From an uncultured Candidatus Saccharibacteria bacterium (GTDB lineage Bacteria > Patescibacteriota > Saccharimonadia > Saccharimonadales > CAYZZS01), in NCBI GenBank assembly GCA_964620175.1, contig CAZUIL010000004.1:1-57529 (forward strand): a DNA stretch of 57,529 nucleotides, read 5' to 3'. The position numbers and the translations under genes were made by a program. Below the pieces are notes generated by a model, which saw only the letters and a program-made list of their open reading frames with translations, was not told the origin of the DNA and did no database searches. This document shows, one piece after another, positions 1-57,529 of this stretch; positions within the stretch are counted from its first letter, which is position 1; each line of letters begins with the position of its first letter.

Positions 1-111
1 ACAATTGATTTTGAAACGCTTGAAAACAATACGGTTACGGTACGTAATCGCGATACCACCGAGCAGGAACGTATAGCAATTAACTCGCTGGCTTCCAAGC
101 TTGCTACGTAG
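1..111 (+). CDS. glyQS: glycine--tRNA ligase, C-terminal fragment (gene begins upstream of the window)
   Basis: Frame 1 is open from nt 1 to TAG at 109-111 and reads TIDFETLENNTVTVRNRDTTEQERIAINSLASKLAT*. The ..D.TVT.R.RD..EQ.R.. tail is typical of the class II anticodon-binding domain of dimeric GlyRS. It is absent from the ORF track because no start codon lies inside the window. Confidence 0.6.
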   Translation, partial: TIDFETLENNTVTVRNRDTTEQERIAINSLASKLAT

Positions 112-1319
112 ACAGCAGCTGGTACAGCACGATGCTAATGGAGCTGAGGGCGCCGAGGGCTGGGAGCGCGATCGGCACCTGGACGGTACCCTTGGCTGCA
201 CGACTGCGAGCCTTCACAACCAAAAGCGAAATATTAACGAGGCAAAATATCAATAACACGAGGTAGCTCGTAGCTTTTGCAAGGGACACCAAGGGCAACA
301 TGGCTGTGCCGATTACCATGAGCATACCAACGAAAAGTGTTGCGACGACAGGAGTTCGCCGCGTAGCATGGACGCTGGCGAAATGACGATGCATCCAACC
401 CTGGCCAGCCATGCCATAAAGCATCCGCGAACCCATAATGATCTGGACGATGATGCCGTTGAAAGCGGCAGCCATACCAACGAAACTGATCGTTCTTGGG
501 TCTATCGAGCTGACGCGTTCGAGCACCAGGCTGAGCGGCGCACTACTTTTAGCCAATTCTTCCGGTACAACCGCTGCGACTGCAACCAGTACGACGAGGA
601 TGTACAAAACCGTCGCTACGGCGAGCGAGCTGAAAATAGCAATCGGCATTGCCCGGCGCGGGTTTTTTGACTTCCTCTGCTACGTTTACCATGTCCTCAA
701 AGCCGATAAACGCGTAAAACGCCAAAAAGGCTCCGGCAAGGATTCCGCCCAGGCCGATGTGCGGCTGAATCGAAAGAATTTCACCCACGGTAGTATTGCC
801 AAGTGATGAGCGGCCCAGCCAGATAATGGCAATAAGTCCCGCAGCTTCAATAATAGTAAAGGCAGCTGCTAGCTTGGCGGATTCGCCGATGCCCATCGTG
901 GCGATAATTGTCAGGAAGACAAGTATCGCGATACTGGCGGGCAAGCTTGGCACGTTGACGATTGCATTGAGGTAGCCGGCAAATCCTTGCGACAATGCCG
1001 CCGCGGAAGTAATACCGGCCAGGATCATTGACAAGCCGACAAACAGGGAAAGCCAGCGGCTTTTGAGTGCCTGGAAAGCGTACACCGCCGAGCCGGCGCT
1101 TTTGGGGAAGCGGCTGGAAAGCTCCATATAAGAGCTTGCGGTCAGCGCGGCGATAACCATGGCGAAAATGAATGCTAGCGGCGCGTGAATGCCTGCCGCA
1201 CCGGCTACTTCACCAACCAGCACATATATTCCGGCGCCAAGGATATTGCCCAAGCCAAAGAGGGTAAGGAGCGGAGTAGATAACGAGCGTTTTAGTTTTG
1301 GTGCCACCATTGCGGTCAA
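104..1319 (-). pseudogene. APC-family amino acid permease interrupted by a +1 frameshift in a homopolymer
   Basis: ORFs 549..1319 and 104..649 are the N- and C-terminal halves of one multi-TM APC permease. The minus strand reads GAA GTC AAA AAA CCC (EEVKKP..). Removing one A from the A6 run (plus-strand T6 at 663-668) gives EEVKNPRRAMPIAIF, restoring the conserved APC EEvKNP.r..P.ai motif in frame with the downstream ORF. Confidence 0.8.
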
Positions 1320-1415
1320 TTATAGCGTATTGGCAATGACTGCATATAAGCATGCGCAAACAAGCTACCTCTGAACTATTCGCAAATTAAGCGAGCACGT
1401 TGTATAACAATAGGT

Positions 1416-2168
1416 ATGCACGAATGTCTTGATGAAAGCTGGCTTCGTCCGATAACTGAGCAGGAGGCGTTGAGTTTTGTGAACCAGGTGCTGGCTAGAG
1501 CTACGATTCGCAGTGCAGGAGGCTTGCAGGATTGGTGGAGCGTGCGCGCTCAAGAAGATGTAATGCTCAATGATAATGTAATAAGCGTGGCAATATTTCG
1601 CGCTGCCCGTTACGTGGATGAGGACCAGGACTCTGGTGCGATTGAAGGAAGCGAAGTGTTTCGATACGGCTTTGAAACACGAAGCATCGAAGCAGTCAGC
1701 ACCGATCTGGCGTCCGACAACGGCTGGAGCATTATGGGTCTTAAGCGGGTGATTGATGAAGCGTTAAACGAGGCGGTTGACGAAGGTGATTCACCAGTTA
1801 TTCTTGATGAAGCGCTGTATGACCCCGAAAATCAGGACATTTTAAAGCACAGCGTTCCGCAGTGTAACTATTTATTTACCGTCCAGCCCGCCAAACGTGC
1901 CTGCAGTTTTATGAAAGTCTATTCGGTTACAAACCTAGATGGAGACCTTGATCCAATTGGAGAAGTCTTGGGCTATGCTCCGAACCTGTTTAACGTTTTT
2001 AACATTACTTCCCAGGGCAGTGCTGAACGGATGGCCGGTCACTTCGATATGTTTGAAATGGAAGAGCCGTTATCGTCAATTACAAAAAACGATTTGTTGC
2101 TTATATTCAATGGCTTAAAGGCAATGCGATTGGTAACCCGAAAACCGAAAATGCTTACCCAAACTTAA
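1416..2168 (+). CDS. hypothetical acidic protein
   Basis: 250-aa ORF and first gene of a co-directional run. I recognise no family motif. Confidence 0.55.
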   Translation: MHECLDESWLRPITEQEALSFVNQVLARATIRSAGGLQDWWSVRAQEDVMLNDNVISVAIFRAARYVDEDQDSGAIEGSEVFRYGFETRSIEAVSTDLASDNGWSIMGLKRVIDEALNEAVDEGDSPVILDEALYDPENQDILKHSVPQCNYLFTVQPAKRACSFMKVYSVTNLDGDLDPIGEVLGYAPNLFNVFNITSQGSAERMAGHFDMFEMEEPLSSITKNDLLLIFNGLKAMRLVTRKPKMLTQT

Positions 2169-2236
2169 GTGCACGCGCTGCTGCGTAAAACTGCTTGCGC
2201 TTGCAGTTTTGTGCCAAAGGATTATTCTAGCTGTAT

Positions 2237-2653
2237 ATGGCATTTCTGGAGAGCGGCATTTTTTGCAGTTATGAGGAATATAAGCAAGGTTTTGATCGTC
2301 ACGTTGATGGTTCAGAACTGCAAGAGGATAGCTTTTATACGATTGCGATGTTGCTGGACAGCGAAAAATGGGACGCATCCAAGCAAGCTGCCCGGGTAAT
2401 TCAGGCTGCGAAGGGTGCCGGTTTTTACGCGGTTAAACATGTTTTTGTCGATAAGGATTTGAACGATATGGAAAATACCACTTGCATTGTAAAAGTTGAG
2501 CAGGGAACAATTAGGCGCATGCCGAAGGTAAAGATTAAAGATCTGCGGACGGATGAACTGTTTTCTATCAGGGAAGCGTACTACCTGGACTATTTTGACG
2601 AGCAGTTTGGCGGATTACTAAGGCAAGGCCAATCATTAGAAGTGCGAAAGTAG
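2237..2653 (+). CDS. hypothetical protein
   Basis: 138-aa ORF, followed 3 nt later by the next ORF, which is an operon-like arrangement. Confidence 0.55.
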   Translation: MAFLESGIFCSYEEYKQGFDRHVDGSELQEDSFYTIAMLLDSEKWDASKQAARVIQAAKGAGFYAVKHVFVDKDLNDMENTTCIVKVEQGTIRRMPKVKIKDLRTDELFSIREAYYLDYFDEQFGGLLRQGQSLEVRK

Positions 2654-2656
2654 CAA

Positions 2657-3007
2657 ATGAGTGAATTTTTAGACACTGAGCCGCAACCGAAAAGCATGTT
2701 CGAATCGAGGGCTGTATTGCGTGCTGTTCGTGAAGGTGCAGATTACGATTGCGCCGCAGAGCACGACAACAATCTGGAAAGACATATACGATATGCTCCG
2801 ACTAGCAAGTCGCGCAAGCTGGGTCGAGGCGTAGTCGTGATATGCAATGTCTATGTTGATGAAGTATGGCAACGCACTGAGCACTATCATCCACATTGCT
2901 ACAATGCGGCCGGTAAACCATATGGCGAGATATTGAAAAAGCTGCCGGTAGCACCGGAACCCCAGGGTGTGTTTGCGGCTCAGCTTCTCGAAGACGAAGA
3001 GTGGTAA
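2657..3007 (+). CDS. hypothetical small Cys/His-containing protein
   Basis: 116-aa ORF with DYDC...VVIC...HYHPHCY, a possible metal-binding cluster. It is tightly packed between neighbouring ORFs. Confidence 0.5.
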   Translation: MSEFLDTEPQPKSMFESRAVLRAVREGADYDCAAEHDNNLERHIRYAPTSKSRKLGRGVVVICNVYVDEVWQRTEHYHPHCYNAAGKPYGEILKKLPVAPEPQGVFAAQLLEDEEW

Positions 3008-3017
3008 AATAGACATA

Positions 3018-3764
3018 ATGGCATTGGAGCGACTGCATACGGGGGTTGAACTTGAGGCTAGGGCGGCGGGCATGCCGGACTGGCGGTTCGAGCCGGAATT
3101 TGACGGACTGGAGCCTAAAGAACACTGGCAGCTCTCTGATGGTGAGCACAGCATTGATGTACTGAATTATTGCGATGAAGTGGCAGTATCAGAGGCTCAG
3201 CTAGAGCTTATTACCTTTGCGCTTGCCGATTACCAGTATCATTTTCCCGAAGCAGTGACGAAAATTAACGCCATAACTGTCTCTGATAGGCTACCAAAAT
3301 CCAGCTACGGCAACGAAGCTAAGTTTCCAAAATTGGCTGATTCGTTTATCGACCAAGGGATGATTGCCTTGACGCCGCACGCCATTAACGCAGCCGAATA
3401 CCATAACGGTCAGCTCAAGATCAGCGAGCCGCTTGTAGCAACAATCGCCCATGAATTGACACATTTTGTAACCGATGAATTTGAAGAAGATTGGAAAAGT
3501 CGTGCCGGGACAAAATGGGAGTACTTACAAGATGAAAATGGTGTACGGGAGCTGGTGCCGGTTGTTGGTGGCGAACGTTGTGTAACCGATTATGCCAGGA
3601 AAAGTCCTGAAGAAGACATCTGCGAATCAGTCGTAGCCTTCATGTACGATCCAGAGTCACTTCGAAAGACATCAAATGTCAAGTTCAAAATCGTGCAGAA
3701 GGTGTTTGAACGGCATATCGATAAATTGCGTCCATGGTCCATAGTAGAGACTGCTGAAGACTAG
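3018..3764 (+). CDS. putative zinc metallopeptidase (HExxH protein)
   Basis: ATG at 3018 lies 10 nt after the previous stop. The protein contains IAHELTHF (HExxH) followed about 50 aa later by the acidic stretch SPEEDICES, which could supply a third ligand. No signal peptide is evident. Confidence 0.5.
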   Translation: MALERLHTGVELEARAAGMPDWRFEPEFDGLEPKEHWQLSDGEHSIDVLNYCDEVAVSEAQLELITFALADYQYHFPEAVTKINAITVSDRLPKSSYGNEAKFPKLADSFIDQGMIALTPHAINAAEYHNGQLKISEPLVATIAHELTHFVTDEFEEDWKSRAGTKWEYLQDENGVRELVPVVGGERCVTDYARKSPEEDICESVVAFMYDPESLRKTSNVKFKIVQKVFERHIDKLRPWSIVETAED

Positions 3765-3822
3765 CTGGCCTTGATTAAGTAATAATAAAAGTGTATAATA
3801 AACTTTTTAGGAGTTGATGAGC

Positions 3823-4338
3823 ATGAGCAGAGAAAAAGTTGTAGCTAACGCAATCCTTGCCGGCGCCATGATGTTTGGCGGTTATAAGGCAGGGGAGTTG
3901 CGTAATGACACGCCAAACCAAGACGTGCTGCATGCCGGCCAGGCCTATGAAGAAGAGGCAGCCCGGTTTGACAGCTTAGGCGGCGCTGAAAGCTGCGGCA
4001 GCATCGCGCTTTCCGCATTGCGTGCGGACAGCTCTGAGGCGCTCGGCGATATTGATAGGCTTGAGATTGTACTGAACGAGACATGCGGAGACGTGGGCGG
4101 CACCAACCGATCGCTCGCGGCGTCCGCCAGGGTGCAATACCAAAAAGTGGCTGAGGCCCAGCAGCGCATTGAGGACGTGAATGATGCAGCGCACTACAGC
4201 TTGGCCGAGAAGGGCCAGTATATAACCCTTGGCGCTTTGTTCTTCGGTTCGATTGCCACGGCCCGACAAGCAGCGAAGCGTCTCATGGTTAACAACCATT
4301 CAATTCGGGCACAAGAGTCACACCGCTACAAAGATTAG
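3823..4338 (+). CDS. hypothetical membrane protein (N- and C-terminal hydrophobic segments)
   Basis: AGGAG at 3809-3813 favours the ATG at 3823 over the ORF-track start at 3814. A TATAAT-like box lies upstream (GTGTATAAT). Confidence 0.55.
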   Translation: MSREKVVANAILAGAMMFGGYKAGELRNDTPNQDVLHAGQAYEEEAARFDSLGGAESCGSIALSALRADSSEALGDIDRLEIVLNETCGDVGGTNRSLAASARVQYQKVAEAQQRIEDVNDAAHYSLAEKGQYITLGALFFGSIATARQAAKRLMVNNHSIRAQESHRYKD

Positions 4339-4357
4339 TTACCGCGAGGTGTTTGCT

Positions 4358-4852
4358 ATGAGTGAAACGGTTCCATATTTTGATGAAAAGACCTCAGTCC
4401 CCAGCTACCGGCCTCTAGACGTTGAATCTATCCGCCGGGATTTCGAGGGGGCAAGAATGTATGCTGCTGATATTGGCAAAGCTGCAGTGAGCGACGATTT
4501 TAAAATGAATTCCATTACAGGGCTCTTCGAACAATACCCAAATGCCCTTATGAAAGAACTGGCCCTTACGCCCGGCGAGTCGTTGCTTCGGCTGGTGGTA
4601 GCATTGCCTCCGCGCAGCGCCGACGCGCATGCCGAAGACGACGTCAGCACCGAATATTTAACCCTAAATACTATTAGTGTTGAGCCAGTCCGCTACTTTG
4701 ATATGGCAACGGAGGGCTCATCGGTGGATTATGACGTACTAGTTACAGGCATTGCGCGAGACGAACAGGCCGGTACAGCGGCGGCAAGCGTGAAAAAGTT
4801 CTTGTTAAGCACGATTCGTGAAATTTCTGTGCTTGACGTCAGTGGCAATTAA
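4358..4852 (+). CDS. hypothetical protein
   Basis: Internal ATG at 4358 is preceded by GAGGTG at 7-nt spacing. The ORF-track start at 4229 would overlap the upstream gene by about 110 nt. Confidence 0.55.
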   Translation: MSETVPYFDEKTSVPSYRPLDVESIRRDFEGARMYAADIGKAAVSDDFKMNSITGLFEQYPNALMKELALTPGESLLRLVVALPPRSADAHAEDDVSTEYLTLNTISVEPVRYFDMATEGSSVDYDVLVTGIARDEQAGTAAASVKKFLLSTIREISVLDVSGN

Positions 4853-4946
4853 CCCTCTTGAGAGGCTCAGCCCAAAGATAGCTTGTCCGTACACAGACCC
4901 AAAGGGACTAAGAAAACTTGATTAATTAATAGAATTATGATAATAT

Positions 4947-5375
4947 ATGTTTATTATGCAGGAAAAACAAACATCACAACCTGAAATGGCTGAGCTGCGG
5001 CGATGGGAACGATTCGCTGCAGGCGGCGCGCTTGACGACCATCGTTTGCACGACCAGGTTGTCCTTGGCCTTTCTGAGCGGGAAATGATGGACAAGGACT
5101 ATACCTATGACCAGTTGTCACGCCTGCGTGAAAGGCAGGTGCGCACCGGCCTAAGGGCGGGCAGATTAGCCATAGGCAAGTTAGCCACCGGTATTACGAA
5201 TGTGCTCAGCAGGGAAGAGCCGCGGCCTGACCGGGGTTGGGAGGCCCAGAATACGGGTGCGCCAATCGCGGATCAGCTCGCGCACGAAGCGAACATATAC
5301 CTAATGGACCGGGAAGGCACACCGGATCAAAAGACCCAGCCGGATGCCACAGAAGCCACCAAGCGCATGGTATGA
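4947..5375 (+). CDS. hypothetical protein
   Basis: 142-aa ORF with an AT-rich promoter-like sequence (TTGATT ... TGATAATAT) directly upstream. The start is uncertain (ATG at 4947 or 4956). Confidence 0.5.
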   Translation: MFIMQEKQTSQPEMAELRRWERFAAGGALDDHRLHDQVVLGLSEREMMDKDYTYDQLSRLRERQVRTGLRAGRLAIGKLATGITNVLSREEPRPDRGWEAQNTGAPIADQLAHEANIYLMDREGTPDQKTQPDATEATKRMV

Positions 5376-5385
5376 TTAGTAGGAG

Positions 5386-5985
5386 ATGAGACGGCCAAAA
5401 GCGCAACCACCGCAAAAAAAGCCGCGGGTGTACGTATTTGTTGACAGCCAGAACCTGAACCTCGGCATCCAAAAAATGGGATGGAAGCTGGACTGGTCTA
5501 AATTCCGGCATTACCTCGAGAAAAAGCACGGAGCCTCCAAGGTTTATCTGTTTATCGGGTACGTACCTGAATACGAGCCGATGTACGAACAGCTCCACGA
5601 GCAAGGCTATTTGATAGTACTGAAGCCAACGCTCGAGATGATGCAGCCCAAGAAGCCGGCGGAAGATGGCGGCAAGCCGCAAGCAGAAGAGGAGGAGCGC
5701 AAACCAGCCGTAAAAGGCAATATTGACGCTGAACTGGTGTTGTATGCCATGAAAGAAATGCCGAATTACGACAAGGCGATCATCGTTTCCGGCGATGGCG
5801 ACTTTTACTGCCTGGCGGAGTACCTGGCTAGCAAAAACCGCCTGTTGCATATCATGACGCCGAACTGGCAGTACTCCAGCCTCTTAAAGCCATACGAGCA
5901 GTACATCGTGCGGCTCGACCAAATGCGCCGACAGTTGGCGTACCGTGACCGGCCGAAACGAAGAAAATCACAGAATAGTGCTTGA
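5386..5985 (+). CDS. NYN/LabA-like domain protein (predicted RNase fold) with basic C-terminal tail
   Basis: VYVFVDSQNLNLG near the N-terminus and GNIDAELVLYAM...AIIVSGDGDFYCLAEYL match the NYN (LabA/DUF88) acidic-residue pattern. An internal K/E-rich insert is present. Confidence 0.65.
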   Translation: MRRPKAQPPQKKPRVYVFVDSQNLNLGIQKMGWKLDWSKFRHYLEKKHGASKVYLFIGYVPEYEPMYEQLHEQGYLIVLKPTLEMMQPKKPAEDGGKPQAEEEERKPAVKGNIDAELVLYAMKEMPNYDKAIIVSGDGDFYCLAEYLASKNRLLHIMTPNWQYSSLLKPYEQYIVRLDQMRRQLAYRDRPKRRKSQNSA

Positions 5986-6032
5986 CCCGGAACTGCTAAA
6001 CCGTATAGTACAAAGCATAAGAGGGAAGAACT

Positions 6033-6662
6033 ATGGGTGCGAAGCTGATAAAAAAAGTAAGATCTGGAAAACTATCGAGGCTGCCAAGGCAGACAGCCAT
6101 CCTGCTGCTCATTGGGCTGCTTGGTTTGGCTGGCAGCCTCGTGCTGCTGTACGCCAGCACAAAATCAGGCCGTAGTGCCCCCGGAGAGTGGGGTGTTTCC
6201 TCCAAGGGCGTTACCGTGGAGGCGGCGCAGGCTTCTTCGAACGTCACGACCGTACGGGATGATGCCCTTGAGCGGGGAAGGAACATGGTGTGGTCAGTCA
6301 GCGACAGCGCAAACAGTCCGGCCGCCGCGGCTACGGTAGAGACGGAGCTGCGCCTGGCCGGGGAAAACAACACCGCTTACAATGGCGTACAAATTTGCGC
6401 ACATGCCAAAGACGTGTCCGGTATCCTGGCCGTCACTTTAGAAAAAGCGGATGAAACCGCACTCCCAGAACTTCGTACCGCTGACTACTTGAGCGGCGAC
6501 AGCGGCTATAGCACCGGCTGTGTGCAATATGACTACTCTGACGCATTCAAAGCAAAATACTTCAACGGGTCTGAACAGGCAACGGTAAAGATCGGATTTG
6601 CGCTCTCCGGCAATGACACCTCCAAGTTCAGCTTGTGGAAGCTGACGCTCGTTTACTTCTAA
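6033..6662 (+). CDS. hypothetical exported or membrane-anchored protein
   Basis: 209-aa ORF with an N-terminal hydrophobic anchor (AILLLIGLLGLAGSLVLLY) and then a beta-rich sequence. Confidence 0.55.
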   Translation: MGAKLIKKVRSGKLSRLPRQTAILLLIGLLGLAGSLVLLYASTKSGRSAPGEWGVSSKGVTVEAAQASSNVTTVRDDALERGRNMVWSVSDSANSPAAAATVETELRLAGENNTAYNGVQICAHAKDVSGILAVTLEKADETALPELRTADYLSGDSGYSTGCVQYDYSDAFKAKYFNGSEQATVKIGFALSGNDTSKFSLWKLTLVYF

Positions 6663-6737
6663 CGCTTGTACAGGCTGGACAAACAGCAATAGCTGGAGCA
6701 TAATCGCAGTATATGTAATCCAAGGAGGGTCTATTTG

Positions 6738-7157
6738 ATGGAAGTCCAAATTAACTGGGTAGCCGTGTTGTTGGCTGCCGTCGCCAGCATGGTAGTGGGG
6801 GCGGTTTGGTACGCCAAGCCGGTCTTTGGCACCATGTGGGGCAAGCTTGTAAAGCTCGACGATAAAAAAATGGGCGAAGGCGCGGTGAAAGGAATGGCTA
6901 TCGCGTTTATTGCCGCTGTCATTACTGCCTACGTGTTGGCGCACGTAGCATTCATATCAGAATACTTCTTTGGGGTATCGTTCTTCCAGTCAGCTGTCCA
7001 GACTGCCTTTTGGCTCTGGCTTGGTATTTCAGCGACAACAATTGTTACCCATAACGCGTTTGAGCAACGGCCGAGGATGCTGACGCTGCTGGCAGTTGGC
7101 TTCCAGCTAGTGAGCTTGCTGGTGATGGGCGTTGTTATCGGCTGGCTGCAGCCGTAA
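6738..7157 (+). CDS. DUF1761-family membrane protein
   Basis: MEVQINWVAVLLAAVASMVVGAVWYAKPVFG is the typical DUF1761 N-terminus, and four hydrophobic segments follow. AGGAGGG lies 8 nt upstream of the ATG at 6738. Confidence 0.6.
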   Translation: MEVQINWVAVLLAAVASMVVGAVWYAKPVFGTMWGKLVKLDDKKMGEGAVKGMAIAFIAAVITAYVLAHVAFISEYFFGVSFFQSAVQTAFWLWLGISATTIVTHNAFEQRPRMLTLLAVGFQLVSLLVMGVVIGWLQP

Positions 7158-7179
7158 ATCAGGTAAGTATCGGCAAAGT

Positions 7180-7208
7180 GGAGGCGGCTGTAACCCGCCT
7201 CCTTTTTT
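7180..7208 (+). terminator. intrinsic terminator
   Basis: GGAGGCGG (7180-7187) and CCGCCTCC (7195-7202) form an 8-bp GC-rich stem followed by T6 (7203-7208). Confidence 0.75.
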
Positions 7209-7247
7209 ATACCCGGTGGCCATAACCGCTTGTGGTATGATGCACTT

Positions 7248-7463
7248 ATGGAACCTACGAGACAACAACAGCCGGTAGCGGACAACCCTGACCATGAATT
7301 TCAGGTACACACGCCCCAAAAGAGCAGCAGGCTAGCCTTAGCAGGCATTGTACTGTTCCTTCTGTTGCTAGCAGCGGCTGCGGTGCTTATCGTCTACCAA
7401 AAGGTCAACGGCAATACCGCGCCTCAGACCCAGAACGTTCTGTTGAAGCCGGACGGGAACTGA
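7248..7463 (+). CDS. small single-pass membrane protein, hypothetical
   Basis: In-frame ATG at 7248 (the ORF-track start at 7230 is TTG). One hydrophobic helix is present (LALAGIVLFLLLLAAAAVLIVY). Confidence 0.4.
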   Translation: MEPTRQQQPVADNPDHEFQVHTPQKSSRLALAGIVLFLLLLAAAAVLIVYQKVNGNTAPQTQNVLLKPDGN

Positions 7464-7491
7464 CCGCCGCAAGGGGCTATAATAGCTTGCT

Positions 7492-8316
7492 ATGGAAAGC
7501 CATACCTTACAATCAGGCGTTTCAATGCCAGCGGTTGGCTTTGGCACCTGGAAAATCCCCGACGGGCCGGAAGCTGAGCGGGCCGTGCTGTCGGCACTGC
7601 AGGCCGGCTACCGTTTGATTGACACCGCCAAAGTTTACGGAAACGAGAAAAGCGTCGGGCGGGCGGTAGCTGAAAGCGGCATCCCACGGGACGAAATCTT
7701 TGTAACGACAAAACTTGCCAACAGTGACCAAGGGTACAAGCAAGGATTAGCGGCCTTTAAAGCATCGCTTAAGCGTCTTGGCCTGGACTACGTTGATTTA
7801 TACCTTATCCACTGGCCGGTGAGCGGCAAACGGCTAGATAGTTGGCGGGCGTTACTGGAAATCCAACAAACAGGTAAGGCAAAGGCTGTCGGAGTCAGTA
7901 ATTTTACGGTCCGGCACCTGGAGGAATTGGCACGGCACACCCAAAAGATGCCCGATGTCAACCAAATCGAACTGCACCCGTTTTTGTACGACGAGCAGGC
8001 GGCGCTGCTTGAGTACTGCAGCCAGCAAGGCATTGTCGTCGAAGCTTACAGTCCCTTGGCACACGGTTCTGCCGGGTGTCTTAACCACCCAACGGTTATG
8101 GAGATCGCCCGCAACCACGGTAAGAGCAGCGCCCAGGTTATGATTCGCTGGGCGTTGCAGCATGGAGCGGTACCGCTGCCGAAATCGGCAGACGGGTCCC
8201 GGATAAGGGAAAACATCGACGTATTTGATTTCGAGCTTTCCGCCCAGGATATGGCAAGCCTCAACGCCTTAGGCAATGGTATGCGCACCTGCTGGGATCC
8301 GAACGATATGGAGTAG
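7492..8316 (+). CDS. aldo/keto reductase (DkgA-like)
   Basis: GFGTWK...AL.AGYRLIDTAKVYGNE...IFVTTKL...IHWP...NQIELHP are the canonical AKR motifs. Confidence 0.85.
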   Translation: MESHTLQSGVSMPAVGFGTWKIPDGPEAERAVLSALQAGYRLIDTAKVYGNEKSVGRAVAESGIPRDEIFVTTKLANSDQGYKQGLAAFKASLKRLGLDYVDLYLIHWPVSGKRLDSWRALLEIQQTGKAKAVGVSNFTVRHLEELARHTQKMPDVNQIELHPFLYDEQAALLEYCSQQGIVVEAYSPLAHGSAGCLNHPTVMEIARNHGKSSAQVMIRWALQHGAVPLPKSADGSRIRENIDVFDFELSAQDMASLNALGNGMRTCWDPNDME

Positions 8317-8356
8317 CGGCCGTATTTTACGCATCCGGCCATGTATAATACGAGCA

Positions 8357-9616
8357 ATGCGTGATGACAATATATTTCCCCGGGATTTCCTTTGGGGAGC
8401 CAGTACGGCGAGCCACCAGGTAGAAGGCGGGACGGTAAACCAGTGGTCGGTGTGGGAGCTTGCCCATGCGGCGGAGCTGGCCAGGACGGCGGAACAACGG
8501 CTCAGCCACGTGCCGGTATGGAAATCAGTGAAGCGGCAAGCGGCTACACCTGAAAACTACGTTTCCGGCCGGGGCGTTGAACACTATAAAAAGTACAAAG
8601 ACGACTTCAATCTCCTTAAAAAGCTCAATCTCAACTCGCTTCGTTTTGGTGTGGAATGGGCCAGGCTTGAGCCGGTTGAAGGGACGTGGGATCCAGCGGC
8701 GCTTGAGCACTACCGAAAGTACATCCGTGAGCTGAAAGCCCAGGGCATCGAGCCGGTCCTCAACCTGTGGCACTGGACGCACCCGGTGTGGTTTGAGGAA
8801 AAGGGCGGCTTTAAAAAACGGTCTAACCTGCGCTACTTCGAGCGGTTTGTGCGTAAGATTGCCGAGGAGTACGGCCGGGAAATTGGTTACGTTATCACGG
8901 TCAACGAGCCGAACGTCTACGCCAGCTTCGGCTACTTGACCGGCGAATGGCCGCCACAGGAAAAAAACCTGCTGTCGTGCCTCTATGTCTATTGGAACCT
9001 GGCACAGGCCCACAAAATTGCCTATAAAGTACTGAAACGCAAGCGGCCGACACTGCAGATCGGTGTTGCCCAGCAGCTGGCCAACATCCAGGCCAAGCGC
9101 CCGCATAACTGGATTGACCAGGCGGTAACCAAATGGATGCGTTACGCCTGGAACTGGTGGTTTTTGCTCCGTATCCGACGGTACCAGGATTTCTTGGGCT
9201 TCAACTACTACTTTACCGACTACTACAAGGCGCACAAGCGGGCTAATCCGGAGCTGCCGCTCAATGACCTGGGTTGGTATATGGAACCGGAGGGGCTGTA
9301 TCCGCTGCTGCTCCGGGCGTGGGTGCGGTTTAAGAAGCCGATTATCGTGACCGAAAACGGCGTTGCCGACGCTGAAGACCAGTTCCGCCAGTGGTGGCTG
9401 CAGGAAACGATGCTGGCGATGGAGCGGGCAATGAGCGAAGGCGTCCAGATAAAGGGCTACTTCCACTGGAGCTTGCTTGATAATTTCGAATGGAAATACG
9501 GCTGGTGGCCGAAGTTTGGGCTGGTAAAGGTAGACCGTGAACACGGTATGCGGCGCAGCCTAAGGCCCAGTGCGGTGTGGTGGGCGAACTGGCTCAAGAA
9601 TCGCAACGAGACGTAA
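8357..9616 (+). CDS. glycoside hydrolase family 1 beta-glucosidase
   Basis: FLWGASTASHQVEGG is the N-terminal signature, VNEPNVY carries the acid/base residue and VTENGVAD the nucleophile. The start is set at ATG 8357; the upstream part of the ORF-track ORF overlaps the AKR gene. No signal peptide is present. Confidence 0.85.
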   Translation: MRDDNIFPRDFLWGASTASHQVEGGTVNQWSVWELAHAAELARTAEQRLSHVPVWKSVKRQAATPENYVSGRGVEHYKKYKDDFNLLKKLNLNSLRFGVEWARLEPVEGTWDPAALEHYRKYIRELKAQGIEPVLNLWHWTHPVWFEEKGGFKKRSNLRYFERFVRKIAEEYGREIGYVITVNEPNVYASFGYLTGEWPPQEKNLLSCLYVYWNLAQAHKIAYKVLKRKRPTLQIGVAQQLANIQAKRPHNWIDQAVTKWMRYAWNWWFLLRIRRYQDFLGFNYYFTDYYKAHKRANPELPLNDLGWYMEPEGLYPLLLRAWVRFKKPIIVTENGVADAEDQFRQWWLQETMLAMERAMSEGVQIKGYFHWSLLDNFEWKYGWWPKFGLVKVDREHGMRRSLRPSAVWWANWLKNRNET

Positions 9617-9657
9617 GAATTGACAATTTTTCCTGCATATGCTATAATGTTATTACT

Positions 9658-9996
9658 ATGCCAGAAATATACAAAGACCACAATTCAAAAAAGCCGAACT
9701 ACTTGCTTAGGCGCATTGGTGCTTCAGGGTTAGCCCTGGGACTTGGCATTGGCGGAGTCAACGTAGCGGAACGCGCGGTTGATGTTGTACAGGGGCCGAA
9801 AGTTGAAGATTTATCAGAAGATAATAAAAACACAGAAGTAATTACCGTGGAACGCGGCGATACGCTTTGGGGTATTGCTGACGAGCGGACAAATGATGAT
9901 CCGCGGGCGCTCATAGACGCGCTTAAGCGACAACCGGATGCTCAAGATGGTTTGCATCCTGGTGACCAGCTTAGAGTTCCGAAGCTTCCGGAATAG
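9658..9996 (+). CDS. membrane-anchored LysM domain protein
   Basis: ATG at 9658, then an N-terminal hydrophobic segment and a C-terminal LysM-like module (ITVERGDTLWGIA...LHPGDQLRVP). Confidence 0.7.
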   Translation: MPEIYKDHNSKKPNYLLRRIGASGLALGLGIGGVNVAERAVDVVQGPKVEDLSEDNKNTEVITVERGDTLWGIADERTNDDPRALIDALKRQPDAQDGLHPGDQLRVPKLPE

Positions 9997-10133
9997 GCAA
10001 AGACGGGTGGGCACGATGCTGTTTTTGCTAGTGTTTGAAATTACCAGAAAACCCTATATGTTGTGGGGCTATTTTTATTTTTACCAAGCTGTGGATAAAT
10101 TATCAGTAATTACCCGTTTTTTCCTAAAAAAGC

Positions 10134-10186
10134 TTGCAGTGGGTAAGAGTGGGTAGTACACTCATGGCAGTGGGTAAACGTGGGTA
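10134..10186 (+). promoter_or_regulatory. predicted dcw promoter with four MraZ-box-like GTGGGTA direct repeats
   Basis: TTGCAG (10134-10139), a 17-nt spacer and TACACT (10157-10162). GTGGGTA occurs at 10139, 10149, 10170 and 10180 (spacings 10, 21 and 10 nt), 60-100 nt upstream of mraZ. Confidence 0.55.
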
Positions 10187-10245
10187 GCCCAAAAAGCACA
10201 GACTATCCGCGGAAAAATAAAAACCACTAGCAAATTAACTAAACT

Positions 10246-10605
10246 ATGGCCACGGTAGACTATTTTGAGAGGAAGCTCGACGACAAGCGGCGGTTAACCA
10301 TACCAGCCGAACTTAGAGCCGAGTTTGCCAGCGGAGTAGTCATTACCAGGGGCTTCAAGCAATATTTGCATCTGTATCCGGCGAATGTCTGGAACGAGCA
10401 GGTAGAGCCGAAGCTGAAGGGAAGTATCCTAGACGAGCAGACGGCCGACCTAAACGTACAGTTCCGGATGGGCAAGACGGAGAGCCCGCTCGACCAAAAG
10501 CAGGGCAGGGTGACCATCGAGCAGCATTTGCTCGACTATGCCGGGATAGGGAAAGATATTGTAGCGATCCGCGCCGGTAATTACTGGCGGGTCATAGCGG
10601 CGTAA
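10246..10605 (+). CDS. mraZ: transcriptional regulator MraZ (short form)
   Basis: Two SpoVT/AbrB-type half-domains each carry the DxxxR signature (LDDKRRLTIPAELR and LDQKQGRVTIEQHL). The gene sits at the head of the dcw cluster. Confidence 0.8.
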   Translation: MATVDYFERKLDDKRRLTIPAELRAEFASGVVITRGFKQYLHLYPANVWNEQVEPKLKGSILDEQTADLNVQFRMGKTESPLDQKQGRVTIEQHLLDYAGIGKDIVAIRAGNYWRVIAA

Positions 10606-10840
10606 GGCGGTTCATTAACAATTTGATCCAATTAGCGGTACCGGCTCGAGGTTAGCTAATTGGCAGTCAGCGAGTGGTAACCAGGGCACCACTTTAAAAA
10701 CCCTCGTACCTTACATAAAACACCTCCCAAAACTCCACCTCACACATAAGTCTCTCAAAACTTGCTAAGAGCAGTTAGAAGAAGCAGTAAGGAAACTTTC
10801 CTTGCAAACGCTTTCCTTCCAACATGTGCTCTTGGTACAC

Positions 10841-10919
10841 AAAAACAAAAACTTTCGTAAAAACAAAAAGCTGACTGCTGATTAGGTGACCTTGCAAAAA
10901 CAAAAAATAAAAACAAAAA
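10841..10919 (+). repeat. four copies of the 11-mer AAAAACAAAAA just upstream of rsmH
   Basis: Copies start at 10841, 10859, 10896 and 10909. They lie inside an unusually long (323-nt) mraZ-rsmH spacer. Confidence 0.85.
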
Positions 10920-10928
10920 TATGCAAGT

Positions 10929-11861
10929 ATGCACCACAACGACAATACACCACATATTCCCGTACTCGTCCGGGAAGTGCTCGAGTACCTAACGCCAGCA
11001 AGCGGTGAAACTTACCTTGATCTGACGGCAGGCTACGGCGGGCACGCCAGGGAAGTACTGGAACGGACCGGCAATTACCAGCAAGCGGTACTTGTCGACA
11101 GGGATGCAGAGGCAATCAAGGCATTGTCCAAAGCGTTCGCTGGCAAGGCAGTACAGATTGAGCAGGGAGACTTCCTTTCAGTAGCCAAGCAGCTAAAGAA
11201 AGGGGGGCGGCAGTTCGACCTGATACTGGCAGACCTTGGTGTATCGTCGCCGCACCTTGACAATGCGGGCAGGGGGTTTGCGCTATCGGGTGAAGGACCG
11301 CTCGATATGCGTATGGATACCCGGCAAACGCTGACGGCTGAGACGATAGTCAATACCTATCCCGAAGCCGAATTAGCCGCAATTTTAGCTACGTACGGCG
11401 AAGAGCCGAAAGCGAAGAAGATTGCCCGGCTGATAACTGAAAACCGGCCAATCCATACAACCACCAGCCTCGCGTCAATTGTTTCCCGGGTATGGCCTCG
11501 CCACCAAAGCAAGGTCCATCCGGCTACCCGTACCTTCCAGGCACTGCGCATTGCTGTCAACGACGAGCTGCGGCTGCTGGAAGCGGCGTTGCCGATATGG
11601 ATTGATCTGCTTGCCCCCGGGGGCAGGATCGGGGTTATTAGTTTCCACAGTCTGGAGGACAGGATTGTCAAACAGGCATTCAGGGAACAAGCTGGCGACC
11701 GGTATGATGCAATGCTGCGCATACTGACAAGGCAGCCAGTGATAGCCACCGATAGTGAAATTGTTTCCAATCCGCGTGCACGGAGCGCCAAGCTTCGGGC
11801 CGCAGCGAAAATAAAAATACAAAGGGAAAGGAGCTCTGATGCCGATCCAGGTCAAAAGTAG
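10929..11861 (+). CDS. rsmH: 16S rRNA (cytosine1402-N4)-methyltransferase RsmH
   Basis: HIPVL..EVL..L......Y.D.T.G.GGH and ..DLGVSS.QLD...RGF.. are MraW/RsmH signatures, and the gene has the expected dcw position. Confidence 0.9.
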   Translation: MHHNDNTPHIPVLVREVLEYLTPASGETYLDLTAGYGGHAREVLERTGNYQQAVLVDRDAEAIKALSKAFAGKAVQIEQGDFLSVAKQLKKGGRQFDLILADLGVSSPHLDNAGRGFALSGEGPLDMRMDTRQTLTAETIVNTYPEAELAAILATYGEEPKAKKIARLITENRPIHTTTSLASIVSRVWPRHQSKVHPATRTFQALRIAVNDELRLLEAALPIWIDLLAPGGRIGVISFHSLEDRIVKQAFREQAGDRYDAMLRILTRQPVIATDSEIVSNPRARSAKLRAAAKIKIQRERSSDADPGQK

Positions 11862-11975
11862 CTCCCGCACTTACAAGGTCCGCGTTAAAGTAATCTAAGG
11901 TTACTGCGGCCTGTAAGCAAAAAGGCGGGCACCATTACGGTGTCCGCCGCCAAAACAAAAACAGAAAGAAAGAAA

Positions 11976-12323
11976 ATGACATACTCCAGTTCGCTCTCAA
12001 TGAGCCGTCAGCGGTTTTCGAACCGCAACCAAAACGCGGTGAGCTTCCGTAGTACCACGCGCAGTCTCGGGCCTATCAGCAATACCATTATCTTAGTAGT
12101 GCTGGCATGCCTGCTTGGTTTGCTGTACTTGACACAAGTTACCAAAACCAACGCCTACGGATATCGGATAAACGAATTAAACGAACAGCAAAGTGCCCTG
12201 AAAGCTGAGCATGACGAACTGCAAGTTGAATCGGCGCGTCTCCAGGCCCTCGATAGGATTAAGGGGAGTGAGGTCGCAAAAAATATGGTTTCGGTAGCGC
12301 CAAACGCGACAGTCCAACAATAA
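11976..12323 (+). CDS. FtsL-like cell division protein
   Basis: Short bitopic protein with one TM (IILVVLACLLGLLYL) followed by a coiled-coil-like segment. It lies between rsmH and ftsI. The start is uncertain (ATG 11976 or GTG 11940). Confidence 0.5.
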   Translation: MTYSSSLSMSRQRFSNRNQNAVSFRSTTRSLGPISNTIILVVLACLLGLLYLTQVTKTNAYGYRINELNEQQSALKAEHDELQVESARLQALDRIKGSEVAKNMVSVAPNATVQQ

Positions 12324-12335
12324 ACAGGAATTTTT

Positions 12336-14102
12336 ATGCAGCCACAGCAGGCGTCAACAACCAATACATTGCTGAGGGTCCGGCTTTGGTACGGCCTGCT
12401 TTTAGCCGTGGCAAGCGTTTTTTTGGTACGCCTTTTTTATCTGCAAATCATCAAGCATGATTACTACCAAAAAGCGGCGCTCAGCGGCCAGTTAAAGCAA
12501 TACGAAATTCCGGCTTCACGCGGCATCATTGAAGCGTATAACGGCGATACGGTGGTGCCGATTGTCTTAAACGAAAAGTTGTACACGTTGTTCGCTGACC
12601 CAAAGTTTATCGAAGATCCTAAGCAAGCCGCAGAAGCAGTGCAGGCGGCAATCGGCGGTGACGCCGATGAGTATGAGCAGGCAATGCGCCAGGATAACCG
12701 CTATGCCATACTCGCCAAAAAACTTGATAAAACGGCCAAGGAAAAGCTCGATGAACTTGAGCTAAAGGGGATTGGGACACGTGAAGAGGAGTACCGGACG
12801 TATCCGCAAGGCGATCTCGCAGCGCAGGTGCTCGGTTTTGTCAACGATGAGGGGAAGGGCACATACGGCCTAGAAGAGTACGCTGATAGCATGCTGCGGG
12901 GCACTTCTGGGCAGCTGAGGGCAATTACCGACGCCCAAGGCGTGCCGCTGGTCTCTAACGAGGACAACGTGGTGATAGAGCCGAAAGCCGGAAAACGCGT
13001 GCTGCTTACGATTGATATTTCCATGCAGCAGCATCTTGAAGAGCTGCTCAAGGCAGGATTGGACAAGGCGCAGTCGCAGTCCGGCAGTGCGCTGATTATG
13101 GATCCGTACACCGGTGAGATAAAGGCTATGGCCAACTACCCCTCGTTTGACCCAGCCAAGTTTTACGAGGTTGATAATCCGCGCGTCTTTACGAATGCTG
13201 CGGTAAGTTCGCCGCTGGAAATCGGCTCGATCATGAAACCCCTGATGGTAGCCGCCGCCTTGGACCAGGGTGCCGTACATGAGCATACCAGCTTCTTTGA
13301 CCCCGGTTTTGTTACCGTTGACGGCAAAACCGTTACCAATGTCGAAGAAGTCAGCGGTCCGGCAACAAGAACAGTTACCGAAGTGCTGACAAGGTCGCTC
13401 AATACGGGTGCGGTCTATCTTCTGCAGCGGTTGGGCGGTGGGGAAATAAACGAACAAGCCCGCCTTACCTGGCATGATTACATGACAAATCACTTTCAGC
13501 TTGGCAAACTGACAGGGATCGAGCAAGGCTATGAGTCGGGCGGCAACATACCTGATCCCACCGAAGGATTCGGGTTGAATATTCAGTTTGCGAATACCGC
13601 CTTCGGACAGGGCATGACTGCTACGCCGCTGCAAATGGGAGCAGCGCTTAGCAGCATTATCAATGGAGGCACCTACTACAAGCCGCGGCTTATTGACCGA
13701 GTTACCGCAGCAGACGGTGAGGTAGAGGAAAAGGAGCCTGAAGTTGTCCGCCGTGACGTAATATCTGCCCAAGTGTCCGCGCAGGTAAAAGGTATGATGG
13801 AAGCAGTCTTCACCCGCAACCATGCCGTTTACGGTACGCCGCAGTTACGCCCGCAATACAGCATAGGCGCGAAAACCGGAACCGCACAAATCCCCAATCC
13901 GGAAGGCGGCTATTTCGAAGATAAGTATAATGGCACATTTATGGGTTTTGTGGGCGGCGATAAGCCACAGTATGTCGTTGTGGTGCGGGTGGACGAACCT
14001 GGTATCCCGGGGTATGCCGGGTCAAGGGCCGCTGGACCGATATTCTCCAGTGTCATTACGATGCTGATCGATAATTTTAAGATACTGCCCAGGAGCCAGT
14101 AG
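12336..14102 (+). CDS. ftsI: penicillin-binding protein 2/FtsI-type transpeptidase
   Basis: N-terminal TM and PBP dimerisation region, then the transpeptidase motifs SIMKP (SxxK), SLN (SxN) and KTGT. Confidence 0.85.
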   Translation: MQPQQASTTNTLLRVRLWYGLLLAVASVFLVRLFYLQIIKHDYYQKAALSGQLKQYEIPASRGIIEAYNGDTVVPIVLNEKLYTLFADPKFIEDPKQAAEAVQAAIGGDADEYEQAMRQDNRYAILAKKLDKTAKEKLDELELKGIGTREEEYRTYPQGDLAAQVLGFVNDEGKGTYGLEEYADSMLRGTSGQLRAITDAQGVPLVSNEDNVVIEPKAGKRVLLTIDISMQQHLEELLKAGLDKAQSQSGSALIMDPYTGEIKAMANYPSFDPAKFYEVDNPRVFTNAAVSSPLEIGSIMKPLMVAAALDQGAVHEHTSFFDPGFVTVDGKTVTNVEEVSGPATRTVTEVLTRSLNTGAVYLLQRLGGGEINEQARLTWHDYMTNHFQLGKLTGIEQGYESGGNIPDPTEGFGLNIQFANTAFGQGMTATPLQMGAALSSIINGGTYYKPRLIDRVTAADGEVEEKEPEVVRRDVISAQVSAQVKGMMEAVFTRNHAVYGTPQLRPQYSIGAKTGTAQIPNPEGGYFEDKYNGTFMGFVGGDKPQYVVVVRVDEPGIPGYAGSRAAGPIFSSVITMLIDNFKILPRSQ

Positions 14103-14124
14103 CGTATAATGAGGAACTAACGGT

Positions 14125-15171
14125 ATGGATTCATCCCTTCAAATATTCGTAGAGACAGAAACGCTCATCAGAATACTCATTCTCGGTTTTATGGGCTTTG
14201 CGCTCAGCATGCTCATTACACCGGTTTATACCACGTTAGCGTACCGGTTTGAGTGGTGGAAAAAGCCCCGAACCACGGCGATAACTGGTGAAGTAGCGAA
14301 AGTATTCGCCAAACTGCACGCCGCTAAACACAAGCGCCTCATACCGACCATGGCGGGCGTTGTATTCGTGGTGACGGTCGGGTTGGTAACTGTGGCGCTC
14401 AATTTAAGCCGGGCAGAGACGTGGCTGCCGGTGGCTGCCTTTGCCGGTGCCGGATTCGTCGGACTCGTTGACGATATTATTAATATCAGGGGTAACGGCA
14501 AAGGGGTGGCGGGTTTACCGTCAAAGCTTAAGCTGTTGCTTATTACGCTCATCGCGCTCATCGGCGGGTGGTTTTTCTATGCCAAGCTGGACGTCAGCAG
14601 CATACACCTGCCGCTTGTTGGCATCGATTGGCATATCGGATGGCTCGTCATTCCCTTGTTCGTACTCGTGGTCGTTGCTACGGCAAATGCGGTTAACATT
14701 ACTGATGGCTTAGACGGGCTGGCGGGCGGACTGGCAGCGATTGCCTTCGGGGCTTACGCGATTATCGCGTTTTTGGAAAACAGGTATGGTATCGCCGGGT
14801 TCTGCATGACAGTGGTCGGGGCGCTCTTGAGTTACACTTGGTTCAATATCTATCCGGCACGATTTTTTATGGGAGACGTCGGGTCGTTCTCTCTAGGGAC
14901 GGCGCTTGGCGTGGTAGCAATGTTGACCGACACCGTCTTGCTGCTGCCGATAATCGGCATTGTGTTCGTGGCTGAAGCCGGGTCAGTCATCCTCCAGGTT
15001 GCCTCAAAGAAGCTGCGGGGCGGCAAACGGATATTCAAGTCTTCGCCGATCCACCATCATTTTGAAGCCAGCGGCTGGCCGGAAACCAAAGTCACCATGC
15101 GGTTTTGGGTTGTGGGGCAAGTTGCCGCCTTCCTCGGCTTAATTATGTTCTTAACTGGGCGATACCTGTAG
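14125..15171 (+). CDS. mraY: phospho-N-acetylmuramoyl-pentapeptide transferase MraY
   Basis: Polytopic protein with NAVNITDGLDGLA and PARFFMGDVGS motifs. Confidence 0.9.
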   Translation: MDSSLQIFVETETLIRILILGFMGFALSMLITPVYTTLAYRFEWWKKPRTTAITGEVAKVFAKLHAAKHKRLIPTMAGVVFVVTVGLVTVALNLSRAETWLPVAAFAGAGFVGLVDDIINIRGNGKGVAGLPSKLKLLLITLIALIGGWFFYAKLDVSSIHLPLVGIDWHIGWLVIPLFVLVVVATANAVNITDGLDGLAGGLAAIAFGAYAIIAFLENRYGIAGFCMTVVGALLSYTWFNIYPARFFMGDVGSFSLGTALGVVAMLTDTVLLLPIIGIVFVAEAGSVILQVASKKLRGGKRIFKSSPIHHHFEASGWPETKVTMRFWVVGQVAAFLGLIMFLTGRYL

Positions 15172-15180
15172 GCGGTGCCA

Positions 15181-16428
15181 ATGAATACGTGGCGCCCCCG
15201 ACGACGTGCGGTTATCGGCGATAAAAGCCAACGCCGACACCGGCCGGACTACTGGCTGATTATTATAATCCTGACACTAATGGTTATCGGGGTTATCGTC
15301 GTCTACGCCATTAGCCCAGGCCTTAGCGTCCAGCGGCAGGTGGGCGAGAACTACTTCGTGAGCAAGCAGATAATCGCTATAGTCTTAGGGTTAGTAGCAT
15401 TCACCATTGTGTCACACACGCCTGTAAGGTGGTGGCGGAATGCTGAAAAGCCGCTGATTATTGCGGCGGCTGTGGCTGCGGTAGCGGTCCAGCTGTTTGG
15501 CGAAGAGGTCAACGGCGCTGCCCGCTGGGTGCATATCGGCGGGTTGTCGTTCCAAGCGGCTGAGTTGATTAAATTCGCGCTGCTGGTTTGGCTGGCGGGG
15601 TTCCTGGTGGAGCGGGCTAGGGGAGGGACGCTGAATGATTACCAAAGGATGTTTAAGCCACTGTTCATCGCTCTCGGGCTTATCGCAGGCGTCGTAGGGT
15701 GGCTGGAAAGCGACCTTGGATCAGCAGGGGTCATGGTAGCGATTATGACGGCGATGGTATTCGTAGCCGGTGTACCGCTGAGGCGCATACTGGCGGTCGG
15801 CGGCGTAGTGCTTCTTGGTACGGTGCTATTGATAGCCAGTAGCCCATATCGCCGGGAGCGCATATTTACGTTCATGAATCCCGAGCAGGATTGTTTGGAC
15901 GCCGGCTACCAGGCCTGCCAGGCACTTATTGCAATCGGATCGGGCGGTATGGTGGGCAAGGGACTGGCGCATAGCGTACAGGCCTACGGTTATCTTCCCG
16001 AGGCGGCGAATGATTCAATCTTTGCGATTTATGCCGAAAAGTTCGGCTTTATCGGCACCATGGTACTGATAGGGCTCTTCATAGCACTGTTCGCACGGCT
16101 GTTCCGTACCCTGGAGCGGGCGCCGGACAGCTATTCGAGGCTCCTGGTCACCGGGGTGTTAGCCTGGTTAAGCACCCAGGCAATCATTAACATGGGAGCA
16201 ATGCTCGGACTCTTGCCGCTTAAAGGCATCACGTTGCCGTTTATAAGTTACGGCGGTACGAGCGTTGTGTTCGTCTCGGCTGCAGCTGGCTTGGCATTCC
16301 AGATTTCACGGTATACTACGTATGGAGTAAACCTTGAACAAAACCCGACAGAAAGAAAACACTATGACAGTAATTCTAGCAGGCGGCGGGTCCGGGGGTC
16401 ATATTACCCCGGTATTAGCAGTCGCTGA
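15181..16428 (+). CDS. ftsW: SEDS-family peptidoglycan polymerase FtsW
   Basis: About 10 TM segments with the FtsW/RodA motifs (..LPEAANDSIFA.., ..LPLKGITLPFISYGGTS..). The C-terminal ~20 codons overlap the murG start. Confidence 0.85.
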   Translation: MNTWRPRRRAVIGDKSQRRHRPDYWLIIIILTLMVIGVIVVYAISPGLSVQRQVGENYFVSKQIIAIVLGLVAFTIVSHTPVRWWRNAEKPLIIAAAVAAVAVQLFGEEVNGAARWVHIGGLSFQAAELIKFALLVWLAGFLVERARGGTLNDYQRMFKPLFIALGLIAGVVGWLESDLGSAGVMVAIMTAMVFVAGVPLRRILAVGGVVLLGTVLLIASSPYRRERIFTFMNPEQDCLDAGYQACQALIAIGSGGMVGKGLAHSVQAYGYLPEAANDSIFAIYAEKFGFIGTMVLIGLFIALFARLFRTLERAPDSYSRLLVTGVLAWLSTQAIINMGAMLGLLPLKGITLPFISYGGTSVVFVSAAAGLAFQISRYTTYGVNLEQNPTERKHYDSNSSRRRVRGSYYPGISSR

Positions 16429-17533
16429 AGCAATCAAAAAAATACGGCCTGACGCCAAACTCGTTTATATTGGCCAGAAGGGCGACGTCTTTACCAATTT
16501 GACACGAGACCATGAGGCAATCGACGAAGTCCGGATGGTCAGCGCTGGTAAGTTCCGCAGATACCATGGATCGGGGTGGAGGCAGCTATTTGACCTGCCA
16601 ACTATTGCGAAGAATTTCAGGGACTTCTTCAGGGTACTTGCAGGTACGTGGCAGAGCTATTCGCTCTTGAAGCGGCTAAGGCCTTCGGTAGTGTTTATTA
16701 AAGGCGGTTACGTGGGAGTGCCTGTCGGTGTTGCCGCAGCATTGCTTGGTGTCCCGTACGTGACTCATGACTCTGACAGTCAGCCTGGACTCGCTAACCG
16801 GCTGGTCAGCCGGTGGGCGGCGAAGCATGCCGTCGCGATGCCGGTAGAGCTGTATCCGTACAGGGAAGAAAAGACTATCAAGGTCGGAGTACCAGTTAGC
16901 CAGGAGTTCCAACTCGTTACTCCAGAAAAGCAGCGGCAATATAAACAGGAAACCGGCATCCCGGAGGATGCTCAATTCGTGGTAGTGACCGGCGGCGGGC
17001 TGGGGGCAATGCGTATTAACCAAGCGTTACTACATTCACTGCCGCAACTGCTGAAGCAACAACCACGGCTGTACGTGGCGGTCTTTACCGGCCGGAAAAA
17101 CTACCGGCTATTTAACGAGCAGCTCGCACAATTGGAGGGCTTTGATAAAAAGCGGGTTATCGTAAGAGATTTTGCAGCCGATATTTATCGCTATATGGGG
17201 GCTGCAGATATTGTCATTACGAGGGCAGGGGCAACCAGCCTGGCTGAGTTGGCAGCTATGGGGAAGGCCAGTATCGTTATACCTAACCCTCTCTTGGCTG
17301 GCGGCCATCAAGTGAAGAACGCGAAAGTGCTGGCGGGCAGGGGAGCGGCTATGATAGTCAGCGAGGACGAATTACGGCAATCACCTGAGCGGCTAGGCGA
17401 CGCCGTTATTGAATTGTTATCAAATCCACAACATACGACACGTTTAGCTGGCGCTTTCCATACGTTGGCCAATCCAAGCGCTGCTGATGAACTCGCAGCG
17501 ATTATAGTAAACCAGGCCAAGGCGCAGGAATAG
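16364..17533 (+). CDS. murG: UDP-N-acetylglucosamine--lipid I transferase MurG
   Basis: MTVILAGGGSGGHITP is the G-loop and a C-terminal GT28 domain is present (ITRAGATSLAEL). ATG 16364 is preferred over the upstream TTG at 16334. Confidence 0.85.
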   Translation: MTVILAGGGSGGHITPVLAVAEAIKKIRPDAKLVYIGQKGDVFTNLTRDHEAIDEVRMVSAGKFRRYHGSGWRQLFDLPTIAKNFRDFFRVLAGTWQSYSLLKRLRPSVVFIKGGYVGVPVGVAAALLGVPYVTHDSDSQPGLANRLVSRWAAKHAVAMPVELYPYREEKTIKVGVPVSQEFQLVTPEKQRQYKQETGIPEDAQFVVVTGGGLGAMRINQALLHSLPQLLKQQPRLYVAVFTGRKNYRLFNEQLAQLEGFDKKRVIVRDFAADIYRYMGAADIVITRAGATSLAELAAMGKASIVIPNPLLAGGHQVKNAKVLAGRGAAMIVSEDELRQSPERLGDAVIELLSNPQHTTRLAGAFHTLANPSAADELAAIIVNQAKAQE

Positions 17534-17542
17534 CAGTACCCT

Positions 17543-18445
17543 ATGTTTAAGAAAAGGCAGCCGCAAACCCGACGTCCGGCACCAGCAGGCTCGAACCACC
17601 GCCGAGGGGTGTTCTCCTACTATGCCAGCCGTGAACGGAGCGAGGAACCAATTGGCAGGCAAACCGTCACTACAGCGGCGAGGCAAAAGCGGAGTGCCTG
17701 GTGGCGTCATGTCCCCACCTACATAGCCGCTGCGGCAATTGTAATCAGCATCGTGTATGTTACCAGCTTGCAAACAAATCCGAAGGTGACGCACTACGTT
17801 AACCCAAGCGAAAAACTGTATCTCCGTGACCTTAGTGTCTACCGGACGTTTGCCCAAGCTTTGCTGGAAGACTCTTTGCTCAACCGGAGCAAACTCACCA
17901 TCAATACCCAGGTGATTACTGACAAGATACGCCAGCAGTTTCCTGAGCTGTCAACCGTTAAGCTAACGCTACCGTTTTTTGGCCGGCGTCCGATCCTCGA
18001 GATCGAGCCGGCGGTGCCCCGGCTGTTGCTGGTCAACAATAGCGGCGCATTCGTCCTTGATGGTGATGGCCGGGCGATTATCAACGCTAAAGACGCGCCA
18101 GGCTTAAGCGCCTATAGCCTCCCCAGCGTTACCGATGAAGTGGGTACCAATGTAGAGCTTGGACACGGGGCGCTGCCAAAGGATAACGTTACGTTTATCT
18201 TGGCGTTGCTGGAGCACCTGAAAACCAAAGGGTTAACTGTAGAATCCCTTGTGTTACCGGCCATAGCCAATGAGGTCCATGTCCGTATTACTGGCCTTCC
18301 GTATAGCATCAAATTCTTTACGGAGGGGGATGCAAGGCAGCAGGCCGGTACCTTCTTTGCCGTTAAAGAGCGTCTGGAAGGCGAAGGCAGCATCCCTGGT
18401 GAGTACATTGACGTTAGGGTAGAGGAGAAAGCTTACTACCGGTAA
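17543..18445 (+). CDS. ftsQ: FtsQ/DivIB-like cell division protein
   Basis: Basic N-terminus, one TM, and an extracytoplasmic POTRA-like region (ILEIEPAVPRLLLVNNSGAFVLDGDG). It is the last position of the dcw cluster. Confidence 0.55.
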   Translation: MFKKRQPQTRRPAPAGSNHRRGVFSYYASRERSEEPIGRQTVTTAARQKRSAWWRHVPTYIAAAAIVISIVYVTSLQTNPKVTHYVNPSEKLYLRDLSVYRTFAQALLEDSLLNRSKLTINTQVITDKIRQQFPELSTVKLTLPFFGRRPILEIEPAVPRLLLVNNSGAFVLDGDGRAIINAKDAPGLSAYSLPSVTDEVGTNVELGHGALPKDNVTFILALLEHLKTKGLTVESLVLPAIANEVHVRITGLPYSIKFFTEGDARQQAGTFFAVKERLEGEGSIPGEYIDVRVEEKAYYR

Positions 18446-18722
18446 GGCAAACTTTTGGCGTGCCTATCACTGCTAGATAAGCACGGCGTACTATAACTTA
18501 TGCCGAGCTTATTCAAGCAGCCAAAACCCCTCTCGCTCTCCTCTACTAGTTCGTATTTTGTTCATACCTTAGAATGCCGTAATTTGGTGAAAAACTATAC
18601 GATTATACATAAACAATCAAAAGTCAAATATAGCAAGGGCAGGAGGCTGCAATGGGAGAGACATATAAAAAACAATAGAACAGTACAAAAAGCAAGAAAT
18701 GCAAATATACACTTGTGGAAAA

Positions 18723-18741
18723 GTCGTGAAATGTCGTGAAA
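18723..18741 (+). repeat. tandem direct repeat GTCGTGAAA-T-GTCGTGAAA inside a 740-nt AT-rich non-coding gap
   Basis: Read directly from the sequence at 18723-18731 and 18733-18741. Confidence 0.9.
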
Positions 18742-19184
18742 ATAAAAGCAGCAGTTAAGCTGGCATATGAGCCCAGGAGCTTAAAAGAGCATATTGGTAA
18801 ACTACAAAGCGCCATGGCCAAAGGCTGTAAATTAATACGATGCATGCCTGGAAAGCGCAGCACACAGCTCAACCATTAGATGCTGCATTTCTTCCCTCTA
18901 GCAGGAGGTATCATAAGACCTGGCCAACCATAAAGGTAAAGACGCAAAATATACATTGTACGACACAATGTCGCATGCTCGTGCACTACTGCTTGGATGC
19001 CCCTCACATTTTATTTTCCAGCTATATGCACTTTAAATTTTTGTCGTTTGCCCTGCTCAGACTATAAATACGTCGTACTGACACTATTTGCTGCTGGTAG
19101 CCTATTTACTAACTGTAATAACAATGTTCGCAAAATGTACATTACCGGCCATAGCCGCTAAATTAGTTGATGACCCCGCTACGG

Positions 19185-20222
19185 CTATTCAGCAAGTGTG
19201 TAAGTGGCTTTGGCAACGCGCTTGAACTGCGGCTTGCCCTGGAGATTTAACAGAATGGTAGTCTCCTTCACTTGCCTGCTCTTCAGCACACGCTTAACGA
19301 TCTCGTCACGGTGCAGCGGCTCGCCGGCTTTCCGAAGGACTTCTGCGATTACGTCGGCGACAGTGCCTTTTTCAAAGCCCCACTCCTTCAATGCATAAAT
19401 GCCACGTCCGATTAACACGAAGCGCTTGTCCTTGATAAGCTCATTGTGGATGGCTTGGGTGGTAACATCCTTGCGCTTAAAGTTAGACGCCTTAATCGCC
19501 TTAGCAATCTCGTTGAAGTGCATCGGCTTGCCGTTTTCGTGCAAAATAACGTAGATTTTGTCACGGATGTTCTTGGGGTTGACCATTGGCCATTTTACGA
19601 GCCCCCAGCGGCCGTTAAGGGATGCCAGCTTCTTGGAGGTACTGGCAAGGGCTTTGGCGTGTCTTGGGTCGTCCATTTTTGCCTCAGCAGCGATTTTTTC
19701 GATCCGTGACGGCTCACCGATTTTCTTTACGGCGGCGGTTATCTTTTCGACCTGCGCCTTCATTGCCTTTTCGTCATGGAGGGCCGCCAACCCGGCGCTA
19801 TGGTAGTAATCATCATGCTCATCGATGACGGCCAGCTTTGGGCACAACTGGGCAAGAAAAGATACACGCGCCTGGTCGGTACGAGTGTTCTCTTCAGTGA
19901 GGCGGGCGGAAAGGTCGGCAATCCTTGCAGCTCCCCCCATTTCCCTTAAAGTGTCAACGAATTGGCTTTGAAACTCATCAATATGCGGCAGGTTGCTGTC
20001 GGCAGCTGCTTTCAGGCGGGCGATGACTGCTTTCTCCAGCTGTCGCACCCGTTCCCTGGTAATACCAAGCAATTCCCCTATTTGCTCAAGCGTTTCCCTT
20101 CTGTCAAAGAGTCCAAAACGACGGGCAACGATTTCCCGCTCCCGTTCCCTATCGATTGTCGCCAGTATATCTTGGATAATTTTTTCGATGTCCACCTCTT
20201 TGGTCGTTGCTGTGCTCGGCAT
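19185..20222 (-). CDS. sigma-70 region-4-like HTH protein with C-terminal winged-helix (HARE-HTH-like) repeats
   Basis: The N-terminus REREIVARRFGL....TLEQIGELLGITRERVRQLEKAVIARLK is a classic sigma region 4.2. The C-terminal half carries two similar modules (IYVILHENGKPMHFNEIAKAI and VADVIAEVLRKAGEPLHRDEIVKRVL). Sigma regions 1 to 3 are absent. Confidence 0.5.
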   Translation of the reverse strand: MPSTATTKEVDIEKIIQDILATIDREREREIVARRFGLFDRRETLEQIGELLGITRERVRQLEKAVIARLKAAADSNLPHIDEFQSQFVDTLREMGGAARIADLSARLTEENTRTDQARVSFLAQLCPKLAVIDEHDDYYHSAGLAALHDEKAMKAQVEKITAAVKKIGEPSRIEKIAAEAKMDDPRHAKALASTSKKLASLNGRWGLVKWPMVNPKNIRDKIYVILHENGKPMHFNEIAKAIKASNFKRKDVTTQAIHNELIKDKRFVLIGRGIYALKEWGFEKGTVADVIAEVLRKAGEPLHRDEIVKRVLKSRQVKETTILLNLQGKPQFKRVAKATYTLAE

Positions 20223-20264
20223 TTCGCGTCTTTCCCTATCTGATAGCTCGGTGTTTATTGCTTA

Positions 20265-20293
20265 ATTATAAAACCAATACCCCTAAAAGTCAA
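20265..20293 (-). promoter_or_regulatory. near-consensus sigma-70 promoter for the 19185..20222 gene
   Basis: On the minus strand, TTGACT (20293-20288), a 17-nt spacer and TATAAT (20270-20265). A second extended -10 (TGCTAAAAT, 20322-20314) lies upstream. Confidence 0.55.
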
Positions 20294-20496
20294 TACCTCT
20301 TTGTTTTATGATTATTTTAGCACGAAATGGACTCTTTCGCGCATAGGATGTGTAGCAATACTATTATCTCATCTATAAGACCTGTGGAAAAACTTATGGT
20401 TTTATGACTTTACAGCATGCAGCGCACTGCTGTAGTGCGTACTAAAGGCCGGTGGCCGACCAATTAGTAGGTATGAAGGTTTTAGCTCTTGCGGGT

Positions 20497-22788
20497 TTAC
20501 GACGTACGGCGGCGTGAAAACCGTTTCTTAGCCGGGGCGTTTTTGAGCAGCTCGACGCATTCCTCTTCACTGAGGTCAGCCGGTTTTTTGTCGTCCGGAA
20601 TTTTGGCATTCTTCTTACCGTCGGTGACGTACGGTCCATACGGCCCGTTGACAACCTTTATGCCGCTGTCGAACTCTTTAATGTACTTATCGGCATCCTT
20701 TTTAAGCTTTTCCGCATATAGCTTTCTCGCTTCCGTCTCAGTAATATGCAACGGGTCACGCGGCTTGATCGAGACAAAGGTCTTGCCCACCTGGATGTAT
20801 GGCCCAAAGCGCCCGATGTTCGCGGTGATAGCCTGGCCGTCTTTTGTTTCGCCGACGTGCCGTGGCAGTTTAAACATTTCCAGGGCGTCATCTAACGTGA
20901 CATTATCAAGCGATTTTCCCTCGGGCAGCGGGGCAAACTTTGGCTTCTCCTCGTCCTCTGCTTCGCCTATTTGCAGCATGGGTCCGTACCGGCCGTAGCG
21001 GGCGATGACCGGCTTTTTGGATGTAGGATCCGTGCCCAGGACCCTCGCCTGTGATGTCTCCTGGCGGCTGATGTGCTCGGATTGCTCAATGAGCGGATGG
21101 AAACCCTTGTAGAAATCCTTGAGCATACTTACCCAGTCTTGTTTCCCATCGGCGATTTCATCGAAATCTTCTTCTACTTTGGCGGTAAAGTCGTAGTCAA
21201 CGATATCGGAGAAATTGTTGACCAAAAAATCCGTTGTAATCTCGGCGAGGTACGTCGGGATGAGCTTGCCGCGGTCAGCGCCGGTAATCTCTGTCGTCTT
21301 TTCTTCGGATACCTTGCCGTTCTTTAGCAGCAAGGTGGTGACCTCGCGCTCAGTACCCTCGGTATCACTCTTCTCGACGTACTTGCGGGTTTGGATAGTA
21401 CTGATAGTCGGCGCATACGTGCTGGGGCGGCCGATGCCAAGCTCCTCGAGCTTCTTTACCAAGCTGGCTTCAGAGTAGCGGGCGGGTGGTCGGCTAAACG
21501 TTTCTGTAGCTTGCGCTGACTGTAAGCTGAGCTTCTGGCCAGCGGTAAGCGGCGGCAGGATCGTATCGTCCTTGCCACCGCCGTATACTTTGAAAAAGCC
21601 GTCGAATAGCAGTATTTCACCTTTGGCAATAAACGGGCGCCGTGACGTGGCGCCGGCAATAGTTACTTCGGTGCGGTCAATTTCTGCAGCCGCCATCTGG
21701 CTTGCGATTGCCCGGCGCCAGATAAGCTCATACAGCTTCTTTTGCTGGTTGTCTGCACCTGCCGAAAGCTTAGCGAAGTCCGTTGGCCTGATTGCTTCAT
21801 GGGCCTCTTGGGCGCCGGCGCTTTTCGTCCGGTATTGGCGTTGGTGGTGGTACTTGTCGCCGAACTCCCGCCGGATGTAGGCTGAGGCAGCTGCTAACGC
21901 CGTGGCAGAGAGCGTGGTACTGTCAGTTCTCATGTAGGTGATATGGCCGTTCTCGTACAATCGTTGGGCGAGCATCATGGTCTGCTTGACGCTAAAGCCT
22001 AATTTTCGGGCTGCCTCTTGCTGCAGGCTGCTGGTGGTGAACGGCGGCCCCGGATTGCGGGTGCCAGGCTTTTTATCAATCGCCTTGACGGTAAACGTGT
22101 CGCCTAGGCATGACTTCAGGAACGCTTGAGCGGCCTTTTTATCCTTAAGCTTCTCTGCGAGCTCGGCAGCTATGGCTTCTTTTCCGGCCATAAAGGTTGC
22201 CGATACTTTAAAGCTTGATTCAGGGGTAAAGTTCTTAATCTCGCGCTCACGCTCCACGATGAGCCGCACCGCGACTGATTGCACACGGCCGGCGCTCAGG
22301 CCGCCCTGCACTTTTTTCCATAATACAGGCGAAAGCTCGTAACCAACCAGGCGGTCCAGTATCCGACGAGCCTGCTGGGCATCAACCAGCTTTTTATCAA
22401 CTGTGCGGGGGTTCTCTACCGCGTGCTCGATGGCTGGCTTCGTAATCTCATGGAATACAATCCGCTTGGTTTTGTCGGGGTCCAGGTTAAGTGCCTCGCA
22501 GAGGTGCCAGGCGATAGCCTCTCCTTCCCGGTCTTCATCGCTGGCGAGCCAGACGGCGGCAGCTGATTTTGCAGCCCTTTGGAGTTCGCTGACCACCTTT
22601 TGCTTGTCGCTGCTAATCTCGTACGTCGGCTTAAAGCTGTGGGCAATATCTACTGATAGGCCTTTCTTTGGCAAATCACGGATATGGCCGAAGCTGCTTT
22701 TTACTACGTAGTCTTTACCCAAATACCTTTCAATTGTTTTCGCTTTTGCCGGCGATTCGACAATTACCAGCTGTTTTTTTGAAGCCAT
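20497..22788 (-). CDS. topA: DNA topoisomerase I
   Basis: Toprim N-terminus (LVIVESPAKAKTI), the Topo IA core and active-site Tyr region (ITYMRTDS). The C-terminal repeats are Cys-less (RYGPMLQ, RFGPYIQ, PYGPYVT) rather than zinc ribbons. Confidence 0.95.
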   Translation of the reverse strand: MASKKQLVIVESPAKAKTIERYLGKDYVVKSSFGHIRDLPKKGLSVDIAHSFKPTYEISSDKQKVVSELQRAAKSAAAVWLASDEDREGEAIAWHLCEALNLDPDKTKRIVFHEITKPAIEHAVENPRTVDKKLVDAQQARRILDRLVGYELSPVLWKKVQGGLSAGRVQSVAVRLIVEREREIKNFTPESSFKVSATFMAGKEAIAAELAEKLKDKKAAQAFLKSCLGDTFTVKAIDKKPGTRNPGPPFTTSSLQQEAARKLGFSVKQTMMLAQRLYENGHITYMRTDSTTLSATALAAASAYIRREFGDKYHHQRQYRTKSAGAQEAHEAIRPTDFAKLSAGADNQQKKLYELIWRRAIASQMAAAEIDRTEVTIAGATSRRPFIAKGEILLFDGFFKVYGGGKDDTILPPLTAGQKLSLQSAQATETFSRPPARYSEASLVKKLEELGIGRPSTYAPTISTIQTRKYVEKSDTEGTEREVTTLLLKNGKVSEEKTTEITGADRGKLIPTYLAEITTDFLVNNFSDIVDYDFTAKVEEDFDEIADGKQDWVSMLKDFYKGFHPLIEQSEHISRQETSQARVLGTDPTSKKPVIARYGRYGPMLQIGEAEDEEKPKFAPLPEGKSLDNVTLDDALEMFKLPRHVGETKDGQAITANIGRFGPYIQVGKTFVSIKPRDPLHITETEARKLYAEKLKKDADKYIKEFDSGIKVVNGPYGPYVTDGKKNAKIPDDKKPADLSEEECVELLKNAPAKKRFSRRRTS

Positions 22789-22899
22789 GTACGCCTAGTA
22801 TACCTTATGCTTATTATATGGTTGCTGCATTACGACAGGCGTAAGCCTACTGGACTGGAGCAATAAAATCAAATGTTTATTACGAACTACGGCGTAAAA

Positions 22900-23760
22900 C
22901 TAGCGGATCAGTGACCACTGGCCACCGAGGCTCTTAATGCGGCCGTTAATTTCGAGCATCGTAAGGGCTTGGTTAAACGTCTCGGGTGACAAGCTGCTTT
23001 CATGCAGCAAAAGGTCGGTTGTTGCGACCCCACTTTGAATGAGCTCTAGGATAGCCAATTCTTCTGGTGTGTCAGCATACAGGGTGTTGGCGGATGCAGT
23101 CTCCTGCGCGATGCCCCAGGCATTTAGTATGTCCCGGGCCTCAGTAACCGGTATGGCACCCTGCTTAATCAGGTTGTTTGTACCTTCTGAGCTGGCGTTC
23201 GTAATATTGCCTGGCACGGCGAAAACATCCTTGCCCTGGTTAAGGGCAAAGTTAGCGGTATGCATCGTTCCGCTCTTGGCGGCGGCTTCAGTGATTAGCA
23301 CCCCTTTTGCCAGACCGGATACGATCCGGTTTCGGGCAATAAAATGCTGCCTTAGCGGCGGCGTGCCGGCCGGGTATTCGCTGACAAGCGCTCCACCTTG
23401 CCGCACTATTGTTTCGGCAAGCCCCCTGTGCGCGCTTGGGTATATGGCATCTAGGCCGGCCGGTAGCACGGCAATGGTCGCGCCAGCCGATTCAAGCGCC
23501 GCCTGGTGGGCGGCAGCATCAACGCCGTATGCCAAGCCGCTGGCTATTACTATGCCTTTGGTTGCCAGGCTGCGGACAATATCGTAGGTGACCGCTTTAC
23601 CATATGGAGTAATGCGGCGGCTGCCGACTACAGCGAGTACTGGCTGTGACAAGAGGCGTTCCAGGTCGCCGATAACAAACAGCTCTTTCGGCGGCTGCGG
23701 TATTAGGGTAAGTGTTTGGGGGATGGTTCCCCTATCAAGCGTAAGCTTATTGATTTTCAT
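22900..23760 (-). CDS. dprA: DNA-processing protein DprA
   Basis: Rossmann-like DprA core (VVGSRR.T.YG......L...LA..G..I.SGLA.G.DA.AH) and a C-terminal winged helix. Confidence 0.9.
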   Translation of the reverse strand: MKINKLTLDRGTIPQTLTLIPQPPKELFVIGDLERLLSQPVLAVVGSRRITPYGKAVTYDIVRSLATKGIVIASGLAYGVDAAAHQAALESAGATIAVLPAGLDAIYPSAHRGLAETIVRQGGALVSEYPAGTPPLRQHFIARNRIVSGLAKGVLITEAAAKSGTMHTANFALNQGKDVFAVPGNITNASSEGTNNLIKQGAIPVTEARDILNAWGIAQETASANTLYADTPEELAILELIQSGVATTDLLLHESSLSPETFNQALTMLEINGRIKSLGGQWSLIR

Positions 23761-23779
23761 GCAATAATGTTAATTAGTA

Positions 23780-23808
23780 TTGACACAAAAGCATATTTTT
23801 GCTAAAAT
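23780..23808 (+). promoter_or_regulatory. near-consensus promoter with extended -10
   Basis: TTGACA (23780-23785), a 17-nt spacer and TG-c-TAAAAT (23800-23808). It points away from dprA into the non-coding gap. Confidence 0.6.
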
Positions 23809-23811
23809 CGC

Positions 23812-24252
23812 AACTTGTAAGTCCGCCAGAGGTGGAACTTACGTACCTTATACCCCCAATTCTAACTATGGATCCGCAGCTGGGCAATGGCCCCTTGCGT
23901 CCATTCCCTAGTTGCGGACCCACAAGGTTAGACTGTTTTAGAGCGTGCTACACAAGTTGTTACCCTCCACTTGTACAGCACTTTTCGCTTCCAGCGGATA
24001 ATAAGCGCTCTAAAACAACAGACTCGTCAGGATATCGTTTGCCGGTATCGTGGCTGGTCTGTTCCCTTTAACCCCGCATTCCCCCCTCGTTGTAGTTGAG
24101 TGGCGGTGATATGACGGTAATACCTATGAGTGGGCCCGGCAGCTGCCGGGAGGCCTTCAAGGTGGGTTGAAGGGTGCAATATAGGCTCAAGACAGCTTGA
24201 GCCTGAAAATGAGCTTCCAGCGGTGCCCACCCCCTCTGGAGGCTCTTTTTTT
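23812..24252 (+). ncRNA. candidate structured non-coding RNA of unknown family (~440 nt); strand tentative
   Basis: The 490-nt gap between pth and dprA has no plausible ORF and is bounded by a strong promoter and an intrinsic terminator on the plus strand. It is packed with helices, including a 12-bp perfect stem (23934-23945/24006-24017) and hairpins at 24135-24150, 24154-24173 and 24184-24203. Details are in the findings. Confidence 0.5.
24211..24252 (+). terminator. intrinsic terminator (also serves convergent pth)
   Basis: GAGCTTCCAG (24211-24220) pairs with CTGGAGGCTC (24236-24245) in a 10-bp stem that includes one U-G pair on the plus strand, followed by T7 (24246-24252). The pth stop codon overlaps the T-run. 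Confidence 0.7.
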
Positions 24253-24892
24253 ATGTGATAAAGCTGCGGGATTGGGCCGTAGTGGTCATATCACCATAGA
24301 TATATTCGGATAGCAGGGCGCTGGCTTCTCTGGTGAGCGCCTTGAGGTGCTGCTGTTCATCTTTGTTGAATTTTCCCAGTACGAAATCTGCGCCGTCGGC
24401 CTTCTCTGCCAGCTCGTTACGGATGCCGATACGAATGCGCTTAAAGTCACTGCCAATGGCTTCGATAATCGACAGGACGCCCTTGTGTCCGGCTGCGCCG
24501 CCGCCTGATTTACTGCGTAGTTCCCCAAAGGGTATATCCAGTTCGTCCTGGACAACGATGGTCTGCTGTGGAGGGATCTTATAAAACTGGCAAATTGCTG
24601 CCACTGCCCGACCGCTGAGATTCATATAGGTCGTGGGCTTGGCAAGTATGATCCGTACATTACCCATAAGTTGAGACGTGAGCTGTGCGCTGAAGTCCTT
24701 TTTTTCTGTCCATGCCGGAAACCCGTTCGCTTCAGCAAACGCATCCACGCAGGCAAAACCGACATTGTGCCGGGTACCAATGTACTTTTTCCCCTGGTTG
24801 CCAAGGCCTACTATCAGATAGGTCTGCTCTATGCCGAGCGTATATAGCGGTATGCTGCTGGAGACTTGCGGTTTCTTCTGGAACAATGCCAT
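24251..24892 (-). CDS. pth: peptidyl-tRNA hydrolase
   Basis: LIVGLGNQGKKYIGTRHNVGF and the rest of the Pth fold motifs, with a ~25-aa N-terminal extension. Confidence 0.9.
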   Translation of the reverse strand: MALFQKKPQVSSSIPLYTLGIEQTYLIVGLGNQGKKYIGTRHNVGFACVDAFAEANGFPAWTEKKDFSAQLTSQLMGNVRIILAKPTTYMNLSGRAVAAICQFYKIPPQQTIVVQDELDIPFGELRSKSGGGAAGHKGVLSIIEAIGSDFKRIRIGIRNELAEKADGADFVLGKFNKDEQQHLKALTREASALLSEYIYGDMTTTAQSRSFIT

Positions 24893-24930
24893 GGGACAAG
24901 TATTGAGTATTACCGGTAATGTGGCAAGTG

Positions 24931-26313
24931 TCAGTTGCCTTCCTTTTGATGTTTGTGCCGGGGCGCTGCCCTGTCAAAGAACCAGAATCTTACAGGCGAG
25001 CCGGTAAAGTCCCAATGTTCACGGAAATCACGTTCCATAAAGCGTTTGTAGCTCCAGTGGAGGAACTTGGTATGTGCGCCAAAGATTTTGAAGTTTGGCG
25101 TAGGGTTGTCTGTCTCTTGTACCATGTAGTGCAGTTTTGGCTGGCGGTTTTTTAATCCCGCAGGCGGATGTTTGACGGTGACTGCCTGCAGCCATTTGTT
25201 GAGCTCAGGGGTTGTAATCTTTTGCTCGCGGCGCTGGACGATCTCGCGTGTCAGCTCAAAGAGCCTTGTGACATTTTGTCCGGTAACGGCACTCGTAAAT
25301 ATGAGCGGCGCCCATGGCACGAAGGCATAATCGTGCTGGATTTGCGGGGCAATTTCATCACGGGTAAAGGCGGTTTTTTCAACTGAGTCCCACTTGCTTA
25401 CCACTAAAATGAGCCCCTTGCCAGCCTCTTTTACCATGCCGGCAATTTTTTGGTCGAGCTGGACAGAGAGTTCATTGGCATCGATTAACAGCAGGCAAAC
25501 GTCAGCCTGCTCTATGGCGGCCAAAGCGCGTATCACGCTGAACCGCTCTACGCCTTGCCCTATTTTGCCGCTCCGTCGTATGCCGGCCGTATCCAGCAGC
25601 TCGATCTCTTGGCCTTGATAGCGGACGGTCGCCCGGTTAATATCCCTGGTTGTTCCCGCCCGGTCAGCAACGATAGCCTGTTGTTTTTTCGCGAGCGTAT
25701 TGAAGAGGCGTGACTTGCCAACGTTCGGCCGGCCGAGGAGGGCCAGACGTATCCGATCCGGCGCTTCGCTGATCCGTGCACTCGGGATGTAGTGGGACAA
25801 GGTAGTCAGTAGCTCATCAATGCCCCGGTTCTGGGTGGTGCTTGTTGCGAGGATTGGCTTAATACCCAGACGTTCAAAGTATGACAGGTCCACGCCCTTT
25901 GCCTTATCGATCTTATTGACGATCAAAAACACCGGCTTTTTGCTTCTTAGAGCCATTTTGGCGACCCGGCGGTCCTCCTCGTTGATGATGGTATCGGCTT
26001 CGACAACTACCCAAATAATATCCGCACTGTCGGCTGCCTGTTGGATTTGCTCTTGGATCGTAAACTCAAACTTGTCCTCCGGGTCTTTCACCCCTGCCGT
26101 ATCGACGAGCCAGAAATCCTGCTGCCCGGCCTTATCTTCTTTGCTGCCAGCGGTGCTCGGCAGCGAGGCTTTCGCCATGATGCTGTCCCGGGTCGTTCCT
26201 GCTTCGGCGGCAACTATCGCCTCCCGGCGCTCAAGCACAGCATTAAACAGACTGGACTTGCCGACATTGGCACGTCCGACTATCGCGACGATGGGCGCTT
26301 TACGGGTACTCAT
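24931..26313 (-). CDS. der: ribosome-biogenesis GTPase Der (EngA)
   Basis: Two tandem GTPase domains (GRANVGKSSLFN and GRPNVGKSRLFN P-loops; DTAG motifs) plus a KH-like C-terminus. Confidence 0.95.
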   Translation of the reverse strand: MSTRKAPIVAIVGRANVGKSSLFNAVLERREAIVAAEAGTTRDSIMAKASLPSTAGSKEDKAGQQDFWLVDTAGVKDPEDKFEFTIQEQIQQAADSADIIWVVVEADTIINEEDRRVAKMALRSKKPVFLIVNKIDKAKGVDLSYFERLGIKPILATSTTQNRGIDELLTTLSHYIPSARISEAPDRIRLALLGRPNVGKSRLFNTLAKKQQAIVADRAGTTRDINRATVRYQGQEIELLDTAGIRRSGKIGQGVERFSVIRALAAIEQADVCLLLIDANELSVQLDQKIAGMVKEAGKGLILVVSKWDSVEKTAFTRDEIAPQIQHDYAFVPWAPLIFTSAVTGQNVTRLFELTREIVQRREQKITTPELNKWLQAVTVKHPPAGLKNRQPKLHYMVQETDNPTPNFKIFGAHTKFLHWSYKRFMERDFREHWDFTGSPVRFWFFDRAAPRHKHQKEGN

Positions 26314-26325
26314 ATGTTCTATATT

Positions 26326-26985
26326 TTACAATAATTCTCTCAATTTGCCACTGTTTAGCGTTCCCAGCAGGTATGGCCCGAAGGCGGTCCGGTGTAAACG
26401 CATTACCCGGTATCCGAGTGCGTTGAAAGTCCGGCGTATTTGCCGGTTTCGGCCTTCGCTCATTGTTACCTGCCACCGTTTGCCGGTTGCGTCGAGCGGC
26501 GCAAGCATAAGCTTGCTTAATCCGTCGTCCAGCTGGACGCCTCGATCCGTTATGTGCGTCTTATCGGCGTCAGTGAGCGGCTTGTGGACGTCTACCTCAT
26601 AGGTTTTGTTCTTTGCATACCTCGGGTGCGTAAGCCGGTTGGCAAATTCGCCGTCGTTGGTGAGCAGCAGCAGTCCGGACGAGTTTTTATCGAGCCGCCC
26701 GACCGGTTTTAGGTCCTGGTACTCCGCCGGCAAAAGGTCGTAGATTGTCTTGCTTCCCTGCCCGCTTCGGCTCACCACGTAGCCCTCCGGTTTGTTCAGT
26801 GCCACGCTCCTGGTTTTGTGAGGGACAATTGTCCGGCCGCTGAGCATAACCGTATCATTTGGGGCCACTACCCTGCCAAGGTCTGCCACAGTACCATTAA
26901 TAGTTACTTGGGCGTTACGTATATATTCCTCGGCTTTCCGGCGCGATAAGCCGGTAGACAGCGCGACATAACGGTTGATTCTCAT
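26326..26985 (-). CDS. RsuA/RluB-family pseudouridine synthase with S4 domain
   Basis: N-terminal S4 domain (RINRYVALSTGLSRRKAEEYI) and the catalytic motif GRLDKNSSGLLLLTNDG. Confidence 0.85.
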   Translation of the reverse strand: MRINRYVALSTGLSRRKAEEYIRNAQVTINGTVADLGRVVAPNDTVMLSGRTIVPHKTRSVALNKPEGYVVSRSGQGSKTIYDLLPAEYQDLKPVGRLDKNSSGLLLLTNDGEFANRLTHPRYAKNKTYEVDVHKPLTDADKTHITDRGVQLDDGLSKLMLAPLDATGKRWQVTMSEGRNRQIRRTFNALGYRVMRLHRTAFGPYLLGTLNSGKLRELL

Positions 26986-27099
26986 TCAATAAGTGTCGCA
27001 CCTGTCAGGCGTTTCGGGCAAGTCATTTACTGCAGTTCCCGTTACTGCGCCGCACAGGGCCAGTGCGTCGAGGACCCTTTCAGTTATGCGGACAGGCAG

Positions 27100-28242
27100 C
27101 TACAGGGAGATTGAATTAGGGTCGGTGCCGGTTTGCGGAGGCATAATTTCTCCACCGGGAGCGGCAACGCCATTCTGCTGGTTGTTTAGTGCGCTTTTTC
27201 GTTCCTCTTCCTCAAGCAGCTTCTGTAAATCTGGCTTTTTGTTCACAAAATCAGAGATGGGCTGGATAACCTTCTTGCCGGCCACTTGTGAGTTCTCACT
27301 CTTCGTTTGATCAGCCGGAGGCGCGGGCGTCATATCCGCAGCGGGTTCGGGCTGTCCGGCCGGTGGTTGTGCGGGCGCCGCAGTATCACTTGCCGGTTGG
27401 CTTGTTCCGGCAACTAAATTGTCTACAGCCTGGGCGACGATATTACTGTCGGCTCCGCTTGCTGTGGCGGGCGGCGGGTTCCCGCTCGCCGGCTGGGCAG
27501 GTTGTGCCGGAGTGTCGGCAGAAGTGCTGAGCGTGGGGTTCGAGGCGATGAAGTCCTGGATCTGCTTATCAATAGTCGCTGCCTCTTCAGCGGTGGTTTG
27601 ACTGATGTCTGCCGGTGGTTGTGCAGGCGCTGACACTGGCGCAGGATCGGCGGGCGGCGGAGTGCTGCTGGCTACCGGCTGGTCTGCTGGCGGCTGTGCC
27701 AAAGCAGGTGCCGGAGCTTCGGCCGGTGCCGGTTGGGCAGCTGCAGGCTGTGGCGGCGGACTGTCCGTTGCAGCTGGTTGCGCGGCTGCCGTGGTTGCAG
27801 GAGTAGCGGCATCAGCTTGCGGGGCGGAAGGAACAGCTGTGGTATCGGCCGGTGCCGCTGGTGGCTGGCTGTCATTGCCTTCCAATACGTCACGCGCTGT
27901 CTTTGCCACGTCTTCCAGCGTAACCTGGGATTTAACCAAGTATCGGTCAGCCCCAAGTTTGTTGGCGCGGCTTTTGTCCTCAGCTTGGCTGAGTGCAGTC
28001 ATCATGATCACCTTCGTGTCCCTAATCTCAGGGGTACTGCGGAGAATGTCGAGCATATCGAAACCACTGATTTTCGGCATCATGACATCTGCAATAATAA
28101 GGTCCGGCTTCTCTTTTACAGCCAGGGCAAGCGCCTCTTCACCATCCTTGGCTGAAACGATCTCATAACCTTCGGCTAAGAGGCGTGCCTCGTATATTTC
28201 CCTCAGATTGTTGTCGTCCTCGACGAGCATGATTTTTGCCAT
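27100..28242 (-). CDS. response regulator: receiver domain fused to a ~200-aa Pro/Ala/Gln-rich low-complexity region and a short conserved-looking C-terminal module
   Basis: The REC domain is MAKIMLVEDD...DLIIADVMMP...MMTAL...KLGADRYLVK. It is followed by P/A/Q/T-rich sequence. I recognise no DNA-binding or enzymatic output domain. Confidence 0.8.
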   Translation of the reverse strand: MAKIMLVEDDNNLREIYEARLLAEGYEIVSAKDGEEALALAVKEKPDLIIADVMMPKISGFDMLDILRSTPEIRDTKVIMMTALSQAEDKSRANKLGADRYLVKSQVTLEDVAKTARDVLEGNDSQPPAAPADTTAVPSAPQADAATPATTAAAQPAATDSPPPQPAAAQPAPAEAPAPALAQPPADQPVASSTPPPADPAPVSAPAQPPADISQTTAEEAATIDKQIQDFIASNPTLSTSADTPAQPAQPASGNPPPATASGADSNIVAQAVDNLVAGTSQPASDTAAPAQPPAGQPEPAADMTPAPPADQTKSENSQVAGKKVIQPISDFVNKKPDLQKLLEEEERKSALNNQQNGVAAPGGEIMPPQTGTDPNSISL

Positions 28243-28294
28243 TGTTTTGGTTCCCCTGTTCCTAACGTTGTAGCTTATGTTTAACGGTATTGTA

Positions 28295-30073
28295 TCATGA
28301 TACGGGCGTTAATGGAGGCATTGCCGAAGGCATCGGTATTTTGCCCTTTTCGGCTGCCTGCAGCTCGGTTGCTTTCTGGGTCGACAGGCGGGGCAAGTTG
28401 ATGTAGAAGATAGTGCCTTTAGCCAGTTCGCTTTCTACCCAAATGCGGCCGTTATATAGCTCCACGATTTTGCGGCAAATGAACAAGCCCAGGCCGGTTC
28501 CGCCAACCGTGCGGGTCGCTGTGTTATCGACACGGTAAAACTTTTGGAACAAGTGTGGGATGTCTTCACTCGGGATACCCGCACCGGTATCTTTGACATA
28601 GAACTGGACTATGTCCTTGTCGCCGGTAAGCCCGATGGTTATTTTCCCTGACTCGGTGTATTTCACGGCGTTATCAAACAGGTTCGTAATGACTTCCCGC
28701 AAACGGTCAGTATCGGCGTTGACGTAGTAGAGCGGGCGTACGACCTTATTGCCGCCCAGCGTATTGCCGGCATGGCTGGCATCGATCGTCGCTTCGCTGG
28801 AACCGGTGACGAATTCCATAAACAAGCCTTTCTTTTCAGCGGCAAACTTGAGGTCTTCAGTAAGCTTCTCCAGGAATTCGCCCATTTCAATCGGCACCGG
28901 ATGGTTGCTGAGCCGGCCATCCTCGGCTTTGGCGGATGTCAGCAAATCCTGGAACAATTTGCCCAGATGCTTGGTGGAAATATGTGCTTTCTCAAGGTAG
29001 GACCGGGCATTGCTGTCAATTTTACTGACTTTGTCATTCAGAGCGAGTGCCAGGTATCCCTCGATAGCGGCGACAGGCGTGCGCATTTCGTGCGAGGCGG
29101 TGCTGATAAATTCGGCGCGCCGTGCTTCTTCGAGACGTTCCTTACTGACATCCCTGAAGACGCCGATAATATTCTCCGTTTGGGACCCTTGGGCGTCGAC
29201 AAGCATCGAGGCGTCTACCACCACCGATATGAATTTGCCGGATTTGGTTTCCAGCACGGCGTTGTTATCACGCACAGGGGTTTTGCGTTGCTCGGCGGCC
29301 TGGAATGGATCTTTATCGGGCGTGTATGGCTTGTGCTCAGCGTCCCGCAGCTTCAACACTGCCTGGTACGAAATGCCAACGGCATCAGACACTTCCCAGC
29401 CGGTAATTTTTGCTGCAGCTGGATTCATGTACTGGATAGCACCTTGCTGGTCTACCACAATGACGCCGTCGTTAATTGAGTTCAGGATGAACTCGGTTTT
29501 AAGCTGTTCCTTCTTGAGTTGGCTGACGACCCGGTTGTTGCCGCCGCTATTTGGCGTTTGCTGCCCGTAAAAGTTACGCCACACCAACCAGCCGACTATT
29601 GCCGCCGACCAGTTCACTGAAAGCGTGATGACCGCTTCCTTTAAGCCGCTTTGGCTAGTAAACACACCGGCCGCTATCAGCCCGAAGCCAATTGTCTCTA
29701 GGATAATCGGCAAGAAGAGCGCGTAGGCTCCTAACATGCCGCCAAAGAAGCTGGTAACTGCCCAGAATATATAAAAGTGCGAACTGTGGTTGCCGGTTGC
29801 CACGGTAGCGGCTGCGAACGTTAGGATGAGCAGTGTGTGCGGAACGATGTAGGCCGACCAGTAGTGACGTTTCTTCACAATATGGAACAGCGATGAAGAA
29901 TAGAGCAAGTAGACAGCGCCAATGGCAGCGGGAACTGGCGTGTCGCCGACTATTTGCAGCAAGAAGTCAATTTTCGCAAATTTAGCCGTGAGATAGCCAG
30001 CAATAACCAGTATGGTGGCTATGGAGTATGCGAAATGGAGCTTGCGTAGCCATGGCTCCGGAACATGTTTCAT
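28295..30073 (-). CDS. membrane sensor histidine kinase with PAS domain
   Basis: Multi-TM N-terminus, a PAS domain (INDGVIVVDQQGAIQYMNPAAAKITGW), the HisKA H-box (SHEMRTPVAAIEGY) and HATPase_c N/G boxes. Confidence 0.85.
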   Translation of the reverse strand: MKHVPEPWLRKLHFAYSIATILVIAGYLTAKFAKIDFLLQIVGDTPVPAAIGAVYLLYSSSLFHIVKKRHYWSAYIVPHTLLILTFAAATVATGNHSSHFYIFWAVTSFFGGMLGAYALFLPIILETIGFGLIAAGVFTSQSGLKEAVITLSVNWSAAIVGWLVWRNFYGQQTPNSGGNNRVVSQLKKEQLKTEFILNSINDGVIVVDQQGAIQYMNPAAAKITGWEVSDAVGISYQAVLKLRDAEHKPYTPDKDPFQAAEQRKTPVRDNNAVLETKSGKFISVVVDASMLVDAQGSQTENIIGVFRDVSKERLEEARRAEFISTASHEMRTPVAAIEGYLALALNDKVSKIDSNARSYLEKAHISTKHLGKLFQDLLTSAKAEDGRLSNHPVPIEMGEFLEKLTEDLKFAAEKKGLFMEFVTGSSEATIDASHAGNTLGGNKVVRPLYYVNADTDRLREVITNLFDNAVKYTESGKITIGLTGDKDIVQFYVKDTGAGIPSEDIPHLFQKFYRVDNTATRTVGGTGLGLFICRKIVELYNGRIWVESELAKGTIFYINLPRLSTQKATELQAAEKGKIPMPSAMPPLTPVS

Positions 30074-30165
30074 GTTTGTTAGGCCTGCTATGGTTAACCA
30101 TAATCATTATCTCTGTTTTGCCCATTATTTACAAACCCGGGTAAATGGATTTTTATAAGGTGTTA

Positions 30166-30174
30166 TGCTAAAAT
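30166..30174 (+). promoter_or_regulatory. extended -10 element (TGCTAAAAT) upstream of tRNA-Glu
   Basis: TG at 30166-30167 and TAAAAT at 30169-30174, 24 nt before the mature tRNA 5' end. Confidence 0.5.
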
Positions 30175-30198
30175 CTACCAGATTAGCTGTCTTCGCAC

Positions 30199-30272
<74 letters not shown>

Positions 30273-30274
<2 letters not shown>

Positions 30275-30310
30275 TGAAATAAGATCACCGCTTGGTGGTC
30301 TTATTTCATG
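30273..30310 (+). other. 17-bp near-perfect hairpin abutting the tRNA-Glu 3' end
   Basis: CATGAAATAAGATCACC (30273-30289), loop GCTT, GGTGGTCTTATTTCATG (30294-30310), with one G-U pair. No U-tract follows. Confidence 0.75.
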
Positions 30311-30426
30311 GCAATTCATTAGAGTTGACTCGAACCCGAGAGGGCGGACAGCCAAAGTCTTGGCTGTACGTTTTCCTTGCTTGGCCGAGCAGATAGGCTT
30401 TAGCCGTTTGCGAGCATTTTATGAAG

Positions 30427-30447
30427 CGAGTCCCCTTGGGGTCACCA
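30427..30447 (+). repeat. exact 21-nt direct copy of the tRNA-Glu 3' end
   Basis: CGAGTCCCCTTGGGGTCACCA at 30427-30447 is identical to 30254-30274. It is followed by a small hairpin plus T-run. Confidence 0.9.
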
Positions 30448-30545
30448 GCAAAATGCCTCACTCTTGTAGTGGGGCTTTTTACTGGTTAGTTCTTGAGCTT
30501 GAGCCCCTGTTGCCCAACAGGGTGAGAACTGCCGGTGGCAGTTTA

Positions 30546-30572
30546 AAAGGACGCCGGTTCAGGCGTCCTTTT
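30546..30572. terminator. bidirectional intrinsic terminator
   Basis: AAAAGGACGCC-ggttca-GGCGTCCTTTT, a stem flanked by A- and T-runs. It lies downstream of the minus-strand gene that ends at 30594. Confidence 0.7.
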
Positions 30573-30593
30573 ATCTTTAGTAGGCTACTGCGG

Positions 30594-31610
30594 CTAGTTG
30601 TTTAGCCCGACGTTGGTGCCGTTGCCGGCTGTGTTGCCTGCCGAACCGCTACCTGCGCCGTTGCCAGAGGTATTGTTTTTAACAGTTGCGTTACCGCTCT
30701 TGGCGTTTTGCGAAGTATTATTGGTTACCACAACGTTGTTGGTGTTATTGACTTTGTAGTCTGTCTTGGTTACATAGGTGATGGAATTGTCAGATTTTGG
30801 CCCCGTGTTGTTGATGGAAGCGTTATTGGAAGGCTTGTCACCACCGTCATTGCTGCCTTTGCCACCGCTGCCTGGATTCTTGGCATCAACCTTAGTTGTA
30901 TTTTGTGAGCCGTTAGAGGCACTGCCTGTTGCACCATGACCGCCACTGGTGTTGTAGCCGCTGAAGGCGTTACCGCTCACTGCTCCTTGGCGGGTGTCAT
31001 TGCTGCCTAGGATGTTGTTGCGGTTTTCGATATCAGTTTTGCTGCCAAGCACACCGTTAATGTGGTTGTCTGAACCAGGACCGGTCGTATCGATTGTGCC
31101 GCCGTTCTTGCTGCCTGGGAAGTTGCAAACTCCCTCTTCCCCGCCGCTGTTGTCGATGACGACAGTCGTGTTGTTGCTGCTGACGTTCGTGGCGTCACCG
31201 GTGGTTGCTGAACCGCCACCGCTGAGCGAACCCCAGTTACTCTTCCATGAACCGCTGTTCTGCTTCATATAGCTGGTGAAGGCACTATGCCATTGGTCGT
31301 AGGAGTAGCCCTTGGCTTGCCAGACGGCAGGATCCCAGCTGCCCCAGTTCGTAGAAAAGGCACCGGTATTGCCGGCTACGGTCGCGTCACCAGTCCGGGC
31401 AAACTGGTTGGTATCATTATCGACCGAGACATTGTTGCGGTTTTCGATGTCGCAGTCGTAATCGACTTCATAACTAATTGAATTGTCTGACCCTGGGCCA
31501 GTGTTTTTAATTGTTGCGTTGTTCGCTGACACCGGAGTAAATCCGAGAAACGATGCACTAACAGATGCGACGAGCACAGCCATAGCGCGTGAGAAGTATT
31601 TCTTCTTCAT
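30594..31610 (-). CDS. secreted Asn/Gly/Ser-rich protein with three NTGP(G/K)SDN-type repeat modules
   Basis: A signal peptide (MKKKYFSRAMAVLVASVSASFLGFTPVSA) is followed by three ~55-aa modules: I.NTGPGSDN.I....D..IEN.NNV...N.T.Q.A.SG.A.....NT. Confidence 0.7.
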   Translation of the reverse strand: MKKKYFSRAMAVLVASVSASFLGFTPVSANNATIKNTGPGSDNSISYEVDYDCDIENRNNVSVDNDTNQFARTGDATVAGNTGAFSTNWGSWDPAVWQAKGYSYDQWHSAFTSYMKQNSGSWKSNWGSLSGGGSATTGDATNVSSNNTTVVIDNSGGEEGVCNFPGSKNGGTIDTTGPGSDNHINGVLGSKTDIENRNNILGSNDTRQGAVSGNAFSGYNTSGGHGATGSASNGSQNTTKVDAKNPGSGGKGSNDGGDKPSNNASINNTGPKSDNSITYVTKTDYKVNNTNNVVVTNNTSQNAKSGNATVKNNTSGNGAGSGSAGNTAGNGTNVGLNN

Positions 31611-31722
31611 AGGGCACCCTCCTTAATAAGACGTAGCCTTATGGTACCGGCTCGGCATAGGAGGGTCTGTTAGTTATCCGGCATGGCAAAAAACAACATT
31701 CTCCTGCTGTCCAATTCGTTTC

Positions 31723-31995
31723 CTAAGCACGTGCGGCTTCGCAGATCCGTACGAGCGTCCACGTCCAGCTTTCTTGGTCGAACTTAAGGCGGTAGGTATG
31801 GGCACCGTCGGTCATATCGAATAGGCGGATGACCTGGTGCCCCTTCTGGATGAGGTACTGCATACCTGAGTCGAGGAAGGTGATTTCCCTATTGCCATAT
31901 TGGATGCGCTTAGGGAATGTCTTAAATTGTTGCTTGCCCCGGAAATATAATGCGGTAACGGCAATTTCTTTATTGATAGCAGTAGCGTGTCCCAT
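31723..31995 (-). CDS. hypothetical small protein (90 aa)
   Basis: GGGAGG lies 9 nt upstream of the ATG. The gene is preceded by a ~290-nt leader whose 5' part is paralogous to the umuD-like leader. Confidence 0.55.
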   Translation of the reverse strand: MGHATAINKEIAVTALYFRGKQQFKTFPKRIQYGNREITFLDSGMQYLIQKGHQVIRLFDMTDGAHTYRLKFDQESWTWTLVRICEAARA

Positions 31996-32235
31996 AGTGA
32001 ACCTCCCTGTGGTTAAAGCATTGAGGGCGGAATGCTTTATTGAATTGATAAAAGAAAAGAGTGCTGATAAGCGTGAGGCTAATCAGTGAACGGGCTTTGG
32101 AGTATAAACTGTCTGGGCTAAGAACCTGTACCCGTTCAAAACGGTTCCTGTAACCAGAGAGTTGGAGTCTGAGGGTTCCGCAGTGACGCTTTTCCGCTGC
32201 TCGCGGATAGTGTGTGTACGGCCTTTGGTTCACAT

Positions 32236-32301
32236 AAGCTTACGTGTAAGAATCCGGCGATTGTCGGAAGCACGCGTATTGCTGGTAACAATTATATGCC
32301 G
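32236..32301 (-). promoter_or_regulatory. promoter/leader element, copy A (upstream of 31723..31995)
   Basis: The minus strand carries TATAAT (32296-32291). 43 of 66 positions are identical, ungapped, to copy B at 34171-34236 (hand alignment). Confidence 0.45.
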
Positions 32302-32373
32302 TCCGCCTTTCAAAGCACAAGCAAAATCTGATGTGTTATTTAGTATGGTTTGACGCTGGGAATTGAAGTTGAA

Positions 32374-33675
32374 TCAGGGGCGGATCCGTGCCGTCGGTAG
32401 CTCATCCCAGCGGCTGACGTACCGGGGGCTGCGGGTGTGGTGTCGGGGTTCCCATGATGTCCCTAAGCCCTCCGCGGCGAAATGGATCCGGCGTCGGCCA
32501 AACCGGGCGTTGATGGTGTCTACGGCCCGCATAGCACGATGTACTTTCTCATGGTGCTGCACGTCGGTTTGGCCAAACAAATCGGCCTGCAAGTGGTACT
32601 CGGGCACGAAGTCGTATAGCAGTACCCCGGCGCGATGGTACAGCTGCCGGGGACGGTAGATTTCCCTGAGCAAGGCTACTAGTCCATTGGCCAGGGTACC
32701 GGTATCAGCGGTTGGAACCGGCAATTTGGTTTCCTTGCTCCAGCTGCCGTACCCTGGCTTGTGTCTGTTGGTGGTAATGAATACGGCTGCCCGCCTCGCC
32801 AGCTGTCTGGATTTACGGAGGCGGAAAGCTGCTTGCGCGGTAAAGCTTGCAATGGCTGCTTCGAGCACATGGAAGTCTCCGGTGTCTTTCCCGAAGGTCC
32901 TGGTACGGGCAATACTCTTCGCGGCCTTGCCTTCCCTCTCAAGCGGCCAGCAGCTTATGCTGTTCAGTTCGCTCACGAGCTGGCGCCCGTGGATACCCAT
33001 CCAGGCTTGGGCCAGCTGGGGCCTGACCTGGGCTAAATGCCAGGCGGTCATAATGCCCTGCGCCTTTAGCTTGGGAGCCAGCCGCCAGCCGATGCCCCAT
33101 ACATCGCTGATGGGGGTGTTTTTCAGGTAACGCGCAAGCTGGTCCGGCGTGCAGCGCACTGTATCAACCGCCCCACCGTGTTCGGGCTGATGCTTGGCTT
33201 GTTCGGTAGCGATTTTGGCGAGTGTTTTTGTCGGGGCAATCCCCACTGAAACCGGAATGCCGATTTCCCTGAGTATCCTGGCTCTCAGCATGCTTCCCCA
33301 AGCGGCGTAATCACTGATACCGAGCTGGCTGATATCTAAAAACGATTCATCGACCGAGTAAATTTCGATCCGTGGCGTTACCTCGGCGAGGATTGAAGTG
33401 ACCCGGCTGGACATATCGCCATACAGCTCGAAATTAGCGGAAAACCGTACTACCTTGTGCCGCTCAAAAACCGAACGGTATTTAAAAGCCGGCGCGCCCA
33501 TCGGTATGCCGAGGGCTTTTGCTTCATTAGATCGCGCCACGGCGCAGCCGTCGTTGCTGGATAGGACGACCACCGGCTTGCCTTCCAGGTCAGGCCGAAA
33601 TACCCGTTCACAGCTTACGAAGAAGTTGTTGCAGTCGATGAGCGCGAAAACCGGGGGCTGTTTTACGCGGTTCAT
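32374..33675 (-). CDS. umuC: Y-family translesion DNA polymerase, UmuC-like
   Basis: From ATG 33675 the protein reads [57 protein letters not shown]...[11 protein letters not shown], which is collinear with the E. coli UmuC N-terminus. The start overlaps the upstream stop codon as ATGA. Confidence 0.85.
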
Positions 33676-34007
33676 GGCCGGTACCGGTGGATGACAGCAG
33701 TCACCACTCCCCATATTTGGCTGCCAGGGCGGCTGCGGGACAACGTAGAAATGCAAAACTCACCACCGCCCCACCACACTACTAGATCGTTGGCTGACGC
33801 ATCGAGCGCCCGGTCCACGACCGCAATATCACCGTCAAAAACTCCAACATTGCCCCATTGGTCACCAGCGACACCCATGAAAAAGGTGCTGGCCGGCCGT
33901 TTGACCAGTAATTGGTGGATATCAAGTGCCTGCAGGCTGCGGTCGGTTGCGGGATTCGGGAAACCGCTATGGACAGATACGCCGTTAGGTTGGCTTTGTT
34001 CACGCAT
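33672..34007 (-). CDS. UmuD-like S24-fold protein lacking the Ser/Lys catalytic dyad
   Basis: The start is set at ATG 34007 (GAGGAGG 5 nt upstream). The protein aligns with E. coli UmuD from GFPSPA onward, but GDSM is GDQW and TVKKL is CISTL. Confidence 0.7.
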
Positions 34008-34170
34008 AAGACCTCCTCGCCCTCTGACTGCGGGCACGCATGGCATCATGCCGCTAACATACGTCGCTCCGTGCGTCGGGCTTTACTAGCTATCAAAAAA
34101 GCATAAGGATTCGGAGTGGTGAGGCTTAGGGCGAGTCGGGTATGCCGAACCGCGGTGATATACGTGCAAC

Positions 34171-34236
34171 AAGCTTGTACGTAAAAATCCGGCAGCCGCC
34201 AGAAGTACGTACACTGCTGACGGTAATTATACGGCG
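34171..34236 (-). promoter_or_regulatory. promoter/leader element, copy B (upstream of the umuD-like gene)
   Basis: The minus strand carries TATAAT (34231-34226). The inverted repeat TGTACGTA-N22-TACGTACA lies just downstream of the -10. Confidence 0.45.
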
Positions 34237-34237
34237 C

Positions 34238-34615
34238 TTAATTGACCTTTTCCAGAAATTCTACAAGCTGTTTTGGAGTAATCTCGGCCTTTACCAGGTA
34301 GCCATCCGCCTGCTTTTCTATGTCATTGCGGATTTCTTCGCGCTGGTCCAAGTTGGTGGTGATGATGATTTTAGAGCGCAGGTTCGGCGTTTCACGAGGG
34401 TCGCGCAGACGACGGAGTATTTCAATGCCCGTCATGGAGGGGATCATGAGATCAAGCAGGATAATGTCATATTTATTCGTCTGGGCCTCTTTCAGCCCTT
34501 CCATCCCATCCAGAATTACCTTCACCTGGTGTCCGGCCTTGGTTAAGGCGCGGACGTACAGCTCACTGATAAAGTGCTCATCTTCGATACAAAGAATGGT
34601 TTTTGATCCAGCCAT
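34238..34615 (-). CDS. single-domain (CheY-like) response regulator
   Basis: Receiver-domain motifs ILCIEDE, DIILLDLMIP, ITT and KQADGYLVK. No output domain is present. Confidence 0.85.
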   Translation of the reverse strand: MAGSKTILCIEDEHFISELYVRALTKAGHQVKVILDGMEGLKEAQTNKYDIILLDLMIPSMTGIEILRRLRDPRETPNLRSKIIITTNLDQREEIRNDIEKQADGYLVKAEITPKQLVEFLEKVN

Positions 34616-36116
34616 GTGCTCCCCGTACTATATCTTTATTATTGCTGTTCTTCTTCTCTTCGGCAAGTTTATCGTACGGCAGCAGCGTAAAGCCGAAGGT
34701 GCTGCCCTGGCCTTCTTTTGACTGGGCCCAGACCTCACCGCCGTGCGCCGTTATGATCGCCTTGCTGAGGTACAAGCCAAGCCCCGTGCCGCCGATCTGC
34801 GAGCGATTGCGGTGGTTGCGGTAAAACTTCTCGAACAAGTTTTGCATCGAACTTTCAGGGATGCCGACGCCGGAATCCTGCACGGTCGTTTCAATCATGC
34901 CGTCAGTCCGTTGTCGTGTGCTGACAGTGATTTTTTGCCCGGTGTTACTGTATTTGATGGCGTTGTCTACCAGGTTATTGATGACTTCATGTATGCTGAC
35001 GCGGTCCACTGCGACCCGTGGCAGCGCCGGGGGTATGTTCACCTCGATGGTTTTGCCGTGCACCTGGGCCCTCAGCCGCAGGCTGTCCAATGCTGAGCGA
35101 AGGATCTCTTCCCAGTTATCTTCGGTAAGCTGCAAGACAAGCTGGTTTTCATCGACCCTGGCGACGTTCAAGATGTTATTAACAAATGCTGCCAGTTGCT
35201 GCGCTGAAACGTTCATCTTGTGCATAAAATCCTTTAGCTCCGGATTAAGGCTGGCGCCAAGCTCATCCTCGAACACCTCGATATAGCCGCGCAGAACAGT
35301 AAGCGGAGTGCGCAGCTCGTGGACGGCCAGCGCCACGTAGCTCATAGCCTGGTCGTCCTTTTCGTAGCTCGCGGTACGGTCAAAGAACATGACGACTGTC
35401 TCTACGCCCCCTGGCAGCGCTTTGTTGTACGCCGCAGCCAGGTCAAGCTGCTTGCGGGTAGGCGAACTTTGCAGCTTTAGCCGTACGCGCTCCCATGTCC
35501 GGGCGTCGGTGACCTTGTTGGCGCGGCAATCTGCCAGCCAGGAGTCATACGTGCGCTCGTTGGGGAACGACATATCAATAGCCGAGTAGAAATTACTGCC
35601 GACAATATCGCTTTTCGCCAAGCTGAAGTACCTGAGCGCCGGCTCATTGGCGAACAGGATTTCCTGGGATTTGCTGATGGCGAGCAGCGGCAGCGGCAAG
35701 TTGGCGGCGATACTGCTGAGCAGTGGTTCTTCATCCGTTGACTTGGCTTTGGCATTCGTGTGCGGCACCGTACTTGCAAGCTGGTAGACTTCGAGCGCCA
35801 GGCTTGTCACGAGCTCACGCCCCGTCTTAACGGCCTCGAGGTTAGGTGCAGGCGCATGGCTGTGGGTGGGAGCAACATGCAAAATCGCCTGCCAAAGTGC
35901 CTTCAGCGGCTCCAGGGCATAGTTCGTGATGTACACAGAAAGGGCTGTGCTGAGCAATACGCCTACGATGCAAAACGCGATCGCTACCAGTACGCTGTCG
36001 AAGCTAAAAAACGTATCGGCCGCCAGCCACCCGATGACGATAAGCAGGTTCCCGCTGAACAGTACCAGGAACGTTTGGTTCCTGATCTGATCGTTGAGCT
36101 TCTTTAGGTGGTCCAT
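34578..36116 (-). CDS. membrane sensor histidine kinase
   Basis: Two N-terminal TMs, a PAS-like region, the H-box AVHELRTPLTVLRGY and HATPase_c motifs. The 3' end overlaps the regulator gene by 38 nt. Confidence 0.85.
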   Translation of the reverse strand: MDHLKKLNDQIRNQTFLVLFSGNLLIVIGWLAADTFFSFDSVLVAIAFCIVGVLLSTALSVYITNYALEPLKALWQAILHVAPTHSHAPAPNLEAVKTGRELVTSLALEVYQLASTVPHTNAKAKSTDEEPLLSSIAANLPLPLLAISKSQEILFANEPALRYFSLAKSDIVGSNFYSAIDMSFPNERTYDSWLADCRANKVTDARTWERVRLKLQSSPTRKQLDLAAAYNKALPGGVETVVMFFDRTASYEKDDQAMSYVALAVHELRTPLTVLRGYIEVFEDELGASLNPELKDFMHKMNVSAQQLAAFVNNILNVARVDENQLVLQLTEDNWEEILRSALDSLRLRAQVHGKTIEVNIPPALPRVAVDRVSIHEVINNLVDNAIKYSNTGQKITVSTRQRTDGMIETTVQDSGVGIPESSMQNLFEKFYRNHRNRSQIGGTGLGLYLSKAIITAHGGEVWAQSKEGQGSTFGFTLLPYDKLAEEKKNSNNKDIVRGAHGWIKNHSLYRR

Positions 36117-36122
36117 GGTGCT

Positions 36123-37343
36123 CTACGGGGCGAAGGTGACCCTATCGGCGCTGCCGACAGCAGTTATCCAGGTTTGCCCGGGATTGAACGAAAAGACGTT
36201 GCCAGCGGCGTCAGTAAACGTAATCTGCGCCTTATGGTCGGCTTTCTGCCAGGTGCCTTCGTACACGATGCCGTCCTGGAAGATATATACCTTGCCGTTG
36301 CCGACAGTGTTGTACGTCGTGTGCTGCCGGTCGGCGTGCAGCCCTTGCTGCATAACAAGTGCAATCACGACCTTTGGCTTGATTTGGGCACCCGAACGCT
36401 CGTCAGTGTGCGGCTTGCCGCCCATCACGCGAGCATAGGTATTTGTGGCCGGGTCGTAATCGTAGTGGACCTTATAGTTGGCGCTCGATATATTTAGGTC
36501 GATGGCTTTGGCAGTCGGCGTGGCGCTGGGCGCATCTTTCTTACGCGGAAACGGCGTGAAGGTACTGGCGGTAAAGCCCTTGGCTTGGTTGAGGGCATCA
36601 AGTTTCGCCATGCTGGTATACATGTTATGCGGTGCAAAGCGGTTCGATACCCGTTGGAAGGCACCACTGTTGGAGAATTGGTCGAGGTCTTTTACACCGA
36701 GGCTCTTAATGAGCGATAGTGCTTCCGGACTGCCGCCGACATGGGCATAGCTGGCATCAAACGAAAGCGCCCAGTCCAGATAGTACGGCCGTGCACTCCG
36801 GACCGGCCCGATGTGCTCCGGCTGGCTCTCTTGGAACAGTGCCAAAAACCGGGTAATGCCACCCTCGGCGATCGCTTCAAATACGACGCCGGCGTCAACC
36901 AGGCCAGCCTGGGGGCGGGCATCCGGACTGTTCTCTATCATGACTCCGGTTACCGGCCGCTTGGCAAGCGCCGGCTCCACTTCCACGCCGGTCAAGGGTG
37001 ACGGCAAGGTAGTTGGTTCTGGCGGCTTTTCCACCTTGACGGCTGGTTCCTCGGCCACTGGGGGCAGCTTCCGGAATTTTTTATATAAGTAGTACGCGCC
37101 TGCGCCGCCGCTTCCAAGCAGCAACACCAGCACTGTAATAAGGATTGCCCACTGTTTCCTTGATAGTTTGGACAACTTCAGCTTAAACGAATGGAACCGG
37201 CCGGTTTTGGTTTTAGCCGGCAGCTGCTTGCCCTGTTCCGCCGGCAGGCCGTCGGTTTGATGGGCGGGTTCGTTCTCGGGCGGCGTTGGGGGCGGGCCGT
37301 CTTCAGACTGCGGCCGCTCTGGTGGCTTAACGTCATCCATCAT
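36123..37343 (-). CDS. DUF3048 (YerB-like) exported protein
   Basis: Pro-rich N-terminus and a TM anchor, followed by PVTGVMIENSPDARPQAGLVDAGVVFEAIAEGGITRFLALF...GPVRSARPYYLDWA, which is typical of DUF3048. Confidence 0.65.
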   Translation of the reverse strand: MMDDVKPPERPQSEDGPPPTPPENEPAHQTDGLPAEQGKQLPAKTKTGRFHSFKLKLSKLSRKQWAILITVLVLLLGSGGAGAYYLYKKFRKLPPVAEEPAVKVEKPPEPTTLPSPLTGVEVEPALAKRPVTGVMIENSPDARPQAGLVDAGVVFEAIAEGGITRFLALFQESQPEHIGPVRSARPYYLDWALSFDASYAHVGGSPEALSLIKSLGVKDLDQFSNSGAFQRVSNRFAPHNMYTSMAKLDALNQAKGFTASTFTPFPRKKDAPSATPTAKAIDLNISSANYKVHYDYDPATNTYARVMGGKPHTDERSGAQIKPKVVIALVMQQGLHADRQHTTYNTVGNGKVYIFQDGIVYEGTWQKADHKAQITFTDAAGNVFSFNPGQTWITAVGSADRVTFAP

Positions 37344-37435
37344 AGCTAGATAGTATTGTACCAGCTTATGTTTATTCGCATAGCTATGTAGGTTACTTTC
37401 GTTCTATAATGGGATAAAGCGTAAGCCGCATGAAA

Positions 37436-37464
37436 TTGAATTTTGTTGAAAAAAATACTATAAT
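37436..37464 (+). promoter_or_regulatory. promoter giving a near-leaderless transcript for the TraD/VirD4-like gene
   Basis: TTGAAT (37436-37441), a 17-nt spacer and TATAAT (37459-37464). The ATG at 37474 is only 9 nt downstream, and there is no SD sequence. Confidence 0.5.
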
Positions 37465-37473
37465 ACTCACCCT

Positions 37474-40068
37474 ATGTTAGGACGCAAACACTCCGCCAAA
37501 CAATTGACATCCGCCGGTGTTGTGCTGCTGCTGCAAGTGCCTCGCACCAACGACAAAAAGGAGCTGGCAGCTGAGCAAATGTTTGCGAGTTTGCATGGCC
37601 TCTTGACAGGCCCCAAAAGCCGGCTGCGCGGCTCGGTGCGGGAGCGCATCAGTTTTGAAATTGCCGTAAAATCCCGGCGGATCGGATTTTTCGTATGGGT
37701 TCCGGAATACCTTAAGAGTTTTGTTGAAGACCAGATTTACGCCCAGTACCCCATGGTGCATATTTCAGAGGTGCCTGATTACAGCCAGGTCGAAGAATCA
37801 CCAGGCACGACAGAGCTGGGCGTGGAGCTCAAGCTGTCCGCGCATGAAGCGTTGCCGATAAAGACCTTTCCGAGTTTCGAGGTTGATCCGTTGGCGGCCA
37901 TTACCGCGACGCTGGCGCAGTTTGAAGAGCATGAAGAGGCATGGCTGCAGATTGTACTGCGCCCGGCACGTGATAACTGGTACCGCAAAAGCGAACGGTA
38001 CGCCACGGGCATCCGTAGCGGCAGCGCCGGCGGGCGCGGGCTGCTGACGGCGCTGTGGACACCCCCCGAGCCGGCCACCGGCAACGCCAAGCTCGCGGAG
38101 TACGAGTCGGCGCGGGCGAACGCTGCCGAAGAAAAAAGCCATAAATTAGCCTACGAGGTAGCTATCCGGGTTATCTATCGCGGCCAGTCTTCCCCTGCCC
38201 AGGCGAAAATGCGCCTCCAGGCTATTGCGGCAAGCTTCAAGCAGTTTAACACTACCTACCTCAACGGCTTTACCCAGCGGTACATTACTAAGCCGCAATT
38301 TGTTATCTCCTACCGGCAGCGGGCATTTGTAAGCCGCGGCTTTGTCTGCAACATCGAGGAGGTCGCCAGCCTGTACCACCTGCCGCATACCAACGTGGAA
38401 ACCCCCAACATCCTGTGGGCAAACGCCAAAACGGCCGAGCCGCCGGCGAACCTGCCGCTTGTTACTGACGCCAACCGTGACACGGTCAGCCCGATAGCCA
38501 TTACCAACTTCCGCGGGCACAATACCATGTTCGGCGTTTCACGTAACGACCGAAACCGCCATCTCTATATCATTGGCCAGACCGGCGTCGGTAAGTCTGG
38601 TTTGCTGGAACTACTGACGATTTCTGATATCTACAGCCCGTATGGTTTCGCGGTCATTGACCCGCACGGTGACTATGCCCAGAATGTGCTCAAGCGGATA
38701 ACGCCTGAACGCAAGGATGACGTCATTTACTTTAACCCGGCGGACACGGATTACCCGATAGCATTCAACCCGATGGAGGTAACTGACCCGAAGCTCAAGA
38801 CCCATACGGCCTCAGAACTCATCGGCGTGCTGAAGCGGATGTTCGAGTCGTGGGGGCCGCGGCTGGAATACATCTTGCGCTATAGCCTGCTGGCACTGCT
38901 TGATTGCCCGGATGCCACCATGCTGGACATTACGCGCATCTTAACCGATAAAAAGTTCCGCGAAGAAGTCCTTACCTACGTTGAGGACCCGGTGGTGAGG
39001 AATTTCTGGACGGTTGAGTTTGCCAGCTGGAACGATAAGTTTGCCGCCGAGGCCGTCGCGCCGGTGCTGAATAAAGTCGGCGCCTTTACCGCCAACCCGA
39101 TTGTGCGCAACATCATCGGCCAGCCGAAAAGCAGCTTTAACATCCGAAAAATCATGGACGAGCGCAAGATTCTCATTGTCAATCTGTCGCGGGGCTTGAT
39201 CGGCGAGGATAACGCTTCCCTGCTCGGTGCGCTGCTGGTCACCAAAATCCAGATGGGGGCGATGAGCCGGGCAGATATCGACCACAAGGACCGCATACCG
39301 TTTTATCTCTATGTCGACGAGTTCCAGAACTTTGCCACCGATTCGTTTGCCACTATCCTCAGCGAGGCACGCAAATATGCCCTGAACCTGACGGTTGCCA
39401 ACCAGTACATTGCCCAAATGAGCCAGGACGTGCGGGACGCCGTCTTTGGCAACGTCGGCTCGATCATCGCGTTCCGCACCAGCGCCGATGACGCCAGGGT
39501 CATGCAAAAGTACTTCGAGCCGCATTTTGAAGAGCACGATCTGGTACATATGCACAACCTGCACTTTGCTATCAGCATGATTATCGAGGGTGAAAAAATG
39601 CCGGCGTTCTCCGCCACTTCGCTTCGGCTACCGGCCTTTGGCGAAGATTACAGCCAACACATAGTTGAAAATAGCCGGCAGCGCTACGCCGCCGGTCGGG
39701 GTAACATCGAGTCATTCATGCATGACCGGTACGTAACCCCGAGCAAAAACGCGACCACTCAGCAACGGTCTGCCCCGCCTGCCCGTCCGGCCGCCAAAAA
39801 GCCGCACGAGCAAAACGCCGGGCCGGCAAACGCTTCGCCTGCCACCTTTGCGCTCAAGGCGGCGTCGCTGCAACAGCCTACCGAAGCCGAGCTTAACCAG
39901 GTGTCTGCCGGCATGCGGGCCGAAGCGGCTGCCGAAACACCAAAAAGAAAGCGCCGCCGGCGCCGGAACAAAAAGAAGGCCGAACCTACCGCTACCAACC
40001 CAGTGCAGCCAAACCAAGCGCAGTCGCCAAATCACTTCGACGAAGAAAACGTCATTAAGTTGCGCTAG
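37474..40068 (+). CDS. TraD/VirD4-like (FtsK/HerA-superfamily) P-loop NTPase with unknown N-terminal domain and K/R-rich tail
   Basis: Walker A LYIIGQTGVGKSG and Walker B-like FYLYVDEFQNF, with a coupling-protein-like C-terminal region. The ~340-aa N-terminal domain is of unknown family. The tail contains PKRKRRRRRNKKK. Confidence 0.65.
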   Translation: MLGRKHSAKQLTSAGVVLLLQVPRTNDKKELAAEQMFASLHGLLTGPKSRLRGSVRERISFEIAVKSRRIGFFVWVPEYLKSFVEDQIYAQYPMVHISEVPDYSQVEESPGTTELGVELKLSAHEALPIKTFPSFEVDPLAAITATLAQFEEHEEAWLQIVLRPARDNWYRKSERYATGIRSGSAGGRGLLTALWTPPEPATGNAKLAEYESARANAAEEKSHKLAYEVAIRVIYRGQSSPAQAKMRLQAIAASFKQFNTTYLNGFTQRYITKPQFVISYRQRAFVSRGFVCNIEEVASLYHLPHTNVETPNILWANAKTAEPPANLPLVTDANRDTVSPIAITNFRGHNTMFGVSRNDRNRHLYIIGQTGVGKSGLLELLTISDIYSPYGFAVIDPHGDYAQNVLKRITPERKDDVIYFNPADTDYPIAFNPMEVTDPKLKTHTASELIGVLKRMFESWGPRLEYILRYSLLALLDCPDATMLDITRILTDKKFREEVLTYVEDPVVRNFWTVEFASWNDKFAAEAVAPVLNKVGAFTANPIVRNIIGQPKSSFNIRKIMDERKILIVNLSRGLIGEDNASLLGALLVTKIQMGAMSRADIDHKDRIPFYLYVDEFQNFATDSFATILSEARKYALNLTVANQYIAQMSQDVRDAVFGNVGSIIAFRTSADDARVMQKYFEPHFEEHDLVHMHNLHFAISMIIEGEKMPAFSATSLRLPAFGEDYSQHIVENSRQRYAAGRGNIESFMHDRYVTPSKNATTQQRSAPPARPAAKKPHEQNAGPANASPATFALKAASLQQPTEAELNQVSAGMRAEAAAETPKRKRRRRRNKKKAEPTATNPVQPNQAQSPNHFDEENVIKLR

Positions 40069-40080
40069 CCTGCCACCTAC

Positions 40081-41517
40081 TTATAGGTGGGCGATTTGCG
40101 CGTCAATACGCGTGAGCGACTTTTCCTTGCCGAGTACGTGGAGCGTGTCAGCCAAGCCCGGGCTGGCTGGGGCTTGCGTCGTCGCGATGCGGACCAAACT
40201 AAACAAGACGGCTGGTTTCTGGCCAGTCTGCTCAAGCAAGCTGTTGAGCCGCTCAGTGAGGTCAGTGACGGTAAAGTCGCTTTGCTCCAAGCTTGATCTA
40301 GCCTCGGTGAGCAGTGACCTCAGCTCGCTTGCCGGCAGTTTTTTTAACTGCTTGTGGCTGCTGATCAGTTCAGGGTTGATTGGCAGGTCAACGAAAAAGA
40401 ACCGGGTGAGCTCCGGCAGCTCGGCAAGGAACTTGAGGCGTTCCTGCACAAGTGCGAGCACCTGTTTTTTATAATCGTCACCAAAAGCCTTTGCCGCCTC
40501 AGGCCAAAAGCCGTCTGTTTTTATGTACAGCTCGTCAAGCGGCAGGCGGCGGATGAAATGGCCGTTGACCCAGTGGAGCCGTTGTTCGTCAAAACGTGCG
40601 CCGCTGCGCTGGACTCGGTGTAGGCTGAAGGTGTCAATTAATTCCTGGACGGTAAAGATCTCCTGCTCACTGCCGTCATTCCAGCCAAGTGTCGCGATAA
40701 AGCTCACCAATGCCTCCGGCAAGAAGCCGTCGCGGATGTAATCGAGCACGTCTTTGGCGCCATCGCGCTTGGAGAGTTTCTTGTTGCCCTGTTCGTTGAG
40801 AATATGCGGCATCGTAGCCATGACGGGCGGCGTAATTTCGAGGGCCTCATACAGGTTTAGGTAATTTGGCACGCTGGCGAGGAACTCCTGTCCGCGGATG
40901 ACGTGCGTGATGCGCATCTCTGCGTCGTCAACAATGTGGGCAAAATTGTACGTCGGGTAGCCGTCAGATTTTATAAGGATAAAGTCATCGATCACTTCCG
41001 GCCCGGCCTTGAGGTCGCCCATTACCTCGTCATGCCAGGAATATTCTTTGGGATCGGCCTTGAACCGCAGTGGTTGCGTACCATCCCACGCCGGTCCGTT
41101 GTCCAGCGGATCAGGACGATGGCTGCGATACAGGAAGGGCTTTTTCTCAGCCTGTGCCTGTTCGCGGAACTTTTGTACTTCTTCCGGGGTATACGGGTCA
41201 GCATAGGCCCGGCCGGCGTCAATAAGCTTTTGTGCCCATGCGCGGTAGCTGTCGAGCCGCTCGCTCTGCCGGTACGGGGCATACGGGCCGCCGGTGTCTG
41301 GCCCTTCATCATAATCAAGACCTAAGGCTTTTAGGCTCTCTGTAAGGTGCCGGTCAGCACCGGCGACCTCCCGTTTTTTATCGGTATCTTCGAGACGGAC
41401 AATAAACTGCCCTTTTGCCTGGCGGGCCACCAGCCACGCAAAAAGCGCCGTGCGGATACCGCCGACGTGCAGGAAGCCGGTAGGACTGGGTGCGAAGCGG
41501 GTCCGGACGTTGCTCAT
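40081..41517 (-). CDS. gltX: glutamate--tRNA ligase
   Basis: RFAPSPTGFLHVGG (HIGH motif) and KLSKRDG (KMSKS motif). Confidence 0.95.
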   Translation of the reverse strand: MSNVRTRFAPSPTGFLHVGGIRTALFAWLVARQAKGQFIVRLEDTDKKREVAGADRHLTESLKALGLDYDEGPDTGGPYAPYRQSERLDSYRAWAQKLIDAGRAYADPYTPEEVQKFREQAQAEKKPFLYRSHRPDPLDNGPAWDGTQPLRFKADPKEYSWHDEVMGDLKAGPEVIDDFILIKSDGYPTYNFAHIVDDAEMRITHVIRGQEFLASVPNYLNLYEALEITPPVMATMPHILNEQGNKKLSKRDGAKDVLDYIRDGFLPEALVSFIATLGWNDGSEQEIFTVQELIDTFSLHRVQRSGARFDEQRLHWVNGHFIRRLPLDELYIKTDGFWPEAAKAFGDDYKKQVLALVQERLKFLAELPELTRFFFVDLPINPELISSHKQLKKLPASELRSLLTEARSSLEQSDFTVTDLTERLNSLLEQTGQKPAVLFSLVRIATTQAPASPGLADTLHVLGKEKSLTRIDAQIAHL

Positions 41518-41558
41518 TAGGGGTATTGTAAAGAAAAACCCCTATAAAGGGAACGGGC

Positions 41559-41822
41559 TTACCGATTCTTTTTGGATTTGAATGCTAAGACGGACGTCAG
41601 TGCTGCCACAGCGACTATCGGTCCCCAAGCCTCTACATCACTCAGGGTCATTGTCTCAGGCGTGTCCTGCTGGACAGATACCGCCTCTGTTTCCGCGAAC
41701 GGGAACGGGATGTAAGGTATCTTCCAGGTGTCGACTTCAATCGTGAGCTGCCCTGCCCCTCCTGACATGTCTATATCAGGGCTGGCAGTGCTGTCGCTAG
41801 GGTACAAGTGTTGTTCAACCAT
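41559..41822 (-). CDS. hypothetical small protein with C-terminal TM and basic tail
   Basis: 87 aa, ending ..WGPIVAVAALTSVLAFKSKKNR. No LPXTG-type motif is seen. Confidence 0.45.
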   Translation of the reverse strand: MVEQHLYPSDSTASPDIDMSGGAGQLTIEVDTWKIPYIPFPFAETEAVSVQQDTPETMTLSDVEAWGPIVAVAALTSVLAFKSKKNR

Positions 41823-41861
41823 CCTTATATTATATCACATATGTCAATATAAGTAAAGAAC

Positions 41862-42986
41862 TTACAAACTTGCAGCCAGGCGTATGAGCTGGTCGCTGGA
41901 GAGACCTGCCTTGCTCTCTACCTGGTACCAGATTCCCCCGTCAACCCAAGTGGCGTTGGAGCCGCTATAAATATAAATGGTCTTGCCTTTTTCCTGGTAG
42001 GTCTGGTACGGCTGGTTAGTGCTTGCAACGAAGTTGTCGAGCAGTGTGTCGCTGTTCCAGTTCGAAGAGCGCTGGATGACTTGGAACTGCCGCCCGTCCG
42101 TTTGCGAGCGGAATGTCAGGATTACTTCGCCGGGACTGTATTTAATGGGGCCCTGGAGGGCAAAGCCTGACGGTTGGTATCCAGGCATCGTGGCGCCAAA
42201 ACCGGCCCGGGCGGCAGCGAGACGCATGGTGAGGTTAGGTGCGTTTTGGTAGGCGAAGAAGCTGCCGATGAGCAGCAGGAGCGCAACGGCGGCGCCCGTG
42301 CTGACTACTTTAGGATGGACTTTGAGCTTACGGGCAACTTTGTGGTGCAGCTTCTGCTTTTTCGCTTTCGGCCGGTGCTGCTGATGGGAGGTGGCCTGGT
42401 GCAGTGCCCTTTCAAATGGGTTATGGTGCGGTTGGGCAGCCTTGGCCGGTGCTGAACGCGGCGGCATGGCGGCAGGTTTGGCTGCCGGATGGGGAGCGCG
42501 GTGTTTGGGCTCGGGTTTGACTGGCATTGGCTCGGTGCGGCGTACTACGTTTGGAATCGGTGCCCCGAAACGGCTGATAAGCTGGCTCTTGTGGACGCGC
42601 TTTGCCCGGTTGAAACGTGTTTTCAGTGCTTCGTCCGGTACGGCTGGCTGCGGGACTTGGAAGTTGATTGCCGGTGCTGCAGCGACTGGCGCGGCCGAGG
42701 CATGAACCGCTGGCTTTTTGACGGCGTGACGCATCAGCGTCTGGGCCCGCTCGGTACGGGCATGGTGGGCTGCACTGCCGCTGCTGGCCTTATGGACGCT
42801 ACGGCTGCGTTGCGCAGCCGGCGGTGCGGCATGGTGCGGCTGTTTGGTATGCCGTTTTGGCGGTTTCATAAAGCCATCCAGCATTAGCGGCCGTGATGGC
42901 GCTTTTCCCGAAGAATGGATGACCCTGCCTGTTTTGGCATCATACGTTTTGCCGTTAATTTCAATGCTGGTTTTGCTATTTCCCAC
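41862..42986 (-). CDS. bitopic membrane protein, basic cytoplasmic N-terminus, DUF4367-like extracytoplasmic domain
   Basis: A His/Lys/Pro/Ala-rich N-terminal half and one TM (VVSTGAAVALLLLIGSFFAY). The C-terminal ~130 aa resemble DUF4367 (..VILTFRS....FQVIQ......Y....G..IYIY.....ATWV.GGIWY.V....L...QLI.LA.S). Confidence 0.45.
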   Translation of the reverse strand: MGNSKTSIEINGKTYDAKTGRVIHSSGKAPSRPLMLDGFMKPPKRHTKQPHHAAPPAAQRSRSVHKASSGSAAHHARTERAQTLMRHAVKKPAVHASAAPVAAAPAINFQVPQPAVPDEALKTRFNRAKRVHKSQLISRFGAPIPNVVRRTEPMPVKPEPKHRAPHPAAKPAAMPPRSAPAKAAQPHHNPFERALHQATSHQQHRPKAKKQKLHHKVARKLKVHPKVVSTGAAVALLLLIGSFFAYQNAPNLTMRLAAARAGFGATMPGYQPSGFALQGPIKYSPGEVILTFRSQTDGRQFQVIQRSSNWNSDTLLDNFVASTNQPYQTYQEKGKTIYIYSGSNATWVDGGIWYQVESKAGLSSDQLIRLAASL

Positions 42987-43157
42987 GTGTGCCTTTTACC
43001 CTCGCTACGTTCAAAATCCGACAGCCGAACGATAATTACTTATGGTAAACCCACTTGTACTTTGCTGCAAGTAGATTCATAATGAAGCAAGCTTACACTG
43101 GCCGTTACGCGCGGAATGTTTTTAGGTGCTTCCACGTAAGCTAAAGTTTCGATTCTT

Positions 43158-44633
43158 ATGGACTTCCTTGATCCGAAAAAGCAACGAGCACATACTATCC
43201 GGCTCTTTATCGGTTACATACTGGTAGCTATTGCTATCGGTATCGGCAGCTTGTTGCTGCTGTACCTTTCGTTTGGGTACGGGTTTGACCGCAAGACCGG
43301 CGAAGTCATACAAAACGGGCTGGTATTTGTTTCGAGCCGGCCGGCATCGGCAGCTATCTATATAAATGGCGAGCGCAATAATGCGCGGACCGACACGCGG
43401 CTTGTCTTGCCGGCCGGGGATTACGAGCTGGAACTGCGCGCCGACGGCTACCGCGGCTGGAAGCGGAGCTTTACGCTGGACGGCGGCGTCGTAGAGCGGT
43501 TTGCGTACCCGTTCCTTTTCCCGAATGAACTAGTACCAGAAGATATGCAGCTTTATGCCGACACCCCTGCCTTTGCGACACAGAGTCCGGACCGGCAGTG
43601 GCTGCTCGTGCAGCAGCCGGGTTCGCTGGGGACGTTTGACATGGTGAACCTTAACGCCCCGGACGAGGCGGTCCAAGCCGTTACGGTGCCGGATGGCGTG
43701 CTGACTGGCGCCGGTGCACAAAGCTGGCAGTTGGTCGAATGGTCAACAGATAACCGCCACGTGCTGCTTAAGCACCTGTTTGAGGGCGGCTTTGAATTTA
43801 TCCTGATAGACCGGGTAATGCCGGAAAACTCATTGAACATTAACTCTGCCTTTAGTGTTAGCCCGACTCAGGTGGTGCTGAGGGATAAGGCTTATGACAA
43901 GTATTACTTCTATGACGCTGCGGCACAGACGTTGCAGTCTGGTGACCTGAGGAACCGGACACTTGTGCCGGTGCTAAGCGGCGTTGCGGCGTATAAAACG
44001 CACGGCAGCGATGTGATTCTTTACGCCACTACCGAATCGGCCTCGCCTGAGAAAGTCAAAATCAACCTGCGGCAAGGCGCTGATACATACACGATCCGTG
44101 AACTGGCTGCCAGCGAGCTCTACCTGCTCGATGTCGCACGCTTTAATGGCGAGTGGTACGTCGCGGCCGGATCGGCCGGCGAAAACAAAGTGTATGTCTA
44201 CCGGGACGCTGTCGGGTTCATTAAACGTCAGCCCGACCGTTTGCCGGTACCGTCCGGTATCTTAAAAGTTGATAATCCAAGGCACCTTTCGTTTTCAGCT
44301 AACGCACGGTTCATCATGGCACACGGCAGCTCAAATGTCGGGGTGTATGACGCTGAGACAGTCCGTCACTACCATTATGCTCTTGGCATGGCGCTGCCGG
44401 CCGAGAAGCAGCTGACTTGGATGGATGGCCACCGCTTAACCGTAGTACATGAGGGCAAAGTCGAAGTGTTTGACTATGACGGCATTAATAGGCAAACCTT
44501 GCTGCAGTCCAACAATGCCTTTGTCCCCTACTTTGACCGTGACTATACCGCTATTTATACCATTGGACCATCGGCCGTTGTGCCGGGAAGATCTGCCCTG
44601 GTTCGTGCGCCGCTAACGGTGGAAGAGCAGTAG
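43158..44633 (+). CDS. PEGA domain protein with beta-propeller-like C-terminal region
   Basis: An N-terminal TM and a PEGA module (SSRPASAAIYINGE....T...LVLPAGDYELELRADGYRGWKRSF), followed by about 330 aa of beta-rich sequence. Confidence 0.6.
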   Translation: MDFLDPKKQRAHTIRLFIGYILVAIAIGIGSLLLLYLSFGYGFDRKTGEVIQNGLVFVSSRPASAAIYINGERNNARTDTRLVLPAGDYELELRADGYRGWKRSFTLDGGVVERFAYPFLFPNELVPEDMQLYADTPAFATQSPDRQWLLVQQPGSLGTFDMVNLNAPDEAVQAVTVPDGVLTGAGAQSWQLVEWSTDNRHVLLKHLFEGGFEFILIDRVMPENSLNINSAFSVSPTQVVLRDKAYDKYYFYDAAAQTLQSGDLRNRTLVPVLSGVAAYKTHGSDVILYATTESASPEKVKINLRQGADTYTIRELAASELYLLDVARFNGEWYVAAGSAGENKVYVYRDAVGFIKRQPDRLPVPSGILKVDNPRHLSFSANARFIMAHGSSNVGVYDAETVRHYHYALGMALPAEKQLTWMDGHRLTVVHEGKVEVFDYDGINRQTLLQSNNAFVPYFDRDYTAIYTIGPSAVVPGRSALVRAPLTVEEQ

Positions 44634-44637
44634 CCGG

Positions 44638-45894
44638 TTACGACGTAAGCCAACTTGTCAGGCGCTGCCAGAGCGATGGTGCGTTGCTTGGAACGATGGC
44701 AGGTTCCAGATCGGCCTCGATTGCCGTACTGGCGACGTTGGCAGCTGGGTCTGGGCTGATTTGCTCGCCGATTACCACTAGACGGTTAATTGTCGTTCCC
44801 GGTGGGTCGCAGGTAATGAGCGTAGCCGTAGCCGGTTTATCGGTGTTGCCCATAACCCATACGTCAGTCGGTTTGACTATTTTCTTGTCGTATACCCTAT
44901 AGACGTAACGTTTACCGCCTTTGGTTAAGTAGAAGGTGTCTCCTGCTTCCAGCCGGCTGAGGAGCACAAAAGCGAACTTGTACTGGCCCCGGTTAAAAAT
45001 GTTATTGCTGGAGTGGCCGAAAATCACCGCGTTTCCCTGTTCTCCTGGTGAAGGTGTTGTCGCGTAGTGCACCACTCCCCGCTCCAGCGCGTTTTGGATT
45101 GCTTTTTCCTCAACTGACGGCTCGTCGTACACCACAGGGATCTCAACATTGATCTTCGGGATTATTATCTTCGGTACCGTGTCTACCACGGCGCTGTTAG
45201 GGTCAATGATTATCGGCGTACTGCTGACGTTTTTGCTTGGCGTAATGAATGGCGCGATAAAGCGCTCGTTAAAAAAGCCGAAAAGCAAGATGGCAATCGC
45301 AACCACGCCGATACCGAGGCCAAACAGTAATGACTGGGCATGCTGCTTGCGGCTGAGTTTTCCCCGTTTCTCAACGCGCCGTACGAGCTGATGTTTGATC
45401 TGGTCGGCTGTCCGGCGAGTAGTCCGGTGCGCTGCCCGTACCTTTGGCGTAACGGATACAGCGGATCGGTGCGCTGCCGGTTGGGCAGGGCTCTGCGGTT
45501 CCGGCGCGGCAGCCGGCCGGTGCTCATGCTCCGACAAACGGGAATGGTTGCGGTAGAACTCCTGCCAGACTTCGTGCTTCTCATTGTCTGGCAAGCCCTG
45601 GTAATACTCATGCCACTTTGTCTGGATTTCAGCGAGCGGCATCCCGGAAGTGCTCAGTTTTTGCATAAATTCCTGGTGTTTGCTGCGCCGTCCCGGTGTG
45701 TGCTTGATTTCTTCGATTTCCTCTGATGCCGGTGGTTCGGCGGCATACAAGGCATCAAGTTTTTTGCGAATTACCTCAATGGCCGCCTGCTGGTCGTTGG
45801 CATCAGTGTTTTCGGGCGGCTTGATAGCACCCTTCTTTTTCGAAGGCAGCGCGTATTGTTTGGCACCGGTGTCTTGAATATCGTCTGGATACAT
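44638..45894 (-). CDS. sortase-family transpeptidase with long charged N-terminal extension
   Basis: The start is set at ATG 45894 because the longer ORF would run through tRNA-Leu. One TM is present (LLFGLGIGVVAIAILLFGFF). The sortase motifs are AVIFGHS (His) and ATLITCDPPGT (TLxTC Cys). Confidence 0.7.
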   Translation of the reverse strand: MYPDDIQDTGAKQYALPSKKKGAIKPPENTDANDQQAAIEVIRKKLDALYAAEPPASEEIEEIKHTPGRRSKHQEFMQKLSTSGMPLAEIQTKWHEYYQGLPDNEKHEVWQEFYRNHSRLSEHEHRPAAAPEPQSPAQPAAHRSAVSVTPKVRAAHRTTRRTADQIKHQLVRRVEKRGKLSRKQHAQSLLFGLGIGVVAIAILLFGFFNERFIAPFITPSKNVSSTPIIIDPNSAVVDTVPKIIIPKINVEIPVVYDEPSVEEKAIQNALERGVVHYATTPSPGEQGNAVIFGHSSNNIFNRGQYKFAFVLLSRLEAGDTFYLTKGGKRYVYRVYDKKIVKPTDVWVMGNTDKPATATLITCDPPGTTINRLVVIGEQISPDPAANVASTAIEADLEPAIVPSNAPSLWQRLTSWLTS

Positions 45895-46024
45895 TGCGTG
45901 ACTAGCTGGATTCGCTAGCTCCCTGGGAGTAAGTATAGTACAATATACCCCTGTAGCATACTTGTTTAAGCATGGCGTTTCAGCTGTCTTGGTATGGGTA
46001 ATTAATAACGGTAGCTGCTTCAAT

Positions 46025-46111
46025 GGCGCGGTGGCGGAACTGGTAGACGCGCCGGACTCAAAATCCGGTGGTAGCAATGCCATGTGGGTTCGAGTCCCAC
46101 CCGCGCCACCA
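46025..46111 (+). tRNA. tRNA-Leu (anticodon CAA), long variable arm, CCA encoded
   Basis: Acceptor GGCGCGG/CCGCGCC, anticodon stem CCGGA/TCCGG with loop CT-CAA-AA, T-arm GTGGG-TTCGAGT-CCCAC. Confidence 0.95.
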
Positions 46112-46169
46112 TCAAGAAAAACCCTTCAATTTTGCAATTATGCTAGTGATTCCCCAGCTCGATTGACTG

Positions 46170-46949
46170 CTAGGCGGTCTTTCTTAGGCTGACACGATAT
46201 GATTTTTCTTCTTGATGAGCCTTGTCGACCTTGGTGATAACAGTTTCAAAAGCTGGCCGTAAAACAGGTAAATCATTGTTGGCGACCGCTTCTAGCAGCT
46301 GTCCAGCTGCTGATGAGCCGCGCCTGCTGGACACGAGCTCAACTGGACTGATGACGGCAATACCAGGCTTATAGCTATTGATAGTGCCACGGGATGGCAG
46401 CGATGTTTTTACCTGAATTGGACGTTTGCCTGACTTGGTACTGTTCATTCGTAGCACTATATCGACGCCGTTTCTCATGCCTAACAGCGTCCCCCGATCA
46501 TGTCGGCTATCTGTTAAAAGCGCATAGCTGTCTTCTGACAGATAGCCATTGGCAATGCCCCACCACAGTAGTGAAAGCACACTGATTTCACTGATTTTGC
46601 CCACCAGGTGCGGATTGCCGGTGCGGTCTAATTTGCGGTCCATGATGTGACGATCGAGTAACTGCAAATTACCAGAAACTTGTTCTGCGACTGCTAAGGA
46701 ATGTTTTTTGCTGGCGGCTAGCGTTGCAATACTCGGCACACACGCGAGCATGGTAGCGTTATAGAGCATATTGTGGTTTTGGGTGTCGTCCCCTTCCCAA
46801 TCAGTTAACAACATGCGCCCTATGATATGGGATGACTGCTGTAATCGTTCGGTGCGCTGAACCGTGTTTTGTCCTTCGCTGGCGAAAGCTATATTCCATA
46901 GCTCATCACCGAATGTTGCAAATTCGTTATGAGGATGTGCTGAGGCCAT
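46170..46949 (-). CDS. hypothetical protein, possible PD-(D/E)xK (DUF4365/Mrr-like) nuclease fold in the C-terminal half
   Basis: GKISEISVLSLL ... NGVDIVLRMNSTKSGKRPIQVKTS fits an E...D...(Q)xK arrangement. The assignment is weak and rests on motifs only. Confidence 0.4.
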   Translation of the reverse strand: MASAHPHNEFATFGDELWNIAFASEGQNTVQRTERLQQSSHIIGRMLLTDWEGDDTQNHNMLYNATMLACVPSIATLAASKKHSLAVAEQVSGNLQLLDRHIMDRKLDRTGNPHLVGKISEISVLSLLWWGIANGYLSEDSYALLTDSRHDRGTLLGMRNGVDIVLRMNSTKSGKRPIQVKTSLPSRGTINSYKPGIAVISPVELVSSRRGSSAAGQLLEAVANNDLPVLRPAFETVITKVDKAHQEEKSYRVSLRKTA

Positions 46950-46987
46950 TTAATATATTATATAATTTTTTAGGTAATTATAAATTG

Positions 46988-47773
46988 CTACTCATCAGTG
47001 GGTGGCAAAATTGCGGTGGCGAGGGCTTCAAACGGTTTTGATGGATGTTGCAGCTCCCAGACGCAGCAGCGGGCGGCGGTCCTTACCCGCCAAATAGCTT
47101 CGTCTTCTGTGTTGGGTGCCGCGCACGACCGGCCGCCATGGGCGACAATCAAATGCTGGGCGTGCTGGACAACAAGGCTGCACGGGTATTCAGTGGTTAG
47201 CGCCTCCAGGCTTGCAGCGAGCTTCATCAGGTCCATACTAAAGGTAATTGGCGACAGGAATTTTGCGGCCAGGCATAGCTTCTGCAGTTGGGCAATGGAG
47301 AGGACAATCGTTGTTGCCGGCCGTCCAAGGACGGTCTTTGGGGACGTGTAAAAGTAGTCAACGCTGTCTTTCGTAAGGGTGATGATACCCGGCGTCTTTT
47401 GCAAAAATTGCTCAAGCGTTACCGCCGTTTCTGAGTTGCGGCCTAAGTCCCCGGCGAGGAGTACCCCGTCTGCCCAGGCTGCATGGTCGAGCATTTCAGC
47501 GAGCGCCTGCTTGCTGAAGCTGCCGCTTGGCGTGCTAGGGGCATACTCACCGTTTTCCAGTACGCTGCCCACTGTGGCCTTTAAAGCGTCCGGCAACAGT
47601 ACTTTTGCCGTGCCGATGCCTGCTTCCACACTCAACTTGTATGCTTCGGCAGGCGCGGCAAAGCCGTGCAGGTTGCCGCCAATTATCAGCAGCTTGCCGG
47701 CCAGGCGGCGGTTTTCCGGCCGGCTCCACAAAAGTTCCGGGAACAATGGTGCGGTTGGGTCTTGGCGTAACAT
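46988..47773 (-). CDS. YjeF C-terminal-like (NAD(P)HX dehydratase/carbohydrate kinase fold) protein, divergent
   Basis: LLIIGGNLHGFAAPAEAYKLSVEAGIGTAKVLLPDAL resembles the NnrD N-terminal region. I do not see the C-terminal GxGD.L.G motif. Confidence 0.4.
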   Translation of the reverse strand: MLRQDPTAPLFPELLWSRPENRRLAGKLLIIGGNLHGFAAPAEAYKLSVEAGIGTAKVLLPDALKATVGSVLENGEYAPSTPSGSFSKQALAEMLDHAAWADGVLLAGDLGRNSETAVTLEQFLQKTPGIITLTKDSVDYFYTSPKTVLGRPATTIVLSIAQLQKLCLAAKFLSPITFSMDLMKLAASLEALTTEYPCSLVVQHAQHLIVAHGGRSCAAPNTEDEAIWRVRTAARCCVWELQHPSKPFEALATAILPPTDE

Positions 47774-47777
47774 GGAT

Positions 47778-48578
47778 TTATATATCGAGCACTATGCTAA
47801 CCGGACAGTGGTCCGACCCCATGATGTCAGGGTGGATGGCGGCGTCTTTTACCTTGGAACGCAAGCTGTCGGAGACCAAGATGTAATCGATGCGCCAGCC
47901 GACGTTCCGGGCACGCGCGTTCGCCCAGTGTGTCCACCAGGTATAGTAGCCGTTACCCTGTTTGAATAGCCTGAAGGTATCAACGAAGCCGGCGTCGATA
48001 AATTTCTGGAAGCCTTCCCGCTCCTCGTCCGTAAAGCCTTTTTTGCCGACATTTTCTTTTGGCCTCGCCAGGTCGTCTTCGGTATGGGCAACGTTTAAGT
48101 CGCCGCAAAACACGACGGGTTTCTGCTGCTCGAGCTGTTTAACGTAAGCCAGGAAAGCGGGATCCCACTGTTTGTGCCGCAGCGGTACGCGGCTGAGGTC
48201 ATCTTTGGCGTTTGGGGTATAGACAGTGGTAACGAAAAATTCTTTGTATTCGGCGGTAATTACCCTGCCTTCACGGTTCGGGTCGCCGTAGCTGTCGGCA
48301 GCCAGGCCGTATTCGTTAATAATAGCTTCCGGCAGGCCGTTGATTACTGACACCGGCTTGGCTTTGGTAAAGATCGCCGTACCTGAATATCCCTTCTTTT
48401 CCGCTGAGTTCCAATATTCGGTGTAGCCAGGCAAATCGACTTCCGATTGGTGTCGCTCGGCTTTCGTTTCCTGCAAGCATAGGATGTCCGGCTGGTGTTT
48501 CTCAACAAACGGAACTAAGAGGTTTTTTCTGTGGACGGCGCGAATGCCGTTCACATTCCAAGAGTAGAGCTTGATCAT
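47778..48578 (-). CDS. xth: exodeoxyribonuclease III
   Basis: From ATG 48578 the protein reads MIKLYSWNVNGIRA...DILCLQETK...GDLNVAH...WRIDYILVS...SDHCPV. Confidence 0.9.
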   Translation of the reverse strand: MIKLYSWNVNGIRAVHRKNLLVPFVEKHQPDILCLQETKAERHQSEVDLPGYTEYWNSAEKKGYSGTAIFTKAKPVSVINGLPEAIINEYGLAADSYGDPNREGRVITAEYKEFFVTTVYTPNAKDDLSRVPLRHKQWDPAFLAYVKQLEQQKPVVFCGDLNVAHTEDDLARPKENVGKKGFTDEEREGFQKFIDAGFVDTFRLFKQGNGYYTWWTHWANARARNVGWRIDYILVSDSLRSKVKDAAIHPDIMGSDHCPVSIVLDI

Positions 48579-48635
48579 GCCATAAGTATAGCTGCCGCAA
48601 TTGCGCTGTGCCAGCATCAGGTTTTAATAAGCAAT

Positions 48636-48668
48636 AAAAAGAGACCCATGAAACATAGGTCTCTTTTT
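48636..48668 (-). terminator. intrinsic terminator downstream of the pilin gene (bidirectional shape)
   Basis: AAAAA-GAGACC (48641-48646), an 11-nt loop, and GGTCTC (48658-48663)-TTTTT. Confidence 0.7.
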
Positions 48669-48682
48669 GTGGTATGCGGACT

Positions 48683-49138
48683 TTAGTTCAAATTCTTCTT
48701 CTCAAACGTCCCGCTGCCCTCGTAAGTTGCCGTCAGGGTATAGACGGCACAGTCATTGGTTGAGTTGTCACAGGCTGTGGTCCCGTCAGCTGCAAACACA
48801 GCGTAGGAGTAAGTGTTGGCTGCCGCCGTAGCCGCTAAGCTAGCGCTGCTTCCCTTTGGATCCTCCAGTGCTTCACTGTCAAGCCCCTTCATGTTGGCTG
48901 CCCGCCAGGTTGCATCATTGATGTTGTCCCGTGTCGGGTACTTGCCATGCTGGGCATAGTAGGCTTCCACCTGCCCATGGATAGCTTTAATGTCAGTTTG
49001 CCGTTCAGTATTCCGGGCTTTCTGTTGGATACCGGTAAAGGTTGTCACAACCAGTGCCGCTAAGATACCGATAACGACGATGACAATAAGCAGCTCCACG
49101 ATAGTGAAACCGCGTTGGTTAGCTTTGTTGACTTGCAT
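48683..49138 (-). CDS. type IV pilin / pseudopilin
   Basis: Class III signal peptide and N-methylation site: MQVNKANQRG-FTIVELLIVIVVIGILAALV. Confidence 0.85.
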   Translation of the reverse strand: MQVNKANQRGFTIVELLIVIVVIGILAALVVTTFTGIQQKARNTERQTDIKAIHGQVEAYYAQHGKYPTRDNINDATWRAANMKGLDSEALEDPKGSSASLAATAAANTYSYAVFAADGTTACDNSTNDCAVYTLTATYEGSGTFEKKNLN

Positions 49139-49253
49139 AAAGAGTTCCCACCCTTTCTTTGGTGTGTTTAATGTTGTGTAATCACAAGCACAGCATATCT
49201 AAGTCTACAGATAAACACAAGCATTAATTGCTGAAAAACTCAATCTAATAACT

Positions 49254-49345
49254 TGGCGGAAGAGGCGGGATTCGAACCCGCGATACGCCTTGCGGCGCAT
49301 ACACGCTTTCCAAGCGTGCTCCTTCAACCACTCGGACACTCTTCC
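49254..49345 (-). tRNA. tRNA-Ser (anticodon GGA), long variable arm, CCA encoded
   Basis: The reverse complement folds with acceptor GGAAGAG/CTCTTCC, anticodon stem CACGC/GCGTG with loop TT-GGA-AA, and T-arm GCGGG-TTCGAAT-CCCGC. Confidence 0.95.
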
Positions 49346-49428
49346 TTGGCATGCGTGCTGATTATACCGAAAAATACTACATTTTACACCTTGTCTAACA
49401 GATGTTTTACAGCGTAAACTAAGGTTAC

Positions 49429-50301
49429 ATGACCATAATTGAGCTTGAGGAAGTCAGCAAGTTGTATGGCTTTGGCGATGCCACGACTGTCGCTCTGGAC
49501 GAAGTGACACTGAACGTCAGCCAGGGCGAGTTCGTTGCTGTTATGGGGCCGAGCGGCTGCGGTAAGTCGACGCTGATGAATATCATCGGGCTGCTGGATC
49601 GGCCGACGCATGGCAATTATAAGCTGAACGGCCGCATGGTCACTAAGCTGCGTTCCAGCCAACGGGCCAAATTCCGCCGCGACAAGATCGGCTTTGTCTT
49701 TCAATCGTTCAACCTCTTGCCGCGCCTGAGTGTTTGGGAAAACGTTGCCTTGCCGCTTGCGTATAGGGGCATGTCGCTTGGACGTCGACGCAAATACGCG
49801 TTCGATATGCTGGAACGGGTTGGGCTTGGCGACCGTACGTACTATATGCCGCGCCACCTGAGCGGCGGACAGATGCAGCGGGTAGCTATTGCCCGGGCGC
49901 TCATTAATAATCCGAGCATCATCATTGCTGACGAGCCTACTGGCAACCTTGACAGCGCCTCAAGCCGGCTCGTCATGGAGCTGCTCAGCGAAATTCATCA
50001 AAACGGCAATACCATACTCATTGTTACCCACAACCCTGAGCTTACACGCTACGCCAACCGCGTGGTGTACATGCGTGACGGCACGATTATCCATGACGAG
50101 GCTTCGGCTATCGGCCAGGTGGCGCCGAAGGCCCGCAGTATGCAAATAACGCTGCCAAAGAAAAATGAAGAAGACGATTTGGCCGGTGTTTCAGCGCTCA
50201 TGAAAGCTATTCCGAAAGACGAGACGCCGGCTAAGCGCAAAACGGCGAAGAAGCCAAAGCCAAAAAAACCACGTCAGCGTAAACGGAAGCTTAAACGATG
50301 A
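49429..50301 (+). CDS. ABC transporter ATP-binding protein (MacB/LolD-type) with Lys-rich C-terminal tail
   Basis: Walker [10 protein letters not shown], signature LSGGQMQR and Walker B IIIADEPT. The tail reads [22 protein letters not shown]. Confidence 0.9.
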
Positions 50302-51530
50302 CTTCGCTTGCGCACGGCAATATTAAGATGGCAGTCAGCTCTCTGCGCAGCTCGAAATGGCGCAGCTTCCTTACCATGCTCGGCATCATCATCGGTATTG
50401 TCTCGGTTGTCACTACCATAAGCCTGGGCGAAGGTTTGAAGCGGCAGATGTCACAGCAGGTATCGGAGCTTGGCCAAGACCTTATTACGGTAGTCCCCGG
50501 ACAATTCCCGGGCGAGCAGCCAACCAGCCTGTCTAATTTCCGTCTGTCGCGGGCGACGATTACCAGCACGCTCACCGAAAAGGATATCCCTGCCATTACC
50601 GCCCTGCCGAATGTTAAGGCCGCCGCGCCCTTAAGCTTCATTACATTTAATGCCAGTTATGAAGGCAGGCAGTTAGCGGGTGTAGAAACTATTGCGACAC
50701 ATCCTGCCATGGGGCAAATTCTGGGTGACAAGGTGCAGTACGGCAGCTTTTTTGGCGAAAGCGATACCAACAAGCATGTCGCTATCATCGGCAAACGGGT
50801 TGCTGAGCGGTTATTCAGAGAGAACGTCCCGATGGGCAAGATCTTTACCTTAGGGGGCGAAGAATACATTGTCCGCGGCGTGCTGGCTGAATTTAACGGC
50901 AGCCCGCTCAGCCTGGGCACCGACTTCAACAACACGATTATCATTCCATTCGAGACTGCAAAGCACCAAATTGGCAGCGTACCGCAAATACGGGAAATAC
51001 TGGTAGCCCAGAATCTGCCTAGTGAGACGCCGCAAACTATTGCAGCGGTGTCGCAGTCACTGTTGGCAGCGCATGCCGGCCAAGAGGACTTTACCGTTTT
51101 GCCACAGCGGGACACTGTAGCAGTGTTTAGCGAAGTGCTGGACGTATTGACAGTGACGGTGGCGGCGATTGCCGGCATATCGCTTTTCGTGGCGGGCATC
51201 GGCATTATGAACATCATGCTCGTATCAGTCGCCGAAAGGACGCACGAAATCGGCGTGAGAAAGGCGGTCGGTGCGAACAACCGCCAAATACGCGGCCAGT
51301 TTTTAGTCGAAGCCGTTATGCTGAGCCTGGTCGGCGGTATCATTGGCATCACTTTCTCGATGATTGTCGTGTATTTTATCCGCGTACTTACTGACCTGCA
51401 GCCGGTGGTTACGTGGCCGTCGATTGCGTTGGCCGGCGGCATATCGCTGATCATTGGTACGTTTTTCGGTATCGTGCCGGCTGCGATTGCCGCGCGTAAA
51501 GACCCTATTGAAGCCCTGCGGCACGAATAG
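50298..51530 (+). CDS. ABC transporter permease (MacB-like, FtsX domain)
   Basis: The ATGA start/stop overlap with the ATPase gene suggests translational coupling. An N-terminal TM and a large extracytoplasmic domain are followed by a C-terminal FtsX-type 3-TM bundle. Confidence 0.85.
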   Translation: MTSLAHGNIKMAVSSLRSSKWRSFLTMLGIIIGIVSVVTTISLGEGLKRQMSQQVSELGQDLITVVPGQFPGEQPTSLSNFRLSRATITSTLTEKDIPAITALPNVKAAAPLSFITFNASYEGRQLAGVETIATHPAMGQILGDKVQYGSFFGESDTNKHVAIIGKRVAERLFRENVPMGKIFTLGGEEYIVRGVLAEFNGSPLSLGTDFNNTIIIPFETAKHQIGSVPQIREILVAQNLPSETPQTIAAVSQSLLAAHAGQEDFTVLPQRDTVAVFSEVLDVLTVTVAAIAGISLFVAGIGIMNIMLVSVAERTHEIGVRKAVGANNRQIRGQFLVEAVMLSLVGGIIGITFSMIVVYFIRVLTDLQPVVTWPSIALAGGISLIIGTFFGIVPAAIAARKDPIEALRHE

Positions 51531-51650
51531 CCCGTCACGTTTAAGCCATAAATCCACAACTTGGTTATGTTTTTATTTGTTTTATCAATAGCACAGTGTA
51601 ATAATAGCTTTAACATTACTATTTAAAACCTTAAATACGGTAGTAAAGCC

Positions 51651-53312
51651 ATGACACAGCCCACGCTCTTTATAAAAAATAGTAAGAAACTTTTGGTTCT
51701 TGCCGCGCTCCTGTTGGTTGGCAGCAGCCTTGCAGTAAGCCCTGGCGTAGCGACCGAGACAGCCAGTGCACAGGTGAATGCTTGTTCCAGCCTTTCAGAT
51801 ACCTATGGTAAAGAAACCTATACGGTTACCAACTTGCCATCGACGACAACGCCTTACAACGTTTGGGCGCGTATTAAAGCTTCTGGGGAGGCCTCCTTTG
51901 TTATCAGTATTGACGGTGCCGGCGGCAAGCTGTGCGACCAGCGGATCGCCAAGGCTAGCAACAATAGCTATGTCTGGCAAAAGGCATCCGGTACGCTCGC
52001 GTGGAGCGGCGGCCAGGCTCGTGTCCAGTTAGCAGGTGACAAGGATAATGTGTATCTTGACTGTGTCGTGCTGCACGCCAGCAGTACGTTTGCACCTACG
52101 AGCGCCGAGGATTGCAACCAAACAAACGTTGCCCCAACGCCTATCCCCGCGAAATTACAGGCTGAAGAGGCCACAGTCGGTCCGAACGCCGGCACAACCA
52201 ATTGTACGGCGGACATGCCGATTAAGATTGTCGCTGCCAATCAGGCGACCAATAGTGCCGATGGCGGCTATGTCGGCTGCTGGAATAACGTTGGTTCCTA
52301 TGTCCGGTTCAACGTATCAGTTGCAACGGCTGGCGAATACCGCCTGGTTATGCGCTACAAACAGCCGCAATCAGCCAATGTGACGAGAACGCTTAATGTT
52401 GACGGTGTGGGCCAAACTGTAGACTTCCCGCTCTGTCAATGTACTTGGTTTGATGCGAACTGGTCCACGGTTGAAGCGGAAGTGACGCTGTCCCAGGGCA
52501 ACCATACTGTTGAAGTTGTCCGTCCTAACAATTCCGGCCCGATAGACCTTGACTGGGTAGACTTTATCCAGAATATTGAGCCTACCCCATCACCGCCAGC
52601 AACCCCAGTTGTTAATGCACCAGCCAACGGCAGTTCTTTTACCGATACAACCCCCACTTTTAGTGGAACAGGTGAAAATGGCGCAACAGTGAGCGTTAAG
52701 AAAGGCAGCACTGAGCTATGTAACGCTGCGGTTACAGCTGCTGGTCAGTGGCAATGTACGTCCTCAGCCCTTGCAGTGGGTGCCCATACGGTAAGCGTTA
52801 CCCAATCGAACTTTAATGGCACCAGTCCAACGCAAAGCCTAAGCTTCACGATTACATCGACTGCGCCGCCGGTTGACACGCAAAAACCGGTGATTGGCCA
52901 GATCCAAATCCAGGGTTTGCCTTCTGCCCCATCAGACAACGCGATTGTGACATCACTCACGAACATTTCAATTACTGTTAATGCCACCGATAACGTTGGG
53001 GTGGCCTCAGTGGCCGTCTATGTAAACGGCCAGCAAATTAATCCGGTAAGCGGCCGCTACTCTACACCTAACAAGAACGGCGATTATACGTTCCGCATTG
53101 TCGTGCGTGACGCGGCTGGGAACGAGAGCGAGAAGCAATATCCGCTTCGGCTGCGGCATGCTAACATCGACCGCAGTGGCACCGTGAACATCGTTGACCT
53201 TGCAATGGTAGCCCGCGACTGGGGCAAAGCTTCTACGGAAACTGACTTTAACGGTGATGGGACGGTTAACATAGTAGACTTAGCATATGTTGCCTCCAAG
53301 TGGGGGCAATAA
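51651..53312 (+). CDS. secreted multidomain protein: two CBM-like beta-sandwich modules, Ig-like modules, C-terminal type I dockerin
   Basis: Signal peptide; a CBM6/35-like module (LQAEEATV...GYVGCWNNVGSYVRFNVSVATAGEYRLVMRY...LNVDG...IDLDWVDFI); Ig-like modules (..TPTFSGTGENGATVSV..). The C-terminus carries two EF-hand-like dockerin repeats, NIDRSGTVNIVDL and DFNGDGTVNIVDL (about nt 53160-53309). Confidence 0.7.
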   Translation: MTQPTLFIKNSKKLLVLAALLLVGSSLAVSPGVATETASAQVNACSSLSDTYGKETYTVTNLPSTTTPYNVWARIKASGEASFVISIDGAGGKLCDQRIAKASNNSYVWQKASGTLAWSGGQARVQLAGDKDNVYLDCVVLHASSTFAPTSAEDCNQTNVAPTPIPAKLQAEEATVGPNAGTTNCTADMPIKIVAANQATNSADGGYVGCWNNVGSYVRFNVSVATAGEYRLVMRYKQPQSANVTRTLNVDGVGQTVDFPLCQCTWFDANWSTVEAEVTLSQGNHTVEVVRPNNSGPIDLDWVDFIQNIEPTPSPPATPVVNAPANGSSFTDTTPTFSGTGENGATVSVKKGSTELCNAAVTAAGQWQCTSSALAVGAHTVSVTQSNFNGTSPTQSLSFTITSTAPPVDTQKPVIGQIQIQGLPSAPSDNAIVTSLTNISITVNATDNVGVASVAVYVNGQQINPVSGRYSTPNKNGDYTFRIVVRDAAGNESEKQYPLRLRHANIDRSGTVNIVDLAMVARDWGKASTETDFNGDGTVNIVDLAYVASKWGQ

Positions 53313-54100
53313 TGCTACGGCTGGCGAGAGCCCGCATCAATCTGGTATCGAGCATCGTGCTGGCAATTGCTGTAATCGCGGGTTTGGGCCAAGGCCGGCT
53401 TGCAGCCGCAGGCAGTGCCCAATTCAGCTTGGAACCCTCCAGTAGCGCCGTAGAAGACAACCAGTCTTTTAGCGCTGACCTGTTTGTTTCAAGCGAGGCT
53501 AGCATCTATTCGGTAGAGCTTCAGCTAACGGTAGAAAACCTGCGCTACGAGCGGTACGAAGCACCGTCTCCGCCGTCATTTGACTATAACGAAGCGGTGG
53601 AGCCTACAGTGTCAAATGTAAGCATATCGGCTACACATGTGGGCGACAGAAGTTCATCGGGTAAGGTTAAAATCGGCACCCTGCACTTTACGGTCGCCGG
53701 GCAGGCTGGTGAGGCAATCACGCTCGCTGTCACGGGCGCCACAGCAATCGACACGTCGCTGCAGCCGATGCCGGTAACCAGCACGAACCTTTCGTTCCCC
53801 ATTCTTGCTGCCGGCAGCTTACCGGCCAGCGGCCAGTCCCCTGACAGCACGGTAACCATTCCAGAAGAAACGGAAGCTCGGAACGTCGAACAAGGCGAAT
53901 TTGACATTATCAAGTCGTTGGCAGTCGGGCTCATTGAAGGCAGTAATCGCAACCCCGCTTCTGTAGCATCAGGCGAAGCAAACTCCCGTCAAGCGTACCG
54001 GGTACTGGCTGGCGTTTTGTTGGTAGCCAGCTTGTTTGTCCTGGGAGCCGCGGTGCTTAAGAAAAGAAGAAAGAGGCTACTCCACAAGTTAGCGGGATAA
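53312..54100 (+). CDS. membrane-anchored cohesin-like protein A
   Basis: The start overlaps the upstream stop as TAATG. A signal peptide is followed by a ~135-aa beta-rich module (FSLEPSSS...SFSADLFVSS...SGKVKIGTLHFTVAGQAGEAITLAV) with the cohesin-like pattern, a linker, a C-terminal TM and KKRRKR. Confidence 0.5.
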   Translation: MLRLARARINLVSSIVLAIAVIAGLGQGRLAAAGSAQFSLEPSSSAVEDNQSFSADLFVSSEASIYSVELQLTVENLRYERYEAPSPPSFDYNEAVEPTVSNVSISATHVGDRSSSGKVKIGTLHFTVAGQAGEAITLAVTGATAIDTSLQPMPVTSTNLSFPILAAGSLPASGQSPDSTVTIPEETEARNVEQGEFDIIKSLAVGLIEGSNRNPASVASGEANSRQAYRVLAGVLLVASLFVLGAAVLKKRRKRLLHKLAG

Positions 54101-54179
54101 CCGCTTAAAAAGTATTTCCCCTTATGCCTAATTTCATATATTATTTCAGTAAGTTCCAATAAGCACCAGTAACAAACAT

Positions 54180-55253
54180 ATGAGAAGACAACTACTAAGC
54201 ACATCATTCCGCAATCGACTTATCACCTTATTTGCTATACCGCTGGCGGCCGTGGGCTTATTAGTGGCTTCAGTACAACCGGCACACGCGGCCGGCTCTG
54301 TAACATTTACGTTGGAAGCGTCCACTAACTCACCGCAGCCGAACGCCAACTTCACCGTAAACGTATTTGTGACAACCAATACCGCTACGAATGTCTTCGC
54401 TGTCCAGGTGCCGCTTACCTTTACCAACGCAACGAACCAAGGGTATTCACCGAACCCGGGCGCGTTTACCGGTCTGAACAACGCGTTTGTCAATACCTCG
54501 ACTGCCCTGGAAATAGGCGCTACGTACGCCGGCGGCAGCAGCGGCTCCGGCAAAGTACGTATCGGAACCATAAATTTGAAGGCAGGCTCTACGCCAGGCC
54601 AGACAATCGGTGTCACCTTTGGCTCAGTGATTGCCCAAGACCCTAATATAGAATCAATGGGTACGAGCGCTAATTCGGCTACGTATACCATCGCCTCTCC
54701 GCCGAGCACTCCTCCGCCATCGACACCTCCCCCTCCACCTTCCGGCGGCGGTTCGCCGAACCCAACACCGCCTTCTTCACCGGGTGGTGGGACAACGCCT
54801 CCAAGCAACAGCTCGGGTGGCTCTAGTCAATCCGGCGGTACACCAAATGGCAATACCACGGTTACTGTCTCTAATCCTGATCCCCAGTCAATCAGCCAGG
54901 AGGAGTATGATGCCCTGCAAGCTGATGCGGTCAGCCAGGTGGATGCAGCTTCCGCGGAAGGCAGTACCGTCTCCTCTACGCTGGCAAGCGGCAAAAGTTT
55001 AACCACGTGGATAATGGCCTTGTTGGGACTGCTCGTGCTTGGTGCCGGCGGCGCCTTCGCTATCGTGCTCCGCAAAAAACGTAAGGCCTCACTTGCCTTT
55101 TTTGGTGTTGATAAGCACCAGCACGGCGGTATTGCGCCTAACCCGACTGTCGTAACCCCAGAAAACAACCCGGCCAGTCCGCAAAACCAACAGCAAAGCA
55201 ACTATCCTGGTTTTGTCTATACTCCCCAAAACGATGACAAGAAGCCAAAATAG
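54180..55253 (+). CDS. membrane-anchored cohesin-like protein B with Pro/Ser/Gly linker and cytoplasmic tail
   Basis: Signal peptide (..VQPAHA) and a module paralogous to protein A (VTFTLEAS...NFTVNVFVTT...SGKVRIGTINLKAGSTPGQTIGVTF). A PSTPPPSTPPPPPSGGG linker, a TM (IMALLGLLVLGAGGAFAIVL), RKKRK and a ~65-aa tail follow. Confidence 0.5.
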   Translation: MRRQLLSTSFRNRLITLFAIPLAAVGLLVASVQPAHAAGSVTFTLEASTNSPQPNANFTVNVFVTTNTATNVFAVQVPLTFTNATNQGYSPNPGAFTGLNNAFVNTSTALEIGATYAGGSSGSGKVRIGTINLKAGSTPGQTIGVTFGSVIAQDPNIESMGTSANSATYTIASPPSTPPPSTPPPPPSGGGSPNPTPPSSPGGGTTPPSNSSGGSSQSGGTPNGNTTVTVSNPDPQSISQEEYDALQADAVSQVDAASAEGSTVSSTLASGKSLTTWIMALLGLLVLGAGGAFAIVLRKKRKASLAFFGVDKHQHGGIAPNPTVVTPENNPASPQNQQQSNYPGFVYTPQNDDKKPK

Positions 55254-55365
55254 CCGCAAATAGAAAACCGGCCGCTCCCTTTATCTTGGTGGCGCTGCTA
55301 AGGTTAACTTTGCCCAATAGCGCGCCCCGTATGCCGGGAGCTGCCGGCCGGTAAAATTGCTTTGC

Positions 55366-55512
55366 TTATGAGAGAAAGACGGGATTCGCGAGGTAAATGT
55401 GACGTTCTTCAGACGCTTGTTCAATCAGGTATGGGTCTTCAAATCCCCAGAAATCATCGCGCTTCCATACCGGTTCCTCTTTCCTCTGCTTACGTCTTCG
55501 GTACAGTTTTAT
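55366..55512 (-). CDS. possible small basic protein (48 aa)
   Basis: GGAGGG lies 7 nt upstream of the internal ATG at 55512 (MIKLYRRRKQRKEE...). There is no other support. Confidence 0.25.
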   Translation of the reverse strand: MKLYRRRKQRKEEPVWKRDDFWGFEDPYLIEQASEERHIYLANPVFLS

Positions 55513-55595
55513 CATCCCAGTTCCCTCCTTTCTCCCATGCCTGCATAGTACTTGATGTGACCAGGTAGCCACTACGAGAATTCTAACAAGCAGTG

Positions 55596-55868
55596 TTAAA
55601 CTGTTGGTTCGCGGCCTCCGCCCAACGCCTTGATAAGTGCCAGTAGGATTACCGCGCCGACAACGGCGACCAGCAAGCTTCCAAGGTTAAAACCGGTAAC
55701 GCCTTCGCCACCAATCAACCTAAAGAGAGCTCCACCGATGATCGCGCCAATAATACCGATAATGATGTTACCAAGCGCGCCTTGCTCGGCGTCTGTTCGC
55801 ATAATCATTGATGCGATCCAACCTGCCAGGGCGCCGAAAAGTATCCATAAAATAATGTTCCAGATCAT
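55596..55868 (-). CDS. GlsB/YeaQ/YmgE-family stress membrane protein
   Basis: Gly-zipper TM pattern [16 protein letters not shown] ... [17 protein letters not shown]. Confidence 0.75.
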
Positions 55869-55870
55869 AG

Positions 55871-56209
55871 TTACACCTCCTTATCCCAATCTTTAGCAAG
55901 CGTTGAGCGGACTTCCGGTTTGGCGGTCGTTTCCGCTTCATCTGCCTTGCGCCGGGTCTTGCGGGCAGCCTCGCTCACCGCTTCGCTGAAGTTGGCTTTC
56001 GCTTCCTTCGCCTTTTCTAAGCCTGCCGAAGCCTTTGACGTAGCGCTCTCGAGCTTGTCCTTGGCGCGCAATTTCATATCGTGGGCTTCATCCTTGAGCT
56101 GCCGCCTCGTTTCCCGGCCGCTCTTCGGAGCGAACAGCACGCCTAGCGCTGCTCCTGCCGCCGCGCCAACAAGCATCGCACCAAATGTATTCGCCTTTGA
56201 TGCCTGCAT
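55871..56209 (-). CDS. YtxH domain protein
   Basis: [33 protein letters not shown] followed by a charged helical region. Confidence 0.7.
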
Positions 56210-56396
56210 CTTACCCTCCTTTCGACACTTAGTTTGATGTTAGTACTTTTAGCGTAATCAACATGGGCTAAGCGGGCTACGAGAAATTTAACAATAACAA
56301 TGAGCCGTACGCCGGAAGCTACAGCTATGAAAAATATTGCTGCAATAAGCCAGCCGGCAGGATACAGTACATATATAGATAAAAAAGGAGGCGCCC

Positions 56397-57529
56397 TTGC
56401 AGCAAATATCTCAAGCACTACTCAAAAAACTCCATCCAAAAAAACCAAAATCACCGATGGTTACGCTCTATATGCCGACAAACCTGGCGGCAGCTCCGCC
56501 CAACTTAAGCGAAGACCGTATCCGTTACAAAAACTTAGTAAGCCGGGCTAAAAAAATACTCGGTAACAAAACAGAACTTGATACTGCGACCCGTGAACGC
56601 GTAGAAGCCAAGCTTGAAGCGTATCTAGAAAATATGGAATTCTGGGAAAAGCAAGCTCGGGGGTTGTTAGTGTGCGTCAGCCCTACCCAATCAATTGCTG
56701 TAAGCCTGCCGCTGCCGGCTGATGAGTACCTGGCGGTTGATACGCATTATCATCTTGCCCCGGTCTATGCCTTGGTCCAACAAATGGCGGATTTTTACCT
56801 GTTACATGTCGCCCGCAGCAACCCACGGCTATACAAAGGCAATGCTTACCAGCTGGTTGATAGCGGCATTGATTTGCCGCAGTCGCCTAAGGAAGCGCTG
56901 GGAATTGATGAGACGTATCAGCGGAGCGTCCAGCAGTTCCGTATTGCCAGTGGCGCAGGTGCAAGGTTCCACGGCCATGGCGACGTGCGGGATGCGGAGC
57001 GCAGCGACGCCCAGCGGTTTTACGCCATACTCGACGAGCTACTCTGCAAGGCTGGTGATACTTCCCTGCCGCTGCTCTTGTCCGGCACTTCAAAAGAGGT
57101 TGCTGATTATCGGCGTGTTACGAAGTATCCGACGGTACTGAAGCAAGAGCTGGAAGGCAACCATGCCGATGCCACGACTGCCGAACTCCACACACTCAGC
57201 TGGCCGCTGGTATATGAGTCACTGGTGTTGGAAACCCGTCAAACGGCGCTCGCTGAGCTGAATAATCAGCTGGGGCTGGGCGACGGCCAAGCCAGCACCG
57301 CTGCCGCTGCCATAATGGATGCGGCTGAAAAAGGGCGCATCGATACCTTGTTTGTCGGATTGCTGGTTCCTGCGGCTACCACAAGCGATGTACCAAGGCT
57401 GGGCTTTACCGACAACAGCCAAACTAACAAGCTCGTTGACTATGTGGCGCTTCATACGTGGCGTAACAGCGGACGGGTACTCTATACCTATAACCATGAG
57501 CTCGATAGCTCGATTGCTGCACTGTTCCG
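56397..57529 (+). CDS. release-factor-like (baeRF3-type) protein, 3'-truncated by the window edge
   Basis: This frame is not in the ORF track and is open from 56379 to the window end. AAGGAGG lies 5 nt upstream of the TTG at 56397 (alternative start ATG 56457). The protein reads ..ALLKKL....PMVTLYMPT......RIRYKNLV..A..IL ... GLLVCVSP ... FYLLHVARSNPRLYKG.., the pattern I associate with the bacterial archaeo-eukaryotic release factor-like family 3. Confidence 0.55.
   Translation, partial: MQQISQALLKKLHPKKPKSPMVTLYMPTNLAAAPPNLSEDRIRYKNLVSRAKKILGNKTELDTATRERVEAKLEAYLENMEFWEKQARGLLVCVSPTQSIAVSLPLPADEYLAVDTHYHLAPVYALVQQMADFYLLHVARSNPRLYKGNAYQLVDSGIDLPQSPKEALGIDETYQRSVQQFRIASGAGARFHGHGDVRDAERSDAQRFYAILDELLCKAGDTSLPLLLSGTSKEVADYRRVTKYPTVLKQELEGNHADATTAELHTLSWPLVYESLVLETRQTALAELNNQLGLGDGQASTAAAAIMDAAEKGRIDTLFVGLLVPAATTSDVPRLGFTDNSQTNKLVDYVALHTWRNSGRVLYTYNHELDSSIAALF

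Follow-up and report, generated by a model that had tools for sequence, protein, structure and literature searches.

The 57,529-nucleotide (nt) window, the whole stretch of DNA analyzed here, belongs to a Saccharibacterium, in line with the CPR placement made in the first-pass annotation. Its dprA (22900-23760) and pth (24251-24892) genes, both on the minus strand and confirmed by Pfam, bound a gap at 23761-24250; topA and der/engA, also recognized by Pfam, lie further out. No conserved open reading frame (ORF) was found in the gap: the longest ORFs span at most 90 amino acids and are not kept among the 108 homologues compared, which agrees with the earlier view that no credible ORF is present. 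The gap encodes a real structured RNA of ~435 nt (320-660 nt among relatives), which represents a previously undescribed family. The first-pass annotation had read it as a structured noncoding RNA with its own promoter and terminator and no assigned family, and had proposed a homologue and covariation check. This reading is supported: no Rfam family matched, more than 130 homologues were recovered, and covariation is strong.

Transcription unit, conservation and family searches

A sigma-70-type promoter precedes the RNA (Table 1). It has 11 of the 12 consensus positions plus the TG and is the best site within 23000-25000. Among 14 genome-derived sequences, GTATTGACA and TTTG(C)TA(A)AAT show no or next to no variation, and the near-consensus promoter noted earlier was thus confirmed. 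Judged from the promoter, transcription would start at ~23812-23816. The -35 box is located 20 nt from the dprA ATG, exactly as had been stated, and therefore dprA transcription begins inside the RNA gene or crosses it.

The unit ends with hairpin P7, which in the host copies has the GC-rich stem and following U-run of an intrinsic terminator. A simple terminator scan overlooked it because its loop exceeds 8 nt. At each P7 position, no fewer than 107 of the 108 homologues can pair (99.7% paired overall), and 9 of 11 pairs show compensatory changes. The T-run is conserved in the host copies. P7 is preceded by an A-run and can therefore also terminate transcription of the convergent pth, in line with the shared terminator proposed earlier. 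The 17-nt loop GCGGUGCCCACCCCCUC is unchanged in ~88% of the homologues, and the 17-nt motif was found exactly in 105 host copies and with 1-2 base differences in 14 more. One locus (L100) carries the terminator hairpin in duplicate, on both sides of an inserted ORF.

The RNA occurs in 13 genomes of Saccharibacteria and on at least 120 contigs from metagenomes; the gene order is nearly always topA-(dprA)-RNA-(variable insert)-pth-der. Approximately 17 loci without dprA keep the RNA, with topA directly upstream; this speaks against the fallback reading of the first-pass annotation, a dprA leader or antisense regulator. In a more distant Saccharibacterium the RNA is missing, and pth, dprA and topA abut. 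The RNA is vertically inherited in one clade of Saccharimonadales (Saccharibacteria). Its 3' flank is an insertion hot spot, and among the ORFs of 50 loci no recurrent gene family was detected between the RNA and pth.

Searches for known families were negative. No Rfam 15 family matched the RNA at the gathering threshold, either in the window or in 16 related loci, and none was assigned to it at E ≤ 10 on both strands of 621 nt (23700-24320). The matches at E ≤ 10 were miRNA, ctRNA and S15 models at chance level (E ≥ 0.12, well under their gathering scores). The cmscan check proposed earlier thus yielded no known family. RNase P RNA (RF00010/RF00011) was matched in neither search, and the small and large bacterial SRP models and 6S RNA likewise gave no Rfam match. 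ARAGORN found no tmRNA in the window, only three tRNAs, all elsewhere. These results are in accord with the earlier failure to find RNase P, tmRNA or SRP motifs. The sequence GUAAGUCC at 23817, considered as an RNase P element, lies in P1 and varies among relatives, and the 3' end of the RNA is a terminator. A 6S-like architecture is not seen, either: the consensus has several domains, and its 5' and 3' ends are unpaired. No covariance model of OLE, ROOL, GOLLD, raiA, HEARO or other large Rfam noncoding RNAs matched, nor did YrlA (RF02553); no T-loop, D-arm or YrlA signal was detected in the Saccharibacteria RNA. A riboswitch or other cis-regulatory leader was rejected, as the RNA ends in a terminator followed by convergent pth, and dprA is divergent and dispensable for the presence of the RNA. 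In the literature we found no report of this RNA, of its loop sequence, or of any Saccharibacteria small RNA, and according to a 2022 preprint on the TM7x transcriptome, no small RNA has been validated in Saccharibacteria or other CPR bacteria.

Covarying structure of the plus-strand RNA

In 108 distinct homologues, the 47 consensus base pairs are 97.0% paired, compared to 88.6% in shuffled alignments. Double-change cells numbered 395, compared to 113 in the shuffles, and none of 500 shuffles reached the observed value. With slid registers, 31-53% of the cells were paired. Six helices covary: P1, P2, P3, P3a, P4 and P7 (Table 1).

Table 1. Features of the RNA gene in the dprA-pth gap (positions in the window)
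Feature	Positions	Strand	Description
sigma-70-type promoter	23780..23808	+	-35 TTGACA 23780-85, 17-nt spacer, extended -10 with TG 23800-01 and TAAAAT 23803-08
P1 hairpin	23817..23842	+	GTAAGT 23817-22 / ACTTAC 23837-42, variable loop
J1/2	23843..23860	+	C-rich single strand GUACCUUAUACCCCCAAU, near-invariant block in A1 and A2
P2	23861..23932	+	TCTAAC 23861-66 / GTTAGA 23927-32, encloses variable hairpin P2a 23867-23926
P3	23935..24016	+	GTTTTAGAGCG 23935-45 / CGCTCTAAAAC 24006-16, closes two-hairpin domain
P3a hairpin	23946..23980	+	variable outer stem; inner AAGU/ACUU 23954-57/23969-72; loop UGUUACCCUCC 23958-68
P3b variable hairpin	23981..24005	+	CGCT/AGCG in the window; sequence and length vary, >100 nt in L007
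Extra hairpin CAGAC...GTCTG	24019..24061	+	replaces usual J3/4 AUACUAAC; missing from most relatives
P4 long-range helix	24064..24174	+	CCCTTTAAC 24064-72 / GTTGAAGGG 24166-74, closes variable 3' domain P5
Conserved GGUGG	24161..24165	+	GGGGUGG in many relatives; directly 5' of P4 3' strand
P6 variable hairpin	24184..24203	+	GGCTCAAG/CTTGAGCC; some relatives without P6
P7 terminator hairpin	24211..24252	+	stem 24211-20/24236-45, 24222:24234 pair, T7 24246-52
17-nt motif	24220..24236	+	GCGGTGCCCACCCCCTC; contains 24222:24234 pair and 11-nt loop 24223-33

Three helices of the first-pass annotation proved to be conserved and covarying: GTAAGT/ACTTAC (P1), TGTTTTAGAGCG/CGCTCTAAAACA and the hairpin at 23946-80 (P3a), the last with an invariant loop. 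In P1, two-sided changes occur at 6 of 6 pairs (23819:23840 is AU in 56, GC in 31 and GU in 13); only 80% of its cells are paired because the alignment is poor there. No pairing partner was found for J1/2. P2 is 98.6% paired and shows a CG-to-UA compensation in two loci (L059 and L140); in relatives, anything from 0 to >200 nt is taken up by the enclosed hairpin P2a. RNAalifold suggested an alternative pairing of GUUAG with a downstream ACUAAC. It was rejected because the downstream partner is missing from the window and from L059/L140, whereas the upstream P2 partner shows the compensatory change. P3 is 99.0% paired; pair 23936:24015 is UA in 75, UG in 23, CG in 9 and AU in 1, and pair 23944:24007 is CG in 90, UG in 14, UA in 2 and AU in 1. 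The inner stem and loop of P3a do not vary among the 14 genome-derived sequences; for the metagenome homologues, the search pattern itself fixed this loop and part of P3.

P4, which RNAalifold also predicts, is paired in 108 of 108 sequences at all nine positions. Pair 24072:24166 is CG in 98, GC in 9 and AU in 1, and pair 24069:24169 is UG in 103, UA in 4 and CG in 1. The previously listed hairpin CCTTCAA/TTGAAGG (24154-73) can form in the window and in ~19 of 108 relatives, but it competes with this universally conserved, covarying helix and is at best an alternative to it. Other helices listed earlier are real in the window but fall into regions that vary in length and sequence: 23870-81/23910-21 with its inner helix, CGCT/AGCG, CCCGGC/GCCGGG (24135-50, within P5) and GGCTCAAG/CTTGAGCC. 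The proposed long-range closing helix 23826-35/24227-39 was not borne out, as it uses the variable P1 loop and is unconserved. The 11-mer GCTTCCAGCGG does occur twice (23987 and 24213), but the repeat is unconserved and is a coincidence of one sequence because its first copy lies in a variable hairpin.

The RNA sits on the plus strand. Promoter and terminator are conserved, and the G-U pairs fit this strand only: the U-G pairs at 24069:24169 and 23936:24015 (103 and 23 of 108 sequences, respectively) would be A-C mismatches on the minus strand. The minimum free energy of the plus strand is -195.7 kcal/mol, compared to -139.1 ± 5.9 for shuffled sequences (z = -9.6); for the minus strand, z = -6.2. 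The preference for the plus strand had been expressed with a caveat, which promoter, terminator and G-U pairs now settle.

The GGUGG at 24161-65 is complementary to CCACC of the terminator loop, and GGTGGG is present in ~100 of 108 sequences. A pseudoknot or kissing contact between the two is possible but unsupported, because the loop shows no compensating change where the G strand varies; in addition, G24166 covaries with C24072 of P4.

The terminator-loop motif in phages

The exact 17-mer of the terminator loop was found in 53 viral contigs, with one copy each, compared to 2 contigs for a one-base variant; its invariance in phages is imposed by the exact-match scan. Scans with 16-mers from other parts of the RNA gave 22-28 viral matches of the chance type. 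Those of the P3a-loop 16-mer (28) and the G-strand 16-mer (22) were in unrelated coding or ribosome-binding-site contexts, except for contig L171. Weak nhmmer matches in three loci (L150, L155 and L156) were chance extensions. A BLAST search with the hairpin in 50,697 GenBank phages gave one match, at chance level.

The phages reuse the hairpin module on unrelated stems. In 46 of 52 phage copies, the motif sits directly on an uninterrupted stem of 4 bp or more, mostly 6-15 bp. These stems are 94.3% paired, compared to 53.7% in shuffles; they covary, with at least five of the six pair types at every stem position, and bear no relation to the host stems. Wherever the orientation of flanking genes was readable, the motif is on the sense strand, although a fixed strand could also mark a DNA-level element where all genes run one way. 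With a T-run behind only ~8 of 49 copies in phages, the motif does not generally serve termination. The copies are located at the portal-scaffold junction or portal 3' end, downstream of the major head gene, and upstream of TerL. A role of the 17-mer as attP/attB was rejected because the copies lie in head-gene modules, their stems differ from those of the host, and no integrase is adjacent. A KhpA-like KH protein was seen at two phage loci only.

In two phage loci (L197 and L198), the hairpin forms the tip of an acceptor-like stem that is part of a permuted tRNA-like domain of the YrlA type. The L198 domain matches YrlA model positions 23-87 with 37.7 bits (E = 1e-6), under the gathering score of 69. 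No TROVE/Rsr gene was detected beside the YrlA-like domain, and the neighboring proteins have no Pfam domain. One further contig (L171/L228) contains the entire RNA gene in a version that shares 89% identity with host locus L145, and its genes next to the RNA copy are 53-78% identical to those of seven motif-bearing phages. This complete copy is possibly phage-borne. The motif-bearing phages probably infect this host group, a link that runs through this one contig.

Proposed function and alternatives

We propose a new scaffold RNA that acts in trans and offers, in its 3' hairpin, a portable module to be recognized by a host factor, probably a protein; we give this reading a probability of roughly 0.45. 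The covarying helices P1, P2, P3, P3a, P4 and P7 would form the scaffold, with lineage-specific hairpins inserted into it, and would keep in position a few invariant, mostly C-rich single strands (ACCCCC in J1/2, the P3a loop UGUUACCCUCC and the P7 loop GCGGUGCCCACCCCCUC). It would act in trans as an abundant scaffold or sequestering RNA in an RNP. The 3' hairpin would be an autonomous module, its loop being read sequence specifically by a conserved host factor, most likely a protein, although the ribosome or a second RNA is possible. A fixed loop carried by stems that are free to vary is what loop-specific binding of RNA by a protein looks like, as in U1A, MS2 coat protein and lambda N with boxB; an RNA-RNA contact is also conceivable, since the conserved GGUGG is complementary to the loop. 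The phages would carry one loop copy on stems of their own, in putative late mRNAs and a Y-RNA-like RNA, likely to recruit or titrate the host factor. A more specific version is possible but rather doubtful: the hairpin with the 17-nt loop would be an RNA address tag and the 435-nt RNA the main client or regulator of the factor, and phages would have repeatedly added the tag to RNAs of their own (late mRNAs, one portal reading frame, a Y-RNA-like tRNA mimic) so as to hijack or neutralize the factor.

Regulation by base pairing in the manner of RNAIII, 6C or RsaE, which we consider unlikely, would have the C-rich loops pair with G-rich Shine-Dalgarno (SD) regions of several mRNAs, and the phage hairpins reprogram the same targets or compete with the host RNA. 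In its favor, three or four single strands are both conserved and C-rich (J1/2, the P3a loop and the P7 loop among them); RNAIII also uses the loop of its terminator hairpin. An SD with its spacer, GGAGGGUAACAAC, matches the complement of the P3a loop exactly; such complementarity arises by chance in unrelated phage ribosome-binding sites and is partly present at the window gene at 55871-56209. However, at 58 translation-initiation regions of the window the duplex energies match those of shuffled probes (in kcal/mol, L7 -11.3 vs. -10.4, L3a -9.1 vs. -8.0, J1/2 -6.6 vs. -6.6), a weak test confined to local DNA. Also weak, as the matches listed were mostly the RNA's own antisense strand, is the lack of a recurrent complementary site in ~880 kb of host loci. 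Moreover, DprA is only ~50% identical across the hosts carrying the RNA, and pairing seeds are rarely invariant over 17 nt at such divergence. A conflict RNA is less probable still. The host RNA would restrain an effector (a toxin, nuclease or sensor), much as in type III toxin-antitoxin or abortive-infection systems, with the phage hairpin expressed as an antitoxin mimic or decoy. The single copy per phage genome, independent of position and always transcribed in sense, would fit, as would the possibly phage-borne complete RNA, and phage pseudo-ToxI is a precedent. Against it, and against a type III antitoxin RNA as such, the RNA has no tandem repeats and no adjacent toxin gene: downstream lies convergent pth or, in other loci, unrelated small ORFs, and the genes between RNA and pth do not recur. 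The housekeeping synteny is fixed across the clade, unlike patchy defense islands.

The remaining explanations are improbable to different degrees. A self-assembling RNA like ROOL or GOLLD would have its terminator loop, CCCACC(CC), kiss GGUGG(GG) of another molecule or form a pseudoknot in cis, and the phage hairpins would plug into the assembly. The two conserved elements have perfect complementarity over 5-8 nt, and ROOL and GOLLD also occur in phages; we nevertheless regard this as quite improbable, given that the G strand is altered without compensation in ~13 of 108 sequences, is destroyed in 3 while the loop is invariant, and that pairing would account for at most 8 of the 17 invariant nucleotides. 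It is very improbable that the locus serves its neighbors in cis, as a dprA leader or antisense regulator, or works at the DNA level, for example as a phage attB. The overlap with dprA transcription would suit this reading, as would the hairpin duplicated around the inserted ORF of L100 and the insertions at the 3' flank, but loci that lack dprA keep the RNA, the plus strand is the one with the covariation and the G-U pairs, and the phage copies lie in head-gene modules, away from integrases. Recombination would, in addition, break the terminator because phage and host stems differ. Least credible is a highly divergent universal RNA (RNase P RNA, tmRNA, 6S or SRP RNA). Size and strong promoter would suit a housekeeping RNA, but the family searches described above, the unpaired ends, the intrinsic terminator at the 3' end and the more distant Saccharibacterium lacking the RNA all argue against it.

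Known systems resemble the RNA in part. Like RNAIII, 6C and RsaE/RoxS, it is an independently transcribed multihairpin RNA whose C-rich loops are conserved, that of the terminator hairpin included, and the length of RNAIII (~514 nt) is similar. It differs in that none of their Rfam models matched and that no mRNA targets are evident among the 58 initiation regions of the window; an invariant 17-nt loop that phages place on stems unrelated to those of the host is, to our knowledge, not described for these RNAs. With OLE, raiA, ROOL and GOLLD it shares a length of several hundred nt, an elaborate structure with covariation, and junctions and loops with nucleotides that do not change, as well as fixed synteny (OLE and raiA) and a phage connection (ROOL and GOLLD). 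It differs in the lack of an Rfam match, in phylum, and in that only one hairpin module is widespread in phages. The boxB/N, U1A hairpin II, MS2 operator and PyrR binding-loop tags likewise have an invariant loop with closing pairs on a stem of free sequence and are portable between carrier RNAs. This resemblance is one of pattern only: the module here has 17 nt, closed by G-C, C.U and G-C around an 11-nt loop, and is unrelated in sequence and size. The likeness to YrlA is confined to the tRNA-like module of the phage RNAs. As with ToxI and phage pseudo-ToxI, phages carry a mimic of part of a host noncoding RNA, but no operon with a protein gene is found here.

Saccharibacteria and other CPR bacteria have tiny genomes and short intergenic regions. 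Retention of the RNA in such reduced genomes argues for an important function, and a conserved noncoding RNA of ~0.4 kb would be among the very few lineage-specific RNAs known in CPR. RNA biology gains a new class of large structured RNA and, separately, a small hairpin motif, both of them absent from Rfam 15. The invariant 17-nt loop provides an experimental handle, by which the partner can be fished out with loop mutants as clean controls, and a new sequence marker by which uncultured phages can be linked to hosts among the Saccharibacteria. If the address-tag reading is true, it would reveal a previously unknown axis of host-phage RNA mimicry and a new RNP in CPR.

Conservation and synteny of the dprA-pth RNA gene

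The gap between dprA and pth contains a conserved, structured transcription unit on the plus strand (see the table). A first-pass annotation had proposed an unassigned, structured non-coding locus with its own promoter and terminator, and this description held. The promoter is the top-scoring site in a 2-kb scan, and the predicted ~438-nt transcript folds at -195.7 kcal/mol, compared with -139.1 +/- 5.9 for shuffles (z = -9.6; reverse complement, z = -6.2 against shuffles). No ORF in the gap exceeds 90 aa, and none is conserved; no tandem repeats were found in the RNA.

Features of the RNA locus and positions of the loop motif in phage contigs
Feature	Position	Strand	Remark
topA	beyond dprA		Pfam
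dprA	22900-23760	-	Pfam
dprA-pth gap	23761-24250		490 nt
Promoter	23780-23808	+	TTGACA-17 nt-TG-n-TAAAAT; 11/12 positions plus TG extension
P1	23817-22 / 23837-42	+	
J1/2		+	GUACCUUAUACCCCCAAU
P2	23861-66 / 23927-32	+	encloses variable hairpin
P3	23935-45 / 24006-16	+	encloses P3a and variable P3b
P3a, invariant part	23954-72	+	AAGU-UGUUACCCUCC-ACUU
Extra hairpin	24019-61	+	missing from most relatives
P4	24064-72 / 24166-74	+	CCCUUUAAC / GUUGAAGGG; long-range helix closing variable 3' domain
Conserved GGUGG	24161-65	+	
P6	24184-24203	+	variable hairpin
P7 (terminator)	24211-24252	+	hairpin, then T7
Loop motif	24220-36	+	GCGGUGCCCACCCCCUC
pth	24251-24892	-	Pfam
der/engA	beyond pth		Pfam
Motif, nine-member L181 phage family			between portal and scaffold/major-head genes
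Motif, L177	2670-2706		within portal ORF 3' end, read AVPTPS
Motif, L186	3160-3196		within portal ORF 3' end, read AVPTPS
Motif, L179			after major head gene
Motif, L221			upstream of TerL
Motif, L176	2756-2792		in long ORF after primase
Motif, L191	3583-3619		in long ORF after primase
Motif, L202	4831-4867		in 212-aa ORF
Permuted tRNA-like domain with hairpin, L198	7426-7533	-	partial YrlA match
Permuted tRNA-like domain with hairpin, L197	9450-9570	-	partial YrlA match

Among Saccharibacteria genome loci recovered via DprA, the RNA lies directly upstream of and divergent from dprA in 13 of 14, with nhmmer E-values of 1e-14 to 1e-32 at a DprA identity of only 51-60%. These relatives are titled Candidatus Saccharibacteria or Saccharimonadales MAGs, matching the Saccharibacteria (Saccharimonadales) genome of the window. 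A 6-kb contig titled Verrucomicrobiia MAG (L009, DATHNF010000066.1) carries the dprA-RNA-pth locus of Saccharibacteria; the nhmmer scores equal those of a metagenome locus (L090), and the contig is probably mis-binned. A metagenome scan with a pattern from the central hairpin matched at least 120 contigs, so further ones exist. All 120 listed contain the element, mostly at full length, the others being clipped by contig ends. The comparison set consisted of 108 distinct full-length RNA sequences (320-660 nt).

Nearly every locus with sufficient flank shows the order topA-(dprA)-RNA-(0 to 3 kb insert)-pth-der. In ~17 loci among the matches listed, dprA is missing, topA lies 70-320 nt upstream and the RNA is intact. 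In a more distant, low-GC Saccharibacterium (L017:2492-5354; TopA 46% identical), pth, dprA and topA are co-directional and abutting, with a 9-nt gap and no RNA between them. From this, the RNA is assigned to one clade, and the fallback reading of the first-pass annotation, a dprA leader, does not hold; that clade differs from L017 by a pth inversion and RNA gain. In the window, dprA lacks a recognizable Shine-Dalgarno sequence, and 20 nt separate its start from the -35 box of the RNA gene (23761-23887). Therefore, the dprA promoter lies inside the RNA gene, or minus-strand transcription crosses it. The sole minus-strand promoter-like site (23887-23859, 9/12) falls within a non-conserved hairpin. 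dprA and the RNA may be transcribed divergently, with overlap.

The 3' flank of the RNA is a hypervariable insertion hot spot. In 50 host loci among the matches listed (e.g., L038, L055, L084 and L066), 0.4-3 kb with small ORFs, mostly co-directional with the RNA, separates the terminator from pth. No recurrent family was found among the ORFs of these 50 loci, the largest cluster comprising three. At one locus (L100:870-1640, minus strand), the full terminator hairpin (~42 nt, stem included) occurs twice as a direct repeat flanking one ~200-aa ORF immediately downstream of the RNA, as if insertion of a cassette had duplicated the RNA 3' end.

Covarying helices hold invariant single strands

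In the alignments, invariant blocks alternate with hairpins of free sequence and length: the covarying helices are a scaffold holding invariant, mostly C-rich single strands. Across 47 pairs and 108 sequences, 97.0% of positions were paired (88.6 +/- 0.2% in shuffles), with 395 double-change cells (113 +/- 15) and a covariation score of 0.257 (0.098); none of 500 shuffles attained these values. Pairing fell to 31-53% when the partners were shifted by 1 to 3 columns. For example, 24072:24166 in P4 is CG in 98 sequences, GC in 9 and AU in 1, and 23936:24015 in P3 is UA in 75, UG in 23, CG in 9 and AU in 1. The terminator covaries at 9/11 pairs, each paired in at least 107/108 sequences. At 24069:24169, 103/108 sequences have U-G; this pair and the UG pairs of P3 would be A-C on the minus strand, which, with the promoter and terminator, settles the plus strand that had previously been favored.

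Selection of the metagenome sequences relied on an exact pattern within P3a and the P3 3' strand, which in that set accounts for part of the invariance of these two elements. Both were also invariant in 14 sequences anchored independently via DprA. The P3 strands (23935-23945 / 24006-24017) read GUUUUAGAGC(G) and CGCUCUAAAACA. The first is similar to the beginning of the S. pyogenes Cas9 repeat, the second to lambda/rrn boxA (CGCUCUUA). Since both strands are base-paired with covariation, these likenesses are probably coincidence. No nuclease gene adjoins the RNA.

Several other pairings were considered. An RNAalifold alternative pairs GUUAG with a partner downstream of P3 that is missing in the window and in L059, another of the compared loci; CG to UA compensation in P2 argues against it. 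The hairpin CCTTCAA/TTGAAGG (24154-73) proposed earlier can form in the window and in ~19/108 relatives, which have CUUCA(A/G) ahead of GGUGGG. Its 3' arm is the universally conserved P4 3' strand, so it is at most a lineage-specific alternative. In this subset it can compete with P4 and could be a lineage-specific conformational switch. A long-range helix between 23826-35 and the terminator arm was abandoned, as it relies on the variable P1 loop, and conservation is also lacking for a duplicated 11-mer. Pairing of GGUGG with CCACC of the terminator loop into a pseudoknot is attractive but unsupported: ~13 G-strand changes occur with no compensation, and the G strand is lost in three sequences that keep the loop.

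The terminator loop is selected independently of its stem and carrier RNA

The 17-nt loop motif of P7 lay outside the metagenome search pattern. It is exact in 105 host copies and off by one or two bases in 14 more, mostly through change of the C.U mismatch to U.U, with one outer-pair swap from G-C to A-U. When 2.9 million viral contigs were scanned, the exact 17-mer was found in 53, one copy apiece; many of these are 36-46 kb long. There were 2 matches for a one-base variant and 22-28, in unrelated contexts, for 16-mers drawn from further conserved stretches of the RNA. A contiguous stem of at least 4 bp directly flanks the 17-mer in 46/52 viral copies, usually with 6-15 bp of unrelated sequence. 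In 49 distinct viral hairpins, stems were 94.3% paired (53.7% in shuffles), with at least five of six pair types at each stem position. A covariance model found exactly one hairpin copy per viral locus and no additional copy in the window.

The motif-bearing contigs are genuine phages encoding portal, major head, terminase, primase and endolysin, with terminase and capsid proteins 25-30% identical to those of ~42-kb cyanopodoviruses. The motif was absent from cultured phages in GenBank. It is on the sense strand in every case with readable flanking gene orientation. At five loci it lies within an ORF; its frame, worked out for four (L177, L186, L176 and L202; the fifth, L191, is an L176 homologue), reads Ala-Val-Pro-Thr-Pro(-Ser), and coding sequence at these loci appears to preserve an RNA element. 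A T-run follows only ~8/49 phage copies, so termination is not its shared function. In one family (L181, L185, L192, L194, L200, L203, L208, L209 and L211), another small conserved hairpin, CCAGC-TTT-GCTGG, and then a conserved AAGGAG ribosome-binding site come after the motif hairpin. The gene that follows (~267 aa) lies upstream of the major head gene and probably encodes the scaffold. Hairpins and ribosome-binding site together resemble a composite element of a 5' UTR.

L197 and L198 contain a permuted tRNA-like domain with a T-arm, an acceptor-like stem and a D-arm, the hairpin being placed at the tip of the acceptor-like stem. The domain matches positions 23-87 of Rfam YrlA (Y RNA-like; 37.7 bits, E = 1e-6, under the gathering score of 69). 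ARAGORN called no tRNA there, and neither of the adjoining proteins (661 and 670 aa) matched Pfam or PHROG.

One viral contig (L171/L228, 37,957 bp, IMGVR_UViG_3300049064_000004) carries the complete RNA gene, promoter through terminator, 89% identical to host locus L145. Homology stops precisely where the gene does, neither dprA nor topA nor pth lies nearby, and the contig ends 80 nt past the RNA. A second, phage-type motif hairpin lies at 6853-89 in inverted orientation. Adjoining the RNA gene (L171:1-8444) are genes for FtsK/PD-(D/E)XK, RecT, two DNA methylases and a KhpA-like KH-domain protein; seven other viral contigs with the motif encode counterparts of the neighbor-gene products at 53-78% identity. 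The whole RNA is carried by a phage of this group, or it adjoins a prophage; in both cases, the phage group is tied to Saccharimonadales.

Novelty and possible function

Rfam 15 at gathering thresholds found only three tRNAs in the whole window, all elsewhere. With permissive filters (E <= 10), 23700-24320 gave only chance-level miRNA, ctRNA and S15-leader matches (E >= 0.12, far under gathering scores). ARAGORN found no tmRNA, and Rfam searches of 16 related host and phage loci returned nothing for the element. The literature searched contained no report of the RNA or of its loop sequence; according to a TM7x transcriptome preprint, Saccharibacteria have no validated small RNAs. With no relative among 4,227 Rfam families or in that literature, the RNA is new as a family, and a divergent universal RNA is barely conceivable. 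The hairpin motif common to the host RNA, phage mRNAs and the phage Y-RNA-like RNA is a second new element.

A less likely reading is a base-pairing regulator in the manner of RNAIII or 6C. No target stood out in the 57 kb and local loci examined. An antitoxin or decoy RNA serving in a conflict seems improbable. Self-assembly through kissing of the loop with the G strand is very unlikely. A cis-acting or DNA-level element is scarcely credible. The nearest analogies, C-rich-loop regulators, large orphan RNAs like OLE, ROOL and GOLLD, and loop-specific hairpin tags, are functional likenesses only.

An invariant loop on free stems characterizes hairpins that proteins recognize, with boxB and N, U1A and MS2 as examples. 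We tentatively favor, at a probability of about 0.45, a combined reading in which the RNA would act in trans, as an abundant RNP or a sequestering RNA, and a conserved host factor would read the hairpin loop sequence-specifically. Phages may use one hairpin copy to recruit or titrate this factor, and its frequent placement at the portal-scaffold/capsid junction suggests a function in late mRNAs.

Follow-up and report, generated by a model that had tools for sequence, protein, structure and literature searches.

Dockerins fold and bind cohesins in a calcium-dependent manner, and cohesins receive them on the face of the 8-3-6-5 sheet; anchoring scaffoldins carry either SLH repeats or a C-terminal LPXTG sortase signal. 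In Ruminococcus flavefaciens, the wall-anchored cohesin ScaE reportedly tethers CttA, which is not an enzyme but has two carbohydrate-binding modules, and the cell is said to stick to polysaccharide in this way. In the Clostridium thermocellum OlpA and OlpC systems (3ul4, 4dh2), a protein bound to the cell uses its one type-I-like cohesin to capture a single dockerin-bearing partner directly at the surface, and Clostridium perfringens has cohesin–dockerin pairs on its glycoside-hydrolase toxins (2jh2, 2vo8, 2w1n, 2ozn/2jnk). In Cellulosilyticum lentocellum, adjacent genes encode the single-cohesin and single-dockerin proteins ClcC and ClcD, which form a heterodimer (PMC13487519). To grow as an epibiont, Southlakia epibionticum requires the dockerin-domain envelope protein SEML1_0315; the authors of that study speculate that this protein is aimed at host glycans, and they name no cohesin partner for it and nowhere mention cohesin (PMC10633639).

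Here we analyze three genes, g1, g2 and g3 (Table 1), in a 57,529-nucleotide stretch of DNA from an uncultured bacterium, hereafter the window. TopA is 57-68% identical to that of Saccharibacteria MAGs and Nanosynbacter, and on sequence evidence the genome groups with the Saccharibacteria. The three tightly packed genes look like a small clip-on system that hangs a lectin on the cell surface. We propose, with a probability of roughly 0.55, that they form a minimal, non-cellulosomal cohesin–dockerin display cassette, likely for polysaccharide attachment, in a Saccharibacterium. The cohesin half of this cassette is entirely invisible to standard domain searches. The main interpretation of an earlier note on this DNA is borne out as far as fold and gene neighborhood are concerned.

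Table 1. Features of the three-gene locus, in window coordinates.
Feature	Position	Strand	Description	Basis
g1	51651..53312	+	553 aa; secreted, non-catalytic, dockerin-bearing, lectin-like; proposed cargo	ORF, Pfam, exact public gene call
g1 N-terminal module (aa ~41-165)	51771..52145	+	Cys-bracketed	Conserved in dockerin proteins of other loci
g1 CBM35/CBM6 (aa 197-306)	52239..52568	+	Carbohydrate-binding module	Pfam CBM_35, CBM_6; PDB CBM35 chains
g1 Ig-like modules	52641..53096	+	Big_13 (aa 331-401), Big_7 (aa 426-482)	Pfam
g1 C-terminal dockerin	53148..53309	+	Two 22-residue segments; calcium loops 53163..53198 and 53244..53279	
g2	53312..54100	+	262 aa; membrane-anchored cohesin-fold protein 1 (predicted); start overlaps g1 stop	
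g2 cohesin-fold module (aa 32-167)	53405..53812	+		AF2 + Foldseek
g2 C-terminal transmembrane helix	53990..54064	+	Followed by KKRRKR	Hydropathy scan
g3	54180..55253	+	357 aa; membrane-anchored cohesin-fold protein 2 (predicted); g2 paralogue	
g3 cohesin-fold module (aa 37-175)	54288..54704	+		AF2 + Foldseek
g3 linker	54705..54995	+	Pro/Ser/Thr/Gly-rich; ends in acidic juxtamembrane 'SQEEYDAL'	Sequence, family alignment A1
g3 transmembrane helix and tail	54996..55250	+	Helix (to 55076), RKKRK, ~58-aa cytoplasmic tail, terminal 'PGFVYTP'	Hydropathy, alignment

Gene layout and domain composition

The g2 ATG at 53312 uses the A of the g1 stop codon (TAATG) and is preceded by a GGGGG Shine-Dalgarno-like run; this start is also that of the public 262-aa gene call. 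The ORF listing gives GTG at 53300 as an alternative g2 start. Between g2 and g3 lies a spacer of 79 nt (54101..54179).

The g1 protein opens with a hydrophobic segment at aa 11-35 (hydropathy scan). Its CBM35/CBM6 module exceeds both Pfam cut-offs (CBM_35, E 3.8e-10; CBM_6, E 3e-7) and is matched by the PDB CBM35 chains 2w47, 2w1w and 3wnp at E ~5e-7. The module ahead of it has C45, Y69, W72 and W109 invariant in the alignment with relatives (A4/A5) and finds no match among PDB sequences; Pfam matches to it are weak, with CBM_6 at E 0.031 in g1 and GH115_C at E 6.3e-5 in relatives. Because that CBM_6 match is so weak, the earlier claim of two CBM-like modules is only half-confirmed: the CBM35/CBM6 module stands and the first is a weakly supported candidate. 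Big_13 (E 5.9e-16) and Big_7 (E 2.9e-9) both lie over the Pfam cut-off, and in all relatives a Big_7-like module and 'NGDY...RLRH' come immediately before the dockerin.

We took a type I dockerin to be two tandem segments of ~22 residues, in each of which an EF-hand-like calcium loop of 12 residues (D/N-x-D/N-x-D/N/S-G-x-I/V-D/N-x-x-D) precedes a helix. The g1 tail has NIDRSGTVNIVD and DFNGDGTVNIVD 27 residues apart, with calcium loops NIDRSGTVNIVDL from 53163 and DFNGDGTVNIVDL from 53244, and its two segments are identical at 13 of 22 residues. A motif scan of all six frames of the window found these two dockerin loops only. Residues 506-547 score 25.4 bits (E 1.6e-5) against Pfam Dockerin_1 (PF00404), for which the curated gathering threshold is 22.9 bits. 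The best PDB sequence matches are dockerins (2y3n_B, 2ccl_B, 1ohz_B, 2jnk_A), the alignment to 2y3n_B spanning both segments, and a profile of five orthologous tails matches 2b59_B and 2jnk_A at ~1e-6, with 2jnk_A, a non-cellulosomal C. perfringens dockerin, aligned over both loops. Judged by its sequence, the g1 dockerin is genuine. The remaining features that the earlier note had described for g1 and the gene layout (three ORFs, the TAATG overlap, the 79-nt spacer, a signal peptide, Ig-like modules and a type I dockerin signature) were all recovered.

The g2 and g3 proteins each have a hydrophobic N-terminal signal segment, a beta module of ~135 aa, a linker and, toward the C-terminus, a single hydrophobic helix with K/R residues after it (hydropathy scan), as the earlier note had described, and the paralogy it claimed is borne out by BLASTP (E 9e-11, 27% identity across the module). 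The g3 linker is probably a wall-spanning spacer, and the 'PGFVYTP' of its tail aligns with a 'P-x-I-I-x-P' of family members. Neither protein has a sortase signal in the right position, the sole LPxxG-like string in g2 (LPASG, aa 170) lying 57 residues ahead of the transmembrane helix and not being conserved, and SLH repeats gave no Pfam match. An anchor of the anchoring-scaffoldin type was therefore rejected; a transmembrane helix with K/R residues stands in its place.

In AF2 models (g2: pLDDT 87.4, pTM 0.82, ten beta strands; g3: pLDDT 90.4, pTM 0.84, all-beta) both modules have the nine-stranded beta-sandwich (jelly-roll) fold of cohesins. The top ~40 Foldseek matches of each in the PDB (~42 for g2) are cohesins, except for one CLIPPER adhesin domain near rank 20 (rank 21 for g2), and the matches take in types I, II and III, including the single-cohesin surface anchors OlpC (4dh2), OlpA (3ul4) and ScaE (2zf9). 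The g2 matches, led by 2jh2_A, run from E 3e-8 to 1e-5 with TM 0.75-0.84; the best for g3 is 6kgc_A (TM 0.83, E 6e-8), followed by 2jh2, 5lxv, 4dh2, 2xdh, 1g1k and 1aoh. At the level of sequence, Pfam Cohesin (PF00963) matched none of g2, g3 and nine relatives even at E<=1, the g2/g3 family profile found no cohesin among PDB sequences, and hhalign against true cohesin repeats gave a non-significant probability of 0.6%; the single sequence link, to P0011 (E 4.6e-4), is weak, sums three repeats and covers two strands. The cohesin pattern that the earlier note had seen in these modules thus has a structural match but no significant match to a cohesin HMM. The cohesin beta-sandwich fold is shared with other surface domains.

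Conserved linkage, proposed mechanism and rival explanations

The cohesin-like family is tiny: 1.84 billion representatives, searched exhaustively, contain 12 matches to it. Nine further proteins found in that search share the g2/g3 architecture. No member turned up in the GTDB representative genomes and JGI metagenomes that were scanned, and a family so rare is not a general attachment device of the Saccharibacteria. Counting the window, there are 10 independent loci, and in 9 of them the cohesin-like gene is tightly coupled to an immediate neighbor from the g1-like family; co-conservation in related genomes was a check that the earlier note had named. The neighbors overlap by as much as 17 nt or stand up to 24 nt apart, in the order Doc-Coh or Coh-Doc, and start and stop codons overlap in 5 loci. 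L090 has no dockerin neighbor within its 3.2 kb. The dockerin tail 'NGDY..RLRHPD.NRSG.V' is conserved in eight of the neighbor proteins; two tails, those of g1 and L089 (34.7 bits), pass the Pfam Dockerin_1 cut-off, that of L004 falls just under it, and those of L002, L003, L006 and L088 give no Dockerin_1 match. The L003 dockerin protein itself contains a cohesin-like module (E 2.8e-9), an adaptor-like arrangement that is typical of real cohesin–dockerin networks. The dockerin-bearing proteins of all loci have binding and Ig modules and no catalytic domain, a non-catalytic cargo that fits adhesion.

In the mechanism we favor, the signal peptides of g2 and g3 would direct their export, the single C-terminal helix would keep each protein in the cytoplasmic membrane, and a flexible linker, which in g3 is long and rich in Pro/Thr, would let the cohesin-fold module reach outward across the cell wall. 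Secreted g1 would plug its C-terminal calcium-binding dockerin non-covalently into one or both cohesin modules, thereby hanging on the cell surface a non-catalytic glycan-binding head composed of the conserved N-terminal module, the CBM35 and the Ig spacers. We observe the domain identities, the predicted cohesin fold, the topology signals and the tight linkage of the genes, and from there infer the physical binding, its calcium dependence, the choice of paralogue and the glycan target. The likely role is polysaccharide attachment; in an epibiont the ligand could plausibly be a host cell-envelope glycan, and here the earlier phrase 'gripping host cell-wall glycans' is pure conjecture.

The same parts could instead serve glycan foraging, which we consider improbable: a minimal cellulosome-like device in which the tethered lectin keeps environmental or host-derived polysaccharide at the surface, within reach of secreted hydrolases nearby and available for uptake. 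CBM35/CBM6 modules are commonplace in systems that break down polysaccharides, and a GH1 enzyme is encoded in the window. After the cassette in L002, L006 and L088 come secreted proteins that match glycosidase-type models weakly (for example Alpha-L-AF_C, E 1.9e-4) and have an 'EAESG..ASGG' N-terminal motif in common. The minimal ClcC/ClcD pair, moreover, enhances cellulase activity (PMC13487519). However, the glycosidase-like neighbors lack dockerins, catalytic domains are missing from the dockerin-bearing proteins of every locus, just one dockerin is present in the window and the GH1 gene lies 42 kb off.

A further reading, also doubtful, makes g2 and g3 surface or stalk proteins of a generic beta-sandwich kind, which would share cohesin topology and not bind dockerin; their adjacency to g1 would reflect co-regulation of envelope proteins, and the dockerin-like tail would bind a wall polymer or another protein, or stabilize g1 through calcium. 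The lack of a cohesin signal at the sequence level speaks for this, as do the degenerate second calcium loops of some relatives (L006, L004), the Southlakia dockerin protein with no cohesin-like neighbor, and, further down the Foldseek rankings, folds other than cohesins (the CLIPPER adhesin domain, integrin domains). Yet the best non-cohesin match is clearly weaker than the cohesins that head both lists (TM up to 0.84), linkage is specific to a single family of partners, whose genes stand in either order and in 5 loci overlap at the start and stop codons, and one protein (L003) joins the two kinds of module.

Directly upstream on the same strand, at 49429..51530, are genes with ABC_tran and then MacB_PCD+FtsX domains (Pfam), the MacB-type ABC pair that the earlier note had pointed out. 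That this pair and the cassette form one export or processing unit, with the ABC secreting or releasing g1, is very improbable: MacB-type pumps can export proteins and the gap (51530-51651) is just 120 nt, but it is AT-rich and intergenic-looking, g1, g2 and g3 have ordinary Sec-type N-terminal hydrophobic segments, and the idea is largely refuted by the lack of conservation, ABC genes adjoining the cassette in the window and in an identical Logan copy of it but in none of the nine other loci, so that the pair was rejected as part of a conserved unit.

Returning to the display cassette, we raise a broader and quite tentative idea: that Saccharibacteria carry families of cohesin-fold receptors, invisible to standard models and membrane-anchored with a conserved cytoplasmic tail motif, which together with dockerin-tailed lectins make up swappable accessory cassettes that set the host surface glycan gripped. 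Three related loci have gene order in common with the cultured epibiont Southlakia, from which the cassette is absent; the L088 cassette sits between htrA and prmC, and the HtrA-PrmC site of Southlakia holds nothing. If true, the cassettes would be modular host-range determinants of the epibiont. Receptors with a cohesin fold might supply the essential Southlakia dockerin protein with the kind of partner it is missing. It is even conceivable that the conserved motifs of the tail and juxtamembrane region let the cell respond internally when a ligand is captured outside.

Comparison with known cohesin–dockerin systems

A cellulosome was rejected, dockerins not being on catalytic subunits and the window having a single dockerin. 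A multi-cohesin scaffoldin was rejected too, g2 and g3 having one module each; no further cohesin-like modules were found in the window.

SEML1_0315 comes from the same phylum and is likewise secreted, combining multiple Ig modules with a dockerin domain, but it is 927 aa long and its neighbors are an alpha/beta hydrolase and tRNA-Glu, with no cohesin-like gene beside it. ClcC/ClcD resembles the cassette in having one cohesin gene beside one dockerin gene; it differs in being annotated by standard models, enzyme-bearing and cellulase-enhancing, and it is not described as membrane-anchored (PMC13487519). The C. perfringens pairs are non-cellulosomal, like the cassette, but there both modules reside on large secreted enzymes in soluble complexes, whereas here the cohesin would be membrane-anchored and its partner is non-catalytic.

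The OlpA and OlpC structures are among the best Foldseek matches of g2 and g3. Unlike g2 and g3, however, the Olp cohesins match Pfam Cohesin, are fixed to the wall by SLH repeats rather than by a C-terminal transmembrane helix (with a cytoplasmic tail in g3), and have enzymes as ligands, whereas g1 lacks a catalytic domain. ScaE (2zf9), also in the Foldseek lists of both modules, is a cohesin of type III whose partner is an X-dockerin and whose anchor is an LPXTG sortase signal rather than the transmembrane helix of g2 and g3, and ScaE–CttA is part of a large cellulosome in a free-living fiber degrader. By analogy of function, ScaE–CttA would be the closest counterpart of the cassette.

Gene layout and the dockerin-tailed protein

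Three same-strand open reading frames are present at exactly the coordinates that an earlier note had claimed for them (ORF listing; table below): g1, a dockerin-tailed lectin-like protein, followed by g2 and g3, a pair of membrane-anchored paralogues with a predicted cohesin fold. The junctions are also as the note described them: the g1 stop codon and the g2 ATG have one A in common in a TAATG overlap, and 79 nt separate g2 from g3. The g2 ATG is preceded by a G-rich Shine-Dalgarno-like run, and the public gene call starts at the same codon. Since the genes 3' of g3 lie on the opposite strand, the unit ends at 55253. A promoter and terminator scan returned no more sites than shuffled sequence and is thus uninformative on operon structure. 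An identical copy of an 8.2-kb stretch containing the cassette was found on one Logan contig, and the three products are singletons at 90% identity, except for a 173-aa fragment that clusters with g3.

Coordinates of the cassette and of other features in the window
Feature	Position	Strand	Details
g1	51651..53312	+	ORF, 553 aa
g2	53312..54100	+	ORF, 262 aa
g3	54180..55253	+	ORF, 357 aa
MacB-type ABC pair	49429..51530		two genes
tRNA-Ser	49254-49345		
Type IV pilin-like protein	48683-49138	-	N-terminal methylation motif; Pfam N_methyl 1.5e-8
PEGA-domain protein beside sortase-family protein	43158-46083	+ / -	491 aa (+); 481 aa (-)
TraD-type coupling-protein-like	37474-40068	+	864 aa; partial match E 2.3e-13, far under family cut-off
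UmuC-like Pol V	32374-33756		
Compact division/cell-wall (dcw) cluster	10929-17533	+	MraW, small ORF, PBP2/FtsI-like, MraY, FtsW, MurG
GH1	8276-9616		

The g1 product begins with a Sec-type hydrophobic segment and has Pfam matches, all above threshold, to Big_13 (5.9e-16), CBM_35 (3.8e-10), Big_7 (2.9e-9) and CBM_6 (3e-7); Pfam detects no catalytic domain. The proposal that g1 carries two CBM-like modules is half-confirmed: the CBM35/CBM6 module stands, its CBM35 assignment backed by PDB sequence matches (2w47, 2w1w and 3wnp), but the cysteine-flanked N-terminal module (aa ~41-165) has a weak CBM_6 match (E 0.031) and no relative among PDB sequences. The dockerin itself is clear (Pfam Dockerin_1 1.6e-5, 25.4 bits against a curated cut-off of 22.9). 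It consists of two 22-residue segments, NIDRSGTVNIVDLAMVARDWGK and DFNGDGTVNIVDLAYVASKWGQ, identical at 13 of 22 positions, and six-frame translation of the window revealed no other such motifs. When the g1 tail alone was compared with the PDB, the best four matches were dockerins (2y3n_B, 2ccl_B, 1ohz_B and 2jnk_A), with calmodulin EF-hands ranking next.

Predicted fold and anchoring of g2 and g3

The paralogy of g2 and g3 holds (BLASTP E 9e-11, module identity 27%). Both start with a hydrophobic signal segment, followed by a module of ~135 aa, a linker, a single hydrophobic helix towards the C terminus and a cluster of K/R residues. In g3 the linker spans ~97 aa, with many Pro, Ser, Thr and Gly residues, and a predicted cytoplasmic tail of ~58 aa closes the protein; g2 has no such tail. 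Neither protein contains an SLH domain or a correctly placed sortase signal: an LPASG in g2 (53819-53833, aa 170-174) was rejected as a sortase anchor, lying 57 residues ahead of the transmembrane helix and not being conserved in relatives. An alignment of the cohesin-like family shows two shared motifs, an acidic (E/Q)EE(Y/F) just outside the membrane helix (54930-54995 in the window) and a 'P-x-I-I-x-P'-like element close to where the cytoplasmic tail ends, which in g3 reads PGFVYTP (55200-55250).

The general cohesin pattern that had been seen in the two modules is not borne out by sequence searches. Pfam Cohesin gives no match to g2 or g3 even at E<=1, searches of PDB sequences with the single sequences and with the family profile returned no cohesin, and comparing the family profile with three true cohesin repeats in hhalign gave no significant score. 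The predicted structures, by contrast, are cohesin-like. AlphaFold2 models built from an 11-sequence alignment are confident and all-beta, with pLDDT 87.4 and pTM 0.82 for g2 and pLDDT 90.4 and pTM 0.84 for g3. In Foldseek searches of the PDB, cohesins (among them 2jh2, 2xdh, 6kgc/6kge, 5nrm, 4dh2, 1g1k, 1aoh, 2zf9 and 2b59) account for nearly all of the ~40 highest-ranked matches to each protein, with TM-scores of 0.75-0.84, E-values down to 3e-8 and identities of 9-17%. The best non-cohesin match, the CLIPPER adhesin domain, appears at about rank 20 with a lower TM-score. On these models g2 and g3 are cohesins by predicted structure, not by sequence.

Gene linkage, genomic setting and distribution

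An exhaustive phmmer search of 1.84 billion representatives yielded 12 matches, nine of which share the architecture. Reading the neighbours on the contigs of all nine, and counting the window as a tenth independent locus, we found that the cohesin-like gene directly adjoins the same family of dockerin proteins in 9/10 loci, in keeping with the co-conservation that the earlier note's reading requires. In two alignments the partner family shows a signal peptide, a Cys-bracketed N-terminal module of the g1 type and Ig/PKD-like repeats, followed by a Big_7-like module ending in 'NGDY...(I/V)RLRHPD' and, last, a dockerin-like tail of two segments. The dockerin gene comes first in the window and in contigs L003, L087 and L089, the two frames overlapping at stop and start by 1 to 13 nt; it comes second in L002, L004/5, L006, L088 and L091, where the genes overlap by up to 17 nt or stand up to 24 nt apart (the L091 contig ends ahead of the dockerin-protein tail). 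The exception is the 3.2-kb contig L090, where the cohesin-like gene lacks a dockerin neighbour; the next gene (L090:1468-2379) encodes a secreted protein whose PKD-like and cytochrome-b5-like (HPGG) segments are weak matches.

Pfam Dockerin_1 calls the tail in L089 (34.7 bits, above cut-off), falls just under cut-off in L004 (21.5 bits) and does not call the more degenerate tails. A profile of five tails has dockerins as its best PDB matches (2b59_B, 7.8e-7; 2jnk_A, 9.1e-7, spanning both loops), with further dockerin matches to 3kcp, 5g5d and 4fl4_A. On L003 (Logan SRR13378642), the gene at 2-916, upstream of the family member P0002, encodes a dockerin-tailed protein with its own cohesin-like module (E 2.8e-9, family HMM), and the start of a third gene, from 1849, resembles another cohesin-like protein. 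By analogy, this adaptor-scaffoldin-like layout has the look of real cohesin-dockerin networks. The neighbourhood result takes the finding from resemblance to system.

The MacB-type ABC pair lies upstream of g1, as had been noted, but this adjacency recurs in none of the other loci and the pair is thus rejected as part of the unit. The type IV pilin-like gene stands just upstream of that pair. Secreted proteins with a common N-terminal motif, 'EAESG.L.G....D..ASGG.YL.F', lie downstream of the cassette in three contigs (L002:7341-10611, L006:8632-12416 and L088:9375-10943). One of them matches Alpha-L-AF_C weakly and none carries a dockerin; they may be glycan-active partners.

The gene order in L088 (796-12913) is ParA-ParB-SPase I-LCP-250 aa-HtrA-[cassette]-PrmC-RF1, and SEML1_0183-0190 of Southlakia epibionticum, a cultured saccharibacterial epibiont, has exactly this order minus the cassette (Cell 2023 supplement). 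Because Southlakia lacks the cassette at an otherwise identical htrA-prmC site, the cassette in L088 is, judged by gene order, an accessory insertion. The left flank also occurs in L002 and L004, and the synteny suggests that all three contigs are Saccharibacteria too. TopA of the window shares 67-68% identity with MAGs that bear the label Ca. Parcubacteria or Ca. Saccharibacteria, 61-62% with those of Saccharimonadales and 57% with Nanosynbacter TM7-087, with other phyla lower; DprA, Der, two histidine kinases and GltX are also encoded. The sortase-family protein is unusually long, with its sortase domain at aa ~303-443. The TraD-like protein may relate to a type IV secretion system, a machinery reported to be essential in Southlakia.

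The family is small. One phmmer match, P0011, carries three genuine cohesins (Pfam Cohesin 9.9e-19), and its weak family match (E 4.6e-4) is confined to the 'SGKVKIGTLHFTVAGQAGE' strands, its score summed over three repeats; another, the 1100-aa repeat protein P0003, was discarded as a low-complexity/repeat artefact of nine short stretches. No relative of g1 was found in GTDB representative genomes, nor any in JGI metagenome contigs scanned with the dockerin-protein and cohesin-like alignments. Word-indexed searches, whether started from the g3 module or from the alignments of the N-terminal module and of the cohesin-like proteins, gave nothing or one fragment; they missed even known family members, so their blanks reflect the index rather than absence. 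Looking up the SRA runs in the literature yielded nothing on their habitats. This rarity (12 representatives; none in the GTDB representatives or JGI contigs scanned) limits generality, and the cassette is at best one among several attachment solutions.

Proposed display mechanism and known systems

We envision g2 and g3 as type I membrane proteins in which a flexible spacer would carry the cohesin module beyond the wall. Secreted g1 would dock on them through its calcium-loop dockerin, showing its CBM35 and N-terminal module outward. Type I dockerins are known for a dual binding mode, which the near-symmetric g1 segments would permit. Two anchors with unlike spacer lengths, with or without a tail, could speculatively hold the lectin at different heights. 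We put the probability of this display mechanism slightly above one half (about 0.55), its backing coming from predicted fold and strong gene linkage, not from sequence-family membership. Since no locus offers an enzyme as cargo, the most parsimonious role is adhesion to a glycan. The phylum's cultured members are epibionts, which makes a glycan of the host envelope a plausible target, but adhesion to host glycans specifically is a tentative and rather doubtful reading.

The cassette bears on how ultrasmall Patescibacteria choose and attach to host bacteria. In the sole genetic screen so far on epibiotic growth, the Southlakia dockerin-domain protein SEML1_0315 proved essential; that study never mentions a cohesin and names no receptor (PMC10633639), and for Saccharibacteria or the CPR our literature search brought up no account of a cohesin partner. 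The cassette yields a cheaply testable hypothesis, that membrane-anchored cohesin-fold proteins clip on dockerin-tailed lectins. The receptor half fully escapes Pfam and other sequence searches, so a survey that tallies the two domain types would record orphan dockerins in these genomes. If binding were confirmed, cohesin-dockerin biology would reach the candidate phyla radiation, a transmembrane helix with a cytoplasmic tail would be a new type of anchor, and protein-engineering toolkits would gain a very divergent pair.

Among known systems, the nearest functional counterpart is ScaE-CttA of R. flavefaciens, whose wall-bound cohesin holds a non-catalytic carbohydrate-binding protein, followed by OlpA and OlpC, the single-cohesin anchors of C. 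thermocellum; structures of these cohesins are among the Foldseek matches. The non-cellulosomal cohesin-dockerin pairs of C. perfringens are also close, as is the minimal ClcC/ClcD pair encoded by adjacent genes (PMC13487519). The cassette differs from these systems in phylum, and g2 and g3 fall outside the Pfam cohesin family by sequence. In place of SLH or sortase anchoring, a transmembrane helix serves here, accompanied by a conserved acidic motif beside the membrane and a 'P-x-I-I-x-P' element in the cytoplasmic tail.
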